A stretch of 64,000 nucleotides of DNA from Clostridium sp. CAG:780 (GTDB lineage: Bacteria; Bacillota; Clostridia; TANB77; CAG-508). Positions within the stretch are counted from its first letter, which is position 1. Every line of letters starts with the position of its first letter. This document shows, piece after piece, positions 1-64,000 of the stretch. The notes below the pieces were generated by a model. That model worked only from the letters and a program-made list of their open reading frames with translations. It was not told where the DNA came from and did not search any database. The position numbers were made by a program, and so were the translations under genes. The DNA lies in assembly GCA_000434195.1 (NCBI GenBank), contig HF994471.1, forward strand, positions 26,135 through 90,134, read 5' to 3'.

Positions 1-351
1 GGCTTCTTGTGCAGACATTGACCTTTTTCTGTTAAAGTTGGTAGGATTTATTTCTACTGGTTTTCCCCATCCAAAATGTACAAATATTAGCATAAAAAAT
101 CCTATTGGGTCTATATGTGCTAATGGATTTAACGTCAGCCTTTTCTGATATCTTGGAGTATCGTCTCCTAATTTATCTGCTGCAAAAGCATGTGCAAATT
201 CGTGAAATGTTATTGCTATTATAACTCCTGGTAATGTTAATAACAGAGCAACTAGTTCCATAGGGTTTCTAGCATAATTTACTACCGAAAACACTACTAG
301 TATTGCTATAATTACATATATTATTCTTTTGTCAATATTAAAGTTAAACAT
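1..351 (-). CDS. M50-family (site-2-protease-like) zinc metallopeptidase, N-terminal part; the CDS continues past the window start
   Basis: Minus-strand ATG at 351 with an AAAGGAGA ribosome-binding site. Translation MFNFNIDKR...TFHEFAHAFAADKLGDDTPRYQKRLTLNPLAHIDPIGF... shows the HExxH and LNPLAHID motifs of peptidase M50B. No stop codon occurs before position 1. Confidence 0.6.
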   Translation of the reverse strand, partial: MFNFNIDKRIIYVIIAILVVFSVVNYARNPMELVALLLTLPGVIIAITFHEFAHAFAADKLGDDTPRYQKRLTLNPLAHIDPIGFFMLIFVHFGWGKPVEINPTNFNRKRSMSAQEA

Positions 352-462
352 ATTTCTTTGGTCTCCTTTTTAATGTTTATATTATATAACATAAAGCGAA
401 ATATGTAAATATTTTTTAGTGTTTTTATGTTTACTTATTTGTGAATTTCTTGTAAACTTTTA

Positions 463-2088
463 TTATGCCACCTTTTTTCTAAGTTCTTTTGCATGTGTTA
501 GTGCTATATCTGTAATTTCTCCTGATGATATTCTTGCTATTTCTTGTATTGTTTCTTCTTCTGTTAATAATTTTATTTTCGTGTTTGTTTTATTATTATT
601 TATTTCTTTATATATATAATAATTATGATCTCCTTTTGCTGCGATGGTTGCTAAATGTGTAACTATTATTACTTGATGTTGTTTTGCTATTTTTTGTAAT
701 TTTATTCCTACTGAATTGGCTGCTTTTCCACTTATTCCTGTGTCTATCTCATCAAATATTAAAACAGGAACTTCGTCAATGTCTGATAAAACAGTTTTTA
801 TGGCTAACATTATTCTTGATAATTCTCCGCCTGATGCTATTTTGCTTAATTGTTTTTCATCTTCCCCTAGGTTTGTTGTAATTACAAATTCTACATAGCT
901 TTTTCCAAAATTACTAAAGTCTTTTGTTTCAATTATTTTTGCATTAAACTTAGCGTTTTTCATTTCTAATTCTGAAAGTTCTTGATTTATTTTTAAATTA
1001 AGTATTGATGAATTTTGTTTTCTTAATTCTGTAATATTCTCACAAAGAATATTCATTTTTATCTCTATTTGTGCTATTTCTTTTCTTGTTTGTTTATTTT
1101 CATTTTCTAGTCCTTCTATTCTAGCAATTTCCTCTGCAACTTCGTTTTTATATTTTATAATGTCTTGTATTGTATTTCCATATTTTCTTTTTAGTGCATA
1201 AATTTCATCTAATCGCTCTTCTGTTTCATTTCTTTCTTCTTCATTAAAATATATTTCATCTTTCATGTAATCAATATCCCTTGATAGTTCTTGCACTTCA
1301 TAATATATATTTTTTAGTTCTATTAATTTTTCATTATATTTGTCGTCTACTTGGTCTATTTTTTCTAACGCCCTTATTGAATCATTTATAGCATCTATTG
1401 CTGTTGTTCCTAAATTGTTGCTCACATTATTTAGGCTTTCAGCAACTTTTTCTGAATTCATTATTATTTTTCTTTTTGTTTCTAGCTCTTCATCTTCTCC
1501 TTGTTTCAAATTTGCATTTTTTATCTCTTTATATTGATATTGCAACAAGTCTAATTTTCTTTGTTTTTCTATTTCACTTCCATAGTTATCTTTTAATTTT
1601 GCTTGCAATTCTTTGTAATGACTAAATAGTTGAGTATATTGAGCAAGTTGGCTTTCTATTTTTTCTCCTATAAATTTATCTAAGTATTTTGTGTGAAATT
1701 CCGTGTCCATTAGCGTTTGATTGTCATACTGTCCATGTATATCAATTATATTTTTCATAAATATTTTTAGTTCGTTTACTGTTACAAGTCTTCCATTAAT
1801 TTTGCATAAATTTCTTCCCGAAGTACTTATCTCTCTTGATATTATTATGTTTCCATCTATTGAGTTTGGATTGTCTGGCATATAAAGACATAGTTCAACA
1901 AATGACACACTTTCTCCTTTTCGTATCATTTCTTTCGAGAACCTGCCTCCTGCTATTATTCCTAGCGAATCTATTATTAATGTTTTTCCTGCTCCTGTTT
2001 CTCCTGTTAATACGTTTAGTCCATTATTTAAATCTATTACTAAGTCATCTATTATTCCTATATTTTTAATGTGTAGTGTTGAAATCAT
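463..2088 (-). CDS. recN: DNA repair protein RecN
   Basis: The ORF-track protein carries the Walker A motif GETGAGKT and SMC-like coiled coils and resembles RecN throughout. The likely true start is ATG at 2088 (MISTLHIKNIGII...), preceded by GGAGG. Confidence 0.9.
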   Translation of the reverse strand: MISTLHIKNIGIIDDLVIDLNNGLNVLTGETGAGKTLIIDSLGIIAGGRFSKEMIRKGESVSFVELCLYMPDNPNSIDGNIIISREISTSGRNLCKINGRLVTVNELKIFMKNIIDIHGQYDNQTLMDTEFHTKYLDKFIGEKIESQLAQYTQLFSHYKELQAKLKDNYGSEIEKQRKLDLLQYQYKEIKNANLKQGEDEELETKRKIIMNSEKVAESLNNVSNNLGTTAIDAINDSIRALEKIDQVDDKYNEKLIELKNIYYEVQELSRDIDYMKDEIYFNEEERNETEERLDEIYALKRKYGNTIQDIIKYKNEVAEEIARIEGLENENKQTRKEIAQIEIKMNILCENITELRKQNSSILNLKINQELSELEMKNAKFNAKIIETKDFSNFGKSYVEFVITTNLGEDEKQLSKIASGGELSRIMLAIKTVLSDIDEVPVLIFDEIDTGISGKAANSVGIKLQKIAKQHQVIIVTHLATIAAKGDHNYYIYKEINNNKTNTKIKLLTEEETIQEIARISSGEITDIALTHAKELRKKVA

Positions 2089-2315
2089 AGCCGCCTCCTC
2101 ACGCAAATCTTTGTTCGTATATATAGTACTACTTGATTTTTTGTTTGTCAATACTTTTTACAAATTTTTGTTTGCATTTTGTAGACAAATTTCGACAACT
2201 CCTAAAATTATATAAAAAACCTGACCACTAGGACAGGTTTCTTTACCTCTTTTCGTTTCCCTTGTAATTTATTTTTTCATAAAAAATAAGCTATTAATGA
2301 ATAATAGCTTTATGC

Positions 2316-2390
2316 TGGTGACCCCTACGGGAATCGAACCCATGATTCAGCCTTGAGAGGGCTGCGTCTTAACCGCTTGACCAAGGGGCC
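2316..2390 (-). tRNA. tRNA-Glu (anticodon CUC)
   Basis: The minus-strand 75-nt sequence GGCCCCTTGGTCAAGCGGTTAAGACGCAGCCCTCTCAAGGCTGAATCATGGGTTCGATTCCCGTAGGGGTCACCA folds as a cloverleaf. It has a 7-bp acceptor stem, anticodon loop CTCTCAA, a GGTTCGATTCC T-arm and an encoded CCA. It closely resembles Bacillus tRNA-Glu. Confidence 0.85.
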
Positions 2391-2440
2391 AATATTTTGT
2401 ACTTTATTAATATAACATTTTTCTTCAAAATAGTCAATAT

Positions 2441-2836
2441 TTAAAAGCACATTTTTAGTATTTCTTCTAATCTTTGATCTTGTTTGGTTAAGTATAAGTA
2501 TCCTATTAAGGCTTCAAACGCTGTTGAGTATCTATATTCTTCGACTGTTGAATTTTTGGGAAGATGATGGTTTTCTGCATTTCTTCCTCTTCTTACAATA
2601 TCTTTTTCGTCTTCTGTTAGATTATCATATATGTTTTTCAATATATTTGCTTGAGCTTCTGCTTTTACATATTTTATTGATTCAATATGTAACATATGTG
2701 GTTTCGACTTTTTTGTATTTACTAAATTCATTCTGATAAACAATTCATACACAGCATCTCCCACATATGCCCAAGTAAGTGGTGACATTGTGTTTACTTC
2801 TGATATATCTTTTTCTCTGTTTATTATTTCTATCAT
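2441..2836 (-). CDS. mrnC: Mini-ribonuclease 3 (Mini-III)
   Basis: The motifs AYVGDAVYEL, RRGRNA and YRYSTAFEALIGYLYL match Mini-III/YazC. Confidence 0.8.
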   Translation of the reverse strand: MIEIINREKDISEVNTMSPLTWAYVGDAVYELFIRMNLVNTKKSKPHMLHIESIKYVKAEAQANILKNIYDNLTEDEKDIVRRGRNAENHHLPKNSTVEEYRYSTAFEALIGYLYLTKQDQRLEEILKMCF

Positions 2837-2839
2837 TTT

Positions 2840-3763
2840 TTACCTTTCTACTTTTTCTAGCGTAATTCTTCCTAAATTTCCGCTTCTAAAATCATCTAAT
2901 ATTATTTTTGATACTTTATTTAAATCTATTGTATTTCCTTTTGCTACTGCTCCTCTTTTTTCTCCTATGTAGTTCATCACTTCTACTATTCGCTCATTTT
3001 CCGCAAGTTGATCGGTTGAAAGTATTTTTTCCACTACTTCTGAATTTAGAGAATATCTGTCAACTACTGCTTGTCTATATTCTTCAAGTAAGTATTTTAA
3101 CAAGTTATACGCAATCTCCACTTCATCTAGTATCTCGCTTTTGATTGTACCTGTATATGCTAGATTTAAAGCTATTTCTTCTTTCTCTAATCTAGGCCAT
3201 AACACTCCTGGAGTATCTAGTAATTCTATGTTATTAGATAAACGTATCCATTGTTTTTGTTTTGTTACTCCTGGTTTATTTCCAACTTGCATCGCCACTT
3301 TATTCGACACTCTGTTTATAAATGATGACTTTCCTACATTTGGTACTCCTAGTATCATTGCTCTTATTATTTTTGAGGTTCTTCCTTTTGCTCTTTGCTT
3401 TTCTAGTTCTTCTTGCATTACTTCATTTATTTGTTTGGTTATTTTGTTTATCCCTTCTCCTTTATTTGAATCACATAATATTGATGGTATACCTTTCTTT
3501 GCAAAATATTCTACCCATTTTTTGTTTTCTTTTTCTTCTGACAAGTCTGCTTTATTTAATATTATTATTCTGTTTTTATTTTTTATTATTTTTTGCACTT
3601 CTGGGTTCTGGCTAGAAATTGGTATTCTAGCATCTAGTATTTCTATTATTATATCTACTAGTTTAACATCTTGTTCTATTTGATCCATGGCTTTTTTCAT
3701 ATGTCCGGGATACCAGTTGATATTTGTACTTGCACAACTTTTTTCATTACTCATTTTACTCAC
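2840..3763 (-). CDS. rbgA: Ribosome biogenesis GTPase A (YlqF/RbgA)
   Basis: The N-terminal WYPGHM signature, circularly permuted GTPase motifs (NKADL before GVPNVGKSS) and DTPG are all present. Confidence 0.85.
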   Translation of the reverse strand: MSKMSNEKSCASTNINWYPGHMKKAMDQIEQDVKLVDIIIEILDARIPISSQNPEVQKIIKNKNRIIILNKADLSEEKENKKWVEYFAKKGIPSILCDSNKGEGINKITKQINEVMQEELEKQRAKGRTSKIIRAMILGVPNVGKSSFINRVSNKVAMQVGNKPGVTKQKQWIRLSNNIELLDTPGVLWPRLEKEEIALNLAYTGTIKSEILDEVEIAYNLLKYLLEEYRQAVVDRYSLNSEVVEKILSTDQLAENERIVEVMNYIGEKRGAVAKGNTIDLNKVSKIILDDFRSGNLGRITLEKVER

Positions 3764-4277
3764 CTACTTTATAATTTAATTGTTTTCTCAATTCTAATAA
3801 TTTTTCTTTATCTTCTTTATATTCAAATCTTGGTTTTACAAAATTTTTTGAACCTCTTTTTTCAAATGAATATCGTGGAATTAATTGAATATGAAAATGA
3901 TTCATTGGTCCATCACACATTGTACAAAGATATACACTTTCAGCATTATAAACATCTTTTAAAATATTCATTATTTTTTTAGCTAATACAAATATTTCAT
4001 TACATGTTTCATCATCTATTTCCATCATATCTTTATAATGTGTTTTAGTGCTTATTGCAGTATGTCCATCTGCTCTTGGATTTCCTACTAAAAAGCATTC
4101 GAATTTGTCATTTTCAAATATCATTTTATCAGTATTGTCTCCATATAAAATATGATTGTTCTTTTTATCAAAGCAAGTAGGACAAATTCCTGAATCAACA
4201 ATATCAGCCACTTCTACTTTTCCACTTTTTATTAAATCAACTATTTCTTCATTTTTTAATTGCTTTAAATTATCCAT
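3756..4277 (-). CDS. HIT-like domain protein
   Basis: A histidine-triad-like motif HFHIQLIP lies near the C-terminus, preceded by a Cys pair (CPTCF). The gene overlaps the rbgA start by 8 nt. Confidence 0.4.
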   Translation of the reverse strand: MDNLKQLKNEEIVDLIKSGKVEVADIVDSGICPTCFDKKNNHILYGDNTDKMIFENDKFECFLVGNPRADGHTAISTKTHYKDMMEIDDETCNEIFVLAKKIMNILKDVYNAESVYLCTMCDGPMNHFHIQLIPRYSFEKRGSKNFVKPRFEYKEDKEKLLELRKQLNYKVGE

Positions 4278-4296
4278 TTCATCTCCTATTTATTAA

Positions 4297-4986
4297 TTAT
4301 TTTCTTTTAAACTCTATTTTTATTGATCCATCTTTATTTAAGTATATCATATTTATCAAATCATAAATATACTTTCTATTCAACTTATCTATTTGGGTTG
4401 TTTGTCTATTACTTATTTCTGTAATAACTTTTTCCTCTAAAATATCTTTTCTTATTGTATGTTTATTATCGCATCCTCTTTTTCTCACATAAGATGAACA
4501 AGCATAATATGTATATTCTTTACTCTTTCTAATAGTCAAGTTACTATCACATTCTGTACATTTCAAATATCCTGAAAAAATGTCATATTCATTATTTGAA
4601 TTTACTTTTACTGAATGTTTAATTATATCTTGCACTCTTTCAAATTGCTCTTTGCTTATTATCTCCATATGATTATTCTTTGTGATTATTAACTCGTCTT
4701 CTCTTGTTTTTACAAATTTATGATTTTTGAAACTAATTCGTTTTCGCTTTTGTTGAATTAAATCTCCAATATATACTTTATTATTTAGGACTCCAATAAT
4801 CATACTGATATTCCACATCTTTCCTTCATCCGAGTTTTTAATATATTCCATTGGAGTTTTGATTTTTTTATTATTTAAAATATCTACTATTTCTTTCTTG
4901 CTTAAGCCTTTTTCTATACTGTCAAATATCATTTTTACATTTTCAGCTGCTTCTGTGTCAATAATTATTTTATTCTTTATACATCA
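4297..4986 (-). pseudogene. Remnant of a large serine recombinase: recombinase and zinc-ribbon domains only, N-terminal resolvase catalytic domain missing
   Basis: The protein WNISMIIGVLNNKVYIGDLIQQKR...YLKCTECDSNLTIRKSKEYTYYACSSYVRKRGCDNKHTIRKD matches the recombinase and Zn beta-ribbon domains of large serine recombinases. The reading frame is closed by a stop at 4984-4986, only about 17 codons upstream of the first ATG, so the roughly 140-aa catalytic domain is absent. Confidence 0.6.
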
Positions 4987-5001
4987 CTTCCTTTATATTT
5001 A

Positions 5002-6276
5002 CTATATTAATTTTTTCGAATTTTCAACTATTCCTTTAGTTAATTCAACATTATGATATTTCTTTAAATGACCTGTATCATTCCAAATTCTATAAATGAT
5101 CATTCTTTGTTCTAAAAACTTTATTTCATTTAACTCTTTATAGTACTTTTTTATATAGTTCCAAATGTTTTTATAGTCCTCTGGCTTTTGATATGGATCC
5201 ATCTCAATATCCGCCCATTTCCATGGTTGTTCTTGACACATATATAATAATCTAAATTCAAAATCAATTGGTGCTTGTATAGAATCATTAAAATCAATTA
5301 TTGTGAGTTTTCCATTATTATAAATAACATTATCAAAATGTAAATCATTATGAATCAATGCAAATTTATTATCAGATAAATATTCATCATATTTATCTAT
5401 ACTTTCTAATATCATATTGTAATCTTTAATTTTAAAATATTTTTTACATTTGATAATTCTATTTTTTATTTCGCCTTTAATTTTATTTTTCCAGTCATAT
5501 TCTTTTCCATTAACTGAATGGAATTTTTTTATTATATCAATTAGTTTTTCTATTGTTTTTTCTCTATCTGCTTCATTCATTTTATACCAATAATAATAAA
5601 GTGTTTTTCCTTTTATTTTCTCTATAACTTCATATATATAATCACAATCCACTTTTGAATCATCATATTTATATAATTTGGGAATAAAACAATTATCCTT
5701 ATTAGATAAATAAAAATCTTTTTCATTTTCGAAAGTATTTTCCAATTCTTTATTAGTGCATACTTTAATTACATATTTATCATTAATATTAAATAGTGTA
5801 TTATTAAATCCTGAATTTATTTCTTCTACTTTAACTATATTTCCAAGTAAATCTGTATTTTTACTTGCTATACTTTTTCCTAGTTTTAATCTCTCTTCGA
5901 CTAAATTTTTAGTAACTTTAAATATTTCAAAGATTATCTTATCATCTTCTTTAAAATTTGGATTAACAGATTTAAAAAAATTCAAATGAACTTGTTTCCA
6001 ATAATTAAGTGATAAATCTCCTTCACCTTCTAACTTTGCAAGTTCTTCTGTCATTTCGTTATACTTTATTATTTTGTAATCTACTGTTTCTACTATACAA
6101 GCATCCTTTTCATTATCAAAATGAATAATCGACTCTTTCCCAATTACCGGAATTTTATCAAAGTTATATAAAGATGATGTAGCAGTTTTCTTTCCTTCTA
6201 ACACTAATCCAATTAATTTGTCATTGTCTATTCCGAAACTCCAATTATTCATTTTATCACTCCTTTTTATTTCCAT
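5002..6276 (-). CDS. Fusion protein: N-terminal ASCH domain plus C-terminal aminoglycoside-phosphotransferase/choline-kinase-like kinase domain
   Basis: The N-terminus NNWSFGIDNDKLIGLVLEGKKTATSSLY is ASCH-like. The C-terminus has the Brenner motif LIHNDLHFDNVIY and IIDFNDS (a DFG equivalent) of the APH/protein-kinase-like fold. Confidence 0.5.
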   Translation of the reverse strand: MEIKRSDKMNNWSFGIDNDKLIGLVLEGKKTATSSLYNFDKIPVIGKESIIHFDNEKDACIVETVDYKIIKYNEMTEELAKLEGEGDLSLNYWKQVHLNFFKSVNPNFKEDDKIIFEIFKVTKNLVEERLKLGKSIASKNTDLLGNIVKVEEINSGFNNTLFNINDKYVIKVCTNKELENTFENEKDFYLSNKDNCFIPKLYKYDDSKVDCDYIYEVIEKIKGKTLYYYWYKMNEADREKTIEKLIDIIKKFHSVNGKEYDWKNKIKGEIKNRIIKCKKYFKIKDYNMILESIDKYDEYLSDNKFALIHNDLHFDNVIYNNGKLTIIDFNDSIQAPIDFEFRLLYMCQEQPWKWADIEMDPYQKPEDYKNIWNYIKKYYKELNEIKFLEQRMIIYRIWNDTGHLKKYHNVELTKGIVENSKKLI

Positions 6277-7183
6277 CTCCCAATAATTTTATTTTTTCTG
6301 CATTGTTAAGTATATCTAATTGATATTTCGCAATTTTACTTAAAATTTCAAATCTCTCTTCTTTGCTTTTTCCTTCTTTTATTATATTAAGTATATTTAA
6401 TTGATACTTTGCAATTTCACTTAATATTTCAAATCTCTCTTCTTTGCTTTTTCCTTCTTTTATTAATTCAGCATTATGTGATTCTAAATTTGATAATACT
6501 GTTAATTCATTTATTGTAGCATAATCTCTAACATTTGAATTCTTAGCTAAATCAGGATTAAGTTCTCTCCATTTCTTAGCCGTTGTGTTAAATATGACTA
6601 CATTTAAAATATCAGCTTCTTCAGCATATTTTAACCATTCTCTATTTTTATAAAAATCATTATCTGGCAATATGTAATTTTTAATTGCATCTGTATGTAT
6701 TAAATAATTGTTTTTCGTTAATATTCTTTTTACATCCCATTCTCTGTTTTGATTTTCAATTTCCTTTAATCTCTCAAATTCTTTTATTAAATATAATTTG
6801 AATACAGGGCTTATTGCAGAAGCAAATTCAAATGCAATATCTTTATGTGCATATGTTCCTCCGTATTTTCCTCGTTTTGAATATATACCAATTGCATTTG
6901 TCTTTTCACACCATTCTGTAACACTTAATGTAAATGTGTGAAGTCCTGCACTTTTTCTAAACCCGTCGAATTCGACGGAATTAAAATTTGGATTATAAAT
7001 CGACTCCCATGTTCCTAAAAATTCCAAAGTAATTCTATTTCTTAGCCAGTTTCTTATAATGTCATCAGCTTTCGATTTTCCCTCTTTGTATTTACCAAAA
7101 TCAGAAATACAAATATAATCATTATCATCTATATTTGTAATATTTACTTTAATATTTTGAACTTCTATTATTTTATTTGACAT
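6257..7183 (-). CDS. KilA-N domain protein (phage-associated) with an internal C-terminal tandem repeat
   Basis: The N-terminal region ISDFGKY...RNWLRNRITLEFLGTWESIYNPNF...AGLHTFTLSVTEWCEKTNAIGIYSKRGKYGGTYAHKDIAFEFA matches KilA-N/Bro-N. The C-terminus repeats IKEGKSKEERFEILS-IAKYQL-ILN twice. Confidence 0.6.
   Translation of the reverse strand: MSNKIIEVQNIKVNITNIDDNDYICISDFGKYKEGKSKADDIIRNWLRNRITLEFLGTWESIYNPNFNSVEFDGFRKSAGLHTFTLSVTEWCEKTNAIGIYSKRGKYGGTYAHKDIAFEFASAISPVFKLYLIKEFERLKEIENQNREWDVKRILTKNNYLIHTDAIKNYILPDNDFYKNREWLKYAEEADILNVVIFNTTAKKWRELNPDLAKNSNVRDYATINELTVLSNLESHNAELIKEGKSKEERFEILSEIAKYQLNILNIIKEGKSKEERFEILSKIAKYQLDILNNAEKIKLLGDGNKKE
6306..6467. repeat. Direct tandem repeat of about 81 bp, two copies about 95 % identical, inside the KilA-N gene
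   Basis: ttaagtatatctaattgatatttcgcaattttacttaaaatttcaaatctctcttctttgctttttccttcttttatta at 6306 recurs at 6387 with a few substitutions. Confidence 0.8.
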
Positions 7184-7242
7184 ATATTCACCTCCAATTT
7201 ATCAAATTACGAAAGATAAAAATTTGAAAAAATGTTGTTTTT

Positions 7243-7371
7243 TCAATAGTTTCGGCTAGTGTTTAGATAATTCGTACTTTCCCAGTTAATATTCATTTGT
7301 TTTTGCACTTCTTTTTTATTTTCATTAATTTTTATTTCTTGTCTTTTTTTCCTTTTTTGATACATATCCAT
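7243..7371 (-). CDS. Small basic hypothetical protein (41 aa)
   Basis: Minus-strand ATG at 7371 follows a GGAAG ribosome-binding site. The product MDMYQKRKKRQEIKINENKKEVQKQMNINWESTNYLNTSRNY lies next to the phage-like genes. Confidence 0.25.
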   Translation of the reverse strand: MDMYQKRKKRQEIKINENKKEVQKQMNINWESTNYLNTSRNY

Positions 7372-7442
7372 TTTAATCACTTCCTTTTCATTTTTTATTC
7401 TCCATTATTTACAATAAATTCAACTTATAAATATCTATTCCT

Positions 7443-8210
7443 TTAGCAGCAATCCCAATCTACTACAGAATTAGTAAAGTTACCTTTTTCTATATCTTCT
7501 CTAGAAATTAGTGCAAATATAATTCCACAATCACCAATCATAATTCCATTGCCTATATTACTATCAATTTTAAATAAACATTCTTCTTTTAAATCTCCTA
7601 TTTCTCTAGGATCTGTCTGAGTGAAGTCTGCATATCCTCCAATATTTCCATTCAAAATAGACATTTCTTCATAAAAAACATTATATAAGTCTATATCATT
7701 AGATTCAAAAAGATCTATTATTTCCTTATAATTTTTTAGCTCTATGCCTATTTCTTCTTTAATTATTTCTTTCATAACATTTGCAAATCTATAATCATTT
7801 ATTGGCATGTGTTCTATATTCTTTTTTAATTTTATTTTTAGTGGTTTCTTAATTATGTAATTATTTGATGGAAACTCTGGTAAATCAGTTCTATATTCAA
7901 GATTTTCTTCGAAATACTTTATTTTATAATCGGCTGGCCAGCTACATTCTTTATCTATAAATACTTCCAATATTCCTTTTTTTGGATAGCCATCTAATTC
8001 AATATCTTTTAAATTAATTTGTATTAGCAAAATCATTGGGTTACCATCTTCATCTAGAGGATATTCTTCTCCCTTAGGCATATATGCTTTGCCTCCTATT
8101 TTATTATCTTTTATTCCAATATCTTCGCTATTATCTATAACTATTTCGTAACATTCTTTTTTAGTTTTATTCTTATAAATCTCAATAACTTTTCTTAATT
8201 TTTCCTTCAT
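7443..8210 (-). CDS. DUF1963 (YwqG-like) family protein
   Basis: NKIGGKAYMP near the N-terminus and the C-terminal GDCGIIFALI...DWDC pattern match YwqG/DUF1963 proteins. Confidence 0.4.
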   Translation of the reverse strand: MKEKLRKVIEIYKNKTKKECYEIVIDNSEDIGIKDNKIGGKAYMPKGEEYPLDEDGNPMILLIQINLKDIELDGYPKKGILEVFIDKECSWPADYKIKYFEENLEYRTDLPEFPSNNYIIKKPLKIKLKKNIEHMPINDYRFANVMKEIIKEEIGIELKNYKEIIDLFESNDIDLYNVFYEEMSILNGNIGGYADFTQTDPREIGDLKEECLFKIDSNIGNGIMIGDCGIIFALISREDIEKGNFTNSVVDWDCC

Positions 8211-8312
8211 AATTATTCTCCTTAATTAACATTTTTAATATATTTGCAAAAAAACTTAATATATCAATATTTTTCTTAGTATTTTCTTTAACTCACATTA
8301 CTCAGTTCATAT

Positions 8313-8774
8313 TTATTTTATTTCGTTATTCATAGCTTCACTTCCTTCTTTATTTATCTTTTTCTCATTATCAGTATCTATCACACTGAATTTTATTCCT
8401 TTTTGATTGTTTTTTATAGCTTCTATTTCAAAGTCTATCATATCTTCAGGTAATTTATTTATATCGCACCACACTAATTCTGAGCATTTTTCTGGTTCGT
8501 TTATTTTGATGTCTCCTTTATACTTTGATACTTCAAAATATACATCATAGTATGGTAATAACGATTTGTTACGTCTATTCACTACAAATGTATCAATTAT
8601 ATCATCCAATGATAATTCTATTCCAAGTTCTTCTTTTGCTTCTCTAACAAGAGCATCATATGCGTTTTCACCTTGGTCGATATGTCCAGCTGGTAATGCT
8701 AGAAAGCCCGGCCATAATTTAGTACCTTGTCTCCTTTGTAATAAAATATCATTTTTTTCATTTCTAATTATCAT
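8313..8774 (-). CDS. NUDIX hydrolase
   Basis: The Nudix box GHIDQGENAYDALVREAKEELGIE is present. The likely start is ATG at 8774 (MIIRNEK...); the ORF track extends to a TTG at 8861. Confidence 0.7.
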   Translation of the reverse strand: MIIRNEKNDILLQRRQGTKLWPGFLALPAGHIDQGENAYDALVREAKEELGIELSLDDIIDTFVVNRRNKSLLPYYDVYFEVSKYKGDIKINEPEKCSELVWCDINKLPEDMIDFEIEAIKNNQKGIKFSVIDTDNEKKINKEGSEAMNNEIK

Positions 8775-8884
8775 ATATACTGATGATAAAATTTTTCTTT
8801 TTCCATAGTTTTTTCTCCTTAATACATTTAATATTTTAACATAAAAACAAGCGATTTTCAACTAATCGCTTGTTTTACATAACA

Positions 8885-9304
8885 TTATTTTTTGTATCTT
8901 TTATCTCCCCACCAATTTGGTACTAGTTCGTTTAGATGAACTATTTTTCTTGTTTCATAGTCTGTAAGTATTTCCATGTTTCTATTTTCATAATTAAGTT
9001 GCATTAAAAATTCTCTACAAGCTCCACATGGCATTCCTCCGTTTGTTTTTGGTGGTTCTTTTCTAAACGCTATCATTCTTATAATTTTGGTTTCACCTGT
9101 ATTCAAATACATATTCAATGCAGCAACTCTCTCTGCGCATAAGTTCATTACTCCGCTTGCCCCTTCTATGCAAAATCCTGTAAAGATTTTACCACTTTCG
9201 CTTTGAACAGCTGCAACCACATGATGAGCTGTTATGAATGGTGATATCTCTTCTGGATGATACTCCTTTTTTGCCTTTTCATACATTTCTTCCCAAATGT
9301 CCAT
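8885..9304 (-). CDS. Cytidine/deoxycytidylate deaminase-family protein
   Basis: The zinc-ligand motifs CAERVAA and PCGACREF indicate a CDA fold. Confidence 0.6.
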   Translation of the reverse strand: MDIWEEMYEKAKKEYHPEEISPFITAHHVVAAVQSESGKIFTGFCIEGASGVMNLCAERVAALNMYLNTGETKIIRMIAFRKEPPKTNGGMPCGACREFLMQLNYENRNMEILTDYETRKIVHLNELVPNWWGDKRYKK

Positions 9305-9321
9305 TTTCTTCTCCTTTTATC

Positions 9322-9873
9322 TTATATTTCTTTATACATAAAACATTCTTTGTCGTGCGAATATATCACACCTATTGCTTGTAAATATGAATATATTATT
9401 GTTGATCCAACAAATCTCATGCCTTTTTTCTTTAAGTCTTTAGAAATTTTATCTGATAATTCTGACGTTATTTTGTCTGTTTCATAGAATGTCTTTCCTT
9501 CTGTAAACTTAATTAGATAATCATTAAACGTACCATATTCTTTTTGTATATTTTTGAATATTCTAGCGTTATTTATACTAGCATTTATTTTTAGTTTGTT
9601 TCTTATTATTTTTTCATTTGATAATAGTTCCTGTATTTTTTTATTGTCATACTTACATATTTGGTCAATGTCAAAATTATCATATGCTTTTCTAAAATCT
9701 TCTCTTTTATTTAATACACATTCCCAAGATAGTCCTGCTTGGAAAGATTCTAATATTAACATTTCAAATAAGTATTTGTCATTAAAGTTAGGTTGACACC
9801 ATTCTTCGTCGTGATATTTTATATATCTTGGATTTTGCAAATTACACCATTTGCATCTAGTTTTATTATTCAT
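9322..9873 (-). CDS. tag: DNA-3-methyladenine glycosylase I
   Basis: CKWCNLQNPRYIKYHDEEWCQP, LFEMLILESFQAGLSWECVL and KREDFRKAYDNFD are characteristic Tag motifs. Confidence 0.8.
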   Translation of the reverse strand: MNNKTRCKWCNLQNPRYIKYHDEEWCQPNFNDKYLFEMLILESFQAGLSWECVLNKREDFRKAYDNFDIDQICKYDNKKIQELLSNEKIIRNKLKINASINNARIFKNIQKEYGTFNDYLIKFTEGKTFYETDKITSELSDKISKDLKKKGMRFVGSTIIYSYLQAIGVIYSHDKECFMYKEI

Positions 9874-9881
9874 ATATTCTC

Positions 9882-10358
9882 CTAAAAAGCTGTTTCTATA
9901 TAATTAATTAGCTCTTGTTTTATTTCTTCTGTTTTTGTGTTTTTTATTTTTTCTGCATATTCCACCACGTCTTGTTCCATCGGTAAGTTTGGCTTATCTA
10001 TATTAAATTCTTTTAGAATTGGAAGTATCTCTTTTTCCATTTCAGGATAATATTTATATAATGTGTCATATGCATTTAATGGTTTATCAGGTTTTGTATA
10101 TCTTGCACTTTCCCAGTCTAATACCATTTCTATATAATCAGCTTTGTTCTTCTCTATTTCATTTTCGTGATGTGAAGATAATTGTCTATGTAAAGCTGAT
10201 ACATCTTTTTTATTATAAAATAAATACATAAATAGTTTGTCCATATCATGGTCTTGTATTTGTTTTAGTACAGCTTCATCTTTTACATATTTATTAGCTA
10301 AATACATAACTATTTTTCTATGTTTGTATGTATATTCTATATGTTCTTGGTTTCTCAT
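9882..10358 (-). CDS. Hypothetical protein
   Basis: The ORF is compact and preceded by GGAGG. It may be an HD-type hydrolase, since it contains HD and HH pairs, but I do not recognise it firmly. Confidence 0.35.
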   Translation of the reverse strand: MRNQEHIEYTYKHRKIVMYLANKYVKDEAVLKQIQDHDMDKLFMYLFYNKKDVSALHRQLSSHHENEIEKNKADYIEMVLDWESARYTKPDKPLNAYDTLYKYYPEMEKEILPILKEFNIDKPNLPMEQDVVEYAEKIKNTKTEEIKQELINYIETAF

Positions 10359-10412
10359 TTTTCCTCCTAATATAGAAGAGAAGCATCTCTAGATGATGCT
10401 TCTCTTTGGTTT

Positions 10413-10886
10413 TTATAATGTTCTGTAATTGTTTTTATCTGCTCTATCATCTTTTTGTATGTCGTATTTTTTGTTTCTATAAAACCAGTCCGTTTTTTTG
10501 TCCGTTGGATGTAGTTTTTTGTTTTTGTCTAATAGCCAGTCAAACATTGTTAATGTTGGTAGTATGATTCCTATAAAAGATATAAATACGCTTAAATAGT
10601 CATCTATCATTCCACCTACTGTTTGCATCTGAACTATGTTTTTATATAGAGCAACACCAAAATATCCATAGTATCCTATCATATAGATTACTGGACCTAG
10701 TAGTTTTCTTTTTACTATTAATATAAATGCTAAAAGTGTAAAGAATATTAATGCTATTTCTACGTTTGTATCTAATGGCTTTATCATAAATTCCATTCCC
10801 ATCGTGTATGTGTATGTTGCTACTATTCTTAGCATCCAAAATATTACGTCTAGTGATACAATCATCCAAGTACTAAATTTCTGCAT
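10413..10886 (-). CDS. Hypothetical polytopic membrane protein
   Basis: Four to five hydrophobic segments are followed by a charged C-terminal tail. Confidence 0.4.
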   Translation of the reverse strand: MQKFSTWMIVSLDVIFWMLRIVATYTYTMGMEFMIKPLDTNVEIALIFFTLLAFILIVKRKLLGPVIYMIGYYGYFGVALYKNIVQMQTVGGMIDDYLSVFISFIGIILPTLTMFDWLLDKNKKLHPTDKKTDWFYRNKKYDIQKDDRADKNNYRTL

Positions 10887-10961
10887 CTTTTTGTTCCCCC
10901 TCAGTTTTCCTTTTGTTTATAGGGACAGTCTTTTCTGTTTAAAAGAACTGTCCCTATATTG

Positions 10962-11279
10962 TTAGTCTACAAAATCAAATTCATCTTTGAATTTTTCTTT
11001 AAACATTTCAAATACTTTGTTTAATGTTTCTTCGTCTTCTACACTTACATAAGATTCTTCATTTTCATTTTCTGTATCTTCTACTTGTAGTATTACGACT
11101 TCTCCTGGTTCTTCTCCGTGTTTGTCTTCTGCTGGTAGTAGTACAACATATTGTTCATTATCTAACTCTATTAAATCTAGGAATTCAAATCTTACTTCTT
11201 TTCCTTCCTCATCGTTTAATATTATCATGTTATCATCTAATTCCTCGTTTACATTGTTTGGTGTCTTTTCGTCACTCAT
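10962..11279 (-). CDS. DUF1292 / UPF0473 (YrzB-like) acidic protein
   Basis: The motif EEGKEVRFEFLDLIELDNEQYVVLLP is typical of YrzB-family proteins, which are encoded next to ruvX. Confidence 0.7.
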   Translation of the reverse strand: MSDEKTPNNVNEELDDNMIILNDEEGKEVRFEFLDLIELDNEQYVVLLPAEDKHGEEPGEVVILQVEDTENENEESYVSVEDEETLNKVFEMFKEKFKDEFDFVD

Positions 11280-11379
11280 ATTATTCTCCTTTCAATACTT
11301 TACTTTATTTTGTTTTGTATTTCTACAAATAGTAAAATCACTTATTTTATACTATTATCTTTCAATTTTGTCAATATAT

Positions 11380-11802
11380 TCAATTATTTTTATTTATTTT
11401 CATGTACGATTCTAAAATGTACACTGCTGAAATGGTATCTACTATATCACGTTTTTTATGCTTGTTGATGTTTAAAAAGTTCATTGTTTTGTGTGCTTCC
11501 ACTGTTGTAAGTCTTTCATCAATTCTCACGATTTTAACTTTGTTGAATTTGCATTGTAGTTTGTGAATAAATTTTTCTGTTACTTCAGCTCTTTCTGTTT
11601 TAGTTCCATTCATGTTTATAGGCATCCCTATTGCTATTGTATCTATTTCATATTGATTTAATATTTCTTCTAATCTTTTTAATACGATTTTGTCATTGCC
11701 TTGATGATGTATCGTTTCCAACCCTTGAGCTGTATAACCTAACGGATCTGTAATTGCTAGTCCAACTCTTGCATCTCCATAATCTATTCCTAATGTTCTC
11801 AT
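11380..11802 (-). CDS. ruvX: Putative pre-16S rRNA nuclease / Holliday-junction resolvase-like YqgF
   Basis: MRTLGIDYGDARVGLAITD followed by IAIGMP matches YqgF/RuvX. Confidence 0.85.
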   Translation of the reverse strand: MRTLGIDYGDARVGLAITDPLGYTAQGLETIHHQGNDKIVLKRLEEILNQYEIDTIAIGMPINMNGTKTERAEVTEKFIHKLQCKFNKVKIVRIDERLTTVEAHKTMNFLNINKHKKRDIVDTISAVYILESYMKINKNN

Positions 11803-12057
11803 TTATTTTTCCAATCCTATATATGTTTTTACCATTTCTTCTAATAGTTCATCTCTTTCTATTTGTCTTATTAGGTTTCTTGCATTATTATGACTTGTTA
11901 TATATGTTGGATCTCCTGAAAGAATGTAACCAACTATTTGGTTGATTGGGTTATAACCTTTTTCTGTTAGTGCTTTGTAAACTTCTTTCAAAATTTCTCT
12001 TGTTCTTGCATTTTTTTCTTTTTCCACATTAAAGCTAACTGTCTCGTCTGTAACCAT
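11803..12057 (-). CDS. ireB: IreB-family regulatory phosphoprotein (UPF0297, YrzL-like)
   Basis: The sequence [39 protein letters not shown] is IreB/UPF0297-like, and the gene order ireB-ruvX-yrzB is conserved. Confidence 0.75.
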
Positions 12058-12066
12058 AAAAACCTC

Positions 12067-13164
12067 CTATAAATAATTTATATTGCTCTCTGTTGGATTT
12101 GCCATGTCTAGATATTCCTCTAGTCGTTTTGTAACTCCAACAAGTGCTGTTCCTTTGTAATATCTTGCTAAAGCAATGTTAATCTTTGGTGAAACTATTG
12201 TTTTTTCTCCTTTGTAGTCTTCTGCTGTTTCTATTTCTAATGCTTCTACTTTTTCTTTAATTGTTTTCATGAAGTCGCCTACTGCTTCTTCTTCCACTCC
12301 AGAGAACACTATTGCAAATTTTGGTCCCATATATCTAACAAATAAATATTCTGGTGACAAATCTCCTTTTATGGCTTTGCATATTTGGTTTATTACTCTA
12401 TCTCCAGTTTTTCTGCTATATGTTTCATTTATATCTACTAAGTTTATTATTTTATATAGGCATACAGTTGATGTTGTATACTGGTCTATTGTCTTTTTTC
12501 CATCCGCATATAGGAACTCTGCTGTTTTTAGTTCTGAGTATTTGTCGTCATTTACAATTCTCTCTATTATAGATTGGTTTTCAACAGTTTTTAATACTGA
12601 TACTATGTTATTTTTAACAACTTCTAGAACAGTGGTATCTACATTGTCATATTCGTGTGGTAAATTTCCTTCTATTATCCAGTATCCAATATATACGTTA
12701 TCTATATATAAAGGAAAGAACATGGCTGACTTTGCTCTTGCAAATTCCATCTTTTGATATGGAAGCTTTACTCCTTCATTATTTACCGTTATATATTTTG
12801 AAATTCCAGTCTCTATACTGTCTTTGAATATTGGTTCTGATTGTAATGTTTTTAGAGCTGACCAATGTTTTTCTGCTACGTTTGTTGCTTTTATAACATA
12901 TTCGGCACCATTGTAAACCACAATGGTGGAATATTTTATTTTATATTTTTCAATTAAAATGTCATTTATCTTTTTTAACTTTTCATCTACACTTGAGGTT
13001 TCGCTAATAGTATTTATAAAGTCTTGTAACACATTTAAATTTACTATTTGTTGATTTATATTGTTAAATGCTTGTATTTTTTTATGAATTGACATGTTGT
13101 ATAAAACTAGTCCTACTATTATTGCTACTAGTAGTAGAATAACTCCTATTATTGTCGCTGACAA
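12067..13164 (-). CDS. Membrane-anchored protein with a degenerate GGDEF domain (RYMGPKF in place of GGDEF/GGEEF), probably catalytically inactive
   Basis: An N-terminal transmembrane segment is followed by a C-terminal DINETYSRKTGDRVINQICKAIKG...LFVRYMGPKFAIVF matching the GGDEF-domain core with a divergent signature. The TTG start at 13164 has a GAGGTG ribosome-binding site. Confidence 0.5.
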   Translation of the reverse strand: MSATIIGVILLLVAIIVGLVLYNMSIHKKIQAFNNINQQIVNLNVLQDFINTISETSSVDEKLKKINDILIEKYKIKYSTIVVYNGAEYVIKATNVAEKHWSALKTLQSEPIFKDSIETGISKYITVNNEGVKLPYQKMEFARAKSAMFFPLYIDNVYIGYWIIEGNLPHEYDNVDTTVLEVVKNNIVSVLKTVENQSIIERIVNDDKYSELKTAEFLYADGKKTIDQYTTSTVCLYKIINLVDINETYSRKTGDRVINQICKAIKGDLSPEYLFVRYMGPKFAIVFSGVEEEAVGDFMKTIKEKVEALEIETAEDYKGEKTIVSPKINIALARYYKGTALVGVTKRLEEYLDMANPTESNINYL

Positions 13165-13189
13165 AAAGTATCACCTCATTTTTCGTTTT

Positions 13190-15688
13190 TTAAAAATTAT
13201 TTCTCATTTTGTTTAATGTTTCGTTCATGCTACTGTTGAACGTTTGATTTTTCTTGTTATAATCATTATAGTTCTTGTCTTGAACTTTTCTTTGTCCCCC
13301 TGCTATTAGTGGATATACCATATCTCCTAATTTATTTAATGCTTCTAAGAACATTTTTGAATAGCCATTTAGTGAGATTTCGCAATCAACCATTCTTTCT
13401 AGATATTTTGCATATGTTTGTGTTTCAAATGGTATTGTTGTATATCTTACTTTGTCTTTATCAAATAGTGTGTTGATATATGTTGATGCAGGATCATTAT
13501 AACAAGATATTCCTCCAATTATTAATTGGTCTGTTAGTTTTCTTAAGCTTAATGCTTTGTTTATTACTATTCTTAGTTTGTTTTGGTCTAGTATATTTCT
13601 ATATTTTAGTTCATTTAAGAATAGTGTTAATGGTTGAATTGTTAGTATGTCATATGTTTGAACTAAATATAGTTCTTGTGCTTTTGCAAAGTAGTTGATG
13701 TTTGTATTAAAATCACAATCTAATAATATTAAAGAATGATTTTTTACTAATGTTTCTAAAATATTTCCATAATCGTCATATTCTGAATCATCGTCTTTTG
13801 CAACATTTGTGTAGACTGTAAGATTTTTGTCTACTTGAATTCCCTCTGCAACTCCTCTTCTTAGTCCTTCTATACATCTAAATGCTCTATCTCTTAGGCT
13901 GTCCTCGTTTAATGTATAAATGTAATAAGAGTTCTTGTTTTTTGTAAGGTCTAAAATTGCTGTATTTATTCCTTTACTTGATAATAATGCCGCTAAGTTG
14001 TTTACTAGGAATGAAGTTCCATTTTTTGATGTTCCCACAAATGCTACTATTTTTTTGTCGCCTGTTAATAATGTTGATAGTCTGTCATTATCTTGGTAAA
14101 TTGAGTTTTGTTCAACAGCTGCTGGGACATTATTAATATAATTATTTTGTGGTCTTTGGAAGTTGTTTGTTTCTGGCCTAATTTGTTGACTTACTTGGTT
14201 GTTATTAACTTGTAAATCGTCTTCTTCGTTTTCCACTATTTTTGGAGGTTCTACAACTTCTTCGTCATCCTCATCAAATCCTGGCAATATTGTGGCTTTT
14301 TCTTGTTCTTCTTTGTTTGCCACGATTTCTTCATCTTCTTCATCTAATAAGCCTGGTAATATTCCAGTATTTTCTTCTGGTTGTTCTTTTTCTTCTTCAA
14401 ATCCTGGTAGAGTAGTGGCTTCTTCTTTTTCATCCTCATTTTCATCAGACATATTGAACAAGTCTACTTCTTCTTGTTTCTCCTCTTGTGGTTCTTCTAC
14501 TATTTTTTTAGGTCTGCCTCTACCTTTTTTTACTTTATTCTTTTCTTCTTCAAGCTCTTCAGGTGTTTTTTCTTTCTTAGGTCTGCCCCTGCCTTTTTTA
14601 ACAGGTTCAGCTGTTTGTTCTTCTATGTCGTCTATCTTGTTAGCAACATCTACTGTTGCTAATCTCTTATCTAATTCCTCTTCTATGCTATTTTTGGTCT
14701 CATTTTTTATTTCCGGTTCAAGTCTAGGTAATGTTTCTTCTATTTGAGGTTCTATTATCTTTTCTACCTTAGGCTCTTGAATTTCTGGTTGCTGTGGAAC
14801 TTCTGGTTTTGTATATGCTTTTCTTACATCTTGCATGTTTATTGTAGAAGGTATTACAACCGGTTTTGTAAGTCTTGATTTTTGAAGTTCTTTGTCTATT
14901 AAGTCTATTTTGTTTCCTCTTGAATTTGATATACTTTTTGTTGTATATTTGTTATTTTCTTGTCTTCTTTGTGCTGCTACTTGTCCTTTTACACTTCCTA
15001 TCATTACTTGTTGGTATTTAGGGCTTCTCTCTTCTAGAACTGCTCTAACATTTAGAGGCAAAAATTTTGTAATAAGTTTTAATTGTGTATCAGTATACTG
15101 TTCTGCTATGTCATTAAAACTTTCTACATATTTTTCTTCGTCTTTTCCTAATTTTCTGTAATGTTTGATTATGTTTTGTATTTCTGTTTCACTAACACTG
15201 TCTGGGTCTACTAGTTGATAATCAACATCTTCTGCTTCAATTCTGTAATATGCTTTTGCTTCTTTTTTTGTACGAGGTTGCGCTATTAATTTACAAACAT
15301 TTTCTATACTTCTGTCTTGTCCTAATAACACGTTATATATTCCTATTCCAAATAGTTTAACCAGAATAGCACTACCTTTTTCTCGTCTATCTGCACCTAT
15401 AAGGATAATAGGAATATCTCCTTCTCTGCTATTTGAAGCCTCGTCACTTATACTATCAAGTTTATCAAATAAGAAATTATCGATAACCTCATAGTTGTTA
15501 TTTGCATATGGCTCTAAATCTTCTCCTATGACGATTCTGTCATAAGATTTATCTTTTTGTAATTCTTTTATTATCGCATTGAAAAAATATACATTTTTAC
15601 ATGAAATTATTTCTTTATACATCATTTGATATTTTTTTATGATGGCTGTCGAAACTTTTTCATTATTTACAGCGAATAAAACTTTCAT
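13190..15688 (-). CDS. Large (832-aa) protein with an N-terminal receiver-like domain, a central acidic low-complexity region containing two AT-hooks and LPGF repeats, and a C-terminal degenerate ParA/MinD-like (TadZ/CpaE-like) domain
   Basis: KKGRGRPKK occurs twice, and (T/I)LPG(F/L)(D/E)EE is repeated. The C-terminus KIVAFVGTSKNGTSFLVNNLAALLSSKGINTAILDLT resembles a deviant Walker A ATPase. There is a GGAGGGG ribosome-binding site. Confidence 0.45.
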   Translation of the reverse strand: MKVLFAVNNEKVSTAIIKKYQMMYKEIISCKNVYFFNAIIKELQKDKSYDRIVIGEDLEPYANNNYEVIDNFLFDKLDSISDEASNSREGDIPIILIGADRREKGSAILVKLFGIGIYNVLLGQDRSIENVCKLIAQPRTKKEAKAYYRIEAEDVDYQLVDPDSVSETEIQNIIKHYRKLGKDEEKYVESFNDIAEQYTDTQLKLITKFLPLNVRAVLEERSPKYQQVMIGSVKGQVAAQRRQENNKYTTKSISNSRGNKIDLIDKELQKSRLTKPVVIPSTINMQDVRKAYTKPEVPQQPEIQEPKVEKIIEPQIEETLPRLEPEIKNETKNSIEEELDKRLATVDVANKIDDIEEQTAEPVKKGRGRPKKEKTPEELEEEKNKVKKGRGRPKKIVEEPQEEKQEEVDLFNMSDENEDEKEEATTLPGFEEEKEQPEENTGILPGLLDEEDEEIVANKEEQEKATILPGFDEDDEEVVEPPKIVENEEDDLQVNNNQVSQQIRPETNNFQRPQNNYINNVPAAVEQNSIYQDNDRLSTLLTGDKKIVAFVGTSKNGTSFLVNNLAALLSSKGINTAILDLTKNKNSYYIYTLNEDSLRDRAFRCIEGLRRGVAEGIQVDKNLTVYTNVAKDDDSEYDDYGNILETLVKNHSLILLDCDFNTNINYFAKAQELYLVQTYDILTIQPLTLFLNELKYRNILDQNKLRIVINKALSLRKLTDQLIIGGISCYNDPASTYINTLFDKDKVRYTTIPFETQTYAKYLERMVDCEISLNGYSKMFLEALNKLGDMVYPLIAGGQRKVQDKNYNDYNKKNQTFNSSMNETLNKMRNNF

Positions 15689-15692
15689 TAGT

Positions 15693-16094
15693 TTAACCCC
15701 TCCAACCTTTTACTACTATTGCGAAAACAAGTGGTAATACTTGGCATATTACAACTAGTGTAATACTTGCAATCATTAGTCCAAAGCCTTTATCTCTTAC
15801 GTCTAATTTTTTTAGTCCTATAATGTATTGATATATTGCAGCTATTATGATTGTTACAAATCCAAATGGTATACTATAAATTCTTACTTTATTTAGTAAA
15901 AATGCTGTTAATCCGTATGAATCTGATCCATATGCATTTCTATAATCTTCTAGAGTTTTTAACTCTTTGTCTTTAATTTCTATTAATTTACCTGTTGCTG
16001 TTTGTTCTACTTCTCTAGTTTCATTTGCTGCATATACTGTTACGCTCGCGAACATACAAATAACTATAGATATAATTGCAATTATTTTCTTCAT
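15693..16094 (-). CDS. Small secreted/membrane protein
   Basis: It has a signal peptide MKKIIAIISIVICMFASVTVYA and a C-terminal transmembrane segment. Confidence 0.45.
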   Translation of the reverse strand: MKKIIAIISIVICMFASVTVYAANETREVEQTATGKLIEIKDKELKTLEDYRNAYGSDSYGLTAFLLNKVRIYSIPFGFVTIIIAAIYQYIIGLKKLDVRDKGFGLMIASITLVVICQVLPLVFAIVVKGWRG

Positions 16095-16154
16095 ATAACT
16101 AACCCTTTCTATTTTTTCTATTAAATATCATTCATGTAATATTTTACACTAGAA

Positions 16155-16190
16155 TGAAAAAAATAGCAAGGAAATACTTGCTATTTTTTA
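16155..16190 (-). terminator. Rho-independent terminator downstream of mutS (bidirectional form)
   Basis: aaaaaa-ATAGCAAG-gaaata-CTTGCTAT-tttttt. Confidence 0.6.
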
Positions 16191-16229
16191 AATATTTTTA
16201 ATATTTTTTATTATTTTGTTGTTTTTTCA

Positions 16230-18842
16230 CTATTTTAGGTCTTCTTTTATTTTTACAAGCGTATTTAATGCGTCTATCGGCGTTAATTCGTTTATATTTA
16301 TTTTATCTAGTTCGTGTGCAATTTCTGCTAATTTAAAGTTGTACATATCAAGCTGTCCTGAAACTTGTTTGCTCGATTCTTTTTCTGCTTTTTTATTTGT
16401 TAACACATTTTTTCTTTCTATTGATTTTAGTATTTCATTTGCTCTTTGTGTTACAACCTTTGGAACTCCTGCAAGTCTTGCAACATGGACTCCATAGCTT
16501 TCGTCAGTTCCACCTGTAACTATTTTTCTTAAGAAGATTACATCTTCTCCCTTTTCTTTTACAGCAATTGAGTAATTTTTAACTCCTTCTAATTTATCTT
16601 CTAGTCCTGTTAGCTCGTGATAATGAGTTGCAAATAATGTTTTTGCACCACACTTTTCTTTATCTTCTATGTATTCTGCTACTGCCCAAGCTATTGAAAG
16701 TCCATCATATGTAGATGTTCCTCTCCCTATTTCATCAAGTATAACTAAGCTATTGCCTGTTGCTTCTTTCAAGATATTTGCAACTTCCATCATTTCTACC
16801 ATAAATGTACTTTGACCCATGCTTAAGTCATCAGACGCTCCAACTCTTGTAAATATTTTATCAACTATTCCTATATGAGCAGATGTTGCTGGCACAAAAC
16901 TTCCAATTTGAGCCATTAGTGTTATTAATGCTACTTGTCTCATGTATGTTGATTTACCAGCCATATTTGGCCCTGTTATTATTGATAATCTGTTTTCATC
17001 TTTGTCCATATAAGTGTCATTAGCCACAAAACTTCCTGCTGGAAGCATTTTTTCTATTACTGGATGTCTTCCATCTTTTACGTCTATAATTCCGCTATTA
17101 TCAACTTGTGGCATACAGTAGTTTAGGTCTTCTGCAACAGTTGCAAAAGATGCTAAAACGTCTAGTTTTGATATTACCATTGCAGATTTTTGTATTCTTT
17201 GTATTTGAGATTTTATTTGCTCTCTTATTTGCGTAAATAATTTATATTCTAACGATACTACCTTTTCTTCTGCTCCTAAAATTTTGCTTTCTAGTTCTTT
17301 TAGTTCTTCTGTGATATATCTTTCTCCACCAGTTAGTGTTTGTTTTCTTATATATCTATCTGGAACTAATGATAAGTTTGACTTTGTAACTTCTATGTAG
17401 TATCCAAACACCTTATTATAGCCTATCTTTAGGCCTTTTATTCCTGTTTGTTCTTTCTCTGTTGCTTCTAGTTTTGCAAGCCAAGTTCTTCCGTCAGTCA
17501 TTGCTGTTTTTAGTTCATCTATTTCTGGATCATATCCAAGTTTTATTATTCCACCTTCTGTTACGCTAATTGGTGGGTCTTCTATTATTGCATTTTCGAT
17601 TAATGTATATATGTCCTCTAGTTCATCTAAATCTTGGTACAAATTTTGTAGCATATGTGATTTTGAATTCTCAATTAACTTTTTAATTTCTGGTAATTTC
17701 TTAGCAGATGCTTTTAATGAGTTTAAATCTCTTGCATTTGCACTTCCATACGATACTTTTCCAGCTAATCTTTCTATATCGTAAACTCCTTTTAAGCTAG
17801 ATACAAGCTCTCCTCTCATCATCACATCTTCTTTTAATTCTTTTACTGCATCTAGTCTATTATTTACTTCAAACACATCTATTAAAGGATCCGAAATCCA
17901 TCTTCTTAAGAGTCTTCCTCCCATAGATGTTGCAGTCTTATCTAGCACCCATAAAAGAGTTCCTTTTTTCGATTTATCTCTTAGTTTTTCTGTTAATTCT
18001 AGGTTTCTTCTTGCATTGATGTCTAATGCCATATATTTTGTTATCGTGTATATTATAATCTTGTTTATGTGTTCTAACTTTGTTTTCTGTGTATCTTCTA
18101 TGTATTGTATAAGTCCGTTTATTGCAGATACAGCAAATAATCTTTGTTCTAGGTCTTTTAGTTTTTCTCCATTGTCACAAAGTATTTCATATTGATTATA
18201 AAGATTATCTATTTCTTCACTAAATTTTTCTTCTTCCTCTGTCGAAATATATACATCAAATCTTTCTTTTATTTTGCTTATTTCTTCACTGCAATTATAA
18301 AGCATTTCATTTGCTATGATTTCAGATGGTGCATATCTTGATATTTCATCAAGTAATCTTTCAAAATTATTTTCTTCCTTTATTTCTGATGCGTAAAAAT
18401 CTCCTGTTGATATATCACATACAGCAATTCCAAAGAATACTCCTTTTTGAAATATGCTCATTATATAATTATTTCTTTTTTCTTCTAAAAGATTTGTTTC
18501 TGTTACTGTTCCAGGTGTTACTATTCTTATTACATCTCTTTTTACTATTCCTTTTGCTTGTTTTGGATCTTCTAGTTGCTCACATATTGCAACTTTGTGT
18601 CCATTGCTAACAAGTCTTGATATATAGTTTTCTGCAGCATGATAAGGAATTCCACACATTGGAGCTCTTTGCTCTTGCCCACAATCTTTTCCTGTTAATG
18701 TTAATTCTAGTTCTCTTGAAACATTTATAGCATCATCAAAAAACATTTCATAGAAATCGCCTAATCTATAAAACAAAATACAGTCTTTATATTTTTCCTT
18801 TGTTTCAAGATAATGTTGCATCATTGGTGAATATTCTGCCAT
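16230..18842 (-). CDS. mutS: DNA mismatch repair protein MutS
   Basis: The N-terminal TPMMQQY-like motif, the Walker A GPNMAGKST and similarity along the full 870 aa all match MutS. Confidence 0.95.
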   Translation of the reverse strand: MAEYSPMMQHYLETKEKYKDCILFYRLGDFYEMFFDDAINVSRELELTLTGKDCGQEQRAPMCGIPYHAAENYISRLVSNGHKVAICEQLEDPKQAKGIVKRDVIRIVTPGTVTETNLLEEKRNNYIMSIFQKGVFFGIAVCDISTGDFYASEIKEENNFERLLDEISRYAPSEIIANEMLYNCSEEISKIKERFDVYISTEEEEKFSEEIDNLYNQYEILCDNGEKLKDLEQRLFAVSAINGLIQYIEDTQKTKLEHINKIIIYTITKYMALDINARRNLELTEKLRDKSKKGTLLWVLDKTATSMGGRLLRRWISDPLIDVFEVNNRLDAVKELKEDVMMRGELVSSLKGVYDIERLAGKVSYGSANARDLNSLKASAKKLPEIKKLIENSKSHMLQNLYQDLDELEDIYTLIENAIIEDPPISVTEGGIIKLGYDPEIDELKTAMTDGRTWLAKLEATEKEQTGIKGLKIGYNKVFGYYIEVTKSNLSLVPDRYIRKQTLTGGERYITEELKELESKILGAEEKVVSLEYKLFTQIREQIKSQIQRIQKSAMVISKLDVLASFATVAEDLNYCMPQVDNSGIIDVKDGRHPVIEKMLPAGSFVANDTYMDKDENRLSIITGPNMAGKSTYMRQVALITLMAQIGSFVPATSAHIGIVDKIFTRVGASDDLSMGQSTFMVEMMEVANILKEATGNSLVILDEIGRGTSTYDGLSIAWAVAEYIEDKEKCGAKTLFATHYHELTGLEDKLEGVKNYSIAVKEKGEDVIFLRKIVTGGTDESYGVHVARLAGVPKVVTQRANEILKSIERKNVLTNKKAEKESSKQVSGQLDMYNFKLAEIAHELDKININELTPIDALNTLVKIKEDLK

Positions 18843-18843
18843 C

Positions 18844-26420: not shown

Positions 26421-28798
26421 AAATATATCTCTAAAAATTTGCAATTTGCATATTCTTTATTGTTTTTTACTATATCTAGGAGTTCGTCTACCATTTCTTT
26501 TGTTATTTTACTATTGTGCTTTTCATAAAACTTTTTCAATGGCTTTTGTAAATCCATCATAACTTTAGTCGCTTTATTTACATTTTGCTCTTTTAATAAT
26601 CGATTCATTTTTTCCATTTCTGAGTTATATATCACTTTTCCTATATCGGTTTCTTTTATTTGTTCTAGTGTGTTTTCCTCTGTGATTTCATCTATTTTTA
26701 AGTGTCTTTCTGGTATTTTTCTTCCTAATACTTCTTCAAACTCTTTGTCTGTAATTTCTTGTATTTCTGCATTATAATACTTGTCTGAGTACTTTGCTTT
26801 TATATCTGCATCTTGTGATTTTATTGTTATTCTATCCTTTAAAACTATATCCTCACTAGATTTTCCCACTTGTATTTCATATGTGCCTTCTTCTATTGCC
26901 CATTTTCTTGATTCAGTATTGTAATATTCAAAACTATCTTTTGCCAATTCTATTTTTATAATTTTTTCTTCTCCAGGCTTTAATTCCACCTTTTTAAATT
27001 CTTTTAGTTCTCTTAAAGGTTTATAGATTTTAGGATTTGATTGTGATACATATATTTGTGCAATCTCTTTTCCTTTTACTTTTCCTATGTTTTTAATTTT
27101 GAATAAAATTTTTACCTTATAATTTTCCTGTTCTATTTTTAGGTCCGAATATTTAAATTGAGTATAACTTAGTCCATATCCAAATGGGAAAAGGACCTTT
27201 TTCTTTGCTGTATTGTAATATCTATATCCTACATATATAGTTTCTTTATATTCTACTGTTAGCTCTGTTCCTGGATAGTTGTTATAGCATGGGGTATCTT
27301 CTAGTTTTATTGGATACGTTTCTGCCAATTTCCCACTAGGATTTACTTTTCCTATTACGCAATTTATCATTGCACTTGCCCCTGTTTCTCCACCTAAGTA
27401 GCCTGTTATTATTGCTTTTGCTTTGTCTTGCCATCGCATTTCGATTGGTGCGCCATTTGATAATATAATTATTATATTTTGGTTTACTTTGCTTATCTCT
27501 TCTATCAAGTTTATCTGATTTGTTGGTATTTGTAGCGTTTCTCTGTCTACTCCTTCTGATTCATAGTTTTCTGTAAGTCCTACAAATATTAATACTTTGT
27601 CATGTCTTTTTGCTACATTAACCGCTTCTTTCAATAGTTGTTCATCATTACCAGATTCAACTCTCTCATATCCTTGTGCATACTCAAATTCTATATTATT
27701 TTTTCTTAAACTTTCAAGTGCATTTTCTACATTATATGGGTTTATGGTAGAACTTCCTGCACCTTGATATCTAGGCTCTTTTGCCATATCTCCGATTACT
27801 GCTATTTTTGTTTTTTGGATTGGTAATATGTTATTTTCGTTTTTTAATAATACTACTGATTCTTCTGCTATTTTTAAAGCAATCTCATGATGCTTTTTTT
27901 GATTATAAGAATATTCTTGAGTTTTATCATATGTTTTTTGAGCTGTTTGAATAATTCTTTCAACTATTTTGTCTAATTCTTTTTCGCTTATTATATTTGC
28001 TTTCACTGCTTTGATTATTTCTTCTTTGCCGTTTCCTCTACCACCTGGCATCTCTAAATCATTAGTTGCCTTAATTCCTTCTACTCTATTATTTTCTGCT
28101 CCCCAATCCGAAATTACTATTCCATTATATTTCCATTCTTTTCTTAGTATTTCTTTTAGCAAGTGTTTGTTTTCTGTACAATATTCTCCATTAACTTTAT
28201 TGTATGCACTCATAACTGCCCATGGTTTTGATTTTTTGATAATCATTTGAAATGCTTTTAAATAGATTTCTCTTAACGTTCTTTCATCTATAATTGCATC
28301 AATAGTTCTTCTTCTGTTTTCTTGATTATTTACTGCAAAATGTTTTACACATGCTCCAACGTTTTGACTTTGCATCCCTTTTACATATTCACTACCAAGT
28401 ATTCCTGTTAAAAATGGATCTTCTGATATATATTCGAAGTTTCTGCCACACAGCGGACTTCTTTTTATATTTATTGCTGGTCCTAACACTATATTGATTT
28501 TCTCTTTTTTGGCTTCTTCTGCTAAAGCTTTGCCTAAAAGATATGCTATTCTTCTATTCCAGCTGTTTCCTAAAGTTGCTAGTGTTGGAAAGCATGTCGC
28601 CTTTTCGCTCTCATTTATTCCTAAATTATCTTGCTTATCTTTTTGTACCCTTAATCCATTTGGTCCGTCTGACATCGTTATTTTAGGAATATTATATTTT
28701 TTTATTTCTTTACTATTCCAGTAGTCTTCTCCCACACAAAGTGACGCTTTTTCTTCTAATGTCATATTTTTTATATCCACAACTTTTTTCTCCATCAT
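26414..28798 (-). CDS. Glycoside hydrolase family 3 beta-glucosidase
   Basis: Full-length GH3 similarity (SDGPNGLR, KHFAVNNQE, ISDWGA), with a C-terminal fibronectin-like domain. Confidence 0.85.
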   Translation of the reverse strand: MMEKKVVDIKNMTLEEKASLCVGEDYWNSKEIKKYNIPKITMSDGPNGLRVQKDKQDNLGINESEKATCFPTLATLGNSWNRRIAYLLGKALAEEAKKEKINIVLGPAINIKRSPLCGRNFEYISEDPFLTGILGSEYVKGMQSQNVGACVKHFAVNNQENRRRTIDAIIDERTLREIYLKAFQMIIKKSKPWAVMSAYNKVNGEYCTENKHLLKEILRKEWKYNGIVISDWGAENNRVEGIKATNDLEMPGGRGNGKEEIIKAVKANIISEKELDKIVERIIQTAQKTYDKTQEYSYNQKKHHEIALKIAEESVVLLKNENNILPIQKTKIAVIGDMAKEPRYQGAGSSTINPYNVENALESLRKNNIEFEYAQGYERVESGNDEQLLKEAVNVAKRHDKVLIFVGLTENYESEGVDRETLQIPTNQINLIEEISKVNQNIIIILSNGAPIEMRWQDKAKAIITGYLGGETGASAMINCVIGKVNPSGKLAETYPIKLEDTPCYNNYPGTELTVEYKETIYVGYRYYNTAKKKVLFPFGYGLSYTQFKYSDLKIEQENYKVKILFKIKNIGKVKGKEIAQIYVSQSNPKIYKPLRELKEFKKVELKPGEEKIIKIELAKDSFEYYNTESRKWAIEEGTYEIQVGKSSEDIVLKDRITIKSQDADIKAKYSDKYYNAEIQEITDKEFEEVLGRKIPERHLKIDEITEENTLEQIKETDIGKVIYNSEMEKMNRLLKEQNVNKATKVMMDLQKPLKKFYEKHNSKITKEMVDELLDIVKNNKEYANCKFLEIYLK

Positions 28799-28848
28799 AA
28801 ATTTTTCTTATTTATATCACATTATTCTCATATATTCAAGAATAATGC

Positions 28849-28877
28849 TTGACTTTTCTTAAATCCCGCCTTATAAT
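28849..28877 (+). promoter_or_regulatory. Consensus sigma-A promoter (TTGACT, 17-bp spacer, TATAAT) for the GC-rich glycosyltransferase gene
   Basis: TTGACT at 28849-28854 and TATAAT at 28872-28877. A small hairpin plus U-tract (CAAGAC-ttcacggag-GTCTTG-tgcgttttt, 28909-28938) follows in the leader, before AGAGGAGG and the ATG at 28959. Confidence 0.55.
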
Positions 28878-28958
28878 AGTTAAGGTTAACTGTAACTTTT
28901 AGAAAAAGCAAGACTTCACGGAGGTCTTGTGCGTTTTTGAAAGAGGAGGTTAGTTCAA

Positions 28959-29819
28959 ATGAAATTCTCGATCATCCTGCCTTGTTTCAACAGTAAGTCG
29001 TACATCAACAAGTGTGTTGATAGCATTCTCTCTCAGTCCTTCTCGGATTATGAGTTGATTGTTATTGACGATGGTTCTACTGACGGAACTTCTCAGATTT
29101 TGGACGAATACGCATCGACCTATCCTCACATTCATGTCCACCATTTTAGCAATGCTGGTGTTTCTATCGCTCGGAAGCGTGGCATCTCCCTTGCTACTGG
29201 TGAGTACTCTATCTTTGTAGACTCTGACGACACCATTGAACCTAATCATCTGGAGAATCTCAATGCGGGTATCATTAAGCACAACCATCCTGATATCATT
29301 CGGTGTCAGGTCAATCTGATTAATGACTCTCCTCACAAAGATTCTCAGCGGTACAATTTCACGTCGGGTATTGACATTCTTAATTCTGGAATCGACTCTC
29401 TGAAAATGTGGTCCATTCCCGGTAAGAAGTATGCAGTTTACTGGCTCTTTGCTTTTAAGACCAGTATTTTCTCGAAGGTTACGTTTCATCGTACCTTGAG
29501 ATGTTACGAAGATGTGGCACTGATTCCCATTCTGATTGCCAGCTCTCCTCGCGTCGTTACTATTAATCATGCTGGTTATAACTATCTTTGCAATAACTCT
29601 GATAGTTTGACCAATACTATTAGTCTCGAGGCTGAGTGTCAGCGGGCTGACGATTTCTATGAGGCCTGTCAGTTTGCCATCAAAAATTTTTCTAATCTTG
29701 AGCAGGTGTCGGAGGCCGATATTTCCTTCTTTGTTGACGACTACAATCGTCGACTCTTGAACAAATACGAGTCTCTGCCTGAGGTTCTGAAACCTCAGTT
29801 TATTCACTGGTTCAAGTAA
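28959..29819 (+). CDS. Family-2 glycosyltransferase (GT-A fold), on a compositionally foreign island of about 40-45 % GC
   Basis: MKFSIILPCFNSKSYINKCVDSILSQSFSDYELIVIDDGSTDGT has the DxD motif. The GC content and codon usage (CTG, TCG, CGG) differ sharply from the flanking DNA, which is under 30 % GC. Confidence 0.85.
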   Translation: MKFSIILPCFNSKSYINKCVDSILSQSFSDYELIVIDDGSTDGTSQILDEYASTYPHIHVHHFSNAGVSIARKRGISLATGEYSIFVDSDDTIEPNHLENLNAGIIKHNHPDIIRCQVNLINDSPHKDSQRYNFTSGIDILNSGIDSLKMWSIPGKKYAVYWLFAFKTSIFSKVTFHRTLRCYEDVALIPILIASSPRVVTINHAGYNYLCNNSDSLTNTISLEAECQRADDFYEACQFAIKNFSNLEQVSEADISFFVDDYNRRLLNKYESLPEVLKPQFIHWFK

Positions 29820-29828
29820 ATAAACGCA

Positions 29829-29869
29829 AATTCCCTATTTCTTAATTAGAAATAGGGAATTATTTTTAT
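29829..29869 (+). terminator. Rho-independent terminator
   Basis: AATTCCCTATTTC-ttaatta-GAAATAGGGAATT-atttttat. Confidence 0.8.
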
Positions 29870-29909
29870 AAAAAAAGACATATATAAAAATATATATGCT
29901 TTTCTATAT

Positions 29910-30749
29910 TTATTTTAATCTAAATTTATGACTTATTTTATAATAATATGGTTTAATATCTGTTAATATATCTTTTACCCATATAATGTTTCCGTCATTA
30001 TCTTTATATTTTATGTTTGGAAATGTTCTTAACATTTTTTCATCTGTAAATATTGTGTTTGACAATTTTTGTACAAATTTGTTTTCTAAAACTTCCTGAC
30101 TTACCATGAGATTTTTGTCTTCTACAAGATTTAAGTCATATTTTTTTGTAAATCTTGTATAAAATACTTGAAGTCCAAAAGCTGTTATTAGCAAATCTAA
30201 AATTAATAATATTGTTCCACCTATTGTTAGTACACTAAATAGTTTTTTAGGAATTTTGTCTATAAATTTTTCTATATATGGATTTATTAACCTCATTAAT
30301 ACTAGTGCTAATATTCCCCAGAATATTGTAAATAACAAACATATTCTGCCATTTATATCAAATGGCATGTTTGAATAATCCCACCATTTAATATGAAATA
30401 CTATTTCTCCTAGCCAGCTTATCACATATTCTACTATTGAGCCTTCTATTGCTCCTGCTAAGAATAATGTCCAGTTTTTCTTTTTAAATTTTTGAAGCCC
30501 TGGTATCATTACTGCCGCACCAAGTCCATATATACAGCAGAATGGTCCGTACAAACAGCTTTGTCTGCTCTCAATTACTCCTTTTGTAAGCATTCCAAAT
30601 ATAGTTTCTATTATAAATCCTAGAAAACTATATATTATAAAGTAGGCTAGTATTCTTTTAAATGTAATTTTTACGACTGGATCTTCTATTACTATTTTGT
30701 TTTGTATTTTTTCTTTTATTTTTTCTTCTAATTTTATTTCATCTATCAT
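29910..30749 (-). CDS. DUF1113-family polytopic membrane protein (putative ABC-transporter type IV family)
   Basis: FLGFIIETIFGMLTKGVIESRQSCLYGPFCCIYGLGAAVMI matches the conserved core of that family. It is not a prepilin peptidase. Confidence 0.45.
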   Translation of the reverse strand: MIDEIKLEEKIKEKIQNKIVIEDPVVKITFKRILAYFIIYSFLGFIIETIFGMLTKGVIESRQSCLYGPFCCIYGLGAAVMIPGLQKFKKKNWTLFLAGAIEGSIVEYVISWLGEIVFHIKWWDYSNMPFDINGRICLLFTIFWGILALVLMRLINPYIEKFIDKIPKKLFSVLTIGGTILLILDLLITAFGLQVFYTRFTKKYDLNLVEDKNLMVSQEVLENKFVQKLSNTIFTDEKMLRTFPNIKYKDNDGNIIWVKDILTDIKPYYYKISHKFRLK

Positions 30750-30763
30750 ATTCTTTCTCCAAG

Positions 30764-32575
30764 TTAATATCCAAAATATGCATTTACTAAATACAAATCA
30801 TATCTAGCTCTTGCCAAGGCAGTTAGATAATATTTTTGTAGGTTCACTCCATTTAAGTTTGTAATGTTTACTTCATCTCCATTTAAGTCTGTTATATTTC
30901 CATACGATTCTCCATATTCGTCATGGTCTCTTCCGAATTTGTCAATTACTTTTCCTGCTATAATGTCATCTGTTGAGTATGCATCTGATGCTGCAACTAT
31001 ACAGTCATAGCATGCTTCATATGGTTGAGGATAGAAATAAGCATATTTTCCTTCGTTTATGTTTACTTCATTACTCTCTAATATTTGAGCAAGAGCATTT
31101 ACATCTTCTCCTGTTAGAGATATAGATTTTCTCTTAAAATCTATTGTTGAATATGCTCCCTCTAATGTCATTCTTCCATAATTTAAAGCTGTAATTAAAG
31201 CTTTACATCCTGGCTTATGATATTCTATTTTTCCTTCATCATCTTTTGATAATATATATATTGCATCATTTGATACTGTTTCTTTGTTTGCATTGTTTGA
31301 AACAACACAGTAATTATTATATATTTTTCCTCCTATTGGGAATCCTTGTAAAAATACCAATTCACATATGTTGTTTTCAATGTTGTCCCAATCTCCTTCT
31401 GTTAATTCTGGCATCGAGAATTCATATCCTGCTGACGAATGATCTGTATATGTTTTCATAGCTTGGATTAAATTTGTTTCTATTGAATATCTTATTACAT
31501 TTCTTCTTTGTTCATTAAATGGTGAACTTGAAAGTAATGGATTGTTCTGTGTTCCTCTTGTATCAAATATTCTAGCATTATCTAATTGTGTTGCAAATCT
31601 CTCTGGTATTTTATATCCTTCTGCATCACATGCCCATTGTTGAGTTACATTTTTTAAATTTTCATTTACCCATATTGTGAATTCAGCTGCTTCTTGATAA
31701 AATTTCTTTGCACTTTCTGAACTTAGTTGCTTTGTTGCTGCATCATAGTAAATGTTTAATGCATTTACTGTTTCTGATGAACTTATATAATCTTTTCTGT
31801 ATTGAGAACTATATTTAAAATATTTTCTACTTTCGTTTGTAGGATTTTTTTCTAAATATATTTTTTGGTTATTATATACCACATATTGGTATCTTCCTTG
31901 ATATTTTGCTTGGTTGATTGTTTCTGCACTTGCATCATCATCTAATGTTACTAAGTTTTCTTCTAGCACTTCACTTAAATTAACGTAATCAGCTATTCTT
32001 GCTGGGTCTTGAGCTATTTGCTCTGCCTCATCATATGATATTAAATGTCCTGTTTTTGTAACATAATTTCCTTCTACTGTGCCTATAATTGTTATGGTAT
32101 TATCAAGTGTATAATTTACCACAAAATCATTGTGTCTACTATTTATATCAATATATCTGCATGAGTATGATGTAAATGGTTTTAGCCCGTATTTAAAAGC
32201 TTGTAATTCTGTGTCATAGTAATTTGTGTATATATGGTAGCCATCATACAAAGTGAACACAATAGCTGGTGTGTATTCTTTTAGTTCCTCTTTTGTATAC
32301 CCCTTTACTTCTAGGTTTGTTGCAAGAGAAGAATAGAATACGTTAATAGATGCTTCTATGTCTCTTATTTTCGAGTTTGCTATATCTGAAAACTCGTTGT
32401 TTTGAGTGTTTATTTGAAACGCTCTAATAGAGTCATGTGCAGCATTTACTAAATTTGCATCATATATGGTTTGTGTTTTTATTGTTTCCAAATGTGAGCT
32501 TACATAATTTGATAATACTAACGATATTGGAAGTATTATTATTATAAAAATTATCGCTATGTGTTGTAATTTCAT
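30764..32575 (-). CDS. Large (603-aa) N-terminally anchored extracellular protein, last gene of the pilus-like operon (candidate tip or adhesin component)
   Basis: A single N-terminal transmembrane segment (IAIIFIIIILPISLVL) is followed by an extracellular domain rich in Tyr and Asn. I recognise no further motif. Confidence 0.35.
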   Translation of the reverse strand: MKLQHIAIIFIIIILPISLVLSNYVSSHLETIKTQTIYDANLVNAAHDSIRAFQINTQNNEFSDIANSKIRDIEASINVFYSSLATNLEVKGYTKEELKEYTPAIVFTLYDGYHIYTNYYDTELQAFKYGLKPFTSYSCRYIDINSRHNDFVVNYTLDNTITIIGTVEGNYVTKTGHLISYDEAEQIAQDPARIADYVNLSEVLEENLVTLDDDASAETINQAKYQGRYQYVVYNNQKIYLEKNPTNESRKYFKYSSQYRKDYISSSETVNALNIYYDAATKQLSSESAKKFYQEAAEFTIWVNENLKNVTQQWACDAEGYKIPERFATQLDNARIFDTRGTQNNPLLSSSPFNEQRRNVIRYSIETNLIQAMKTYTDHSSAGYEFSMPELTEGDWDNIENNICELVFLQGFPIGGKIYNNYCVVSNNANKETVSNDAIYILSKDDEGKIEYHKPGCKALITALNYGRMTLEGAYSTIDFKRKSISLTGEDVNALAQILESNEVNINEGKYAYFYPQPYEACYDCIVAASDAYSTDDIIAGKVIDKFGRDHDEYGESYGNITDLNGDEVNITNLNGVNLQKYYLTALARARYDLYLVNAYFGY

Positions 32576-32589
32576 ATGTTTACCTTTCT

Positions 32590-32640
32590 ATAAAAAAACA
32601 GCTCTTGGACTTTGCTACATATTACAGTCCATAAGCTGTT
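32590..32640 (-). terminator. Intra-operon hairpin plus U-tract (partial terminator or attenuator) between the 176-aa and 603-aa genes
   Basis: On the minus strand, AACAGCTTATGGACTG-taatatgtagcaaa-GTCCAAGAGCTGTT is followed by TTTTTTTAT. Confidence 0.45.
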
Positions 32641-32653
32641 ACATTATACATTA

Positions 32654-33184
32654 TTAGTTTTTACCATTTACAGTAACAATTCCTGCATATTGTACAGCAA
32701 TTTGATACGTGTCATTTCCTGCAATTCTATAAAAGAAGTTTCTTAATGTCTGTGCTATTGTTGTATTTGTATTTTTAACAGTTACAGAGACTCTATCTCC
32801 TTCTTTTAACGTTATTTTATGTTTTTTATTGTCTTTTAAAACGCTTTCTAATTGACTTGTGTATAGGTTATAATAAATGTTTTCACCTATTTTAGTTGTT
32901 TCTGCTTGTGTTGTTTTTACTCCTATATTTTCATCCATTATTTGTACCATTAACTCTACATCAAAAGCATTTCCTGTTGATGTAATTGTTTGAATGTACT
33001 TATCATAATCGTCTAATGTTAATTCTCCAGTTGTTCTAACTTTATCTACAAAATCAGTAGTAGCTGTTTGTACTGTTAATTGTGAGATGTTATCTGATTT
33101 TTCAGATACAGACATCAAAGGGAAAACAAACATTAGCATTGCTGCTAAAAATATAGCTATAATTGTTACAAAACTATCTCCCAT
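32654..33184 (-). CDS. N-terminally anchored small protein (pilus-associated, minor-pilin-like)
   Basis: MGDSFVTIIAIFLAAMLMFVFPLM is followed by a soluble domain. The gene sits within the cluster. Confidence 0.35.
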   Translation of the reverse strand: MGDSFVTIIAIFLAAMLMFVFPLMSVSEKSDNISQLTVQTATTDFVDKVRTTGELTLDDYDKYIQTITSTGNAFDVELMVQIMDENIGVKTTQAETTKIGENIYYNLYTSQLESVLKDNKKHKITLKEGDRVSVTVKNTNTTIAQTLRNFFYRIAGNDTYQIAVQYAGIVTVNGKN

Positions 33185-33237
33185 TTTCTTTGTTTCCTTT
33201 CTTTTTTATAGTATTTGCTGTTTAAAATCATTTGTTA

Positions 33238-33927
33238 CTAATTTATCATCACATAGGTGATTACTTTTTTAGTAGTAGTCTTATTTCCTCTGATACCCGA
33301 GTTTTCGTCATCTTCTGCTTTTACAGTTACAACTTCTCCAACCATTTCAACAAATTTAGCCTGGTTAAATCTTTTTGCAAATCCTATTGAAGTGTAATCC
33401 ATGTTTTCATATGTTTCTCCTGCTAGAATCGCATCCAGATTCTTTTTGACCTCTGATATTGCTCCAGTCCAAGGTTCTCTTCTAGATTGTTCTTCTTTTA
33501 AATCAAAAGAGCAAATGCTTGTACTTGTACCAGTATCATCAAAATCGTTTTTATACCCAGTGCTCCATAGTTCTGGATCTGTTTGGGTTTTGTATATTTC
33601 TATTGGTCTTCCTATTGAAACGTTAGTTATTTTTCCATCTGAGTCATAAGAAGCAGTTCCTGACCTAAATGTAATTTTTATGTCTTCTTTACTATATCTA
33701 TAGAGAGTAGGGATTACTGTTTCCATCCCTACTATTCTATTTCCTAAATTATCTACTTCTATCCCATTAGACTCTGCATAAGAATAATATTCTGTTGGGT
33801 CTGTTAGATGTAGCATTAAGTCTGATGTTTGTCTAGCTTGTGAAAAGATATACATTGTTAAGCTTAATGCTAATACTAATAGTATAACAGCAAATGCTAA
33901 CATTGAAGCTTCTACTGCATTTTCCAT
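33238..33927 (-). CDS. Pilin-like paralog 4 (N-terminus MENAVEASMLAFAVILLVLALSLTMYIF)
   Basis: It shares the conserved MEN-x-x-x-A-x plus hydrophobic helix N-terminus with three neighbouring genes. AAGGAAAAG ribosome-binding site. Confidence 0.45.
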   Translation of the reverse strand: MENAVEASMLAFAVILLVLALSLTMYIFSQARQTSDLMLHLTDPTEYYSYAESNGIEVDNLGNRIVGMETVIPTLYRYSKEDIKITFRSGTASYDSDGKITNVSIGRPIEIYKTQTDPELWSTGYKNDFDDTGTSTSICSFDLKEEQSRREPWTGAISEVKKNLDAILAGETYENMDYTSIGFAKRFNQAKFVEMVGEVVTVKAEDDENSGIRGNKTTTKKVITYVMIN

Positions 33928-33950
33928 AATTTACTTTTCCTTATAGTTTA

Positions 33951-34382
33951 TTATTGTTTTACTATGTAAGCAACTGTTATATATCCTGATTTATTGTATC
34001 CGAAAGATACTTTGTATGTTAGTCCTGTTTTATATGATGCTACTGAATAATCTTTAACTTTATCTGTTGTCCAATTAGCATCATCAGGATCTCTTGTTGC
34101 ATTTCCTGCTGCATCTTCGATTAATATCAATCTAGATGTATCATCTTGATTTACTCTGTTATGATTGATTATTGCACCAACTAATTGTCTTACATCTGTT
34201 CCTGTTCTAACTCCTTCATAGCTTATAAATTCAGCATTATATGCTTGTGCTTTTTGTGGATCTAGGTTTGTTCCTTGTGCTGCTCCTGATGCTTGTTGGT
34301 ATATATACATACCTAACGCGATAATTAAAATTGATAATATTATAGCTCCTGCTATAATTAATGCTTTACTTGCATTCTCCAT
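33951..34382 (-). CDS. Pilin-like paralog 3 (143 aa), a candidate major subunit
   Basis: The N-terminus is MENASKALIIAGAIILSILIIALGMYIY. It has the strongest ribosome-binding site of the paralogs (AAAGGAGGA) and an AT-rich promoter-like region upstream, so I take it as a candidate major subunit. Confidence 0.45.
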   Translation of the reverse strand: MENASKALIIAGAIILSILIIALGMYIYQQASGAAQGTNLDPQKAQAYNAEFISYEGVRTGTDVRQLVGAIINHNRVNQDDTSRLILIEDAAGNATRDPDDANWTTDKVKDYSVASYKTGLTYKVSFGYNKSGYITVAYIVKQ

Positions 34383-34467
34383 AAATAAATCCTCCTTTAG
34401 TTTTTATATTTAATATATTTTTTAATTTTTATATTTCCTTATGAAATATAAAATATTAATAACTTAA

Positions 34468-34896
34468 TTATATTTGCTCAAAATACATGTATTTAACATT
34501 GTTTGTATTTTGATGATATTCTATTTTTGTGCATTTAAAGCTTGTTGCTCCAAAAAGTATTAAAAATTTTTGTTCTCCTGATTTTTCTATTGCTTCCATT
34601 TTTATTATTTGTTCTTGCTCTTTGAATTTAATTTCTATTATTATCGAGTTTTTATTATTATCTATATAATGTCCTTTTTCGTCTTTATCTACTGCATTTT
34701 TTTCATTGCTGTCTACTGCTTTATTTATAATAGATATTACATCTGTTCCTAAAACTTCTTGGTTATAAAAGCTTTGATATGCCCTATTATTCTGACTGCT
34801 TTCTTTTTCTGCTCTTTTTATGTTATAAAAGCTATATGTAATAATTGCTATTACTACCAGAAAAATAGCTACTATAAATATAATATTTCTCTTCAT
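34468..34896 (-). CDS. N-terminally anchored small protein (143 aa) interleaved with the pilin-like genes
   Basis: The likely start MKRNIIFIVAIFLVVIAIITY is at 34896; the ORF track extends to 34944. Confidence 0.35.
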   Translation of the reverse strand: MKRNIIFIVAIFLVVIAIITYSFYNIKRAEKESSQNNRAYQSFYNQEVLGTDVISIINKAVDSNEKNAVDKDEKGHYIDNNKNSIIIEIKFKEQEQIIKMEAIEKSGEQKFLILFGATSFKCTKIEYHQNTNNVKYMYFEQI

Positions 34897-34971
34897 ATCT
34901 GCCTTTCTTAAAATAATTATATCATTATGTTTTTTATTATGCAATCATTATTTGACATATTTTTTAATATT

Positions 34972-35487
34972 TTATACTGGTTTAAATATCACTTTTTTTA
35001 CTCTTTTAGTATATTGATCTATTAGAACACTACAACTATAATCTTTTACTTGATAGGTTCCATCTTGCATTGTTCCAATTTCACTTTTCATAAATTTTAT
35101 ATAATCATCTGTTGATAATGTTTCAAAGTTACGCTCTCCATTAATAGCTGATGTATCAATAGATATATAGAATGTTCCTTCCTTCTCTTTTTCTTCAAGA
35201 CTATCCGTTCCAAAGTCATAACTTTGATTGTTTTGTTGTGCAAGATTTGCCAAGCTCACTATCTCACTTGCTTTGCAAGTATTTTGCCAATTTCCATTTT
35301 CATCTTTATAGCTCTCATATTGGGTAAACTTGGTATTAAATTCAGTAATGTTTTTTTCTTCAAGCCTTGCTTGTATTAGAGAACTATAATCCCCAAAAAC
35401 AGTGTATAAATATGCAATCAATGACAATATTAGAATTCCTACTAAAACTGAAGCTGCCATTAATAATGCTTTACTTGCATTTTCCAC
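34972..35487 (-). CDS. Pilin-like paralog 2 (N-terminus MENASKALLMAASVLVGILILSLIAYLY; GTG start)
   Basis: A GTG start at 35487 follows an AAGGAGGA ribosome-binding site. The N-terminus is conserved and the C-terminus is variable. Confidence 0.45.
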   Translation of the reverse strand: MENASKALLMAASVLVGILILSLIAYLYTVFGDYSSLIQARLEEKNITEFNTKFTQYESYKDENGNWQNTCKASEIVSLANLAQQNNQSYDFGTDSLEEKEKEGTFYISIDTSAINGERNFETLSTDDYIKFMKSEIGTMQDGTYQVKDYSCSVLIDQYTKRVKKVIFKPV

Positions 35488-35507
35488 TTTTATAGTCCTC
35501 CTTGCTT

Positions 35508-36146
35508 TTATTTATCTTTGAACATTATTTTTATAATTCTACCATTTCCAGAATCATATTCTGTTACGTCGTCATATTTAAATGTCTTTCTTGCAAAATC
35601 AGTTTGTTCTTCCACATATTTTTTATAAGTTGTTCTGTTTGTTTTTAATTTGGTATATTCCGATTCAGAGAAATCTGATCTTGCTTTTACTGTCTTTTCA
35701 GTTTCTTTATCACTTAACTTAGACCAGTACGAAATGCTTTTTCCAAATACAGTAATGTCTGCTTCTTTTATCTTTTTTACTAGTTTTTTATATTGTTGGT
35801 CAAGACTTGTACCAGAATATGTTCCTGCTACAAGGTATTGCCCATTAAGCACTCCTGTACTTATTTTTACTTCTAACTCTATTTCTTGATAACCATCTAC
35901 AGCTTTTCTTTCATTATAGTTTATTACTTCATTTGCTAGTGAAAGTATTTCACTTCCATAAACAGTATCTTTAGCATATGACTCAAAATTTATATTAAAT
36001 TTCGATAATTGGCTTGCTTTTTCATTTTTCTGCTCAATATTTTTTTGCTCTCTTATTTGATTATAACCAAATACTAGAAGTGATAATATAAGAACTCCAA
36101 TTAATACACTGGCAGCTATTTCTAAAGCTTTTGTCATATTTTCCAT
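35508..36146 (-). CDS. Pilin-like paralog 1 (N-terminus MENMTKALEIAASVLIGVLILSLLVFGY)
   Basis: The N-terminal about 28 aa are conserved. The gene lies immediately downstream of the TadB/C-like gene. Confidence 0.45.
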   Translation of the reverse strand: MENMTKALEIAASVLIGVLILSLLVFGYNQIREQKNIEQKNEKASQLSKFNINFESYAKDTVYGSEILSLANEVINYNERKAVDGYQEIELEVKISTGVLNGQYLVAGTYSGTSLDQQYKKLVKKIKEADITVFGKSISYWSKLSDKETEKTVKARSDFSESEYTKLKTNRTTYKKYVEEQTDFARKTFKYDDVTEYDSGNGRIIKIMFKDK

Positions 36147-36161
36147 AGTTCATATTCCTTT

Positions 36162-38246
36162 CTAATATTGATTTTTCATTGCTGTCATAGTATTGAATGA
36201 TGATGTCATACTTGTTAATCCTATAAATACTAGTGGAATAATTAGATATCCTACAAATAGTCCAACCATTGGCGCAAATCCTATTACTTTTCCAATTAAT
36301 CCCTTCTTTGAGATTAATCTGTCATTTGATTCTTTTCTTCTTGCTTGATAATATTCTCTTTCTGAATCTAGTTCATCAAATGCTTCTGCGATCGGTATTT
36401 TTTCTACTGCAGCTTGCATGCTTTCTATTAATCTTATAAATTCTTTGTAGTTTATTTCATCTTTCATTTGTTCTAGAGCTTCCCAAGGTCCACTCTCATA
36501 GTTGTTTACACATCTTGATATTGGCTCTCTAAATATATTTGAATATCTTTCTAGCCATTCTAATATCATTTCTACGTTTACTCTCTCTATTCTCATAAGC
36601 ATCAATATGATTGTCTGGAATTGCATTACTTCGTTTTCCATTTCCATCTTTCTCATTTTTGCCTGGAAGAATAATAGTGCTACTGGTAAATTGTATCCAA
36701 TTACTGCAAATACCATTGCTAAAATCATTTCAAACCAGCTTAAATACTCGCTATTAACTTGTCTCAATTTTTTCAAAACTCTTTCTGCCGCTGTTTTAAT
36801 TTCATCTGGTTGTGCATTTGCATAATCTTTTGATTTTTTCATTGCTTTTTCTATATCTTCTTGAGTTGTTTTTGTTTTTCCTTTAAACATGTCTAAGAAT
36901 CTATTGTCACTCGCAGTTAGCTCTTCTGCTTTTTTCAAGTCTTTTCCTGTCATTTCTCCTACTAGATTGAATGTTGATGTAGGTTCTGTGTATATGTATT
37001 CTATCTGCATTTTATGTAGGTATCCAAATATTAGTAAGGAACCTATAAATACAGTTATTGTTAATAATATTCTTCTTTCATATATCCAATGAATTTTATC
37101 TTTTGAAGCAGCATCTTTCATAAGATTCTTCATTTTTCTTCTTTCTTTTGTTCCATCTTTTGGTATGAATAAGTCTACGATTTTCTTTACTAATGGTATT
37201 TTGTATATTTTTTCTTCCCAAGGATTATCTGTTTTTGTATCAATAGTTGTTGAACCATTGTCTTTTAGTTTTCTTGTTAAAATATAACATACAAATGTTA
37301 GTATAACCAATAGTAATTGAACTATCATACCTTGTTTTCCATAGTAAAACGATTTTGTGAATGAGAATTCTTTTACTGCCCAGTTTTTTATTGGTTCCAA
37401 TGCTAGTAATGGCACAATCGCTATTACTGATAAGCTTTGGAATACATAATTTAATTTATCTCTTTTTAATATTTCTAGTTGCATCTCTTGGCTTATATTG
37501 TTTAAGTTCTTCAAGTATAAAGATGTTTTATCTACTGTTCTATCTCCAAATTCTTTCGTAAGATACGATATACCAGCAAATTCTTTTAAGAAGCTGTTTG
37601 GTGCAATGTCGTAATATTTTTCTAATTCTCCTTCCGGATCATCAGATATTAATATTTCGTATATTTTCTCTGCTTGTCTAGACATTTCTGGTGCACTATC
37701 ACCTTGTGCAACCTGATATATTGCCTCTTCAACCATGTTAAACTCGTGGTATGCATGTCTTATTTCTGCAAAGAAATCTATTTGTTGAATTAGTAGCTTA
37801 TTGTCTATTTTGTCAACCATTCCATCTACTAATGTATCTATCATAAATAATTCAAATATCAGTAAAATCGATAGCAATAGTCCATTGCTTTTTGTAATAA
37901 ATATTATTGCTAGTGTTATTGGAATTATTATCAACAATGCTTTTGTTAATATTTCCGAAGTCTGTTTTCTTGTTAAATACTCATCATCAATGTTTATTAT
38001 TTCTAGTCTTCTTCTTATTTTAAATAGATATCTTTTTATAAAAGGAGACCTCAAATATCTAACATATAGCTTTTGATATAATATCTCTTTCGAGAATTTT
38101 TGCTCCTTTGTTCCTTTTCTTAATTGTCTAATTTGTACTATGTCTGATGATTGTGTTTTCTTTTTTAATAACAAGAATGCAACTACAATACCAGCAAGTA
38201 TCACTGCTGCTCCAATCATCATGTATAATATAATATTTCCATTCAT
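36162..38246 (-). CDS. Fused TadB/TadC-like platform protein (two T2SS-F-like domains, 694 aa)
   Basis: Polytopic membrane protein with two cytoplasmic helical domains, sited next to the secretion ATPase. Its 694-aa length fits a TadB-TadC fusion. Confidence 0.5.
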   Translation of the reverse strand: MNGNIILYMMIGAAVILAGIVVAFLLLKKKTQSSDIVQIRQLRKGTKEQKFSKEILYQKLYVRYLRSPFIKRYLFKIRRRLEIINIDDEYLTRKQTSEILTKALLIIIPITLAIIFITKSNGLLLSILLIFELFMIDTLVDGMVDKIDNKLLIQQIDFFAEIRHAYHEFNMVEEAIYQVAQGDSAPEMSRQAEKIYEILISDDPEGELEKYYDIAPNSFLKEFAGISYLTKEFGDRTVDKTSLYLKNLNNISQEMQLEILKRDKLNYVFQSLSVIAIVPLLALEPIKNWAVKEFSFTKSFYYGKQGMIVQLLLVILTFVCYILTRKLKDNGSTTIDTKTDNPWEEKIYKIPLVKKIVDLFIPKDGTKERRKMKNLMKDAASKDKIHWIYERRILLTITVFIGSLLIFGYLHKMQIEYIYTEPTSTFNLVGEMTGKDLKKAEELTASDNRFLDMFKGKTKTTQEDIEKAMKKSKDYANAQPDEIKTAAERVLKKLRQVNSEYLSWFEMILAMVFAVIGYNLPVALLFFQAKMRKMEMENEVMQFQTIILMLMRIERVNVEMILEWLERYSNIFREPISRCVNNYESGPWEALEQMKDEINYKEFIRLIESMQAAVEKIPIAEAFDELDSEREYYQARRKESNDRLISKKGLIGKVIGFAPMVGLFVGYLIIPLVFIGLTSMTSSFNTMTAMKNQY

Positions 38247-38284
38247 ATTTTAGGCTTTTGCACCTCCTTTTTAGATGATGTTTA

Positions 38285-40204
38285 TTATGCTTCTTCTTTC
38301 ATCATATCAGCATCTCTATGTGCTTCAATTCCCCAATTTTTCTTAACGAATTTCTTGAACTCTTCAGCATCTGTATCATCCATGTTGTTTAGCATAGCCT
38401 TGATATTTTCTTCTGATATTGGGTTTGTTAGTACATATGTACCATCATGATATTCTAGTATATTTCTGTATTGGTATAATTCTCTGTTTGTTGTTTTTGT
38501 AAAGAACATTGTTGCATTATCCATGAATTTTTCTATTTTCTTTTCTGTTGTTTTTTCTTTTCTGTAATCAAATGTATATTCGTTTCTTTCTTCTACTGGT
38601 ATACATTCTGTTATTCTTTCTATGTATCTTCTTCCTCTGAAGTCCTTTACTAAGTGGATATCAAAGTTTAATACTTGTACAACTTGCTCTTCTGCTGTTC
38701 TTTCATCTTTGAACACTCCTGCTCTAAGCATTGAGTTTCTTAGTGCTGTAACTAAGTCTGGGAATGTTTTAGCGTGGTGAGTAAATAATGTAAATTTAGA
38801 AGCAACCTGTGCAGATTGGATCATCCAAGATGCTACGGGGTCAGTTGCAACCTCACCGATGATGTTAACAGAACCATCAGTCTTTTTCTGAACGTCCAAG
38901 CAGGCCTGTCCAGAAATTGTTTCTGTTTCACGCATTGATAATATGTTTCTTGTTGGATATATTTTTCTTAAGTGAAGCTCGAATGCAGTTTCTGTAATAC
39001 GAAGGTTCATTGTTTCGTATATGTTTTCTATCATCGCCATAAGCATTGTTGTTTTACCACAACCCTGCTCACCAGTAAGCGATATGATTCTTGCTCCTTT
39101 TACTAAGTATTTTAATAAATCTATTGTTTCGTCTTTTCCAGGGAATTTTACTATTTGTTCTAGTGTTGCTCTCTTTACGTCGAACTTTCTTACGAAAAAT
39201 GCCCATGTTTCTGACATGCTTGGTCTAACAACAACGACACGAGAACCGTCTTTCATTTCATTGATTTTGTAACCATTTGTGTCTGATAATTGTCCTGGGT
39301 TATTGAATTTGTATATATTCTGACAAACTCTCTTTAATTCTGCTTCTGTTCCAAATGACAAGAATGCAAGTCTTATTGATTTACCACGGAACATTATCCA
39401 AATACTATCACAAGCACGTGGTACTTTGTGTTCTACTATTTGTCCTAAATAATCTCCATCTGTTTGTGCTACTTGGCTTAAAAAGCTTTCTGGAAGTCCA
39501 GATACACCACCAGATATACCATCTATGTTCATGTCTCTTATTTCATCTATACTGCTATATCCTTTGTAATGTTGATATATTCTTTGTACAACTATGCTTA
39601 ATTTATCTTGGAATGTTAATGCAAAGTTTTCTTTTTCATATATATCTGAAATTTCTTCTGGCGTTATTACGTAAGAAGGTTTTGATTCTCCTGCCACATA
39701 TTTTAACTCGTCTAATTTGTATTTCTTTATTATTTCTGATAAAGCTTCATATCCGAATTCAGATTTATACATATATAGTATAATATCAAATTTATCTTGT
39801 GCTGTTAAAAGTGATGGTACATCAAAAGGAATTGCTTTTGATACATTTATCTCGTCAACTCCATATTCGTTGTAAAGCATGTCATATATTAATTCCTTAA
39901 TATATTTCTTATCATTTACATCTCCATATGTACAGCCTTTTAACGCTTTTTTCAATTCGTATTTCTTGTTCTTTCTTCTTTTTAATTCTTCTTCTGAAAG
40001 ACCTATATCATATAAATTGATTTTTGTGATTTCGTCTAATCTCTTCTTTACAAATTCTGTCATTGTGCTTAATGTGTATGTTGCATCATCTACTTGAATT
40101 TGTTCTTCAACTTCTTGGTTTTGTTTGTTTGTTATGAACTTGTGAACAATCGCAACTGCTACACCTATTACAATGGCCATTAATATTAGATTAGTTATAT
40201 TCAT
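38285..40204 (-). CDS. CpaF/TadA-like secretion ATPase (VirB11 superfamily) with an N-terminal TM anchor and a roughly 300-aa N-terminal extension
   Basis: Walker A LTGEQGCGKTT, a Walker B-like NIIGEVATDP and a His-box-like FTHHAKTFP are present. The N-terminus is MNITNLILMAIVIGVAVAIV. Confidence 0.65.
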   Translation of the reverse strand: MNITNLILMAIVIGVAVAIVHKFITNKQNQEVEEQIQVDDATYTLSTMTEFVKKRLDEITKINLYDIGLSEEELKRRKNKKYELKKALKGCTYGDVNDKKYIKELIYDMLYNEYGVDEINVSKAIPFDVPSLLTAQDKFDIILYMYKSEFGYEALSEIIKKYKLDELKYVAGESKPSYVITPEEISDIYEKENFALTFQDKLSIVVQRIYQHYKGYSSIDEIRDMNIDGISGGVSGLPESFLSQVAQTDGDYLGQIVEHKVPRACDSIWIMFRGKSIRLAFLSFGTEAELKRVCQNIYKFNNPGQLSDTNGYKINEMKDGSRVVVVRPSMSETWAFFVRKFDVKRATLEQIVKFPGKDETIDLLKYLVKGARIISLTGEQGCGKTTMLMAMIENIYETMNLRITETAFELHLRKIYPTRNILSMRETETISGQACLDVQKKTDGSVNIIGEVATDPVASWMIQSAQVASKFTLFTHHAKTFPDLVTALRNSMLRAGVFKDERTAEEQVVQVLNFDIHLVKDFRGRRYIERITECIPVEERNEYTFDYRKEKTTEKKIEKFMDNATMFFTKTTNRELYQYRNILEYHDGTYVLTNPISEENIKAMLNNMDDTDAEEFKKFVKKNWGIEAHRDADMMKEEA

Positions 40205-40228
40205 GGTATTTTCTCCTTTCGCTAAGGC

Positions 40229-41074
40229 TTATACTTTAGCTTGTAGTTCTTTTAACTTAAATAATATGTTATCACATGTCTTTTTTGCTTCTTGTATAAA
40301 TAATACATTTTTATCTGTTTGATCTGTTAAGCTTCTATATTTTAAAAAGTAATCTGCAACTTTTCCTTCTGAAGCTGCTTCGCTGAACAAAGTGTTATAT
40401 GATATTGCCGATATTGTTCTGCTTTCTTTTAAATATCTGCTTGTATTTTTTGTGTTGTATTTTGAATATCTGTCATATTTTCCTAATAATAATAATGATC
40501 GATTCATTTTAAATACTGGATTTTTTTCTCTTAGTCTATCAAATTCGTTCAACGAATCCATGCCTTGCTTAAATGTTATTACTATTGCATCCGATGCTTG
40601 AAGAATTGCTCTTTTGTGTTCTTCCTTCATTCTTTTATCTATATCTATAAAAACTATATTATAATTTTTATCAGCAATTTTAACTAGTTCAGGATAGTAC
40701 TGTGTAATTGAATCATACGCATCTCTATGAGTTGTGCTTGGTGCTACTAGTACATCCAATCTTTCTCTAAAAACTACCTTTGCATAGTCTGCAACAACGT
40801 TTGTAGATGTTCTATTGCTTTGAAGAACTTTTACCAATCCTTCTATTCCGTTGTTCATTCCGACGTCTCTGGTTCTGGTTCCTAATATATCTTTTAACGT
40901 GTCATCTTTTTCTTGTTCCCAAAAGCAATTTTCTACTGTTCTATCTTTGAACCCAGTTGCTACTTCTAATATTTTGAAGTTATGATTGATAGCCATAAGT
41001 GTTGCTATTGCTACCGAAGCCAATGTTTGGCCTGTTTCCTTTTCGCTATCACTCCAAAAAGATACTATTGCCAT
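40229..41074 (-). CDS. CpaE/TadZ-like ParA-fold protein with a degenerate Walker A (paralog 2)
   Basis: VSFWSDSEKETGQTLASVAIATLMA replaces the canonical KGGVGKTT motif, so ATP binding is doubtful. Confidence 0.4.
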   Translation of the reverse strand: MAIVSFWSDSEKETGQTLASVAIATLMAINHNFKILEVATGFKDRTVENCFWEQEKDDTLKDILGTRTRDVGMNNGIEGLVKVLQSNRTSTNVVADYAKVVFRERLDVLVAPSTTHRDAYDSITQYYPELVKIADKNYNIVFIDIDKRMKEEHKRAILQASDAIVITFKQGMDSLNEFDRLREKNPVFKMNRSLLLLGKYDRYSKYNTKNTSRYLKESRTISAISYNTLFSEAASEGKVADYFLKYRSLTDQTDKNVLFIQEAKKTCDNILFKLKELQAKV

Positions 41075-41075
41075 A

Positions 41076-41774
41076 TTACATTCCTCTTTCTAATTGTTTA
41101 AATGCTCTTTTTACAGCATTTGATCTTTCATCATGCACTATTTCTGATGCTAGATAAACGAGTGCATCTTTGTATTCTGTGCTTAATCCTTTATATTTTA
41201 TTTTTTCTGTTCTTTGGTTTTCCATTATTACTTCTTGATCACTTGTTTGTAATGGAAAATATATTTTTTCGTCTTGCCATTTTATTTTATAACCTAATGA
41301 TAGATAGTTTAGATATTCATCTTCCTCATCTGACATTATATTTGAAAAGTATATTTTCGTTAATTGTACCGGTAATTTTATTCCACTCAAAACTTCTAGT
41401 CCTTTTTTTAGTGAGAATAAATCTGCAGAAGTTACAAAATAGTTTCTATTTGCTTCATATATTCCAAAGCTCTCTATTGATTCAGCTTTATCCATGTCTA
41501 TCATTATATAGTCATATGTTAGGGCTGCCGTTTCTGGCATCCCTAAATATCTTTTTATTCCATTGTAGTCTGAAAAGCCAACAGCTACATCTATTCCTTC
41601 ATACTCTGTTACATACGACATCGTCGGGCTAATAACTGGAACAACGTATTTAGCTTTTTGATTTACAGTTGAGTCAATTATTAATACTTTTTTGCCCATC
41701 TCGACTAAAATTCTAGAAACATATATCAAGAAATCTGTTTTGTCAAATGTTCCAATAAAGCCTATTTTCTCCAT
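41076..41774 (-). CDS. CpaE/TadZ-like ParA-fold protein with a degenerate Walker A (paralog 1)
   Basis: IGFIGTFDKTDFLIYVSRILVEMGKKVLIIDST has MinD/ParA-like topology but lacks the GKT/S motif. Confidence 0.4.
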   Translation of the reverse strand: MEKIGFIGTFDKTDFLIYVSRILVEMGKKVLIIDSTVNQKAKYVVPVISPTMSYVTEYEGIDVAVGFSDYNGIKRYLGMPETAALTYDYIMIDMDKAESIESFGIYEANRNYFVTSADLFSLKKGLEVLSGIKLPVQLTKIYFSNIMSDEEDEYLNYLSLGYKIKWQDEKIYFPLQTSDQEVIMENQRTEKIKYKGLSTEYKDALVYLASEIVHDERSNAVKRAFKQLERGM

Positions 41775-41799
41775 TGTTCCCTCCGATTATTTTAATTCT

Positions 41800-42705
41800 T
41801 TAATTTCCTGCTAAAGAATCTAAGTAAGATTTTCTTTGTTCTGTTGTTGTTGATATATCTTTTGCTACTCCTGATTCAACTCCTGATGTTGCTTGATTTT
41901 CATCCACATCAGAAACTTCTGAATTTATGCTGTCTCTGATTGATCTATAGGTTTGATATCTATTGTACATTGCTGTTTTAGCTTCTTGTACAACATTTGG
42001 ATTTTGAGTTATTAAGTTGATTGTTTCTGTACTTGGTACATATGTAGGTGTTGCTTTTTCTTGTGTTCCTGGCTCTACATATTTTGCAGTATACAACATT
42101 GCACCTTTCATTTTATAAGCTTCAACTATTGCATTTGATAAAGATACTGTTTCATCTTCTGTTAATTTCATCCATATTGTATTTAAAGAATCAACACCTT
42201 CAATTTGTGGTATTTCTATTTTCTTTTTAGATATAACAATATAATCTAGTCCAGAAGGCATTCTTAGTCTTATATCAATATAATCCTCAGATGCGATTTG
42301 ACTTGATATTTTTATCATATTATATTCTTGAACTCTTAAGTCATTTGTAAGTGGACTGTCTGATTCTGTTATCATAGAATCTGTTATTATTGTTCCTTTT
42401 GTTAAATCTATTTTAGCTATTGTGTTTTCTGTTAAAGCAGATGCTTTTACTGTATTTGCTGGTGCAGCTGATTTATCTGTTGTTACAGTAGCTAATTTAC
42501 TTGCATCTATTGTATCTCCTGATTTAACATCTGTTTTTAAAGCATATGTTATAACAAGGCTTGCTTGTCTTTCTTCTTCAGCCTTCTTCATGTTTAACAT
42601 ACTGTAAAGTAAGAAAGCAACAACGATTGCCATTATTAAAAATGTTATTAATACTCCTAATATAAATGAGTTTCTCGCTTTTTTTTGCATTGGGTTTGTA
42701 GCCAT
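41800..42705 (-). CDS. CpaB/RcpC-like pilus assembly protein (N-terminal TM plus SAF-like domain); first gene of the operon
   Basis: The N-terminal anchor ILGVLITFLIMAIVVAFLLY is followed by a SAF-like region and a second beta-rich domain. AGGAGGAG ribosome-binding site. Confidence 0.4.
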   Translation of the reverse strand: MATNPMQKKARNSFILGVLITFLIMAIVVAFLLYSMLNMKKAEEERQASLVITYALKTDVKSGDTIDASKLATVTTDKSAAPANTVKASALTENTIAKIDLTKGTIITDSMITESDSPLTNDLRVQEYNMIKISSQIASEDYIDIRLRMPSGLDYIVISKKKIEIPQIEGVDSLNTIWMKLTEDETVSLSNAIVEAYKMKGAMLYTAKYVEPGTQEKATPTYVPSTETINLITQNPNVVQEAKTAMYNRYQTYRSIRDSINSEVSDVDENQATSGVESGVAKDISTTTEQRKSYLDSLAGN

Positions 42706-42739
42706 AATTTTCTCCTCCTATATGTCAATATTTTGACAA

Positions 42740-42768
42740 AATATATTACTTATTTAATTGTACAACAA
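42740..42768 (-). promoter_or_regulatory. Putative sigma-A promoter of the pilus-like operon (TTGTTG, 17-bp spacer, TATATT on the minus strand)
   Basis: The minus-strand sequence is ttTGTTGtacaattaaataagtaaTATATTttgtc, about 30 nt upstream of the ATG at 42705. Confidence 0.35.
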
Positions 42769-42769
42769 A

Positions 42770-42802
42770 ATATATTAAAAAACAACAGATATTATCTGTT
42801 GT
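42770..42802 (-). terminator. Rho-independent terminator (palindrome ACAACAGAT-aat-ATCTGTTGT plus T-run) after the upstream gene
   Basis: On the minus strand the palindrome is followed by TTTTTTAATATA. Confidence 0.7.
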
Positions 42803-42841
42803 AATTTAACTTTAACTTTTCTGTAATATTTTTGTAATACT

Positions 42842-43297
42842 TTATCTTCTATACCAATTTATTCCATTTCCATAGCCTCTGTTATTATTACTATTGCACA
42901 TGCAATTTCTGTTTCTATTGCCACATCCACAACCACTTGAGTTGTTGTTGTCATCATTATCGTCGTCATTATCATTGTTTATAATTTCGTTTGCATCTAA
43001 TGTATCTGTTCTTATACGGTTTGCCCTTATGTTATTTGCTCTTAGATTTCTTATAGTAAGTCCATCATTGTCTACAACTCTGCATATAAACTGAACAATA
43101 CTTGCTACAATAAAAGCTAAGATTGTATACACTATAGCATTTACTAAGAAAGATTCATCAAATGCAGCAAATGCTACAATTAAGTATATTGCAAAAAATG
43201 TTGCCGCTACTAACAATGGACATTTAAGTATTTTTTGGAACACTACTGCCAATATTATTGTTGCTATTGGTAAAGCAAAAAATAATAATAAATCCAT
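42842..43297 (-). CDS. Polytopic membrane protein with a C-terminal Asn/Asp-rich and Cys/Gly-rich tail (SSGCGCGNRNRNCMCNSNNNRGYGNG)
   Basis: The likely start MDLLLFFALPIATIIL is at 43297 with an AAAGGAG ribosome-binding site. There are four transmembrane helices. The tail motif resembles the tiny Cys/Gly peptides at 60377-60646. Confidence 0.45.
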   Translation of the reverse strand: MDLLLFFALPIATIILAVVFQKILKCPLLVAATFFAIYLIVAFAAFDESFLVNAIVYTILAFIVASIVQFICRVVDNDGLTIRNLRANNIRANRIRTDTLDANEIINNDNDDDNDDNNNSSGCGCGNRNRNCMCNSNNNRGYGNGINWYRR

Positions 43298-43358
43298 ACT
43301 AATTACTCCTTTTATCTTTTTTATATATAATATGGTTTTATTATTATTTATGTTACTC

Positions 43359-44096
43359 TTAGTCATATTTAACTTCTACTAGATAAAGACCATGCGCTGG
43401 AAGCGTCTTTCCTGCTCTTTGCCTATCTTTTGACTCTATTATTTCTGGTATTTCTTCTGGTCTAATTTTTCCAAGTCCTACATCTAATAGTGTTCCTGAT
43501 ATTATTCTAACCATGTTATACAAGAATCCATTTCCTGTAAGTTCTATGATTATTTTTTCTCCTTCTTGTTTTACTATCGCTTTGTAAATTGTTCTAACAC
43601 TATTTTTCGAACTAGTCCCGCTCGATTTAAAAGCCTTAAAATCGTGTTCTCCTTCAAAATACTTAGAAGCTTGTTTCATTTTTTCAACATCTAGTTTGAA
43701 TGGATATGAATATTCTAAATTTCTATATATTGCAGTTCCACATTTTGAATTGTTTATTATGTATCTATACGTTTTGTGTTTTGCATTATATCTACTGTGA
43801 AACCTCTCATCAACCTCTTCTGCCTCTTTTATCACTATGCTATTTTTCAACTGTGAATTTATTGCAAGAGGTATTTTTTCTATTGATATTTGAGAATTTG
43901 TCTTAAAATTTGCTACTTGTCCAAGTGCGTGAACTCCTGCATCAGTTCTACCTGAACCAATTAGATCAACTTCTTCTTTTGTAATATTATAAATAGCTCT
44001 TTCTATTTCTCCTTGAATATTTAGTTTATTGGGTTGCTTTTGCCATCCATTATAACATTTTCCATCATATTCTATTGTTAATTTTATATTTCTCAT
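43359..44096 (-). CDS. truA: tRNA pseudouridine(38-40) synthase TruA
   Basis: MRNIKLTIEYDGKCYNGWQKQPN and GSGRTDAGVHALGQVANF are TruA motifs. Confidence 0.9.
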   Translation of the reverse strand: MRNIKLTIEYDGKCYNGWQKQPNKLNIQGEIERAIYNITKEEVDLIGSGRTDAGVHALGQVANFKTNSQISIEKIPLAINSQLKNSIVIKEAEEVDERFHSRYNAKHKTYRYIINNSKCGTAIYRNLEYSYPFKLDVEKMKQASKYFEGEHDFKAFKSSGTSSKNSVRTIYKAIVKQEGEKIIIELTGNGFLYNMVRIISGTLLDVGLGKIRPEEIPEIIESKDRQRAGKTLPAHGLYLVEVKYD

Positions 44097-44172
44097 TTAT
44101 TTTAGAAGTTAGAAATAAAAGTTAGAAGTTGGAAGTATTCTAACTTCTATCCTCCAGCTTCTAACTTCCAAC
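44097..44172. other. Intergenic imperfect inverted-repeat element built from AGAAGTT(A/G)G units
   Basis: aagttagaagttggaag...cttctaacttccaactt can form a long imperfect hairpin between cdaA and truA. Confidence 0.4.
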
Positions 44173-45111
44173 TTAATTATTTATTTTTGTTTGTTCTTCT
44201 GTTGTTTTTTTCTCGCTTTTTATCTTTTTTATATTTTTTAATCTTTTAATTTTATTTTCTTTTTTATTCTCTAGTCTATCTGTAACTATATTTTTGATTA
44301 ATATTTTCTTCAACGCTTCTTCTTTTACATCTGCTATAAGTGTTCCATCTTTTGCTATTGAAACTTTTCCAGATTCTTCTGATACAACTATTGCTATTGC
44401 ATCATATTCCTTTGATATTCCAACAGCTGCTCTATGTCTAGTTCCTAAGTCCTTTGATATATCTGTGCTATTTGCCAGTGGTAATATACAAGCTGCTGCC
44501 ATTATTTTATTATTATTTATGATTACAGCTCCATCGTGAAGAGGTGTTTTTGGTACAAATATATTTACTAACACTTGTGGCGATATTTCGGAGTCCATTT
44601 CAATCCCAGTTGCCACTATATCACTCAAACTTATATCTCTTTGTATTACAATTAAGGCTCCTGTTTTTGTTTTTGCCATTTCTTCTACTGCAATAACTAT
44701 TTTATATATGTTCTCTCTTGTTCTTGCTTCCAAGCTTTTTTCCATTCCAAAGAAGTTTGTTAATTTATTTGTTCCTAGCTGTTCTAAAGCTCTTCTAATT
44801 TCTGGTTGGAATATCACAACTAATGCTATAACTCCAGATGGCAAGAAGGCTGTTAATACAGAGTGTACTATATTTAAGTTTAGCAATCCACTTATCCAAG
44901 TTATTAATATAAAGAATACAATTCCTTTTATAAGTTGTATTGCTCTTGATTTTTTTGCTAGTTTTAGTATTTTTACTATTATGTATATTACTATTGTTAA
45001 ATCTAATATTAGTGAAACCAACCTTATTGGATGCTGTTGCAATAGACTAAAATATTCTGATATGTTTTCTCCCCATATTGTTGCTATTTCTGTTATAAAA
45101 TTTTCTTTCAT
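44173..45111 (-). CDS. cdaA: Diadenylate cyclase CdaA (membrane-anchored DAC domain)
   Basis: N-terminal transmembrane segments are followed by DAC-domain motifs DGAVII and GTRHRAAVG. Confidence 0.85.
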   Translation of the reverse strand: MKENFITEIATIWGENISEYFSLLQQHPIRLVSLILDLTIVIYIIVKILKLAKKSRAIQLIKGIVFFILITWISGLLNLNIVHSVLTAFLPSGVIALVVIFQPEIRRALEQLGTNKLTNFFGMEKSLEARTRENIYKIVIAVEEMAKTKTGALIVIQRDISLSDIVATGIEMDSEISPQVLVNIFVPKTPLHDGAVIINNNKIMAAACILPLANSTDISKDLGTRHRAAVGISKEYDAIAIVVSEESGKVSIAKDGTLIADVKEEALKKILIKNIVTDRLENKKENKIKRLKNIKKIKSEKKTTEEQTKINN

Positions 45112-45299
45112 ATTTTATCTCTTTTCCGTTATTTTATATTAATGAACCATGTAGTATATTAGTGTTCCAGCCATAGCAACTACCATTAATATTGCAAGCA
45201 CAGCTGCCATGATTTTTACAAATATTCTTCCTGCTTCGTGTTTTTTTGACATAATTTTATACCTCCTATAAAAACTATTTATATTGTAACATTTTTTTG

Positions 45300-47270
45300 C
45301 TATTTTTTCAATATTTCAGCTAATGTTATTATGTACATTGCATGAGACCAGCCTAAACCAATTACCCAATTTGGCTTCATTGTCTTGTTATCTACTTGTT
45401 CAGATAGAAATCCTAACTTTGTAGCACTTTTTGTAACAAATTCAAAGCACTCTAAAGCTTTTTTTCTGTTACCTGATTTTATGTAATACAAAGCCATCCA
45501 CAATGTAGCTATTGGCCAAGGACTATTTCCACCCATATAACTATCTTGTTCAAATCTTAAGTATCCACTAGTGTATGTTCTTAGTGTTAAATTTATTTTT
45601 TCAACTGTGTTTACTACTTTCTTTTCGTTTGGAGATAATAGTTCAAAAGGATATACTGTTCCTATCACACTAACGTCCATTTTACTGTCTTCTGTGTTTC
45701 TGTGCAATATTTTGGTATTTTCATCACAAAGATTTTTTTCGACATATTTTTTAATATCATTTATTTCATTTTTTATTTTTAAAGTATTTTTTGAAATTTG
45801 CTCTAGCTTTAATCTATTGTTTTCATATTTTCCTTTTACTTTTTCATAAATTTGAGTCATGGCGTTTAGTCCCGCATATATGCTAGATAGAGAATATAAA
45901 TGAACTCCTTCATTCATCTCCCATAAATCATAGCTTGAATGTTTATATATTTTATCTGTTTCTTTGCCAGATTTTTTTACCATTTCCTCTATTTCTTTTT
46001 TTACTATGTCTTCTTCCTCTTTTTTGTCAAAGATATTATCTAAGTATTTGAACAAAAATCCTAAAGCATTTTCGCACATTTTTAAATTATTATATAAAAA
46101 TTTCTCATCCTTTGTTTTTAAGTAGTGATCATACACTCCAAATATTACGCTGGCTGTTTCGTCTATTTGGTAACCCCAGCATGGAGCCAATGTTCCATCT
46201 GTGTAAAATCTCTGTTCCCACATTCCGTTTGGACTTTGAGTTTTTCTGCAAAAGCTATCATAAAACTTTTCTGTTTCTTTTGTCATATTCAAAATGTCTA
46301 ATGCTTTTGTTATAAAAACCGCGTCTCTTGGCCAACAGTATGAGTATCTTCCACTGTTTTCTAGGTTTTCGTCAACTTCTACTGCTGCTGATATTCCTCC
46401 AGTTTCTTCATTTCTCAAAAGTGGGAATAGAAGTATTGTTCTTTTATATATTTCTTTTACTTTTTGACTTACATTTTTATTTTGGTCATCATCTATTTTT
46501 AGTGAATCATGTTTACTTAAATAGTTACTCCAATATTTTTTAGCCTGCTCATATTCTTTTTTTACGTCTAGCTTTTTTAGATTTGCTATTTTTTCTTCTA
46601 ATTCATCTATTGTTTTGAAGTTCTTATTTTCCTCGATTAAAATGTATAGTGAAAATTCCACACTTTCTCCTGGTTTCAATACACCAAGCGAATAACTTAT
46701 TGCAGAATCATTTGACATTCCAATGTAATCTTTGTCTTCTAATATTGCGTCTCTAATTACATTTTCTACATCGTTTATTCTATGTCCATCTATATTTTGT
46801 TTTGCAAATGTTGCAAAATAGTATTCATGGTTATATTGTACTATTCCATTTTCTATTACTTTTGCAGATACCATATTGTTCGAATTACTTAGTAGTTTTA
46901 TACGAGCTAACATTTTTAAATCAAGGTCGATTTTGTTATTGTTTGTAAATGTGTATTTTTTTACTAATATGTTGTTTTTTATTGTTACAAAATCTGTTTG
47001 TTTTGTTTTTAAGTTAAAGTACGTATTTTCTATTTCTGTATTTAAAATATTGGTATCTTCTGTATAATATTGGTTATATTTATTGTTTATATCTTCATGA
47101 AGATATACTATTGCAGAATCGTTTATTTTTAGCCCTATTTGAAATGTATCTATAAATTGCTTGTAATCAACATTTGGATAGTATATTCTCAACATTTCTC
47201 CTTTATCACTGAATGTTGCTTTTATATTTTTATTTCCGATTACAGCATCATTAAAAAACTTGGTATTCAT
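45300..47270 (-). CDS. Glycoside hydrolase family 15 (glucoamylase/glucodextranase-like)
   Basis: YSYCWPRDAVF and an (alpha/alpha)6-barrel-like C-terminal half match GH15. Confidence 0.6.
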   Translation of the reverse strand: MNTKFFNDAVIGNKNIKATFSDKGEMLRIYYPNVDYKQFIDTFQIGLKINDSAIVYLHEDINNKYNQYYTEDTNILNTEIENTYFNLKTKQTDFVTIKNNILVKKYTFTNNNKIDLDLKMLARIKLLSNSNNMVSAKVIENGIVQYNHEYYFATFAKQNIDGHRINDVENVIRDAILEDKDYIGMSNDSAISYSLGVLKPGESVEFSLYILIEENKNFKTIDELEEKIANLKKLDVKKEYEQAKKYWSNYLSKHDSLKIDDDQNKNVSQKVKEIYKRTILLFPLLRNEETGGISAAVEVDENLENSGRYSYCWPRDAVFITKALDILNMTKETEKFYDSFCRKTQSPNGMWEQRFYTDGTLAPCWGYQIDETASVIFGVYDHYLKTKDEKFLYNNLKMCENALGFLFKYLDNIFDKKEEEDIVKKEIEEMVKKSGKETDKIYKHSSYDLWEMNEGVHLYSLSSIYAGLNAMTQIYEKVKGKYENNRLKLEQISKNTLKIKNEINDIKKYVEKNLCDENTKILHRNTEDSKMDVSVIGTVYPFELLSPNEKKVVNTVEKINLTLRTYTSGYLRFEQDSYMGGNSPWPIATLWMALYYIKSGNRKKALECFEFVTKSATKLGFLSEQVDNKTMKPNWVIGLGWSHAMYIITLAEILKK

Positions 47271-48934
47271 TAGTTTTTCTCCTCTTTGTTTTCTATTATT
47301 TCTACTATTTTTCTTTCTAGTTCTTTTATTCTGTCATTAACTCTCTTGATTTCTTCATCATTCTTATCTTGGCCAAGTATATCCTCTTTTACAATGTTTT
47401 TCATATCTTCTATTTCTTCTTGCAATGTTTCCATTCTTTCTAGAACTTGTAATCTTAGATATTGTTTATCTACTTTTTCTTGGTATTTTTTCTCCATTGC
47501 CAAGTTGTCATCTAATGTGTAGCTTTCTGCATATCCTGGTATTGTTACTGGTATTTGTGTGCTTTCTACTAATTTTCCTTTTAATATTAGTTGAGCATTT
47601 GGCTCTCCATGTACTAAGAAGATGTGCTTTGGCTTTTTTATAAATGAATATACAAAATTTAATAACCATTCTTGATCTGCATGACCTGAATATGCCTCTA
47701 TATACTCAACTCTTGCATTTACAGTTATTTCTTCACCAAATATTTTTACTTTTTTTGCTCCATCCACTATTGCTCTTCCAAGTGTTCCTGGTGCTTGATA
47801 TCCAACAAATAATATTGTGCTGTTTGGATTCCATATATTATGTTTTAAATGATGTTTAATTCTTCCTACTTCGCACATACCACTTGCTGATATTATAACA
47901 CATGGCTCATCGCTTTCATTTAACGCTTTTGATTCGTCTGCTGTTTTTGTAAATTTTAGTCCTGGAAATTCTAGCGGATTATCTCCTCTTGCTATTAATT
48001 GTTGTGTTTGTTCATCAAACAAATCCATGTTTTTCTTAAATATCTCTGTTGCAGATATTGCAAGAGGGCTATCTACATATACAGGAGCCTTCATTAAAGT
48101 TTCATATTCTTCTAAGAATTTAGGAGATTTATTTTCTGAGTCTTTTATCATATTTAGCTCATATAGAACTTCTTGTGTTCTTCCTACTGCAAAAGATGGG
48201 ATTACAACTGTTCCATTGTGTTCTAGTGTTTCTGTAACTATATCCAAAAATTGTTGAGCCTTATCTTTGGATTTCATGTGTAATCTATCTCCATAAGTCG
48301 ATTCCATTACTAAATAGTCTGTATCCTCTATCATTGTTGGTTCAGAAAGTAATGGTAAATCATTATTACCTAAATCTCCTGTAAACACTGTTTTTACTTC
48401 TTTTCCGTCTTCTTTTACCCATACTTCTATTATGGCAGAGCCTAACATATGTCCTGCATCATTAAATCTCACATGTATGTTTTCGTCTATTTCTATTATT
48501 TCATCATATTTTATTGGGCTAAATATTTCTAGGCACTTTGTCGCATCTTCTGCTGTGTATAGTGGTGGACGAGTTGGAAGTCCTTTTCTCTGTCTCTTTT
48601 TGTTTTTCCATTCATTTTCTTGTTCTTGAATGTGTCCACTATCTGGTAGCATTATTGAACATAAATCGCAAGTTGCTTTTGTTGCATAAATAGGTCCTTT
48701 AAATCCCTCATTATATAGTTTTGGTATTCTTCCTGAATGATCTATGTGTGCATGTGTTAAAAGCATAAAATCTATTTCTTCTGGATTATATAGAAATGGC
48801 GCTTCGTTCTCTAGTTCATCCTTCGCCTTTCCTTGATACATTCCACAATCTACTAGAAATTTTTTGCCAGCTCCTTCTACTAAAAAGTTTGAGCCAGTTA
48901 CTGTTTTTGTAGCTCCTAAGAAAGTTATATTCAT
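47270..48934 (-). CDS. Beta-CASP-family MBL-fold metallo-hydrolase (RNA-metabolising type)
   Basis: HAHIDHSG (motif 2), GHMLGSA and a beta-CASP region are present. The likely start MNITFLGATKT is at 48934. Confidence 0.7.
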   Translation of the reverse strand: MNITFLGATKTVTGSNFLVEGAGKKFLVDCGMYQGKAKDELENEAPFLYNPEEIDFMLLTHAHIDHSGRIPKLYNEGFKGPIYATKATCDLCSIMLPDSGHIQEQENEWKNKKRQRKGLPTRPPLYTAEDATKCLEIFSPIKYDEIIEIDENIHVRFNDAGHMLGSAIIEVWVKEDGKEVKTVFTGDLGNNDLPLLSEPTMIEDTDYLVMESTYGDRLHMKSKDKAQQFLDIVTETLEHNGTVVIPSFAVGRTQEVLYELNMIKDSENKSPKFLEEYETLMKAPVYVDSPLAISATEIFKKNMDLFDEQTQQLIARGDNPLEFPGLKFTKTADESKALNESDEPCVIISASGMCEVGRIKHHLKHNIWNPNSTILFVGYQAPGTLGRAIVDGAKKVKIFGEEITVNARVEYIEAYSGHADQEWLLNFVYSFIKKPKHIFLVHGEPNAQLILKGKLVESTQIPVTIPGYAESYTLDDNLAMEKKYQEKVDKQYLRLQVLERMETLQEEIEDMKNIVKEDILGQDKNDEEIKRVNDRIKELERKIVEIIENKEEKN

Positions 48935-48948
48935 TCGTTTTTCTCCCT

Positions 48949-50502
48949 TCATTTTTTACCTTTTATAAAGATCGGTATTTTCTTATCCACCTTTACGTTT
49001 AGCTGGTTTAAGTTGTTCACAGTAGTGCATTCTTTTTCCTGTGCATCTTTTAAATCATATATGTTTATTGTTATGTAATACGTTGTTTCTTTTTCTGATT
49101 TTTCTTTTTTGGTATTTGTTATTTTTATCTCTACTTCTTTTAATTCGATAATCTTGGTATAAAATATATTTTTTAATATTGTATAGCAAAGGCTTGCACT
49201 GTCTGAAAAATTAGTAATTATTTCTCTGTCTATACTATTATCTATCAAACTATTCATTGCCTTTTTTAGTGGTTCTTGTAGCTCTTCTATATCTTTTATG
49301 TATTTTTGACTTGAAAAAGGTAGTAAACAGTAGTATCTAAATGTGTATATCATTTTTTCTAATTCATTCTTGTCAGTAGCTTTTTCTATATTGTTAGTGA
49401 ATGTTTCCAGAAATTCTTTTTGTACATTTATGATATTTTCTTTTTCTATGTTTTCATCTTCTAGCCCAGCTATTATTCTGTTTAGTACTGTATATTCGTT
49501 TTCTAATAATGTTTTTTGTTTTATAAATTCTTTTGGCTCTAGCATTTTGTTGCTTTGCTTTAATTCTTCTAATTTTTGGTTTCTTTCTTCTTCTAAAATT
49601 TTTATAAGGTATTTAACGCTAAAAATTTTGTCCTTATTTTCTAATTTTTCGTTTCTTGCGTAATACTCTTTTTGCAGTTTTGATTTGTCGTTTATCGTTT
49701 CATCTATTTGCTTTATTTCATTTGCTATTCTTTTTTTATCTTCTGTAATCTTGTTTAAAAACTGAGTTTTATTTAGCATTATATCTAATTTTTCTTTTTT
49801 TAATTTTTGTTGTTTATAGATTTCATCTTTTACATCTTTGTTTTTTTCTGCAATTATTGTCATTATTGCTATATATATCAGTTCTTCATATTGATAAGAG
49901 CTTAGTAATGTATTTAAATATTCATCTTCTCTGATTTTTATATTTGATAATATGATGTTTTGGAATATCAGATTTTTAATTATTTGTTCCGAGCTTAACC
50001 CACTGTTCCATGACCATCCATCAAAATCTCTTATTACTTCACAAGAATTTATGCTTCTTGCTTCTACCATAAATTCTTGTATAGCTTTTCCATAATAAGT
50101 ATCTTGAAAATTGTTTTCTATATTTTTTCTTCTTTCTTCATATATTTTTTCTAACGAGTATAATAAGTCATTTTCATTTGCATATACTAGTATTTCTCCA
50201 TGTTTTGCATTGATTTTGCAAACTCCATTTGTTTCTTCTATTGGCTCAGCTTCTTTTGTTTTTGGTGTTACTATCTGTATTTGCTTGCAATCTTCTTTTA
50301 CTATGTAAAGAATCTTTTCCATAAAGTCTTCTTTTGTTTCTGCATTTGTTTTTGCTATGCTATAATCTTTGTATCCGCTTTCTATTTTGTATAGCATGCT
50401 CAACAATAAGTTTTTTACTTCTTCATCAAATGGTTTTGTTTCTAGTATTTGTTCCAGTCTATTGTTATATTCGTTAGAGCTAATTTTTGAAAATATATTC
50501 AT
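48949..50502 (-). CDS. Hypothetical coiled-coil protein
   Basis: A long K/E-rich helical protein. The stop of this gene overlaps the start of the downstream gene by 4 nt, which suggests an operon with the MBL-fold gene. Confidence 0.4.
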   Translation of the reverse strand: MNIFSKISSNEYNNRLEQILETKPFDEEVKNLLLSMLYKIESGYKDYSIAKTNAETKEDFMEKILYIVKEDCKQIQIVTPKTKEAEPIEETNGVCKINAKHGEILVYANENDLLYSLEKIYEERRKNIENNFQDTYYGKAIQEFMVEARSINSCEVIRDFDGWSWNSGLSSEQIIKNLIFQNIILSNIKIREDEYLNTLLSSYQYEELIYIAIMTIIAEKNKDVKDEIYKQQKLKKEKLDIMLNKTQFLNKITEDKKRIANEIKQIDETINDKSKLQKEYYARNEKLENKDKIFSVKYLIKILEEERNQKLEELKQSNKMLEPKEFIKQKTLLENEYTVLNRIIAGLEDENIEKENIINVQKEFLETFTNNIEKATDKNELEKMIYTFRYYCLLPFSSQKYIKDIEELQEPLKKAMNSLIDNSIDREIITNFSDSASLCYTILKNIFYTKIIELKEVEIKITNTKKEKSEKETTYYITINIYDLKDAQEKECTTVNNLNQLNVKVDKKIPIFIKGKK

Positions 50503-50513
50503 AAAACTCTCCC

Positions 50514-52850
50514 TTATGCTTGTTCTTGCGTATTTAATTCTTCCCAGCGTTCTTTTGTCATTAGAACTTCTCTAGGTTTGCTTCCTTGGTATCCAGATAT
50601 TATTCCTCTTTCTTCCATCTGGTCTATTATTCTTCCTGCTCTTGCATATCCAACTTTAAATCTTCTTTGAATAAATGATGTTGACGCTTGTCCTGTTTCT
50701 ATTACTGTTTGTATTGCCTCATTTAGCAATGGATCTGTTTCATCATCATCCATTATTCCTTCATCTATTTCTTTGTCTGTGCAATTTGCTTTTTCTATGT
50801 ATTCTGTAATGTCGTCTCTATATGTTGTTTCTCCATTAGATTTTAAGAAGTCTACTATTTTTTCTACTTCTTTATCAGATACAAATGCTCCTTGTACTCT
50901 GACAGGCTTTGGAGCACCTGTTGGGAAGAATAGCATATCTCCTTTTCCTAATAATTTTTCTGCTCCTACTTGATCTAATATTGTTCTAGAGTCTATTTGA
51001 GAAGATACTGCAAATGCAATTCTTGATGGTATATTTGCTTTGATTAAACCTGTGATTACATCTACAGATGGTCTTTGTGTTGCTATTACTAAGTGCATTC
51101 CTGCTGCTCTTGCTTTTTGTGCTAATCTACAGATTGCACCTTCTACATCATTTTTTGCAACCATCATCAAGTCTGCAAGCTCATCTATAATTATTACTAT
51201 ATGTGGTAATTTTCCTAGTGTATCTTCTTTTTCTACTGCATCATTGTATCCTGCTAAGTCTCTAACTCCTTTTGCAGCAAATTTTGTGTATCTATTTTCC
51301 ATTTCTTGTACTGCCCAAGCTAATGCTCCTGCTGCTTTCTTTGGATCTGTTACTACTGGAATCATTAGATGTGGTATTCCGTTGTATACCGAAAGCTCAA
51401 CTATTTTTGGATCTACCATTATTAGTTTTACATCGCTTGGCTTTGCTTTGTATATGATACTTGCTATTAATGTGTTTATACAAACACTCTTACCAGATCC
51501 TGTTGCACCAGCTATCATAACGTGCGGCATCTTTGCAATATCTGTTACTATTTCTTCTCCAGATACATCTTTTCCAAGTGCAAATGCAAGTTTTGATTTG
51601 TGATTTTTAAATGTATCTGTGTCTAATATATCTCTTAGATGTACTACTTCGCTTTCTTCATTTGGTACTTCTATTCCAACTGCTTGTTTTCCTGGAATTG
51701 GGGCTTCTATCCTTATAGTTTTTGCTGCTAAGTTAAGTGCTATATCATCTGCTAGATTTGCTATTTTACTTACACGAACTCCCTCTGATGGTTTTAATTC
51801 ATATCTTGTAATCGCAGGTCCAACAGATACGTGTTCTACCTTTGCAACTACTCCAAAATTGTATAGTGTTTTTTGTAATTTAGATGCTGTTTCTGTTAAA
51901 GCTCTGCTATTTCCTTTTCCAGCTTTTTTATCTCCTTCTTTTAGAAGTGTTAGAGGTGGGAATTCATAGTTTTCGTCTTCAACTGTTATTGTATGTTCTA
52001 ATTGTAGAACTTGTTTTGTTTCATCTTCTTTTGCTTTTTCTTGAGTCTTAAATAATGGATCTTCTATAAATTCTGGTGCCTGCTTTTCTTCTTTTTTATT
52101 TTTCTTGAATAATTTTTCTTCTTTGTCTATATTGAAAAGTTTTCCTTTTGGTGGTTCTTCATTATTTAAGTTAATTTTTAGCTGTTCTACATCAAGCGCT
52201 GCTTGTTCCTTTTCTAATTTCTCTCTTAATCTCTTTTCTTTCTTTGTTTCTTTTTTCTCTTTCTTATCCTCAACATCTAATAGTTTTTCTTCTGTTTCTT
52301 TTCTTTCTTTTACTCCTTCTACTGCTTCTGATATTTTATTTGCTAAATCTATTCCAAACATAGATACTGTAAGTGCAACAAGTCCTCCTATTGCAAGTAC
52401 TACTGTTCCTGTTTTATCCAATAATTTTATTAATGGTATTGTTATAATTGAGGCAGCAGCACCTCCTCCTGAGCCTGTTTCTGCTCCAAGTTGGTAGAAT
52501 TGTCCCATAACATCTTGCATTTGTTTATTGTCCACTGTTACTTGACCTTTGTTTATTGCATAAACATTCATTATTATCGCTATGCAGAGTAACATTAAAG
52601 CAAATTGAACAATCTTGCTCATCCATGCTGTCTCTTTTTGGCAAGCTATGTATATTGCAACAATAAAGATGCCAATAGGCAAAATATACTCAACATATCC
52701 CATTATTCCACCTAAGAAAGGGCTTAGTGTTTCTCCTATTACTCCTGATTTTGAATATATTAATACTCCCATTAGTATGCTTGCTAATATTAGTACTACC
52801 ACTACTAATGTTACGTCTTGCTTCTTCTTTTTTCTTCCTCTCTTTGCCAT
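50514..52850 (-). CDS. ftsK: DNA translocase FtsK/SpoIIIE
   Basis: An N-terminal 4-TM domain, a linker, the Walker A GATGSGKS and a C-terminal gamma winged-helix domain. Confidence 0.95.
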
Positions 52851-52965
52851 TTGTTCCTCCTAGATTTATATTATTTGTTAGGTACATTTTTGTACGTTTA
52901 CATTGTATAACAAAACAAAAAAAAAGTACATAGAATTTAATAAATTTTACATACTTTTTTGCTTT

Positions 52966-53403
52966 TTATTTTACTTCTTTTCTATTATTTTCAATTACTT
53001 TTAGAGCATCTTCTAATGTAACTTGAACGCCTGCTAAAATATTGTCAGCATACGCTTTTGTACCATTTGAAATCTCTCTTGCCATATCATTTGCATTTTC
53101 TATTATTTTATTTTTTTGCTCATATGCTTTTTTGGTTATTTCATGCTCATCAATCATGGATATTATTCTATTTTCTGCCTCTTTTACTATTTCTGCTGCT
53201 TCCTCGTTTGCCTTGCTAATAATCCTATCATGTTCCTCTTTTATAACCTTGGCTTGTTTTAGTTCTTCTGGCAATTTAAGTCTTATTTCTTTGATTATCT
53301 CTAATAGTTCTTCTTTATCAAGCATAGCTTTATGAGTAAAAGGTATTTCTTTACTATTTTCTAGCATATCCTCTATCGTTTCTAATAATGTGAAAATTTC
53401 CAT
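52966..53403 (-). CDS. Hypothetical coiled-coil protein
   Basis: The likely start MEIFTLLETIED is at 53403, with an AAAGGGG ribosome-binding site. Confidence 0.35.
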   Translation of the reverse strand: MEIFTLLETIEDMLENSKEIPFTHKAMLDKEELLEIIKEIRLKLPEELKQAKVIKEEHDRIISKANEEAAEIVKEAENRIISMIDEHEITKKAYEQKNKIIENANDMAREISNGTKAYADNILAGVQVTLEDALKVIENNRKEVK

Positions 53404-53414
53404 GTTTTCCCCTT

Positions 53415-53966
53415 TCATTTAAGAAATATTAAAGATGCTCTTCCATATTTTCTTAAATCGTAAATTTCAAAATTTATATTTTTGTTTTCAATTTCTTGTA
53501 AATATTTGTCTGGTTCGTCAGTTTCTATGATTAGTTTTCCACAATCTTTCAACATTTGCGCATTTTTTATGTATTTCATTGCTTCTATTGCACAATCTGC
53601 TTTATATGGTGGATCTAAAAAAATTATATCAAATTGTATTTTTTGTATATCCTTAAGACATTCTTTGTAGTCTTTGCTGTACACTTTTGCTTTTTGTTCT
53701 AAGTGAGTTTTCTGCAAATTCTTTTTTATCATTTCCACAGCTTTTGGATTATTGTCACATACATATGCTTGACTTGCTCCTCTACTAAGAAATTCAATCG
53801 CTATTGCTCCACTTCCTGCAAATAAGTCTAGCACTACTGAATCTTCTATATCTTTTTGGATTATATTAAAAAGTGATTCTTTTACTCTGTCTAATGTTGG
53901 TCTTGTTTTTATATCTTCTATTGAATGAAGTACTGTTCCTCTAGCACTTCCGCTTATTACTCTCAT
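53415..53966 (-). CDS. rsmD: 16S rRNA (guanine966-N2)-methyltransferase RsmD
   Basis: VLDLFAGSGAIAIE and FLDPPYK are RsmD motifs. Confidence 0.85.
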   Translation of the reverse strand: MRVISGSARGTVLHSIEDIKTRPTLDRVKESLFNIIQKDIEDSVVLDLFAGSGAIAIEFLSRGASQAYVCDNNPKAVEMIKKNLQKTHLEQKAKVYSKDYKECLKDIQKIQFDIIFLDPPYKADCAIEAMKYIKNAQMLKDCGKLIIETDEPDKYLQEIENKNINFEIYDLRKYGRASLIFLK

Positions 53967-54198
53967 GCGTTCTCCTCCAAATATGTAGACAGATACTATT
54001 TTGATTTTATACTATATATTTTATATGTTTTTTGCCAGATGTCAAGTCTTATAATTGAATTGTAACATACATTTAATAGTGCTGTAACATTTTCTGCCTT
54101 TTTGCAATCATTTTACAATAATTAATACGCCAAAAAGACTTGGCAAACGCCAAATCTTTCTTTTGCTTTCGTTCATTTATATTTTTTGCTTTTGCTTC

Positions 54199-54654
54199 TT
54201 AATCTTGGTCTTTGTTAATATCTTTTATTAATTCTAATTGTGATATTAATAAAGATTCCATTTTTGCTTTGTATACATCAAATTGCTTTTGTGTTTCTTC
54301 AAGTTCCCTTTGTTTTATTGTTATCTGCTGTTCAAGCGCTGCTAGTGATTGTCTTGCATCAGCTTCTGCATTTTTTATTAATTGGTCTGCTTGTTGTTTT
54401 GCAACATTTTTTATATCTTCTGCCGTTGTTTGCGCTATTATTAATGTATTGTTAAGTGTTCCTTCTATTGATTTATAATGTTCTAATTTCCCTTCTAGTT
54501 CTGCTAATTTATCTTGATTTTCACTTTTTTCTTTGTATAACTTTTCATAACAAACCGTTAGCTCATCTAAAAATTCGTCAACTTCCTCTACACTATATCC
54601 ATTCATCATTTGTTTTGAAAACTTTTTGTTTTCAATTTCTAATGGTGTAATCAT
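54199..54654 (-). CDS. divIVA: DivIVA-domain cell-division protein
   Basis: The N-terminus MITPLEIENKKFSKQMMNGYSVEEVDEFLD is followed by a coiled coil. Confidence 0.8.
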   Translation of the reverse strand: MITPLEIENKKFSKQMMNGYSVEEVDEFLDELTVCYEKLYKEKSENQDKLAELEGKLEHYKSIEGTLNNTLIIAQTTAEDIKNVAKQQADQLIKNAEADARQSLAALEQQITIKQRELEETQKQFDVYKAKMESLLISQLELIKDINKDQD

Positions 54655-54677
54655 CTTAATTCCCCCTGCTTTTTAAG

Positions 54678-55151
54678 TTAGTTATTTGTAGAATTTTTTA
54701 GCCAAGATACTGATAATTTGTTTTTTATTTCTTCTCTTGCCATTTCATTTGTTATTTCATAGTTAAATGGAGCTATTAAAAAGATAGAATTTGAAACTTT
54801 TTGGATGTGTCCATCTAATGCATGAACAGCACCACTAACAACATCTATAATTCTTCTTGCAACATCTTTGTTTACATATTCCAAGTTTACTATTACAGAT
54901 TGTTTATCTTTTAATAAATCACATATATCTTCTGCTTGTTCAAATGTTGTTGGTTGTGATATAACCATTTTTATTTGTTGTGTTTGTGGTAAGCTTACAA
55001 CTTTATTGTTGTTACGTCTTCCCCAAAGTTTATTCTCTTTATTTTCTTCCTCTTCTACTTCTTCGTTTACTTCTTCATAATCTTTCTCTTCGTTTTCTTC
55101 TGCATCCATTCCAAATGCGCCCCAGATTTTATTCATTATTGTCCCTGACAT
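54678..55151 (-). CDS. sepF: Cell division protein SepF
   Basis: VIVNLEYVNKDVARRIIDVVSGAVHALDGHIQKVSNSIFLIAP matches SepF. The start at 55151 has an AGGAGG ribosome-binding site. Confidence 0.85.
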   Translation of the reverse strand: MSGTIMNKIWGAFGMDAEENEEKDYEEVNEEVEEEENKENKLWGRRNNNKVVSLPQTQQIKMVISQPTTFEQAEDICDLLKDKQSVIVNLEYVNKDVARRIIDVVSGAVHALDGHIQKVSNSIFLIAPFNYEITNEMAREEIKNKLSVSWLKNSTNN

Positions 55152-55270
55152 TATAAACCTCCTAAATTTTATCATCCTTCGTTATAATAACTAGTTATAG
55201 TATCTATCTTTTTTATCTTCTTGTCAATAGTTTTTTTATTTTGTAATTGTAATTTAAACAATTTGTAATA

Positions 55271-56542
55271 CTATTGTAACATTTGTGCTTCTGTTGGATT
55301 TATTACTAACTCATCATACAAAGTTATGTTTTTCATATTGTATATTTCTTCATTTGTAAAACCTAGCTCTTTTAATTCTTCTGTCTTATATTGTCGAACT
55401 ATACAATAATCATCATTTTCTTTCAATATTTTTATTAGCATTTTATTGTAGTAACCATTTCTATTTCTTACAACATATGAAAGCCCATTTTCTTCTTTTA
55501 TTGCATTTGTTGGAATTCTAAATCCTTCTGCACTCCACCAAATCACATCAAAAGATATTTTTCTGTATGCAATTAGATTTTCAACATTATTTGTTATTTC
55601 TATCGCTATTGTCTTCGAGCCATCTGTTTCATCTATTATGTTAGTTATGGTTGCTTTTGTTTCTCCATAATTTTGAATTCTTATATTTATAGAATCTCCA
55701 ACTTTCGCCGTTTTTGCTTCATCCGAATCTAAATTAAACACAATGTAGCATTGAAAATTATTTATTATTTTACCAATTTCTTCGCTGCTGGCTATTGTTT
55801 GCCCAGTTTTTATTGTTAGCTTTTCTAAAAATGCTTTATTTAATGTTGCAAAATTAGTTGTTGTTAGCGTTTCTTCTAATCCATCTACTCTGTAAGAAAC
55901 GATGCCACTTTCTGTTGCTTGTATGTATTCCGCACCATCATTTAACTGTTTTTCATATTCCGCCTTCTGTTGTAACAATTCTTTTAGTCTTGAACCAGAA
56001 GGGCTATAATCTCCTGATATTCTTGCTTTCTTCGATATTGCGGAACTTATACTTTTTTTATATTCTTGTATTTTTTGAACAGAGTTTAATGAATATACAG
56101 AATTTAACTCTGTTTCTATCTGACTATCTAAAAGTTTTATATCACTTGGATATACCTTTTTTTCGCTTTGCATTACTTGTTGTATCTCTTCGTTTATGCT
56201 TGCAATTTTTTCTTTTACTCCATCTTCCCCAGACGAGTAATATCTAAATATGGAGTCTCCTTTTGCTACTCTTTCACCCTCATTTTTTATTTTCTCCATA
56301 CCGTTTTTGTAATTTTCACCTTTTACAACTATCTCATCTCTTACAATATAACCTATTGTTGTTTCTTCCTTAGATAATTTTCCATTTGTGACTATAAATG
56401 TATTTGTTGGATTGTTTACCAATTTTGCCACTAAGTACAACAAATATATTATTACCACTATTAGAACAATAGCAATTATAATTCTATTGTTCTTCTTAGT
56501 CTTTTTTATTTTATTATCTTTTACCTTAGTTTCTTTTTCCAC
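55271..56542 (-). CDS. N-terminally anchored protein, possibly with an HlyD-like membrane-fusion fold
   Basis: A transmembrane segment (IIIAIVLIVVIIYLLYLV) is followed by a coiled-coil and a beta-rich C-terminus. I cannot assign a family firmly. Confidence 0.3.
   Translation of the reverse strand: MEKETKVKDNKIKKTKKNNRIIIAIVLIVVIIYLLYLVAKLVNNPTNTFIVTNGKLSKEETTIGYIVRDEIVVKGENYKNGMEKIKNEGERVAKGDSIFRYYSSGEDGVKEKIASINEEIQQVMQSEKKVYPSDIKLLDSQIETELNSVYSLNSVQKIQEYKKSISSAISKKARISGDYSPSGSRLKELLQQKAEYEKQLNDGAEYIQATESGIVSYRVDGLEETLTTTNFATLNKAFLEKLTIKTGQTIASSEEIGKIINNFQCYIVFNLDSDEAKTAKVGDSINIRIQNYGETKATITNIIDETDGSKTIAIEITNNVENLIAYRKISFDVIWWSAEGFRIPTNAIKEENGLSYVVRNRNGYYNKMLIKILKENDDYCIVRQYKTEELKELGFTNEEIYNMKNITLYDELVINPTEAQMLQ

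Positions 56543-64000: not shown

Follow-up and report, generated by a model that had tools for sequence, protein, structure and literature searches.

ParA/MinD ATPases organise chromosomes, division sites, flagella, pili and organelles, cycling on the nucleoid or on the membrane, and ParA binds DNA non-specifically through the surface of its ATP dimer. The AT-hook motif is rare in bacteria, and CarD was described in 2010 as the sole prokaryotic HMGA-like protein. We also know of essentially no cell biology for the abundant, uncultured, small-genome Clostridia of the gut. A/D ATPases bind the membrane (MTS) or the nucleoid via C-terminal regions (PMC11407121). CpaE/TadZ proteins consist of an atypical REC domain, an atypical ATP-binding domain and a C-terminal amphipathic helix (PMC13170226), and the Walker-A-like consensus of TadZ is K/RGGXGXS/T (bioRxiv 10.64898/2026.07.08.737194). 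AT-hooks combined with an acidic region are the hallmark of Myxococcus CarD and of HMGA (PMC2919716).

The protein analysed here, X832, is encoded in a 64,000-nucleotide stretch of DNA from Clostridium sp. CAG:780 (the window), whose source chromosome has 29% GC. The 832-aa open reading frame listed by the initial annotation was confirmed on the (-) strand and is a genuine gene.

13190..15688 (-): X832, whole open reading frame, 832 aa (open reading frame list and homologue search)

A search of 1.84 billion representatives assigned 761 clusters to the X832 family, and none of the 6701 homologues is named or carries Pfam domains. Its carriers are 60 species genomes, each an uncultured gut, rumen or oral Clostridia MAG; the family is conserved yet phylogenetically narrow. 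A literature search combining AT-hook and MinD/ParA gave no relevant paper, and we know of no earlier description of a protein built in this way.

Terminal domains and their relation to TadZ/CpaE

Direct scans of X832 with Pfam and NCBIfam detected neither terminal domain and yielded zero CpaE/TadZ or CbiA/ParA model matches at E values up to 10, so that a family-level and structural approach was needed. The features outside the central linker are the following.

15281..15688 (-): pseudo-receiver domain with (βα)5 fold, aa 1-136 (AF2 and Foldseek)
14993..15280 (-): aa 137-232, with the basic motif QPRTKKEAKAYY and then a bundle of four helices at 167-221 (AF2 model)
13304..14056 (-): MinD/ParA-fold domain, aa 545-795 (AF2 pLDDT 78.8, pTM 0.76)
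14009..14041 (-): degenerate P-loop FVGTSKNGTSF, aa 550-560 (alignment)
13709..13732 (-): Walker-B-like strand LILLDCDF, aa 653-660, D657 and D659 invariant (alignment)
13193..13243 (-): C-terminal tail TFNSSMNETLNKMRNNF, aa 816-832, conserved and predicted to form a short helix beyond a disordered spacer

The first 136 residues were modelled by AF2 with pLDDT >85 and show the strand and helix order of CheY. Foldseek matched the N-terminal model to DesR, VraR, RcsB, Spo0A and the CpaE N-domain with a probability of 1.00, and the matches of lowest rmsd to the receiver included the CpaE N-domains (4n0p, 4dn6 and 4dad; rmsd 3.4-3.7 Å, TM 0.62-0.69). The CheY-type acceptor pocket is not conserved, with D12/D13 replaced by G/N and N, T87 by C/G/A, and K109 by an invariant Leu, and an invariant Glu56 is located at the end of β3. 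X832 had no Pfam Response_reg match, and the profile of the N-domain found nothing meaningful among PDB sequences. The N-terminus of X832 is a pseudo-receiver in which canonical phosphorylation is not possible. The QPRTKKEAKAYY motif and the four-helix bundle are kept in both branches of the family. Profile searches of this module against Pfam and PDB gave scattered noise only: at the sequence level it matched no HTH, Pfam or PDB family, with no GerE and no other consistent HTH match.

The C-terminal domain was placed by Foldseek closest to ParA (3ea0, 1.7e-8), followed by MinD, FlhG, FleN, BcsQ, Soj and NifH, all with a probability of 1.00. Its sequence profile matched the BY-kinase CapAB in PDB (E = 1.1e-3), and 5 of 28 divergent family members matched Pfam CbiA (E down to 2.5e-5), with weak matches to MipZ as well. 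The initial annotation had proposed receiver and ParA folds for the two ends of the protein and a check with domain HMMs; the lack of similarity in profile searches that would have refuted it holds only for the direct scans of X832, and at family level the CapAB match of the C-domain profile, the CbiA matches of divergent members and the Foldseek probabilities make the similarity detectable.

The nucleotide site of the C-terminal domain retains invariant P-loop glycines, Ser/Thr, the switch-I Asp, the Walker-B Asp and an Asn, with D580, D657 and D659 invariant in 24 sequences of ~33-100% identity. The Walker A motif is deviant, both lysines being displaced: the family P-loop reads G-[TA]-[SN]-K-x-G-T-[ST] (G-x-x-K-x-G-T-[ST] in summary form), in which G552, K555 and G557 are invariant and T558 occupies the position of the Walker A lysine. 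In a register set by our own alignment to MinD/Soj sequences, we take the MinD K11 position to be T/A, K16 to be T, and G13 to be the invariant Lys. By analogy with TadZ, we assume that the domain would bind nucleotide even though it lacks the Walker A lysine. In the tail, F817, M821, T824, L825, N826, M828 and R829 are invariant, and 61 of 68 AT-hook members have a TLNKM-type tail. In the AF2 model the helix of the tail spans model residues 298-308, at low confidence (low pLDDT); its hydrophobic moment is modest and it lacks the basic face of the MinD MTS.

A pseudo-receiver followed by a degenerate ParA/MinD fold is the domain plan of TadZ/CpaE, as the initial annotation had recognised. X832 could, on this ground, be the functional TadZ/CpaE of the genome, localising the Tad-like pilus machine, with the receiver supplied in trans. 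The structural closeness of the CpaE N-domains and the loss of the Walker A lysine, common to X832 and the TadZ consensus, agree with such a role, as does the Tad-like locus of the window (36-43 kb, >20 kb from X832), which has CpaB-like and TadA-like genes and two short degenerate MinD-like ORFs devoid of a receiver domain, and has no REC-containing TadZ. However, the K/RGG signature is absent from X832, no CpaE/TadZ model in NCBIfam or Pfam matches it, and known TadZ biology assigns no role to the extra helical module, the 240-aa linker or the AT-hooks. Nor does the genomic context support a link to the pilus locus: Tad genes adjoin X832 neither at any of the loci in 60 species nor in the divergent branch, and its neighbours in the 60 genomes are mem133 and ireB-ruvX. 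Finally, the match claimed for the CpaE-like genes at a distance of 25 kb lacks significance (BLASTP E = 0.008 and 0.14; hhalign E = 0.012-0.013, within 0.012-0.016 for the Tad-locus ORFs, with a probability of about 3% even profile against profile), and the same values do not support a specific paralogy between X832 and these ORFs. We consider it unlikely that X832 serves the pilus.

The acidic linker, its AT-hooks and the hook-less branch

The two terminal regions are joined by a linker with the following features.

14813..14914 (-): conserved linker segment NKIDLIDKELQKSRLTKPVVIPSTINMQDVRKAY, aa 259-292 (alignment; low pLDDT)
14087..14800 (-): hypervariable acidic disordered linker, aa 297-534, net charge -38
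14573..14599 (-): AT-hook 1, KKGRGRPKK, aa 364-372
14504..14530 (-): AT-hook 2, KKGRGRPKK, aa 387-395
14456..14473 (-): EEVDLF motif, aa 406-411 ([DE][IV]DLF short linear motif)
14390..14416 (-): acidic LPG unit 1, TTLPGFEEE, aa 425-433
14327..14365 (-): acidic LPG unit 2, GILPGLLDEEDEE, aa 442-454
14258..14293 (-): acidic LPG unit 3, TILPGFDEDDEE, aa 466-477

The stretch that had initially been described as about 300 aa of low complexity is indeed of low complexity and measures ~240 aa (aa 297-534). It varies in both length and sequence between homologues, and the strain-level substitutions of X832 cluster within it. The two perfect AT-hooks reported there were confirmed, with identical cores, and they are the sole [KR]x(0-1)RGRP[KR] matches in the window (six-frame open reading frames of at least 60 aa, ~36,000 residues); the suggested check with the Pfam AT_hook model gave 15.4 bits on X832, under the cut-off of 17.4. 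Directly after the hooks, residues 401-500 carry a net charge of -33, and the sequence E-V-D-L-F is kept after hook 2 in close homologues and recurs in distant members, sometimes twice. Three of the four acidic (T/I)LPG(F/L) repeats claimed earlier are clear, against ~0.005 expected by arithmetic from the linker composition; the candidate fourth, ETLPRLEPE (aa 318-326), is degenerate and falls outside the DNA interval that had been given for the repeats. The imperfect tandem repeats proposed for the underlying DNA are weak: the LPG units correspond to three copies of ~70 nt with 61-70% identity (14249-14441) and the AT-hooks to two copies of 30 nt with 87% identity (14504-14602), and Tandem Repeats Finder reported only trivial 9-nt runs. 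Nor does repeat number vary between strains as had been expected: among members with at least 90% identity, three LPG units were present in 29/30 and two hooks in 30/30. Copy number is fixed within the species and is therefore not a slippage artefact. A variable tandem repeat (contingency locus) was rejected given the Tandem Repeats Finder output, the 61-70% identity of the copies and the fixed copy number in the 30 strain-level variants.

Across species, all of 30 non-redundant homologues have unchanged R-G-R-P cores while the columns around them cannot be aligned, and exactly two hooks were counted in 83 of 150 representatives, in these mostly 17-28 aa apart. Both hooks and the motif set are kept across species, which excludes chance as their explanation. 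It might still be argued that the AT-hooks and LPG motifs have no function and simply arose as low-complexity sequence expanded in a spacer that matters only by its length, as the hypervariability of the linker and the range of LPG copies between species (0 to 11) would allow. The invariance of the cores, the regular number and spacing of the hooks, the copy numbers fixed within the species, and the co-variation of the motif set with the type of C-terminal tail make this highly improbable.

The family comprises a second, hook-less branch, which has the same N-terminal module as the AT-hook branch, no DNA-binding motif, and membrane-type motifs instead. The NKIDLIDKELQKSRLTKPVVIPSTINMQDVRKAY segment is nearly invariant within the AT-hook branch, and its position is taken by K[KR]GLFGILK in the hook-less one. 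The presence of MinD-type 'KKRGLFG' amphipathic motifs at corresponding places in the hook-less relatives suggests that a membrane tether was replaced by a DNA tether within the family. The set formed by AT-hooks, LPG motifs and TLNKM tail and the GΦF motifs co-occurred in 0/196 full-length members, a mutual exclusivity that is confounded by phylogeny, as there are essentially two clades. An AT-hook DNA tether in X832 is a plausible hypothesis, strengthened by the preservation of the hook pair in a hypervariable linker and by the exclusivity with MinD-type membrane motifs in relatives. The AT-hook/LPG/TLNKM and GLFG sets constitute a natural experiment on matrix choice.

The same hooks could point to a protein that is mainly a DNA-architectural or transcription factor, built from a NarL-like pseudo-response regulator (the receiver with the four-helix module as an HTH-like part) and HMGA/CarD-type AT-hooks with an acidic region, in which the MinD-like domain would be only an oligomerisation or regulatory module. 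The top Foldseek matches of the N-terminal model, over ~240 columns, are the full-length NarL-family regulators DesR, VraR and RcsB, and the hooks beside an acidic region reproduce the hallmark of HMGA and CarD (PMC2919716). Nevertheless, these alignments have query-normalised TM-scores of 0.30-0.35 and an rmsd of 11-15 Å, only the receiver superposing; the helical module lacks a consistent HTH match in Pfam or PDB; and the hook-less branch combines the same N-module with membrane-type rather than DNA-binding motifs. We regard a primarily transcriptional role as improbable.

Gene neighbourhood and proposed function

X832 is flanked by the following features.

15693..16094 (-): mem133, upstream partner, with a signal/TM segment and two TM helices
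12067..13164 (-): protein with one TM segment whose GGDEF domain is degenerate (MGPKF for GGDEF), 25 nt after X832
16095..16229 (-): mutS-mem133 intergenic region, with a hairpin and a promoter-like site (consensus matches only)

The mem133 product, a protein of 133 aa belonging to no Pfam or NCBIfam family, adjoins X832 in nearly all 60 loci and in the divergent branch, and its stop codon lies 4 nt before the X832 ATG. X832 is translationally coupled to this small three-TM protein, in an operon with ireB-ruvX. The order mem133-X832-(GGDEF)-ireB-ruvX was found in 60 species genomes, mem133, X832 and ireB also being present in the divergent branch; ireB-ruvX lies downstream of X832 in every genome examined. 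From a reading of its topology, the cytoplasmic loop of mem133 available for contact spans about 17-20 aa only. The mutS-mem133 gap contains a palindromic hairpin with T-runs (16158-16189) and a promoter-like site (16169-16141), both as consensus matches only. An Rfam scan of the window returned a single tRNA and nothing else.

The GGDEF-like gene is kept throughout the AT-hook branch, and the structural matches of the C-terminal domain include FleN and BcsQ; by analogy with FleN-FleQ and BcsQ-BcsE, X832 might be a c-di-GMP-linked regulator acting with this adjacent membrane protein. The divergent branch, however, has mem133-X-ireB without the GGDEF gene, the GGDEF motif is degenerate and the protein shows no RxxD I-site by eye, and no c-di-GMP-binding motif was identified in X832, which leaves a link of this kind very unlikely.

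The reading that we favour, though tentatively, is that X832 acts as a scaffold (landmark) protein particular to this lineage, which follows the TadZ/CpaE plan but is no part of a Tad pilus system. In its inferred DNA-tethering role, it probably ties AT-rich chromosomal DNA to a membrane-associated complex. The C-terminal domain would bind nucleotide and dimerise as TadZ does, with slow or absent hydrolysis, and the two AT-hooks would keep X832 bound to A/T tracts through their minor groove. As such tracts are everywhere in a chromosome of this composition, DNA binding would be constitutive and not ATP-gated as in ParA. The acidic motifs, [DE][IV]DLF and (T/I)LPG(F/L)[DE], could be multivalent docking sites for one or more partner proteins and may also damp the hooks, as the acidic tail of HMGA does, while mem133, the C-terminal helix or both would join the complex to the membrane. 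Taken together, X832 would bridge the nucleoid and the envelope and so position some cargo, with chromosome organisation or the control of division sites as the most likely process.

A more specific version of this scaffold, which we consider unlikely, would start from an ancestor with MinD-type 'KKRGLFG' membrane motifs, from which one clade came to carry eukaryote-style AT-hooks instead. An A/D protein with crippled catalysis, residing constitutively on the AT-rich nucleoid, would then display an array of acidic ΦPGΦ and DLF peptides that, like the FtsZ C-terminal peptide, the SSB tail and clamp-binding motifs, might capture division or replication proteins. In that event, this uncultured order of gut Clostridia would possess, in X832, a factor for nucleoid occlusion or chromosome anchoring of a new kind. 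Should the DNA-tether model hold, these abundant, small-genome bacteria would have a conserved cell-organisation factor.

Comparison with known systems

BY-kinases gave the best PDB sequence-profile matches, CapB and Etk aligning from P-loop to Walker B (E = 1.1e-3 and 0.17). Unlike them, X832 has no Walker A lysine, no C-terminal tyrosine cluster (only a conserved N-Y-N-D-Y) and no polysaccharide co-polymerase partner. MinD, FlhG and FleN share the fold of the C-terminal domain, and divergent members of the X832 family end in a basic-amphipathic, MinD-like 'KKRGLFG' motif. X832 differs from these proteins in that both lysines of KGGxGK[ST] are missing, in the absence of a MinC/MinE or FlhF context, and in having AT-hooks and a different, non-basic tail.

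With the CarD C-terminal domain and HMGA, X832 has in common multiple AT-hooks beside a highly acidic region in an intrinsically disordered segment. X832 itself has two hooks instead of four, the acidic region follows the hooks, and the hooks lie inside a linker between two folded domains; it belongs to Firmicutes rather than myxobacteria, and has no CarD_CdnL_TRCF domain.

TadZ/CpaE and X832 each combine an N-terminal atypical receiver with a C-terminal atypical MinD/ParA-fold domain, lack a canonical Walker A lysine, and have a helix after the ATPase domain, which in X832 is predicted with low confidence. X832 lies outside a tad locus and not beside a TadA/CpaF ATPase, has its own P-loop in place of the K/RGG signature, has an additional four-helix module as well as a 240-aa acidic linker bearing AT-hooks, is twice the size, and is unmatched by any CpaE/TadZ sequence model. 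X832 therefore has a TadZ/CpaE-like architecture yet is not a member of the TadZ family; it is a variant of the ParA/MinD class.

ParA/Soj shares the fold with X832, and the nucleoid is the proposed matrix for both. In X832, however, DNA binding would fall to the AT-hooks of the linker, the ATP site is degenerate, and there is no parB/parS context. In the X832 family, both the fold and the receiver-plus-ATPase layout of TadZ/CpaE persist, the ATP-gated switch has apparently been given up, and one clade has apparently delegated matrix binding to AT-hooks; if the DNA-tether model is true, this would represent a second route of the ParA/MinD superfamily to the nucleoid.

Domain architecture of X832

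A receiver-like N-terminus and a ParA-like C-terminus, the TadZ/CpaE plan, had been proposed in the initial annotation for the 832-aa protein X832, whose features are as follows.

Window 13190-15688, minus strand: X832 ORF, 832 aa (ORF listing of the window)
aa 364-372: AT-hook core 1, KKGRGRPKK
aa 387-395: AT-hook core 2, KKGRGRPKK
aa 425-433, 442-454 and 466-477: three clear LPG units, (T/I)LPG(F/L) followed by acidic residues

Pfam and NCBIfam scans of X832 detected neither terminal domain, and the AT_hook model scored 15.4 bits, just under its threshold of 17.4. Taken literally, these blanks at both ends would refute the receiver and ParA identities, a verdict that family-level evidence overturns: direct domain searches failed, and the architecture was borne out by profile matches across the family and by AlphaFold2 models compared using Foldseek.

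The N-region model (pLDDT >85 over residues 1-150) follows the strand and helix order of CheY and matches response-regulator receivers, the lowest-rmsd matches being the receiver-like CpaE N-domains 4n0p, 4dn6 and 4dad (3.4-3.7 Å, TM 0.62-0.69). This domain is a pseudo-receiver: its Asp-Asp pair, Thr and Lys are all missing, and β3 ends in an invariant Glu. It is followed by a four-helix bundle (aa 167-221); the Foldseek list is headed by full-length NarL-type regulators, with superposition limited to the receiver, and profile searches with the bundle alone gave no consistent HTH signal.

The C-domain model (pLDDT 78.8, pTM 0.76) matched ParA, MinD, FlhG, FleN, BcsQ, Soj and NifH (probability 1.00, E from 1.7e-8). 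A profile from an alignment spanning both family branches (about 33-100% identity) matched the BY-kinase CapAB structure from P-loop to Walker B (E = 1.1e-3), and Pfam CbiA matched 5 of 28 divergent members (E down to 2.5e-5). In the P-loop, G552-[TA]-[SN]-K555-x-G557-T558-[ST]559, Thr occupies the Walker A lysine position and Thr/Ala the signature lysine position, with an invariant Lys between them; D580 (switch I), D657/D659 (Walker B), Q677, D680 and N710 are also invariant. We infer that the domain binds nucleotide with little or no hydrolysis.

BY-kinases are the best PDB sequence-profile matches for the C-domain. An N-Y-N-D-Y motif (aa 806-810; window 13259-13273), in a disordered spacer ahead of the C-terminal tail, is faintly reminiscent of BY-kinase tyrosine clusters; Y810 is invariant and the remaining four positions are at least 90% conserved.

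Linker motifs and a hook-less branch

The two perfect AT-hooks reported initially were confirmed: their cores are identical, and they are the only matches to [KR]x(0-1)RGRP[KR] in six-frame ORFs of at least 60 aa of the window (about 36,000 residues; window GC 29%). Three of the four acidic LPG repeats described stand; a possible fourth, the degenerate ETLPRLEPE, is located further upstream. The imperfect tandem DNA repeats exist as three ~70-nt copies (61-70% identity) and two 30-nt copies for the hooks (87%), but they are weak at the DNA level, and TRF returned nothing meaningful. The linker (aa 297-534) has a net charge of -38, arranged as a +6 island around the hooks and then a segment of -33.

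Word-indexed searching gave 6701 homologues, none of which has a name or a Pfam domain. From 1.84 billion representatives, an exhaustive profile search retrieved 761 clusters at E ≤ 1e-3, falling to 255 at E ≤ 1e-30. GTDB species genomes yielded 60 loci, every one from a MAG of an uncultured 'Clostridia' or 'Clostridium sp. CAG' organism, sampled from human, chicken, rabbit, mouse, rumen and oral material. Conservation is strong in the N-module and C-domain; the linker is hypervariable, the hook pair, the LPG units and a [DE][IV]DLF motif being the exceptions. Exactly two hooks, mostly spaced by 17-28 residues, occur in 83 of 150 representatives; six, with a 25-residue period (aa 458-583), occur in P0196, showing that the hook unit itself is amplifiable. 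P0196 has 618 aa, ends within the linker and is probably truncated. Of the 30 members that represent the species (≥90% identity), 25 are 832 aa long, all 30 have two hooks and 29 have three LPG units; substitutions fall mostly in the linker (e.g. 26 of 34). Since these counts are nearly constant, the repeats are not phase-variable, contrary to the suggestion that copy number might differ between strains.

Family members with only about 30% identity (P0211 and P0244 among them) retain the two folded modules and lack AT-hooks and LPG motifs. Their C-terminus is KKRGLFG, and in most of them a similar K[KR]GLFGILK stands right behind the N-module; when set beside KKGFLKRLFGG of MinD, both look like MinD-type amphipathic membrane-targeting sequences. 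Among 196 full-length members, 68 have hooks, none of them with a GΦF motif, 61 with the TLNKM-type C-terminal tail and 55 with LPG motifs; GΦF/GΦΦG motifs occur in 118 of the 128 hook-less members, and a single LPG in just 8. The exclusivity of hooks and GΦF is absolute in this sample, yet confounded by phylogeny. The hook-less linker behind the N-module is E/K/R-rich (e.g. EEKRLEEERLKKEREEEE; P0330, P0367; aa ~240-300) and looks like a single charged α-helix, in contrast to the acidic disordered linker of X832.

Genomic neighbourhood and the Tad-like locus

The order mem133 - X832 - GGDEF-like - ireB - ruvX - DUF1292 is kept in nearly all 60 loci, with mutS-miaB upstream in closer genomes only. 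The 133-aa membrane protein mem133 has a signal/TM segment and two TM helices. In the window, 4 nt separate the mem133 stop from the X832 ATG, 25 nt the X832 stop from the GGDEF-like gene (12067-13164, minus strand) and 9 nt that gene from ireB; between mutS and mem133 lie a promoter-like site and a hairpin accompanied by T-runs. The hook-less branch likewise has a 133-aa gene 4 nt upstream and ireB-ruvX-DUF1292 downstream, and lacks the GGDEF-like gene.

The GGDEF-like gene is conserved alongside X832 in the hook branch. Its single-TM product is probably not an active cyclase, because MGPKF replaces GG(D/E)EF. Compared with the closest genome (window 13190-16094 versus 5595-8427 in L001), protein identity is 99% for MutS and MiaB, 73% for X832, 83% for mem133 and 89% for the GGDEF-like protein, a local dip centred on this cassette.

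Spo0A (23036-23827; Spo0A_C 8e-14) neighbours a 487-aa protein that matches HATPase_c weakly (both within 21317-23827), and lies ~5 kb from the X832 homologue of the hook-less locus L061; the lineage therefore carries the sporulation master regulator. Elsewhere, 2319-8210, downstream of a tRNA gene (2319-2390), may be a mobile-element remnant, with a serine-recombinase fragment (4297-4932; Recombinase and zinc-ribbon domains, no resolvase catalytic domain match), a KilA-N protein, a DUF1963 protein and a fusion of ASCH and APH; GC falls to 0.23 at 4-6 kb. The most GC-rich stretch (0.35), 28950-29819, holds two ORFs that are near-exact mirror images, 285 and 286 aa long and one on each strand; Pfam did not match the minus-strand ORF, nor Rfam the stretch.

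The initial annotation had linked X832 to a pilus-like locus and read its architecture as that of TadZ/CpaE. No Tad genes lie near X832; the Tad-like locus comprises the following.

Window 36162-42705 (36-43 kb): Tad-like locus
41800-42705: CpaB-like SAF-domain protein
41076-41774: short ORF, degenerate P-loop, without receiver domain
40229-41074: short ORF, degenerate P-loop, without receiver domain, faint MinD matches
38285-40204: TadA/T2SSE-like ATPase
Within the locus: 694-aa ORF of no family

No canonical REC-containing TadZ was found there, and the similarity of its 232-aa ORF to the X832 C-domain is colinear and non-significant (hhalign E = 0.012, probability 3.5%). Neither the pilus link nor a TadZ identity is supported. 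Membership of X832 in the TadZ family failed on locus, Walker-A-like signature (TadZ consensus K/RGGXGXS/T; bioRxiv 10.64898/2026.07.08.737194) and sequence models alike.

Proposed role and comparison with known systems

Architecture, degenerate sites, motif conservation and synteny are what the analysis shows; the finding is real, and the architectural call was a good one. The function of X832, whose hosts are uncultured, we infer as that of a nucleotide-binding, dimerising pseudo-ATPase scaffold. Its hooks would hold it on A/T tracts, multivalent acidic peptide motifs would be offered to partners, and mem133 and/or the C-terminal helix may provide a membrane link. The DNA tether by AT-hooks envisaged earlier is plausible and now better motivated.

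Our literature search found no paper joining AT-hooks with ParA/MinD proteins. The likeness to CarD/HMGA is confined to the hook and acidic module (PMC2919716). TadZ has a deviant Walker A and binds ATP for dimerisation (PMC13170226), with which the nucleotide binding predicted for X832 agrees; with TadZ/CpaE, X832 shares the plan of a landmark protein tying a complex to a cellular address.

Follow-up and report, generated by a model that had tools for sequence, protein, structure and literature searches.

A twelve-gene Tad-like cluster of TANB77 Clostridia and its homologues on plasmids and integrative elements of Bacillota

The window analysed here is a 64-kb stretch of DNA from Clostridium sp. 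CAG:780, and its ORF list contains 12 colinear genes on the minus strand (g1–g12, 30764–42705). These genes are probably the TANB77 version of a distinct and deeply divergent Tad (type IVc) branch that occurs across Bacillota. We favour this reading because the g4 ATPase is nearest to CpaF/TadA and has invariant catalytic motifs, because g1 gives CpaB/SAF signals and g2 and g3 give faint ParA-class signals, and because g9 is modelled as a small head preceded by a long helix at the N-terminus. It is also favoured because published AF2/Foldseek assignments agree with it (PMC11680825) and because plasmids and integrative elements carry homologues of the entire module.

The cluster and its published counterpart

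The g1–g12 genes are the conserved pilus cluster already published for TANB77. Kim et al. (2024, Nat Commun 15:10726, PMC11680825) reported a 12-gene "pilus" cluster, genes 927–938 of HRGM_Genome_2725, in 122 of 129 TANB77 species. Gene content and gene order agree between the two clusters, as do the TM helices (one in the ATPase, eight in the platform), and g1 is the orthologue of protein 927. Protein sizes in the paper and in the window are 231/232, 280/281, 640/639, 693/694, 143/142, 146/143, 178/176 and 621/603 aa. Both clusters come from the same type of lineage, uncultured gut Clostridia with reduced genomes, and the window represents another species of the clade. Structure-prediction matches (AF2/Foldseek) in that paper assigned CpaB, TadZ, CpaE, TadA and TadC–TadB, with TadE/PilV for the last gene. 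In mice, one product of the cluster improves the effect of cancer immunotherapy; "pilin 938", orthologous to the 603-aa product of the last gene here, was tested experimentally and as recombinant protein activates dendritic cells via TLR4 (PMC11680825). An earlier reading of the sequence alone had taken the system to be undescribed; given the matching sizes and assignments and the product already tested, this does not hold. The paper contains no electron microscopy, and a filament of this system has never been seen, a point against the Tad reading. Prepilin peptidases, leader motifs and the MEN N-terminus are not discussed in PMC11680825.

The ATPase of the window is 100% identical to a "Clostridium sp. 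CAG:780" protein. It shares 77–92% identity with the ATPases of 80 species of uncultured gut Clostridia, among which Candidatus Merdicola and Ca. Scatovivens are the two with names, and g1–g12 are strictly colinear in all 80 genomes. Identity falls from the ATPase to the platform (52–85%) and to the small proteins (mostly 26–54%), a gradient expected of a machine with exposed subunits. The features are as follows.

42782–42802, minus strand: upstream terminator-like hairpin with a T-run (9-bp stem, then TTTTTTAATAT)
42740–42768, minus strand: promoter-like site, TTGTTG, 17 nt, TATATT (read from the sequence)
41800–42705, minus strand: g1, CpaB/RcpC-like bitopic protein, 301 aa, SAF domain (profile matches)
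41076–41774, minus strand: g2, ParA/MinD-like (TadZ-like) protein, 232 aa, degenerate P-loop (faint profile matches)
40229–41074, minus strand: g3, second ParA/MinD-like (CpaE-like) protein, 281 aa, lacking the Walker A lysine (marginal profiles)
38285–40204, minus strand: g4, membrane-anchored CpaF/TadA-like secretion ATPase, 639 aa (profiles, PDB match, TM prediction)
36162–38246, minus strand: g5, polytopic inner-membrane protein in platform position, 694 aa, about 8 TM segments
35508–36146, minus strand: g6, MEN-type pilin-like protein, 212 aa (N-terminus alignment, TM)
34972–35487, minus strand: g7, MEN-type pilin-like protein, 171 aa, GTG start (N-terminus alignment, TM)
34468–34896, minus strand: g8, small N-terminally anchored protein, 142 aa from MKRN (gene callers, TM)
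33951–34382, minus strand: g9, shortest MEN-type protein, 143 aa (conservation, AF2 model)
33238–33927, minus strand: g10, MEN-type protein, 229 aa, swapped charges (D/E at 6, K at 9)
32654–33184, minus strand: g11, conserved anchored protein, 176 aa, MGDSFVTIIAIFLAA..FPLM (comparison of species loci)
32592–32640, minus strand: terminator- or attenuator-like hairpin with a T-run in the g11/g12 spacer (fold and conserved position)
30764–32575, minus strand: g12, large anchored protein, 603 aa, "pilin 938" orthologue

The ORFs and their order agree with the single minus-strand operon first proposed. The hairpin upstream of it was recovered at 42802–42782; it is terminator-like and would end the upstream DUF2651 gene and insulate the operon. 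The promoter claimed at 42740–42768 exists as a motif and is followed by a ribosome-binding site (AGGAGGAG, 42712–42719), but it has no statistical support, since promoter-like matches occur at chance level in this AT-rich DNA (88 matches, 82 expected). An internal attenuator had been placed at about 32600, and a hairpin with a T-run does lie at 32640–32592. The 78-nt spacer between g11 and g12 folds at –22 kcal/mol, and the position is kept in relatives: a perfect inverted repeat of at least 8 bp follows g11 in 33 of 65 related loci, compared with 3.3 expected from shuffles.

The membrane protein next to the cluster is DUF1113-like, as had been noted (PF06541, 160 bits). As a thirteenth gene of the system it was rejected because it is absent from 80 of 80 related loci. 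Spo0A and SpoIVB are encoded in the window and fit the endospore-forming lineage suggested earlier.

Machinery genes

Sequence comparison places g4 among the PilB/GspE/TadA-family secretion ATPases through a match that is weak but specific. Against the PDB, g4 matched CpaF with E=2.7e-10 over residues 269–539; T2SSE scored 24.7 bits (cut-off 24.9) and TIGR03819 scored 36.7 bits. Walker A (G378–T386), E409, E451 and H477 are invariant in 56 relatives, and, clustered at 50% identity, g4 and its relatives make up a separate subfamily of 378 clusters. The N-terminal anchor and extension seen in the first reading are both present: a TM helix at residues 6–24 precedes a family-specific domain of about 240 aa, and the CpaF-homologous ATPase core begins at about residue 265. 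The TM helix occurs in 97 of 119 full-length g4 relatives.

The CpaB-like nature of g1 is suggested by a SAF match just above its cut-off (21.8 bits, cut-off 21) and by TIGR03177 CpaB at 37 bits, which covers the N-terminal part only and lies below the cut-off of 71. The protein has a TM helix at 15–33 and is kept in 80 loci, and its plasmid counterparts are annotated as SAF domain proteins. Two CpaE/TadZ-like proteins with ruined Walker A motifs had been proposed for g2 and g3. Degenerate P-loops were read directly in both (GTFDKTD in g2, SDSEKETGQT in g3) and the ParA/MinD signals are faint, with single-protein values of 0.04 for AAA_31 and 0.04 for MinD. The g2 family profile matched MinD marginally (E 0.036), and its published counterpart was assigned to TadZ from predicted structure (PMC11680825). 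All matches of the g3 family profile were marginal and fell within the SIMIBI-class NTPases (CooC, ParA, Get3, Soj, MinD; 0.01–1); the g3 homologue in T. composti is annotated ParA.

The position of g5 and its approximately 8 TM segments fit a platform protein; gene callers place its start about 14 codons later. No T2SSF similarity of g5 was detected by Pfam, NCBIfam, PDB profile or hhalign, none of 27 g5 homologues matched PF00482 (T2SSF), and hhalign against Rhizobium TadB and TadC gave probabilities below 1%. An internal-repeat test found no repeat, and a single-sequence structure model was unusable (pLDDT 37). The fused TadB–TadC protein of the first reading is thus not reproduced by sequence methods, and the structural match, TadC for the first half and TadB for the second half of the g5 counterpart, is reported only in PMC11680825. 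The absence of T2SSF similarity counts against assignment to a Tad branch.

Like the Tad/Flp pili of Caulobacter (Cpa), Aggregatibacter (Tad) and Bifidobacterium breve (Tad), the cluster has a CpaF/TadA-clade ATPase, a putative CpaB-like SAF protein and putative ParA-like TadZ/CpaE proteins (marginal matches for g2 and g3), and its machinery genes precede those for subunits and pseudopilin-like proteins. It has no secretin, as in monoderm Tad/Flp versions. Unlike these systems, it combines a TM anchor and a family-specific N-domain on the ATPase with two ParA-like genes whose P-loops are ruined, and a single, putatively fused platform of about 690 aa that gives no T2SSF sequence signal. It also lacks G/XXXXEY, a TadE Pfam match and a nearby TadV, and its subunits are 140–230 aa with a globular head whereas Flp peptides are about 50 aa.

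Anchored proteins and their N-termini

Seven N-terminally anchored proteins follow the platform gene (g6–g12, TM prediction), and four of them (g6, g7, g9 and g10) have the MEN N-terminus in common, as had been noticed at the outset. The start M-[ED]-N-A-x-K/D/E-A-L occurs in 313 of 319 orthologues from 80 species, far above chance. Orthologues and paralogues alike keep the hydrophobic N-terminal helix invariant, as is usual for helices at the core of a filament but not for Sec signal peptides. Yet by sequence these proteins do not qualify as class III signal-peptide type IV pilins (G/A at –1, hydrophobic alpha1N, usually E5), as Flp-type pilins (about 50–80 aa) or as TadE/TadF pseudopilins. 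None of 67 pilin-like proteins matched a pilin Pfam family, no G/xxxxEY, G–1/F+1 or E5 motif was found in them, and neither Flp_Fap nor TadE (PF07811) was detected among the cluster proteins. A canonical pilin leader is therefore lacking, in line with the sequence-only reading.

The gene for g9, the shortest MEN-type protein, is preceded by a strong ribosome-binding site and has duplicates in many species; the N-terminal 25 residues of g9 are invariant in 72 homologues. Its AF2 model (pLDDT 80) has an N-terminal helix (2–34) and a small alpha/beta head, with no match to a PDB entry or to the pilin fold. Helix and head are joined by a low-confidence linker, compared with a continuous helix in classical pilins; this linker counts against assignment to a Tad branch. 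For g8, the ORF list extends to 34944 with a TTG start and gene callers give 142 aa. The most conserved small protein is g11, which is 100% identical within the species, 41–80% identical in most species loci and has homologues in all plasmid and mobile-element modules compared. Only the N-terminal approximately 190 aa of g12 are common to its plasmid homologues, and the g12 family profile matched nothing in the PDB; the N-terminal 25% of "pilin 938" is TadE/PilV-like by structure (PMC11680825).

The four to eight paralogues per module, with one invariant N-terminal helix and fast-diverging heads, follow a major/minor pilin pattern and not that of stoichiometric assembly factors. This, together with the absence of ComEA/ComEC among the window proteins scanned, makes it very unlikely that the cluster encodes no pilus and is instead a short pseudopilus, secretion or competence-like machine, or that the MEN proteins are PilN/PilO-like bitopic assembly factors. 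Such an alternative would be consistent with MEN proteins that have no pilin fold or family match, with the small alpha/beta head, with an ATPase that is membrane-anchored, unlike known pilus ATPases, and with the large secreted neighbours of the plasmid versions (DUF5704 and SLH proteins), which could be cargo.

A search of the polytopic ORFs of the window turned up no A24-like protein, and no A24 peptidase was found in the ±10 kb flanks of the cluster in 80 species (about 1.6 Mb) or in annotated plasmid neighbourhoods; no conserved polytopic neighbour was found beside the cluster. The claim that no A24 peptidase lies in or next to the cluster thus stands. As a sign of oddity it carries little weight, since type IV filament systems often share a prepilin peptidase or encode it away from the cluster (PMC6668835).

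Positions 6–8 are K-A-L in 81–100% of g6, g7 and g9 orthologues, and K-G-L occurs at the same position in one relative. The archaeal prepilin cleavage site is [K/R]-[G/A/S]|hydrophobic, so that K-A|L within TANB77 would fit an archaeal-type class III site, which counts against use without A24 cleavage. This resemblance, the derivation of Tad systems from archaeal Epd-like pili and the frequency of unlinked peptidases (PMC6668835) would suit a conventional Tad pilus whose MEN proteins are class III prepilins, with a trans-encoded A24 peptidase cleaving between A7 and L8. We consider this possible but doubtful. The g10 family has D/E at –2, the near-invariance of E2 and N3 would be unusual in a leader that is discarded, and no A24-like gene was seen in the regions searched. 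Distant homologues lack the small residue before the helix (MENSTKLILAG, MSNVTKLIM, MKSITKMVL), which argues against a classical A24 cleavage site.

The comparison with archaeal type IV pili (Epd-like and adhesion) is similarly divided. The short tail, the K and small residue before the helix (TANB77 only), the lack of E5 and the globular head after the helix are alike. Unlike in archaeal pili, no FlaK/PibD/EppA-type peptidase was found in the window and flanks, the subunits match neither the Pilin_N nor the Class_III signal Pfam entry, the small –1 residue is not conserved in the wider family and the modelled g9 head is alpha/beta, not an Ig-like beta-sandwich. What stands of the earlier interpretation is a recognisably Tad- or type-IV-filament-like machine, its ATPase nearest CpaF/TadA, with non-canonical substrates; novelty, the peptidase argument and the fused TadB–TadC were not supported.

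If the cluster is a divergent Tad system, as we favour, a hexameric g4 ATPase, anchored in the membrane through a helix at its own N-terminus, would work with g2 and g3 as catalytically degenerate ParA-like organisers and with g1 as a CpaB-like SAF partner. The ATPase would drive the large polytopic platform g5, which would pull bitopic subunits from the membrane, and these would be stacked into a surface filament through their invariant N-terminal helices. The candidate major subunit is g9, with g6, g7 and g10 as putative minor subunits and g11 and g12 as possible TadE/TadF-like initiator or tip proteins. Encoded behind the conserved attenuator, g12 would be displayed at the filament and could meet host cells. 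The subunits may be a new family of pilin-like proteins in which only a minimal tail, M-x-N-x-x-K, lies in the cytoplasm. Probably they either stay uncleaved or are processed by some other means than a classical A24 peptidase encoded in the cluster; no peptidase is linked, and the small pre-helix residue is absent in distant relatives.

Homologous modules on plasmids and integrative elements

Among cultured Bacillota, homologous modules occur in Thermobacillus, Lysinibacillus, Paenibacillus, C. botulinum and Butyrivibrio, where they lie on megaplasmids and integrative elements; 33 plasmid records match the ATPase across 80% or more of its length. By sequence homology, then, the module is not specific to TANB77, which is new here; the cluster had been described as exclusive to TANB77 (PMC11680825). 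We found no published study of the plasmid-borne modules in the literature, and their proteins are annotated only as SAF, ParA, TadA or hypothetical. BLASTP against the T. composti plasmid gave identities of 58% for g4, 39% for g5 (677 aa), 32% for g2 and 31% for g1.

Four plasmids were compared: T. composti pTHECO01, L. sphaericus pBsph, C. botulinum p12/29 and B. proteoclasticus pCY186. Like the window, their modules combine a SAF gene and a pair of ParA-like genes with genes for an ATPase (about 600 aa), a putative platform (about 680 aa) and subunits of the NASKAL, g11-like and g12-like types. The ATPase is TM-anchored in pBsph and pCY186 and unanchored in pTHECO01 and p12/29. Unlike the window, the plasmid modules have fewer subunit paralogues, a shorter g12 homologue (320–366 aa) and a mobile-element location. 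Additional genes found with them encode SLH proteins, giant DUF5704 proteins, cell-wall hydrolases, and GGDEF and HD proteins.

These locations raise the alternative of a mating, aggregation or DNA-transfer pilus of mobile elements, of which the TANB77 copy would be a domesticated, chromosomal form. The T. composti module adjoins a T4 coupling protein and a replication-relaxation protein, one copy adjoins a Tn916-type Xis and integrase, another a Rep3 replicase and a toxin–antitoxin pair, and cell-wall hydrolases and SSB lie near mobile-element modules. We nevertheless judge this alternative unlikely. VirB4 or a relaxase was not seen in most module neighbourhoods, MOB-suite typed 58 of 63 plasmids as non-mobilizable, and an adhesin would equally be expected to ride mobile elements. 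By contrast with the plasmid copies, the TANB77 copy lies among housekeeping genes (truA, cdaA), with neither hydrolases nor an integrase around it.

The locus and its relatives in TANB77

A cluster of 12 conserved genes (927–938) has been reported in 122 of 129 species of TANB77, an uncultured order of gut Clostridia, with products of 358, 231, 280, 640, 693, 165, 170, 143, 146, 237, 178 and 621 aa, of which the ATPase has one transmembrane helix and the platform eight (Kim et al., 2024; PMC11680825). AF2/Foldseek comparisons in that study assigned CpaB, TadZ, CpaE and TadA, matched the first half of the platform to TadC and its second half to TadB, and likened the N-terminal quarter of 938 to TadE/PilV. 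Recombinant 938 activated dendritic cells via TLR4 and made anti-PD-1 more effective in mice. The cluster is the proposed molecular link between TANB77 and better responses to checkpoint blockade. Electron microscopy is absent from the paper, a prepilin peptidase is nowhere mentioned in it, and the later papers citing it are reviews. The cluster in the window (g1–g12) therefore adds a further species to those known to carry this hypothesised pilus locus. The sequence-only reading of a divergent Tad-like machine with non-canonical subunits stands, but its claim that the system is undescribed does not, because the cluster was already published and partly characterised.

The window ATPase is 100% identical to a protein of 'Clostridium sp. 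CAG:780'. Scanning one genome per species, we detected relatives in at least 570 genomes. The best 80 of these were all MAGs of uncultured gut Clostridia (two carry the names Candidatus Merdicola and Ca. Scatovivens). The genes g1–g12 were strictly colinear in these 80 loci. Identity to the window was 77–92% for the ATPase, 52–85% for the platform and mostly 26–54% for the small proteins.

The description made from the sequence was accurate. The region (approximately 29% GC) has 13 consecutive minus-strand ORFs with short gaps, a transmembrane helix at the N-terminus of g4, approximately eight hydrophobic segments in g5, a single N-terminal helix in each of g6–g12 and a common MEN-A-x-K-A-L start and helix in g6, g7, g9 and g10. 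The proposed upstream terminator, internal attenuator and adjoining DUF1113-like membrane protein were also found, as follows:

42802-42782, terminator-like hairpin preceding g1
32640-32592, hairpin and T-run between g11 and g12, where the spacer folds at -22 kcal/mol
29910-30749, minus strand, g13, a PF06541 (DUF1113/CmpB) membrane protein gene starting 14 bp after g12
29829-29861, bidirectional terminator after g13

The ATG of g1 is preceded by a strong ribosome-binding site and by a promoter-like site (TTGTTG, 17 nt, TATATT). The promoter that the sequence-only reading proposed at this site is only plausible, because promoter-like matches occur at the chance frequency for this AT-rich DNA (88 found versus 82 expected). 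The position of the g11–g12 hairpin is kept across related loci: in 33 of 65, the 90 nt that follow g11 contain a perfect inverted repeat of 8 bp or more, versus 3.3 expected. This suggests that the large g12 protein is expressed below the upstream subunits. In the window species, g13 is probably co-transcribed with g12. None of the 80 related loci has g13, which makes it a lineage-specific neighbour and rules it out as a substitute peptidase or system component.

Machinery genes and homologous modules on mobile elements

In curated family libraries, g1 scored at threshold for SAF and matched the N-terminal part of CpaB, and g2 and g3 as single sequences gave only faint ParA/MinD signals. The g2 family profile matched MinD (E = 0.036) and that of g3 matched only SIMIBI-class NTPases (CooC, ParA, Get3, Soj, MinD), each marginally. 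For g4, T2SSE scored slightly below gathering, the TadA-family TIGR03819 also matched and CpaF was the sole meaningful PDB relative (E = 2.7e-10, residues 269–539). Its Walker A, E409, E451 and H477 were invariant in 56 diverse relatives, and the assignment of g4 as an ATPase of the CpaF/TadA kind is solid. Relatives in 378 clusters at 50% identity (E below 1e-30) aligned over their full length including the N-terminal extension; g4 defines its own ATPase subfamily, and 97 of 119 full-length members keep the transmembrane anchor.

By contrast with the published structural assignment, g5 could not be identified as TadB–TadC by sequence. It had no match by Pfam, NCBIfam or PDB phmmer, its family profile found nothing in PDB, hhalign against Rhizobium TadB and TadC gave probabilities below 1%, its N- and C-terminal halves did not match each other in hhalign, and PF00482 was matched by none of 27 homologues in a Pfam scan. 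A single-sequence structure model was uninformative (pLDDT 36.6). The predicted TadB–TadC identity of g5 rests on the published structural comparison (PMC11680825). The curated libraries gave no match for g5 or the seven proteins downstream, and PHROGs gave neither a match nor a phage relationship.

A tblastn search of plasmids located the ATPase on megaplasmids from cultured Bacillota, with 37–58% identity across more than 90% of its length. The plasmids carrying it were Thermobacillus composti pTHECO01, those of Paenibacillus spp., Alkalihalophilus pseudofirmus OF4 and Sporosarcina, Lysinibacillus sphaericus pBsph, C. argentinense and C. botulinum plasmids, and Butyrivibrio proteoclasticus pCY186. 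The annotated modules have an SAF protein, a pair of ParA-like proteins, the ATPase, a membrane protein of approximately 680 aa labelled 'hypothetical', small anchored proteins, and g11-like and g12-like proteins, usually with SLH and giant DUF5704 proteins downstream. BLASTP confirmed that the set as a whole is homologous; in the comparison with T. composti, identity was 39% over 677 aa for g5 (E = 5e-167), 32% for g2 and 31% for g1. A coupling protein and a replication-relaxation protein are encoded approximately 10 kb from the T. composti module, and metagenomic relatives lie in elements with a Tn916-type Xis and integrase, Rep3 replicase and toxin-antitoxin pairs, together with NlpC/P60 hydrolases, HD proteins and signal peptidase I. 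Because other Bacillota carry the same module on plasmids and elements, the TANB77 cluster is not a TANB77 invention; it is a chromosomal representative of a Tad-like branch that extends across Bacillota and resides largely on mobile elements. This wider distribution is new relative to Kim et al. (2024; PMC11680825). Homologues occur in cultured, genetically tractable hosts (L. sphaericus C3-41 pBsph, Paenibacillus polymyxa M1, B. proteoclasticus B316 and A. pseudofirmus OF4) and therefore assembly, processing and structure can be tested without culturing TANB77.

The giant DUF5704 proteins (1000–1200 aa) could be cargo or adhesins. A literature search for DUF5704 found no mention. They follow plasmid and metagenomic modules in three neighbourhood loci:

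L083, 20264-23854
L084, 16826-19939
L082, 15830-18985

On both plasmids an SLH-domain protein precedes the DUF5704 protein. GGDEF and HD-domain genes directly flank plasmid-borne relatives (L083 23941-25731; L085 2026-2586 and 24354-25403), which hints at cyclic-dinucleotide control of these modules. BoNT plasmids of the pCLK type have a second, different Tad-like set (C. botulinum pCLK, L088, 7980-11405), with an ATPase 24% identical to g4, then two proteins of approximately 300–360 aa and several tiny ORFs. Thus, there are at least two distinct Tad-like lineages on clostridial plasmids.

Start motif and maturation of the subunits

What keeps the locus interesting is its mechanism: TadA is anchored in the membrane, the platform can no longer be recognised by sequence, and the pilin-like family is new and has no family-wide cleavage site. 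None of 67 pilin-like proteins from TANB77 and the distant modules matched a pilin family, whether Flp, TadE, N_methyl, archaeal Pilin_N or another. An M-[ED]-N-A-x-K-A-L-x-[IM]-A-G start was found in 313 of 319 TANB77 orthologues, and the g10 family has D/E at position 6 and K at position 9 in place of the usual pattern. The residues ahead of the conserved Asn differ (Thermobacillus has MSTNASKAL and C. botulinum has MGENARKAL), and distant homologues lack the small residue before the helix (MENSTKLILAG, MNENVGKLIISG, MSNVTKLIMLAIG, MKSITKMVLMG). The family-wide signature is a tail of approximately six residues (M-x-N-x-x-K) on the helix, with Gly near position 11–12. Among eight strains with an identical ATPase, g11 was invariant and g7, g9 and g12 varied most (93.6–100% identity). 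Within-species variation is modest, and hypervariability of the candidate major subunit g9 was ruled out by its 96.5–100% identity in these strains.

No A24-like protein was found among the polytopic ORFs of the window, and the 80 species loci (approximately 1.6 Mb) had neither a conserved polytopic membrane protein family adjoining the cluster nor a membrane-context GxGD[..]K motif. A peptidase domain hidden in the cluster proteins was ruled out, as none has a G-x-[GA]-D motif, and no annotated A24 peptidase was found in the plasmid and metagenomic module neighbourhoods. In B. breve, tadV is an unlinked gene. Many type IV filament systems share their peptidase or encode it elsewhere, and classes such as MSH have none in the locus (PMC6668835). 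The absence of a linked peptidase is therefore weaker evidence of oddity than it sounds; the sequence-only reading was right about the absence but gave it too much weight.

More informative is the start motif. Within TANB77, its K-A|L could be taken for a class III site of the archaeal type. Across the family the signature is not a peptidase site, because the small residue is lost in distant homologues, and for this reason we lean, from sequence, towards subunits that are used uncleaved or matured by some other route. It may then be asked whether prepilin processing is dispensable for building a type IV filament. We also considered a cut of the N-terminal helix by signal peptidase I, an idea prompted by an A-S-G-A stretch in g9 and by recurrent S26 genes in the mobile-element versions, which bring to mind RP4 TraF-type pilin maturation. 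As a general mechanism this was judged unlikely, because the helix is invariant and paralogues have no AXA sites. The small S26 genes lie 8–12 kb from the ATPase in three mobile-element loci:

L097, 4153-4674
L099, 1-377
L085, 25958-26446

A bolder and rather doubtful version of uncleaved use takes the MEN/NxxK proteins for 'leaderless' pilins. Their cytoplasmic tail would be only approximately six residues long, and the membrane-tethered TadA and a platform beyond T2SSF recognition would polymerise them with no prepilin-peptidase step. The system would have originated on Gram-positive plasmids and ICEs, where it may have served as a mating or aggregation pilus, and been domesticated by TANB77, with the tip protein acting on host TLR4. 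If true, type IV filaments would have a fourth style, one that works independently of a peptidase.

Other genes in the window

Two sporulation genes are present:

23036-23827, minus strand, Spo0A (Spo0A_C and receiver domain)
60706-62007, minus strand, SpoIVB peptidase

This reduced-genome gut lineage thus keeps core sporulation regulators, and the earlier description of a spore former is reasonable for the lineage. Within the 64 kb there are also two diadenylate cyclases, CdaA and DisA (44173-45111 and 62846-63919, both minus strand), and a GGDEF protein (12067-13164, minus strand). A low-GC stretch (0.23–0.26) at 4000-8200 (minus strand) may be a mobile-element remnant, with these genes:

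6257-7183, KilA-N domain protein
5002-6276, ASCH and aminoglycoside-phosphotransferase-like fusion
7443-8210, DUF1963

A family-2 glycosyltransferase gene on the opposite strand (28959-29819, plus) lies in a higher-GC block (0.35) with a long antisense ORF over it and may be a recent acquisition. Two large minus-strand ORFs, at 13190-15688 (832 aa) and 48949-50502 (517 aa), had no Pfam match at E up to 0.001. Upstream of the operon, a DUF2651 membrane protein (42842-43366, minus strand) has an unusual Asn/Asp/Gly/Cys-rich C-terminal tail (...NNDNDDDNDDNNNSSGCGCGNRNRNCMCNSNNNRGYG...).

Follow-up and report, generated by a model that had tools for sequence, protein, structure and literature searches.

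Four probable pilin genes with a shared N-terminus in the divergent Tad-type pilus cluster of the gut lineage TANB77

Related filament systems

In 2024, a pilus gene cluster of TANB77, an uncultured order of gut bacteria, was described and designated as the TANB77 pilus gene cluster (Kim et al. 2024, Nat Commun 15:10726, PMC11680825), in which CpaB, TadZ, CpaE, TadA/CpaF, a fused TadC+TadB and seven pilin-like proteins, including proteins 932, 933, 935 and 936, were assigned, and which was stated to be exclusive to TANB77. A shared N-terminal motif, a leader, a peptidase and any homology of the heads are absent from that paper, the words "peptidase", "leader" and "motif" each having 0 occurrences in its text. 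The cluster analysed here, found in a window of 64 kb from Clostridium sp. CAG:780, is this TANB77 pilus gene cluster: gene order and assignments are the same, sizes are similar gene by gene, nothing material differs, and the ATPase, which is 100% identical to the one recorded for Clostridium sp. CAG:780, shares 90% identity with its counterpart in Clostridium sp. CAG:245, which belongs to a TANB77 genus. The four genes whose products begin with M-E-N (the MEN genes) were accordingly already known as TANB77 pilin-like genes from the work of Kim et al. (2024).

The Tad/Flp (type IVc) systems of Caulobacter, Aggregatibacter and Rhizobium share with this cluster a CpaF/TadA-family ATPase, TadB/TadC-type domains, a CpaB-like SAF protein, clustered pilin-like genes and ParA-like proteins, which here may correspond to TadZ/CpaE. 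The TANB77 subunits, however, are of 140-230 aa with a globular head, whereas the Flp peptides of two Rhizobium/Sinorhizobium loci are of 60-64 aa; TadB and TadC are fused; the ATPase carries a membrane helix and an N-terminal extension of ~260 aa and falls under the Pfam cut-off; and the locus harbors neither a secretin nor a tadV/cpaA peptidase, both of which are present in the Rhizobium and Sinorhizobium loci. In the subunits of 143-229 aa the Flp motif (G, then xxxxEY) is absent and no Flp Pfam match was obtained, and none of them is a major pilin of the Flp type. No sequence similarity to TadE, TadF or TadG was detected in the cluster.

Archaeal type IV pilins and archaellins (with class III signals predicted by FlaFind and processed by PibD/EppA/FlaK) resemble the MEN proteins in the short leader, in the [KRDE][GA] ahead of the hydrophobic stretch, in having no obligatory Glu5 and in the occurrence of several paralogous subunits with a common N-terminus, whereas the host here is a bacterium and the CpaB- and ParA-like partners are features of Tad. 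A further Firmicute counterpart is the Tad-like locus on plasmid pCLK of C. botulinum Loch Maree, whose ATPase belongs to the same superfamily (24% identity, E = 1e-19) and is likewise succeeded by genes for the platform and for several small pilin-like proteins; there, in contrast, the leader of the pilins is of the classical basic kind (...KKGG, then LSQLLSVV), the platform proteins are separate and the ATPase has 468 aa. To our knowledge, no pilus has ever been seen on the uncultured TANB77 bacteria.

The gene cluster and its machinery

The cluster consists of 12 minus-strand genes running from 42705 to 30764, with all four MEN ORFs inside. It harbors a CpaB-like SAF protein, two ParA-like proteins, a membrane-anchored CpaF/TadA-like ATPase, a 694-aa TadB/TadC-like fusion and seven proteins with N-terminal membrane helices, and its pilin-like genes start directly downstream of the ATPase gene and the neighbouring platform gene. 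The features are as follows, with the corresponding protein of Kim et al. (2024, PMC11680825) and its size in brackets.

Terminator-like hairpin, 42782..42802, minus strand: upstream of gene A, upstream cluster boundary
Gene A, 41800..42705, minus strand: 301 aa (927, 358 aa); CpaB-like pilus assembly protein, N-terminal membrane helix and SAF domain
Gene B, 41076..41774, minus strand: 232 aa (928, 231 aa); ParA/MinD-like with a degenerate P-loop, TadZ-like
Gene C, 40229..41074, minus strand: 281 aa (929, 280 aa); second ParA/MinD-like protein, CpaE-like
Gene D, 38285..40204, minus strand: 639 aa (930, 640 aa); CpaF/TadA-like secretion ATPase, N-terminal membrane helix
Gene E, 36162..38246, minus strand: 694 aa (931, 693 aa); platform protein, ~8 membrane helices, fused TadB/TadC (T2SS-F) type halves
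Gene F, 35508..36146, minus strand: 212 aa (932, 165 aa); ATG start, MEN pilin-like, leader codons 36126-36146
Gene G, 34972..35487, minus strand: 171 aa (933, 170 aa); GTG start, MEN pilin-like
Gene H, 34468..34896, minus strand: 142 aa (934, 143 aa) from the ATG giving MKRNIIF; head paralogue of F, G and I, N-terminus of MK and a membrane helix
Gene I, 33951..34382, minus strand: 143 aa (935, 146 aa); ATG start, leader MENASKA at 34362-34382, helix L8-Y28 at 34299-34361
Gene J, 33238..33927, minus strand: 229 aa (936, 237 aa); ATG start, MEN pilin-like, Glu instead of Lys at position 6
Gene K, 32654..33184, minus strand: 176 aa (937, 178 aa); non-MEN, consensus N-terminus M-G/S-D-S, then a membrane helix
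Gene L, 30764..32575, minus strand: 603 aa ("pilin 938", 621 aa); N-terminus of MKL and a membrane helix
Bidirectional terminator-like hairpin, 29829..29861, either strand: downstream of the PF06541 gene, first intergenic terminator-like site past the cluster

Two weak hairpins on the minus strand were also returned by the terminator scan, both within coding sequence: one belongs to the ATPase gene (39502-39489), the other to the PF06541 gene (30367-30347). For gene H, translation probably begins at the ATG that gives MKRNIIF and not as far upstream as the listed TTG at 34944.

All 12 genes were found to be syntenic in the ~80 species-level genomes examined and in human-gut metagenome contigs. 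The arrangement was kept in every related genome examined.

Gene A matched Pfam SAF (E = 2.8e-4) and aligned by hhalign with a CpaB set (88.7% over 152 columns), which places it with CpaB/RcpC; its plasmid homologues are annotated as SAF domain-containing proteins, and structural homology to CpaB has been reported (Kim et al. 2024). Gene B, conserved in 82 loci, gave no Pfam match and went undetected by a small TadZ profile of 4 sequences, while COG1192 and structural homology to TadZ were assigned to it by Kim et al. (2024), who also reported structural homology of gene C to CpaE. Gene C itself gave weak MinD matches (E = 0.04-0.06), and its homologue on a Thermobacillus plasmid is annotated as ParA.

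Gene D, which is 76-96% identical across 80 species, proved to be a divergent member of the CpaF/TadA family: PF00437 was matched with E = 1.1e-5 and 24.7 bits, just below the Pfam cut-off of 24.9, and TIGR03819 with 2.6e-9, and one source names it pilus assembly protein CpaF. Among solved structures in the PDB, CpaF was its best and only secretion-ATPase match (E = 2.7e-10, residues 269-539), with no archaeal FlaI at E <= 0.01. Gene E gave no Pfam or PDB sequence match, and its two halves (residues 10-337, 92.4%, E = 5.3e-7; residues 399-686, 93.0%, E = 3.4e-7) each matched the whole span of a TadB/TadC template in hhalign, which marks them as TadB/TadC-type platform domains, in agreement with the fused TadC+TadB recognized from predicted structures (Kim et al. 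2024).

With a CpaF/TadA-like ATPase, a TadB/TadC-like platform and a CpaB-like protein adjoining the MEN genes in a conserved arrangement, the proposal of an earlier note on this DNA that these genes encode pilin-like subunits of a type IV filament machine is supported by gene context, and further by the same annotation reached independently by Kim et al. (2024). The four MEN genes are most likely the pilin genes of the divergent Tad-type TANB77 pilus. We put at roughly three in four the probability that their products are prepilin-like subunits, with a class III-type N-terminus, of a divergent Tad-type (type IVc-like) filament machine in TANB77, a monoderm gut lineage of Clostridia.

The shared N-terminus

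The four minus-strand MEN ORFs exist with the coordinates, lengths and ATG or GTG starts given before, and the N-terminal strings quoted for them match exactly. As ORFs were called from the first start codon past a stop, a longer reading frame is impossible for any of the four. A MEN start is confined to these 4 of the 165 window ORFs of >=60 aa, while 288 MEN-start ORFs with a hydrophobic stretch in the same position were found in 84 related loci. Among the matches listed, 120/120 homologues of the 143-aa protein start with MENASKAL, and 150/150 listed cluster representatives at 50% identity fit the gene I profile from residue 1. The GGAGG-type ribosome-binding sites ascribed to all four genes are clear for the 171- and 143-aa genes (AAGGAGGA, which in gene G lies upstream of the GTG start) and weaker for the 212- and 229-aa genes (AAAGGAA and TAAGGAAAAG); across loci, a Shine-Dalgarno core lies upstream of 247 of the 282 MEN/MDN ORFs. 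Between any two MEN paralogues of the window, 11-17 N-terminal residues are identical and 4-9 of their codons differ, which points to selection on the protein rather than gene conversion as the origin of the shared N-terminus.

A class III signal peptide is defined by a short hydrophilic or neutral leader ending in Gly or Ala, followed by 20-25 mainly hydrophobic residues that form an α-helix, where Glu5 is frequent and not obligatory (Pelicic 2023). The leader had been parsed in the earlier note as three residues only and the N-terminus as fitting neither the class III nor the archaeal pattern, both of which have to be revised. The polar segment M-E-N-A-S-K-A comprises 7 residues, is short and hydrophilic and ends in Ala, and is followed by 21 hydrophobic residues, L8-Y28, as in class III, while K-A-L-I at positions 6-9 conforms to FlaFind. 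Judged from sequence, a leader of 7 residues with a terminal alanine, ordinary for a pilin, accounts better for the MEN start than one of 3 residues. In the AF2 model of gene I, a helix spans residues 2-33, with pLDDT 84-91 over the first 20 residues. Residues 1-14 are invariant in the gene I alignment, and Ala7, invariant there, is kept in >=90% of F and G and in >=50% of J. Glu is not present at mature position +5, where I has Gly12 and F, G and J have Ala or Ser; the window copy of gene F has E at +2. None of the four MEN proteins matched the pilin N-terminal signatures (Pfam N_methyl and Flp_Fap, NCBIfam prepilin) at E <= 0.1.

The motif of FlaFind 1.2, [KRDE][GA][ALIFQMVED][ILMVTAS], is an archaeal-type cleavage motif applied here to a bacterial host. 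It occurs at positions 6-9 in 89/92 orthologues of I, 55/69 of G, 40/83 of F and 11/67 of J, that is, regularly in the 143-aa protein and G, in half of F and in a minority of J, and it is found in 269/269 database homologues of gene I. The controls H, K and L from the same cluster showed it at 6-9 in 2/200 proteins, both of them H (2/73 H orthologues), and 5 further H proteins carry it at position 3. The MEN leader is neutral to acidic, not basic, and K/R is not constant at position -2. Among 13 distant homologues on plasmids, the leader is of 6-8 residues and variable in sequence; at the junction stands A (10), G (2) or K (1), and the next residue is always L or I. Such a conserved [A/G]-[L/I] junction suggests that the leader is removed after Ala7.

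It is also conceivable, albeit unlikely, that these are leaderless pilins, whose N-terminus would be ready-made for filament assembly without proteolysis, Glu2 and Lys6 replacing the charge pairing between Glu5 and the N-terminal amine, so that no peptidase would be needed. TadV/CpaA peptidases are often encoded within the Tad locus, and the gene is absent from this cluster in all loci; moreover, the search for a prepilin peptidase was negative for the multi-helix ORFs of the 64-kb window, for ~2 Mb of related loci (phmmer with two CpaA queries) and for the annotations around the plasmid-borne clusters, which are otherwise self-contained. Typical leaders are basic, whereas the polar segment here is neutral or acidic, and it is also very short; M-E-N is invariant over hundreds of sequences, whereas a discarded leader is usually free to vary. 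Where position 6 has no Lys, a Lys/Arg stands two residues past the A-L junction, a shift which suggests a structural role for the charge rather than peptidase recognition. On the other hand, the plasmid leaders vary in length and sequence ahead of a conserved junction of A/G followed by L/I, which is the pattern of a cleavage site. Prepilin peptidase genes frequently lie apart from the pilin genes, and the search in the own genome covered 64 kb of ~1.5-1.8 Mb. In addition, a peptidase is used by all type IV filaments known so far (Pelicic 2023). A cleaved class III-type leader is the preferred reading.

Heads and individual subunits

The earlier note took the sequences beyond the N-terminus to be unrelated, which holds for the 229-aa J alone. 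Profile-profile comparison from residue 33 to the end by hhalign revealed that the heads of F, G and I are homologous (F-G 99.0%, G-I 97.7%, F-I 95.6%), and the head of the non-MEN gene H matches them as well (F 99.5%, G 99.2%, I 95.1%). No similarity of the head of J to those of F, G, H, I or K was detected by profile-profile comparison, while at the N-terminus J can be aligned with the family of plasmid pilins (96.8%). Genes F, with orthologues in 75 loci, and G probably encode minor subunits. Gene H has the consensus N-terminus MKk..., and a signal peptide was predicted for its product (Kim et al. 2024). Gene K ranges from 32 to 89% identity across 73 loci, and its homologues occupy the same position in the plasmid clusters.

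Gene I is the candidate for the major pilin. It is the end-to-end orthologue (98.9%) of the single pilin in the plasmid-borne clusters, is the most conserved of the subunits, occurs as three tandem copies in one related locus (L005), and has the strongest ribosome-binding site together with the largest upstream gap (85 bp), from which its role as the major subunit is inferred. At least 1950 homologues were found, and 4717 clusters at 50% identity. Its AF2 model (pLDDT 80) continues beyond the first helix with a low-confidence break, a second helix at 42-53 and an α/β head with a C-terminal hairpin; no significant match to this head was obtained among solved structures, nor was any solved pilin fold matched. 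Known type IV pilins have a "lollipop" fold, in which a long N-terminal helix is packed against a head built on a β-sheet.

Plasmid-borne homologues

The exclusivity of the cluster to TANB77 stated by Kim et al. (2024) is contradicted by homologous clusters on large plasmids (megaplasmids) of Bacillales and Clostridium, which are simpler in having only one pilin. Cultivable hosts of the plasmid-borne homologue include Lysinibacillus sphaericus C3-41 (pBsph) and Paenibacillus polymyxa M1. These clusters are always accompanied by large surface proteins, namely one with an SLH or stalk domain and a DUF5704 protein of ~1100 aa, and in some of them a cell-wall hydrolase is encoded immediately downstream.

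Together with the absence of a match between the MEN heads and known pilin folds, these neighbours lend some weight to the view that the MEN proteins are not filament subunits at all. They would instead serve a Tad-like apparatus, one for secretion or one that spans the cell wall, either as single-pass membrane components or as a short pseudopilus, and the cargo exported or displayed might be the 603-aa protein or the SLH and DUF5704 giants beside the plasmid copies. This is considered improbable. A small gene I product with a hyper-conserved N-terminus, tandem copies with diverging heads and thousands of variants is typical of an exposed major subunit. Furthermore, the pseudopilins of type II secretion belong to the type IV pilins, and this view hence differs from a pilus in output and not in kind.

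The megaplasmid location of cluster and ATPase homologues might likewise be taken to indicate a conjugative (mating) pilus of a mobile element, all the more as, on pTHECO01, genes for a type IV coupling protein and a replication-relaxation protein are encountered a few kb away from the cluster. In the window and all gut genomes, however, the cluster lies on the chromosome and always at the same site, with truA/DUF2651 on one side and housekeeping genes on the other, and with no relaxase, coupling protein or integrase within 10 kb; all cluster-bearing plasmids examined were typed as non-mobilizable, and the recurring neighbour of the plasmid copies is a GGDEF cyclase, not transfer genes. A mating pilus is therefore regarded as highly improbable.

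Proposed assembly and role

For the preferred Tad-type filament, the following process can be envisaged. The MEN proteins would insert into the membrane with the short leader in the cytoplasm and the head outside, as their topology suggests and as was also predicted by Kim et al. (2024). The conserved junction implies that the leader would be cut after Ala7 by a prepilin peptidase encoded elsewhere, upon which the L8-Y28 helix would form the filament core. The CpaF/TadA-like ATPase, named by homology, would drive the fused TadB-TadC platform, recognized by profile comparison, which would lift and stack the subunits. The 143-aa protein would serve as the major subunit, whereas a low-abundance priming or tip complex might be made up of the other three MEN proteins (212, 171 and 229 aa) along with H, K and L (603 aa), and the CpaB-like and two ParA-like proteins may scaffold or position the machine.

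The role of the filament is likely to be adhesion or surface interaction in the gut. Gene L is a candidate tip subunit or adhesin, whose counterparts in the plasmid clusters are shorter (320-342 aa). The N-terminal quarter of its product resembles TadE/PilV in predicted structure, and the recombinant counterpart (938) activates dendritic cells via TLR4 (Kim et al. 2024, PMC11680825).

Cluster organization and Tad-like machinery

The four MEN proteins, named for a common MEN start that precedes a membrane helix, are encoded in a minus-strand cluster of twelve genes (A to L, 42705 to 30764), whose products correspond to proteins 927-938 of Kim et al. (2024, PMC11680825).

Features of the cluster and its boundaries (all genes on the minus strand)
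42782-42802, terminator-like hairpin, upstream cluster boundary
A, 301 aa, membrane helix and SAF domain; profile comparison (88.7%) makes it CpaB-like
B and C, ParA/MinD-like proteins with degenerate P-loops
D, 639 aa, ATPase with N-terminal membrane helix; TIGR03819 at 2.6e-9, PF00437 narrowly below the cut-off
E, 694 aa, about eight membrane helices; without a hit in Pfam or among PDB sequences; residues 10-337 and 399-686 each align to the whole TadB/TadC profile
F (MEN, 212 aa, 35508-36146), G (MEN, 171 aa, 34972-35487), H, I (MEN, 143 aa, 33951-34382), J (MEN, 229 aa, 33238-33927), K and L (603 aa), all seven with a short N-terminus and then one membrane helix
29829-29861, terminator-like hairpin, the first downstream in intergenic DNA

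Among solved secretion ATPases the CpaF structures were the only relatives of D (E = 2.7e-10), and one source labels this protein as pilus assembly protein CpaF. The two halves of E scored 92.4% and 93.0% (E ~4e-7) against TadB/TadC in profile-profile comparison, which alone succeeded, no T2SS-F match being returned by a PDB-sequence profile search or per-member Pfam scans; on these alignments E is assigned as a fused platform protein. Homology identifies three parts of the apparatus: an ATPase resembling CpaF, a platform that fuses TadB and TadC, and a CpaB-like protein. An archaellum-like motor was rejected, as the ATPase matches CpaF rather than FlaI and is accompanied by CpaB- and ParA-type proteins. 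When all cluster proteins were scanned against Pfam and NCBIfam, the MEN proteins had no hits. Neither the hhalign comparison of K, L, J and the remaining MEN families with a small TadE/F/G set nor that of B and C with a small TadZ/CpaE set produced a signal, both being weak negatives because the profiles came from 4-6 sequences. It is considered quite improbable that the MEN proteins belong to a Tad-like secretion apparatus as its membrane components or as a pseudopilus.

ATPases of type IV filaments are usually soluble. Residues 1-25 of D (38285-40204, minus strand) form a predicted membrane helix (MNITNLILMAIVIGVAVAIVHKF), and the N-terminal extension spans about 260 aa; one TMH is likewise given for this ATPase by Kim et al. 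(2024, PMC11680825).

Distribution in gut genomes and the published cluster

The ATPase shares 100% identity with proteins named from Clostridium sp. CAG:780. In a scan of one genome per species, relatives of the ATPase were found in at least 550 genomes, the best 80 of which, at 76-96% identity, are without exception MAGs of uncultured Clostridia (Clostridium sp. CAG:245 and Candidatus Scatovivens among them); CAG-245 is a genus of TANB77, an uncultured gut order (Kim et al. 2024, PMC11680825). Synteny of the whole cluster extends through these genomes and through human-gut metagenome contigs, its place on the chromosome being fixed beside truA. Comparative genomics shows the MEN proteins to be invariably associated with the Tad-like machinery, and the synteny excludes a generic signal anchor unlinked to a secretion ATPase, the outcome that the earlier note had set against its own proposal.

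The finding is already known in kind and instance, since it matches a 2024 publication on the very same cluster (Kim et al. 2024, PMC11680825), where proteins 927-931 were described as CpaB, TadZ, CpaE, TadA/CpaF and a protein of TadC and TadB halves, followed by seven "pilin-like" proteins of 165, 170, 143, 146, 237, 178 and 621 aa. Proteins 932-937 were so named from context and topology alone, because sequence and predicted structure both gave no match. In their experiments recombinant 938, of which the 603-aa L is the homologue, activated dendritic cells via TLR4 and improved anti-PD-1 responses in mice. The cluster was described as exclusive to TANB77, and the paper takes up neither an N-terminal motif common to the proteins nor a leader or peptidase. 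Full-text literature searches for MENASKAL and DUF5704 returned no papers. The proposal that the MEN proteins are pilins of a type IV filament was right in kind and agrees with Kim et al.

Reality and conservation of the MEN genes

The coordinates, lengths, start codons and N-termini reported for the four minus-strand ORFs were all exact in the ORF listing, in which each ORF begins at the first ATG, GTG or TTG past a stop codon, so that upstream extension is impossible for all four. Of the GGAGG-type ribosome-binding sites claimed for the whole set, those of the 171- and 143-aa genes are strong (AAGGAGGA), and those of the 212- and 229-aa genes are weaker; across the loci, a Shine-Dalgarno core precedes 247 of 282 MEN/MDN ORFs.

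Of the window's 165 ORFs with 60 aa or more, only 4 (F, G, I and J) have a MEN start, and 288 MEN-start ORFs followed by a hydrophobic stretch lie at the same positions across 84 related loci. MENASKAL opens all 120 listed database homologues of I, and a profile search of 1.84 billion cluster representatives returned 4717 families (E <= 1e-3); in 150/150 listed matches, profile and protein are aligned from residue 1 of each. The shared N-terminus far exceeds chance. Moreover, the codons for the common N-terminal residues differ among the window paralogues, and the likeness is therefore maintained by selection at the protein level and not by gene conversion.

Tandem copies of the 143-aa gene, two or three in number, occur in some species (two in locus L057). 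Locus L005 (15862-17297) carries three copies of this candidate major pilin gene (146, 152 and 147 aa), whose N-termini are identical across the 34 residues printed, bar one L/A change at position 17; the triplication has the appearance of antigenic variation or of diversifying subunits. In two more distant species (L025:16654-17259 and L030:16631-17314), the 229-aa orthologue seems to open within or past the hydrophobic helix (MFNQAKF..., MIFVLAFTL...) with no MEN start visible, which may stem from an unusual start codon, a frameshift or a truncation.

Homologous clusters on plasmids

A tblastn search of plasmids with the ATPase disclosed copies at 37-58% identity over about 92% of its length on megaplasmids (loci L085-L090 and L099-L105) from Thermobacillus, Cohnella, Paenibacillus, Lysinibacillus (pBsph), Cytobacillus, Sporosarcina, Alkalihalophilus OF4, C. 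botulinum, C. argentinense and C. beijerinckii. Each plasmid carries a simpler version of the cluster, in which the SAF protein, B, C, the ATPase and the fused platform are followed by one pilin, an H-like gene or a cell-wall hydrolase, K and a shortened L. The single pilin is an end-to-end orthologue of I (98.9% over 136 columns in profile comparison). Among the six loci read far enough, a GGDEF cyclase lies downstream in five, and its recurrence as a neighbour suggests c-di-GMP control in the plasmid versions; an SLH/stalk-domain protein and a DUF5704 protein of about 1100 aa follow in four, and the two Clostridium loci have a large unnamed protein in their place.

A conjugative pilus can hardly be credited, given the fixed chromosomal site, the lack of transfer genes and the typing of the cluster-bearing plasmids as non-mobilizable. 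Identity of the cluster with the pXO16 "tip" conjugation system was likewise not substantiated.

Two Paenibacillus homologues of the pilin (L100:7404-7871 and L103:7384-7842) carry the RefSeq label "ABC transporter permease", which is almost certainly wrong for a pilin-like protein with a single helix. The smallest "plasmid" with the cluster, pHD02 (NZ_CP013205.1, 100 kb; L097, L098), carries mutS, mutL, miaA, hfq, glnA, lexA, rnz and cotE, and its record, the whole annotation of which was read, stops within the pilus cluster. The record resembles a piece of chromosome that was submitted as a plasmid, and the cluster in that Paenibacillus may therefore be chromosomal.

The N-terminal signal

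The earlier note had read a three-residue leader that matched neither class III nor archaeal patterns. The polar part instead comprises seven residues, M-E-N-A-S-K-A, followed by 21 hydrophobic ones (L8-Y28), and the anomaly dissolves. A class III signal has a hydrophilic or neutral leader of variable length, whose last residue is invariably Gly or Ala, followed by 20-25 mainly hydrophobic residues, with Glu at +5 frequent and not obligatory (Pelicic 2023); MENASKA followed by LIIAGAILLSILIIALGMYIY agrees with this definition save for the optional Glu5. Archaeal leaders typically have 6-12 residues, and PibD cleaves leaders down to 3-4. The motif of the archaeal predictor FlaFind 1.2, [KRDE][GA][ALIFQMVED][ILMVTAS], is also present.

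Occurrence of the FlaFind motif at positions 6-9
I (143 aa) orthologues, 89/92
Database homologues of I, 269/269
G (171 aa) orthologues, 55/69
F (212 aa) orthologues, 40/83
J (229 aa) orthologues, 11/67
H, K and L, controls from the same cluster, 2/200, both H (at position 3 in 5 further H)

The most telling evidence on the N-terminus comes from the 13 plasmid pilins, which begin MSTNASKA-L, MSNAQKA-L, MGENARKA-L, MGENGRKG-L, MDSVTKA-I, MNNASSA-L, MEENPNLA-L, MSGSVSTA-L, MKESTSTA-L, MEESTNTG-L, MSETTATA-L, (M)ESPVVKA-I and MDSPVVKK-I. Their leader varies in length (6-8) and sequence, and the junction is A/G in 12/13 and then always L/I, a pattern characteristic of a cleavage site. A less related clostridial Tad-like locus on pCLK of C. 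botulinum Loch Maree (L092:15426-17684) provides a contrast to the MEN family, as its five small pilins possess a classical basic leader ending in GG (KKGG) or GSG, then LS and a hydrophobic stretch.

Head domains

The heads, previously regarded as unrelated, were compared as family profiles after removal of the first 32 residues. That view holds for J; F, G and I are related (F-G 99.0%, G-I 97.7%, F-I 95.6%). The head of H, which has no MEN start, matched those of F and of G at 99% or more, so H has the head common to MEN proteins and not the N-terminus; only J and K have unrelated heads. The listed ORF of H (34468-34944, minus strand) opens at a TTG, and the true start is probably the conserved ATG at 34896 (MKRNIIF), the resulting 142 aa agreeing with orthologues of 142-143 aa.

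The AF2 model of the 143-aa protein (pLDDT 80; head only, pLDDT 82 and pTM 0.75) predicts a helix at 2-33 and, beyond a break of low confidence, another helix followed by a small alpha/beta head terminating in a conserved hairpin. Compared with solved structures, the model found no match.

Peptidase search and proposed assembly

Neither the multi-helix ORFs of the 64-kb window nor the annotation near any plasmid copy yielded a prepilin peptidase gene, and a phmmer search of all ORFs of about 2 Mb of related loci with two proteobacterial CpaA queries, a weak negative, returned self-hits only. By contrast, the Tad loci of Rhizobium and Sinorhizobium do contain such a gene.

It is conceivable, yet unlikely, that the subunits of this widespread Firmicute Tad-like branch are never cut by a peptidase, the retained seven-residue N-terminus (Glu2, Lys6) replacing the pairing of Glu5 with the N-terminal amine and the head fold being new; such a filament would be the first of type IV to dispense with an otherwise universal enzyme. 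Besides the missing gene and the unmatched head, the leader is neutral or acidic and not basic, Lys or Arg is present at +2 when Lys is absent at -2, and M-E-N is invariant within TANB77. These oddities keep the peptidase-independent reading alive without favouring it, and the A/G-L/I junction kept while plasmid leaders vary speaks against it.

In the preferred reading of class III-type pilins, the MEN proteins would enter the membrane with the leader on the cytoplasmic side, an unlinked peptidase would cleave after Ala7, the 143-aa protein, as major subunit, would polymerise, and a priming or tip complex may be formed by H, K, the large L and the remaining MEN proteins. The filament probably serves adhesion or surface interaction, and it is probably the 143-aa protein rather than "pilin 938" that constitutes the bulk subunit and the most abundant surface antigen.

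A PF06541 membrane protein ("putative ABC-transporter type IV", CmpB; 29910-30749, minus strand) follows the cluster with no intergenic terminator between, one weak hairpin lying within its coding sequence (30367-30347). It accompanies the cluster in only 13/84 loci, was rejected as a hidden peptidase on that ground and is probably not part of the pilus system. On two Clostridium plasmids, a signal peptidase I gene (lepB) lies a few kb downstream of the cluster (L087:26958-27446 and L090:24313-24828).

Implications

The cluster has been linked to better responses to cancer immune-checkpoint therapy (Kim et al. 2024, PMC11680825). Because of this link, and that of the 603-aa product to dendritic-cell activation via TLR4, the identity of the major exposed subunit and its maturation route matter for biomarker and adjuvant work. 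The present analysis adds to Kim et al. a 143-aa bulk-subunit candidate, a class III-type leader and homologues in cultivable Firmicutes. With a recognisable leader, the standard pilin logic of peptidase and cleavage-site mutant becomes applicable; homologous clusters in cultivable Bacillales and clostridia make an uncultivable system experimentally approachable, and the plasmid homologues correct the published statement that the cluster is confined to TANB77. In the context of type IV filament biology, the cluster represents a divergent Tad variant of monoderms, one with large subunits, for which the loci searched revealed no peptidase. The residual interest lies in these cultivable homologues, the missing peptidase, the atypical leader chemistry and the unrecognised head fold.

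Genomic surroundings

An Rfam scan of the window cluster gave no riboswitch, for c-di-GMP or otherwise, and a promoter scan did no better than shuffled sequence (86 vs 84 expected). A weak hairpin lies inside the ATPase gene (39502-39489). The window has a GC content of about 29% and a constantly negative GC skew, and its housekeeping context confirms a chromosomal Firmicute window:
2319-2390, minus strand, one tRNA
23036-23827, minus strand, Spo0A-like regulator
44173-45111, minus strand, diadenylate cyclase CdaA
50514-52850, minus strand, FtsK/SpoIIIE

Finally, a 285-aa antisense ORF (28950-29807, minus strand), nearly coextensive with a glycosyltransferase family 2 gene (28959-29819, plus strand), is most likely a shadow ORF.

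Follow-up and report, generated by a model that had tools for sequence, protein, structure and literature searches.

The window, that is, the whole stretch of 64,000 nucleotides from Clostridium sp. CAG:780 (GCA_000434195.1, HF994471.1:26135-90134), carries three open reading frames on its minus strand that run in the same direction and encode proteins of 232, 281 and 639 amino acids, here ParA1, ParA2 and a secretion ATPase. Their places, their sizes and the unusual loop strings quoted for the two smaller proteins in an earlier note on this DNA were all found as described there. They belong to a 12-gene operon in which a CpaB-like gene is followed by ParA1, ParA2, the ATPase with its transmembrane (TM) anchor, a fused TadC/TadB platform and seven pilin-like genes (Table 1). 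The first protein matches TIGR03177 (pilus_cpaB, E=1.7e-9) and Pfam SAF (E=2.8e-4), has its TM helix at residues 15-33 and is encoded in 77 of 80 related loci. ParA1 is present in 78/80 of these loci, ParA2 in all 80, and the platform gene, whose product found no match in a Pfam search, in 75/80 at 55-85% identity. The operon shows no gene for a prepilin peptidase. The order cpaB-like, ParA1, ParA2, ATPase is kept in 78/78 near species loci, with median gaps of 5 nt between ParA1 and ParA2 and 20 nt between ParA2 and the ATPase, and throughout these loci (78/78) ParA2 lies immediately upstream of the tadA-like gene, the canonical position of tadZ. A GC content as low as 25-32% and a longest contig of roughly 1.5 Mb fit a host in the GTDB order TANB77.

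Table 1. Genes and sequence features of the operon, with positions in the window.
Feature	Position	Strand	Description or basis
CpaB/RcpC-like protein, 301 aa	41800..42705	-	First gene of the operon; N-terminal TM helix and SAF domain
ParA1, 232 aa	41076..41774	-	Divergent ParA/MinD class, without receiver domain; basic amphipathic C-terminal helix
ParA1 P-loop equivalent GFIGTFDKTD, residues 5-14	41733..41762	-	Aligns to MinD GGVGKT
ParA2, 281 aa	40229..41074	-	TadZ/CpaE-type ParA/MinD fold, without N-terminal atypical receiver domain
ParA2 P-loop equivalent SDSEKETGQT, residues 8-17	41024..41053	-	Stands where KGGxGK[ST] is expected
TadA/CpaF-family secretion ATPase, 639 aa	38285..40204	-	CpaF match, invariant catalytic residues
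ATPase N-terminal transmembrane anchor LILMAIVIGVAVAIVHKFI, residues 6-24	40133..40189	-	Hydropathy and conservation
ATPase Walker A GEQGCGKT, intact	39050..39073	-	Sequence
Polytopic platform protein, 694 aa	36162..38246	-	At least 7 hydrophobic segments; TadC+TadB fusion according to the literature
Seven pilin-like genes (212, 171, 158, 143, 229, 176, 603 aa)	30764..36146	-	One N-terminal TM helix each

A pilus gene cluster described for TANB77 (proteins 927-938; Nat Commun 2024;15:10726, PMC11680825) has the same gene order, nearly identical sizes and agreeing annotations, namely CpaB, TadZ-like, CpaE-like, TadA/CpaF, a TadC+TadB fusion and pilin-like proteins. The CpaB-like protein corresponds to protein 927, ParA1 to 928, ParA2 to 929 and the pilin-like proteins to 932-938. 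Lengths in the window and in that paper are 232/231, 281/280, 639/640, 694/693, 171/170, 143/143 and 176/178 aa, with differences for the CpaB-like protein (301 vs 358 aa) and the first pilin (212 vs 165 aa). The host type, an uncultured, low-GC, small-genome lineage of gut Clostridia, agrees as well. The window operon matches the TANB77 pilus cluster with nothing structurally different, in what is probably another species of the clade. Since the same paper lists structural homology to TadZ and CpaE for the two small proteins and a DeepTMHMM prediction of one TM helix for the TadA/CpaF-like ATPase (protein 930, 640 aa), the tandem pair and the helix are already tabulated, and the observation is real and mostly not new. 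The word 'Walker' has 0 occurrences in PMC11680825; the state of the P-loops goes unmentioned there and the anchor undiscussed. Added here are the reality and conservation of the loops, the distinctness of ParA1, the breadth and topology of the anchor, and the occurrence of the architecture at 34-57% GC.

The assignment of the 639-aa protein as a relative of TadA/CpaF was borne out. In the PDB it matches CpaF with E=2.7e-10 as a single sequence and with E=8.5e-24 as a family profile over residues 267-533, and the profile scores CpaF (87 bits; PDB 8rkd, 9e24), the closest solved relative, ahead of the archaeal ATPase FlaI (46 bits), the second best, and PilT (38 bits). In NCBIfam the TadA family model TIGR03819 comes first (E=2.6e-9, far under its cut-off), so that the nearest solved or curated relative is TadA/CpaF and not PilB, PilT, GspE or VirB11. 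Pfam T2SSE (PF00437) reaches 24.7 bits against a gathering cut-off of 24.9, is matched by 27/38 family members at E<=0.001 and is on record as a precomputed match for nearly all close homologues. Walker A (GxxGxGK[ST]), the Asp-box glutamates, the Walker B glutamate and the His box are all present; among 38 diverse family members G378, G381, G383, K384, E409, E451 and H477 are invariant and E405 is nearly so, and the arginines shared with CpaF are likewise invariant. With these motifs the protein is predicted to be a catalytically complete TadA/CpaF-family ATPase.

Its architecture differs from that of CpaF at both ends. The anchor and a region of about 240 residues (approximately 25-265), for which no homologue was detected and which had been flagged from the start as a long extra N-terminal domain, replace the disordered region and three-helix bundle of CpaF; the CpaF-like NTD and CTD occupy 267-533, and the chain is extended at the C-terminus by some 100 further residues (approximately 540-639). 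The anchor has a mean Kyte-Doolittle hydropathy of 2.61 over 19 residues and is the sole such segment in the protein. An N-terminal hydrophobic helix is conserved in 79/80 orthologues from other species and in 96/119 full-length representatives of 50%-identity clusters, with K/R residues averaging 0.2 ahead of the helix and 3.2 over the 15 residues that follow. This charge bias predicts an N-out/C-in topology, which would leave the 5-residue N-terminus outside and keep the entire enzyme on the cytoplasmic side. The predicted anchor is a family-wide feature that sets the protein apart in architecture and not in catalytic family; with such a conserved helix, it does not fit the picture of a soluble enzyme that the platform recruits from the cytoplasm.

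Searches of Pfam, NCBIfam and the PDB (phmmer) with the window sequences of ParA1 and ParA2 gave no significant match. Their fold is invisible to direct sequence search, so that profiles and predicted structures were needed. The AF2 model of ParA2 (pLDDT 84.9, pTM 0.84) is matched by Foldseek to 3ea0 of the ParA family (E=1.3e-9) and then to MinD, Soj, BcsQ and FlhG, with a probability of 1.0 for MinD, Soj and BcsQ. The ParA2 profile finds 3ea0 at E=9e-4, hhalign aligns it to MinD over 211 columns (E=4e-4), and PF13614 is matched by 9/40 orthologues. For ParA1 the model is of moderate quality (pLDDT 67.9, pTM 0.71), and residues 144-190, which are conserved yet unfolded in the monomer model, are left unmodelled; its Foldseek matches are all NifH, MinD, FlhG or ParF (best E=3.7e-5, TM 0.4-0.48) and its profile reaches MinD (4v02) at a marginal E=0.011, in an alignment that takes in the loop and Walker B. 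The loops and switch I of both proteins were also read against a MinD sequence. Both proteins thus fall into the ParA/MinD class as proposed, and neither has the canonical deviant Walker A. Strand 1 begins at residue 2 in both models and the loop is reached by residue 17; with 232 and 281 aa and a fold that starts at the N-terminus there is no room for a receiver (ARD/REC) domain, and the N-terminal atypical receiver domain of TadZ is absent from both. The predicted structures identify ParA2 as a TadZ-type ParA/MinD-fold protein without receiver domain and ParA1 as a far more divergent protein of this fold class.

The claim that the P-loops of both proteins are replaced stood in its core. KGGxGK[ST] occurs in 0/81 ParA2 and 0/79 ParA1 sequences, including the intact KGGxGKT that the earlier note had named beforehand as evidence against itself, and the loop motifs are kept across these 81 and 79 sequences. 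Of the hallmarks of deviant-Walker-A ATPases (KGGxxGK[ST] with its signature lysine, switch-I DxD), neither is found in ParA1 or ParA2; the Walker B aspartate alone is retained. ParA2 carries S39 and T40 in place of the switch-I aspartates and keeps D144, and ParA1 has D34-x-T36 instead of DxD and keeps D93. The family motif of ParA2 is [KR][KE][EQ]TG[QK]T (E-K-E-T-G-Q-T in the window), with G15 in 73/81 and T17 in 70/81 sequences, Q in 43 and K in 32 at position 16, and K in 34 and R in 12 at position 11. For this protein the claim was overstated, because the TadZ consensus, a Walker-like K/R-G-G-x-G-x-S/T, itself lacks the Walker lysine (bioRxiv 10.64898/2026.07.08.737194), and 32/81 orthologues read G-K-T while 12/81 formally match GxxxxGK[ST]. 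The ParA2 loop superimposes on the TadZ box minus its two glycines, a pair absent from 81/81 sequences.

The ParA1 loop, in turn, had been called degenerate and is rather a motif of its own: G-x-[YF]-D-K-[TK]-D, in full form [IV]G[AVGS][YF]DK[TK], with G8 in 78/79, D11 in 75/79, K12 in 78/79 and D14 in 74/79 sequences. Such a nearly invariant G-x-x-D-K-x-D is not a decayed loop and speaks for a retained function, nucleotide-related or not. In ParA1 the hydrophobic moment reaches its maximum (0.93) at the C-terminus, in AVKRAFKQLERGM, and a [KR][KR]-hydrophobic-hydrophobic-[KR] pattern recurs there in near and distant members. This helix is predicted to be basic, amphipathic and conserved, with membrane contact as a putative role; ParA2 shows no C-terminal amphipathic or basic bias.

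It is possible, if somewhat doubtful, that ParA1 and/or ParA2 are still nucleotide switches, bound to ATP through non-canonical loops, perhaps hydrolysing it slowly and dimerising like the TadZ of E. rectale, in which case 'pseudo-ATPase' would be wrong in the strict sense. The consensus of TadZ lacks the lysine, and yet the E. rectale protein binds ATP to dimerise, as cited in PMC13170226. In ParA1, K12 and D93 are essentially invariant and G8, D11 and D14 nearly so, a degree of conservation that implies a ligand or a partner; the ParA2 orthologues with G-K-T or GxxxxGK[ST] and the Walker B aspartates of both proteins point the same way. Against this, all ParA2 orthologues carry charged or polar residues in place of the two glycines that give the phosphate-binding loop its shape, and Q and K are interchangeable at position 16, which is what a dispensable lysine would lead one to expect. 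ParA2 of the window species has lost both lysines (E11, Q16), neither protein keeps the switch-I aspartates, and in ParA1 an aspartate replaces the glycine before the lysine and would repel phosphate. From these motifs we infer that ParA1 and ParA2 are probably non-catalytic.

The earlier note also suggested a duplicated TadZ. If a single TadZ gene had recently been duplicated in tandem and one copy were decaying, this would explain two adjacent genes on one strand with a common fold class. The reading is nevertheless very improbable: hhalign joins the two family profiles over only 39 N-terminal columns at 6% probability, and lengths, loop motifs and C-termini all differ. Even in the most remote loci recovered (34-57% GC) the two are already separate proteins. 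Both are also full-length in 78-80 species, so that neither is a pseudogene, and on its sequence ParA1 does not appear to be a recent duplicate of ParA2. No more credible is a function unrelated to the pilus, in which the two would be mere neighbours of its genes and serve in partition, as a regulator of the BY-kinase type or as a Get3/ArsA-like factor. ParA2 has weak profile matches to CapB (E=0.0013) and Get3 (E~0.015), and NifH gives the best fold matches for ParA1, but their place between the cpaB-like and tadA-like genes is invariant in 78/78 near loci and in at least 13 distant ones, only a few nucleotides separate the genes, ParA2 occupies the tadZ position, and no ParB, centromere, polysaccharide or arsenic genes lie near either protein. 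Errors of sequencing or assembly in the loops, or an over-extended start codon creating the TM helix, found no support beyond the metagenome-assembled origin of the lineage and are refuted by the identical 281-aa ParA2 in 277 assembly-collection blocks (the six occurrences shown come from six different samples with the same neighbours), a 639-aa protein 100% identical on hundreds of contigs, loop motifs conserved across 80 species, and a helix that recurs with consistent charge bias among orthologues and representatives and in the published DeepTMHMM prediction.

PMC11680825 treats the cluster as exclusive to TANB77. The same trio was found on distant contigs of 34-57% GC, which probably lie outside TANB77; the architecture overall spans 26-57% GC. 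At least 13 distant loci keep the order, some with 4-nt gene overlaps, and ParA1 and ParA2 always occur together, in TANB77-like loci and on these contigs alike. Their loops there take the forms G-x-x-DK-[RTS] in ParA1 and S-P-x-H-G-Q-x-G-x-T in ParA2. In one distant locus (L100) the ATPase has no TM helix and the ParA2-like protein still no lysine; the degeneracy of the ParA2 loop is therefore not simply a consequence of ATPase tethering.

Comparison with known systems supports the analogy to TadZ in part. ParA2 shares with TadZ/CpaE its fold and its position upstream of tadA, and most of its wider family also lacks the GK[ST] lysine; the putative amphipathic basic helix at the C-terminus of ParA1 resembles the one predicted for CpaE. 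Unlike TadZ/CpaE, neither protein has a receiver domain, the G-G pair is lost in ParA2, and two proteins stand in place of one that forms homodimers. A TadZ module without ARD is known from Bdellovibrio bacteriovorus, where it is coupled to TadA in the fusion protein TadZA (bioRxiv 10.64898/2026.07.08.737194), which implies that TadZ can work without a receiver domain if coupling is assured otherwise. TadZA, however, joins the two covalently, belongs to a diderm and is targeted to the pole by RomR, whereas the window has separate genes, a second ParA-fold protein and a membrane-anchored ATPase. A further parallel is offered by the archaellum. Its FlaH/ArlH is a small P-loop protein that binds ATP without productive hydrolysis and rings hexameric FlaI; being RecA/KaiC-like and not SIMIBI/MinD-like, it resembles ParA1/ParA2 and their ATPase by analogy only, and the 50 best fold matches of ParA1 and of ParA2 include no RecA/KaiC protein.

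Taken together, we consider it fairly likely, with a probability of roughly 65%, that the three genes encode the part of a Tad-type (type IVc-like) pilus machine that faces the cytoplasm, in a lineage of monoderm gut Clostridia. No pili have yet been seen in the uncultured TANB77 clade. ParA1 and ParA2 would act together, probably as a heterodimer in place of the ATP-sandwich homodimer of TadZ/CpaE. In Caulobacter, CpaE has been modelled as six dimers ringing CpaF, with a predicted C-terminal amphipathic helix (PMC13170226); by analogy, a ParA1-ParA2 scaffold may surround the ATPase hexamer and couple it to the fused TadC/B platform, with membrane contact supplied by the C-terminal helix of ParA1. 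To judge by its motifs, the pair would not hydrolyse ATP by the MinD mechanism, and with an anchor of its own the ATPase would be recruited to the membrane constitutively, dependent neither on nucleotide nor on TadZ.

More tentatively, and with the odds against it, these features may define a distinct and widespread monoderm Tad-like subclass that extends beyond TANB77 and combines a nucleotide-independent pseudo-ATPase heterodimer with a tethered motor. The defining set would be ParA1, ParA2, the TM-anchored TadA and the fused TadC/B platform; within the subclass the heterodimer would be obligate, taking over from the ATP-sandwich homodimer of TadZ, and the motor permanently tethered to the membrane. 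If true, the family would provide a natural experiment with a type IV filament motor whose recruitment, otherwise regulated, has become hard-wired.

Three ORFs of 232, 281 and 639 aa lie in the same direction on the minus strand between 38285 and 41774 of the window, encoding two ParA-like proteins, here called ParA1 and ParA2, and a TadA/CpaF-family ATPase. All three are part of a compact series of pilus genes with gaps of 1-85 nt, and the operon is flanked by ordinary chromosomal genes (truA, cdaA, a GH15 enzyme, a beta-CASP RNase and a GH3 enzyme) at a GC content that stays around 29% all along the window. Translation and hydropathy confirmed both the peptide strings quoted in the earlier note and the hydrophobic segment at the N-terminus of the ATPase.

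Genes of the pilus run and adjoining membrane-protein genes in the window
Feature	Position	Strand	Length (aa)	Place and description
DUF2651 membrane protein	42842-43366	-	174 or 151	just upstream of operon; 8-nt overlap with truA end
CpaB-like protein		-	301	first of run; TIGR03177 (E=1.7e-9), SAF domain
ParA1	41076-41774	-	232	second of run
ParA2	40229-41074	-	281	third of run
ATPase	38285-40204	-	639	fourth of run; predicted TM anchor at residues 6-24
Polytopic membrane (platform) protein	36162-38246	-	694	directly after ATPase
Pilin-like genes		-		seven, closing the run; each product starts with a single hydrophobic helix
Pilin-like paralogue	35508-36146	-		N-terminus MEN[AM][ST]KAL, then TM helix
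Pilin-like paralogue	34972-35487	-		N-terminus MEN[AM][ST]KAL, then TM helix
Pilin-like paralogue	33951-34382	-		N-terminus MEN[AM][ST]KAL, then TM helix
PF06541 ('putative ABC-transporter type IV') membrane protein	29910-30749	-	279	begins 14 nt past the 603-aa pilin gene

Given its distance from the last pilin gene, the PF06541 gene may share the transcript of the pilus operon. The DUF2651 protein, 174 aa from its first start codon versus 151 aa in the form used by gene callers, carries an unusual tail rich in Asn, Asp, Cys and Gly (NNDNDDDNDDNNNSSGCGCGNRNRNCMCNSNNNRGYG). Nearly all long ORFs across positions 1-64000 run on the minus strand. Of the 32 two-kb windows, 31 show negative GC skew, and the one exception, at 24-26 kb, holds two plus-strand ORFs; the whole window is thus probably co-oriented with replication within one replichore.

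A gene set of this kind was published in 2024 as the TANB77 pilus cluster (Nat Commun 2024;15:10726, PMC11680825). It comprises the proteins 927 (358 aa, CpaB), 928 (231 aa, COG1192, structural homology to TadZ), 929 (280 aa, COG1192, structural homology to CpaE), 930 (640 aa, COG4962, one TMH, TadA/CpaF), 931 (693 aa, eight TMH, TadC then TadB) and 932-938 (pilin-like, of various sizes). Gene order in the window agrees, and four of the five machinery genes have sizes that agree within a single residue. The window system is a member of this cluster, so the literature already contained the cluster, the two ParA-like proteins in tandem and the TM helix, and novelty is low. Walker motifs are never mentioned in that study and the ATPase anchor is not discussed there; a literature search likewise found no discussion of a TM-anchored TadA, nor any paper that connects CAG-780 with TANB77. 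Our motif analysis, topology argument and wider distribution are incremental additions to that work.

Hundreds of gut-metagenome contigs encode a protein 100% identical to the ATPase, under the name 'Clostridium sp. CAG:780' AAA ATPase or 'pilus assembly protein CpaF', and all matches of the initial homologue search were more than 91% identical; a 50%-identity representative library was then used, followed by profile queries made from orthologues in other species' loci. Scanning a single genome for each species, with a 12-sequence alignment as seed, gave at least 451 relatives, from which 80 loci were kept, all from uncultured Clostridia with 25-32% GC. The order ParA1-ParA2-ATPase holds in 78 of 78 loci with all three genes (median ParA1-ParA2 gap 5 nt), and the motor changes far more slowly than the two small proteins, with identities of 35-72% for ParA1, 30-59% for ParA2 and 75-92% for the ATPase. 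A metagenome scan seeded with distant representatives yielded 21 further loci; in at least 13 of them the trio sits between a CpaB-like gene and the fused platform and pilin-like genes, and 11 of these are on contigs of 34-57% GC, which indicates that the architecture is older than TANB77 and probably has a broader distribution. What the earlier note observed is correct and goes beyond chance. Sequencing error, raised earlier as a possible source of the unusual loops, is excluded: the exact ParA2 of the window is indexed in 277 collection blocks, and at six places, in six different samples, it has the same neighbours. In three distant loci (L085:2110-3543, L086:1953-3479, L089:1435-2913) a Hanks-type Ser/Thr-kinase-like ORF, with an N-terminal G-x-G-x-x-G...VYKA, directly precedes the CpaB-like gene, which hints at phosphorylation control of these machines in some lineages.

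All sequence criteria mark the ATPase as a working enzyme. The single sequence matches CpaF structures at E=2.7e-10, and for a profile of 38 diverse relatives CpaF (E=8.5e-24, residues 267-533) ranks before FlaI, PilT, GspE and VirB11. Invariant among these relatives are the Walker A residues G378, G381, G383 and K384, E409, the Walker B E451, the His-box H477 and several arginines, with E405 nearly so. With Pfam T2SSE the window protein reaches 24.7 bits, the cut-off being 24.9, and 27 of the 38 match. At E<1e-30 an exhaustive search of the representatives gave 378 clusters, most of them 600-650 aa long, with alignments that start at residue 3-7. The earlier claim of a TM-anchored TadA/CpaF holds in outline; the helix is kept in 79 of 80 orthologues and in 96 of 119 full-length representatives. 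A mean K/R count of 0.2 ahead of the helix and 3.2 in the following 15 residues predicts, by the positive-inside rule, an N-out/C-in topology with the enzyme in the cytoplasm. Residues ~25-265 match nothing in Pfam or the PDB, and are conserved in the family (C91, F127, F139, D200, K214 and G215 invariant); a further ~100 residues extend beyond the CpaF-like core. The helix is absent from 23 of the 119 representatives. At one distant locus (L100, 67-2486) the ATPase, of 534 aa, is without it and is preceded by a lysine-less ParA2-like gene.

The platform protein is of the type described as TadC in its first half and TadB in its second (PMC11680825). Pfam T2SSF was not detected in it at E<0.1; it is kept in 75 of 80 loci at 55-85% identity, and equivalents of 660-710 aa follow the ATPase in distant loci. 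Beside the three paralogues with a shared N-terminus, a fourth pilin-like protein begins MENAVEAS, and one distant locus (L083:10047-13459) holds five successive copies of the MENASKALIIAGAILL paralogue. A prepilin peptidase gene (Peptidase_A24/TadV) was not found in the operon.

Searches of Pfam, NCBIfam and PDB sequences with the single ParA1 and ParA2 proteins of the window returned nothing significant, and profiles and AF2 models were therefore needed. For ParA2 the model is good (pLDDT 84.9, pTM 0.84), and its fold search returned 3ea0 at E=1.3e-9, then MinD, ParA, Soj, BcsQ and FlhG, all with probability 1.0. A profile of 40 orthologues, nine of which match PF13614, found 3ea0 at E=9e-4 and aligned end to end with E. 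coli MinD over 211 columns (E=4e-4). This alignment places E11-K-E-T-G15-Q16-T17 of ParA2 on K11-G-G-V-G15-K16-T17. Across 81 sequences G15 is kept in 73 and T17 in 70, 43 have Q and 32 have K at position 16, and 46 have K or R at position 11; none contains the G-G pair or KGGxGK[ST], and 12 hold a formal GxxxxGK[ST], such as GKEQTGKT. Switch I reads S39-T40, not DxD, and the Walker B D144 is invariant. As the TadZ consensus is K/R-G-G-x-G-x-S/T (bioRxiv 10.64898/2026.07.08.737194), absence of the second lysine is typical of TadZ; distant ParA2 relatives, with S-P-x-H-G-Q-x-G-x-T, are nearer to it. The best description of ParA2 is a TadZ orthologue that lacks the receiver domain and has a loop that drifted further. 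Acidic or low-complexity tails enlarge the ParA2-like protein of two distant loci to 497 aa (L097:2564-4057) and 543 aa (L098:1625-3256), the former tail terminating in two CxxC...CxxC zinc-ribbon motifs; no ParA1-ParA2 fusion was seen, the ParA1-like gene being separate.

The ParA1 model is weaker (pLDDT 67.9, pTM 0.71), probably limited by shallow AF2 input alignments (mean column identity 77% and 86%). Its top fold matches (NifH, MinD, FlhG, ParF and FleN; best E=3.7e-5, TM 0.4-0.48) are all SIMIBI-class, leaving a RecA/KaiC (FlaH-like) fold unsupported. The family profile matches MinD 4v02 at E=0.011; in this alignment G8-A-Y-D-K12-T falls on G-G-V-G-K-T, and Y-D-x-h-h-h-D93 on the Walker B strand. 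Contrary to ParA2, the loop is almost frozen (G8 and K12 in 78 of 79 sequences, D11 in 75, D14 in 74), with D34, T36, D93 and D95 invariant; judged by this conservation, it is too constrained to be inert. The C-terminus AVKRAFKQLERGM is predicted to be helical, with a hydrophobic moment above that of any other part of the protein, resembling the membrane-targeting helix of MinD and the predicted C-terminal helix of CpaE (PMC13170226), and distant members have a comparable basic amphipathic C-terminus. Residues 144-190 are unmodelled in the AF2 monomer (pLDDT 26-46), with E150, D152, Y154, G161, K163, W166, Y172, F173 and P174 invariant; they are a candidate partner-binding element that would fold upon binding.

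The earlier note had described two duplicated TadZ-like ParA-fold proteins with degenerate P-loops. In outline this was right, as the fold matches and the missing canonical motif attest. Degeneracy stands as the absence of a canonical P-loop and falls short in that the TadZ baseline is itself without the Walker lysine; in ParA1 the loop is a conserved variant, not a decayed one. Tandem duplication is rejected and the two are not recent duplicates, profile-profile comparison giving an N-terminal match of 39 columns at 6% probability.

Six CpaE homodimers were fitted into the cryo-ET densities that surround the CpaF hexamer of Caulobacter; the homodimers contact the membrane by a C-terminal amphipathic helix and each other by REC domains (PMC13170226). 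By analogy, a ParA1-ParA2 heterodimer may replace the CpaE/TadZ homodimer and scaffold the ATPase against the fused TadC/B platform, the membrane helix coming from ParA1 and the TadZ-like face from ParA2, and the ATPase's own anchor would keep it constitutively at the membrane. Neither protein has the MinD catalytic set and the ParA2 loop varies freely, so ATP hydrolysis probably does not power assembly. This proposal should not be pressed too far: TadZ dimerises by binding ATP without the Walker lysine, according to work cited in PMC13170226, the ParA1 loop is almost frozen, and some ParA2 orthologues keep both lysines. The TM-less ATPase beside a lysine-less ParA2-like protein at L100 equally argues against over-reading, and weakens the idea that P-loop decay is an outcome of ATPase tethering.

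Current understanding is not overturned by these results. They supply names for thousands of gut-metagenome proteins now labelled 'hypothetical', and the TadZ-like loops form a graded natural series, from GK(E/Q)xTGKT to SDSEKETGQT, for probing the purpose of the TadZ nucleotide site. For type IV filament biology the ATPase family is a family-wide example of a secretion ATPase with its own membrane anchor. The pilus cluster has been linked to better responses to checkpoint immunotherapy via a 621-aa pilin (PMC11680825), whose counterpart in the window is the 603-aa gene; given this link, a clearer picture of the machine's construction is of use for rebuilding the surface organelle of an uncultured organism in a heterologous host.
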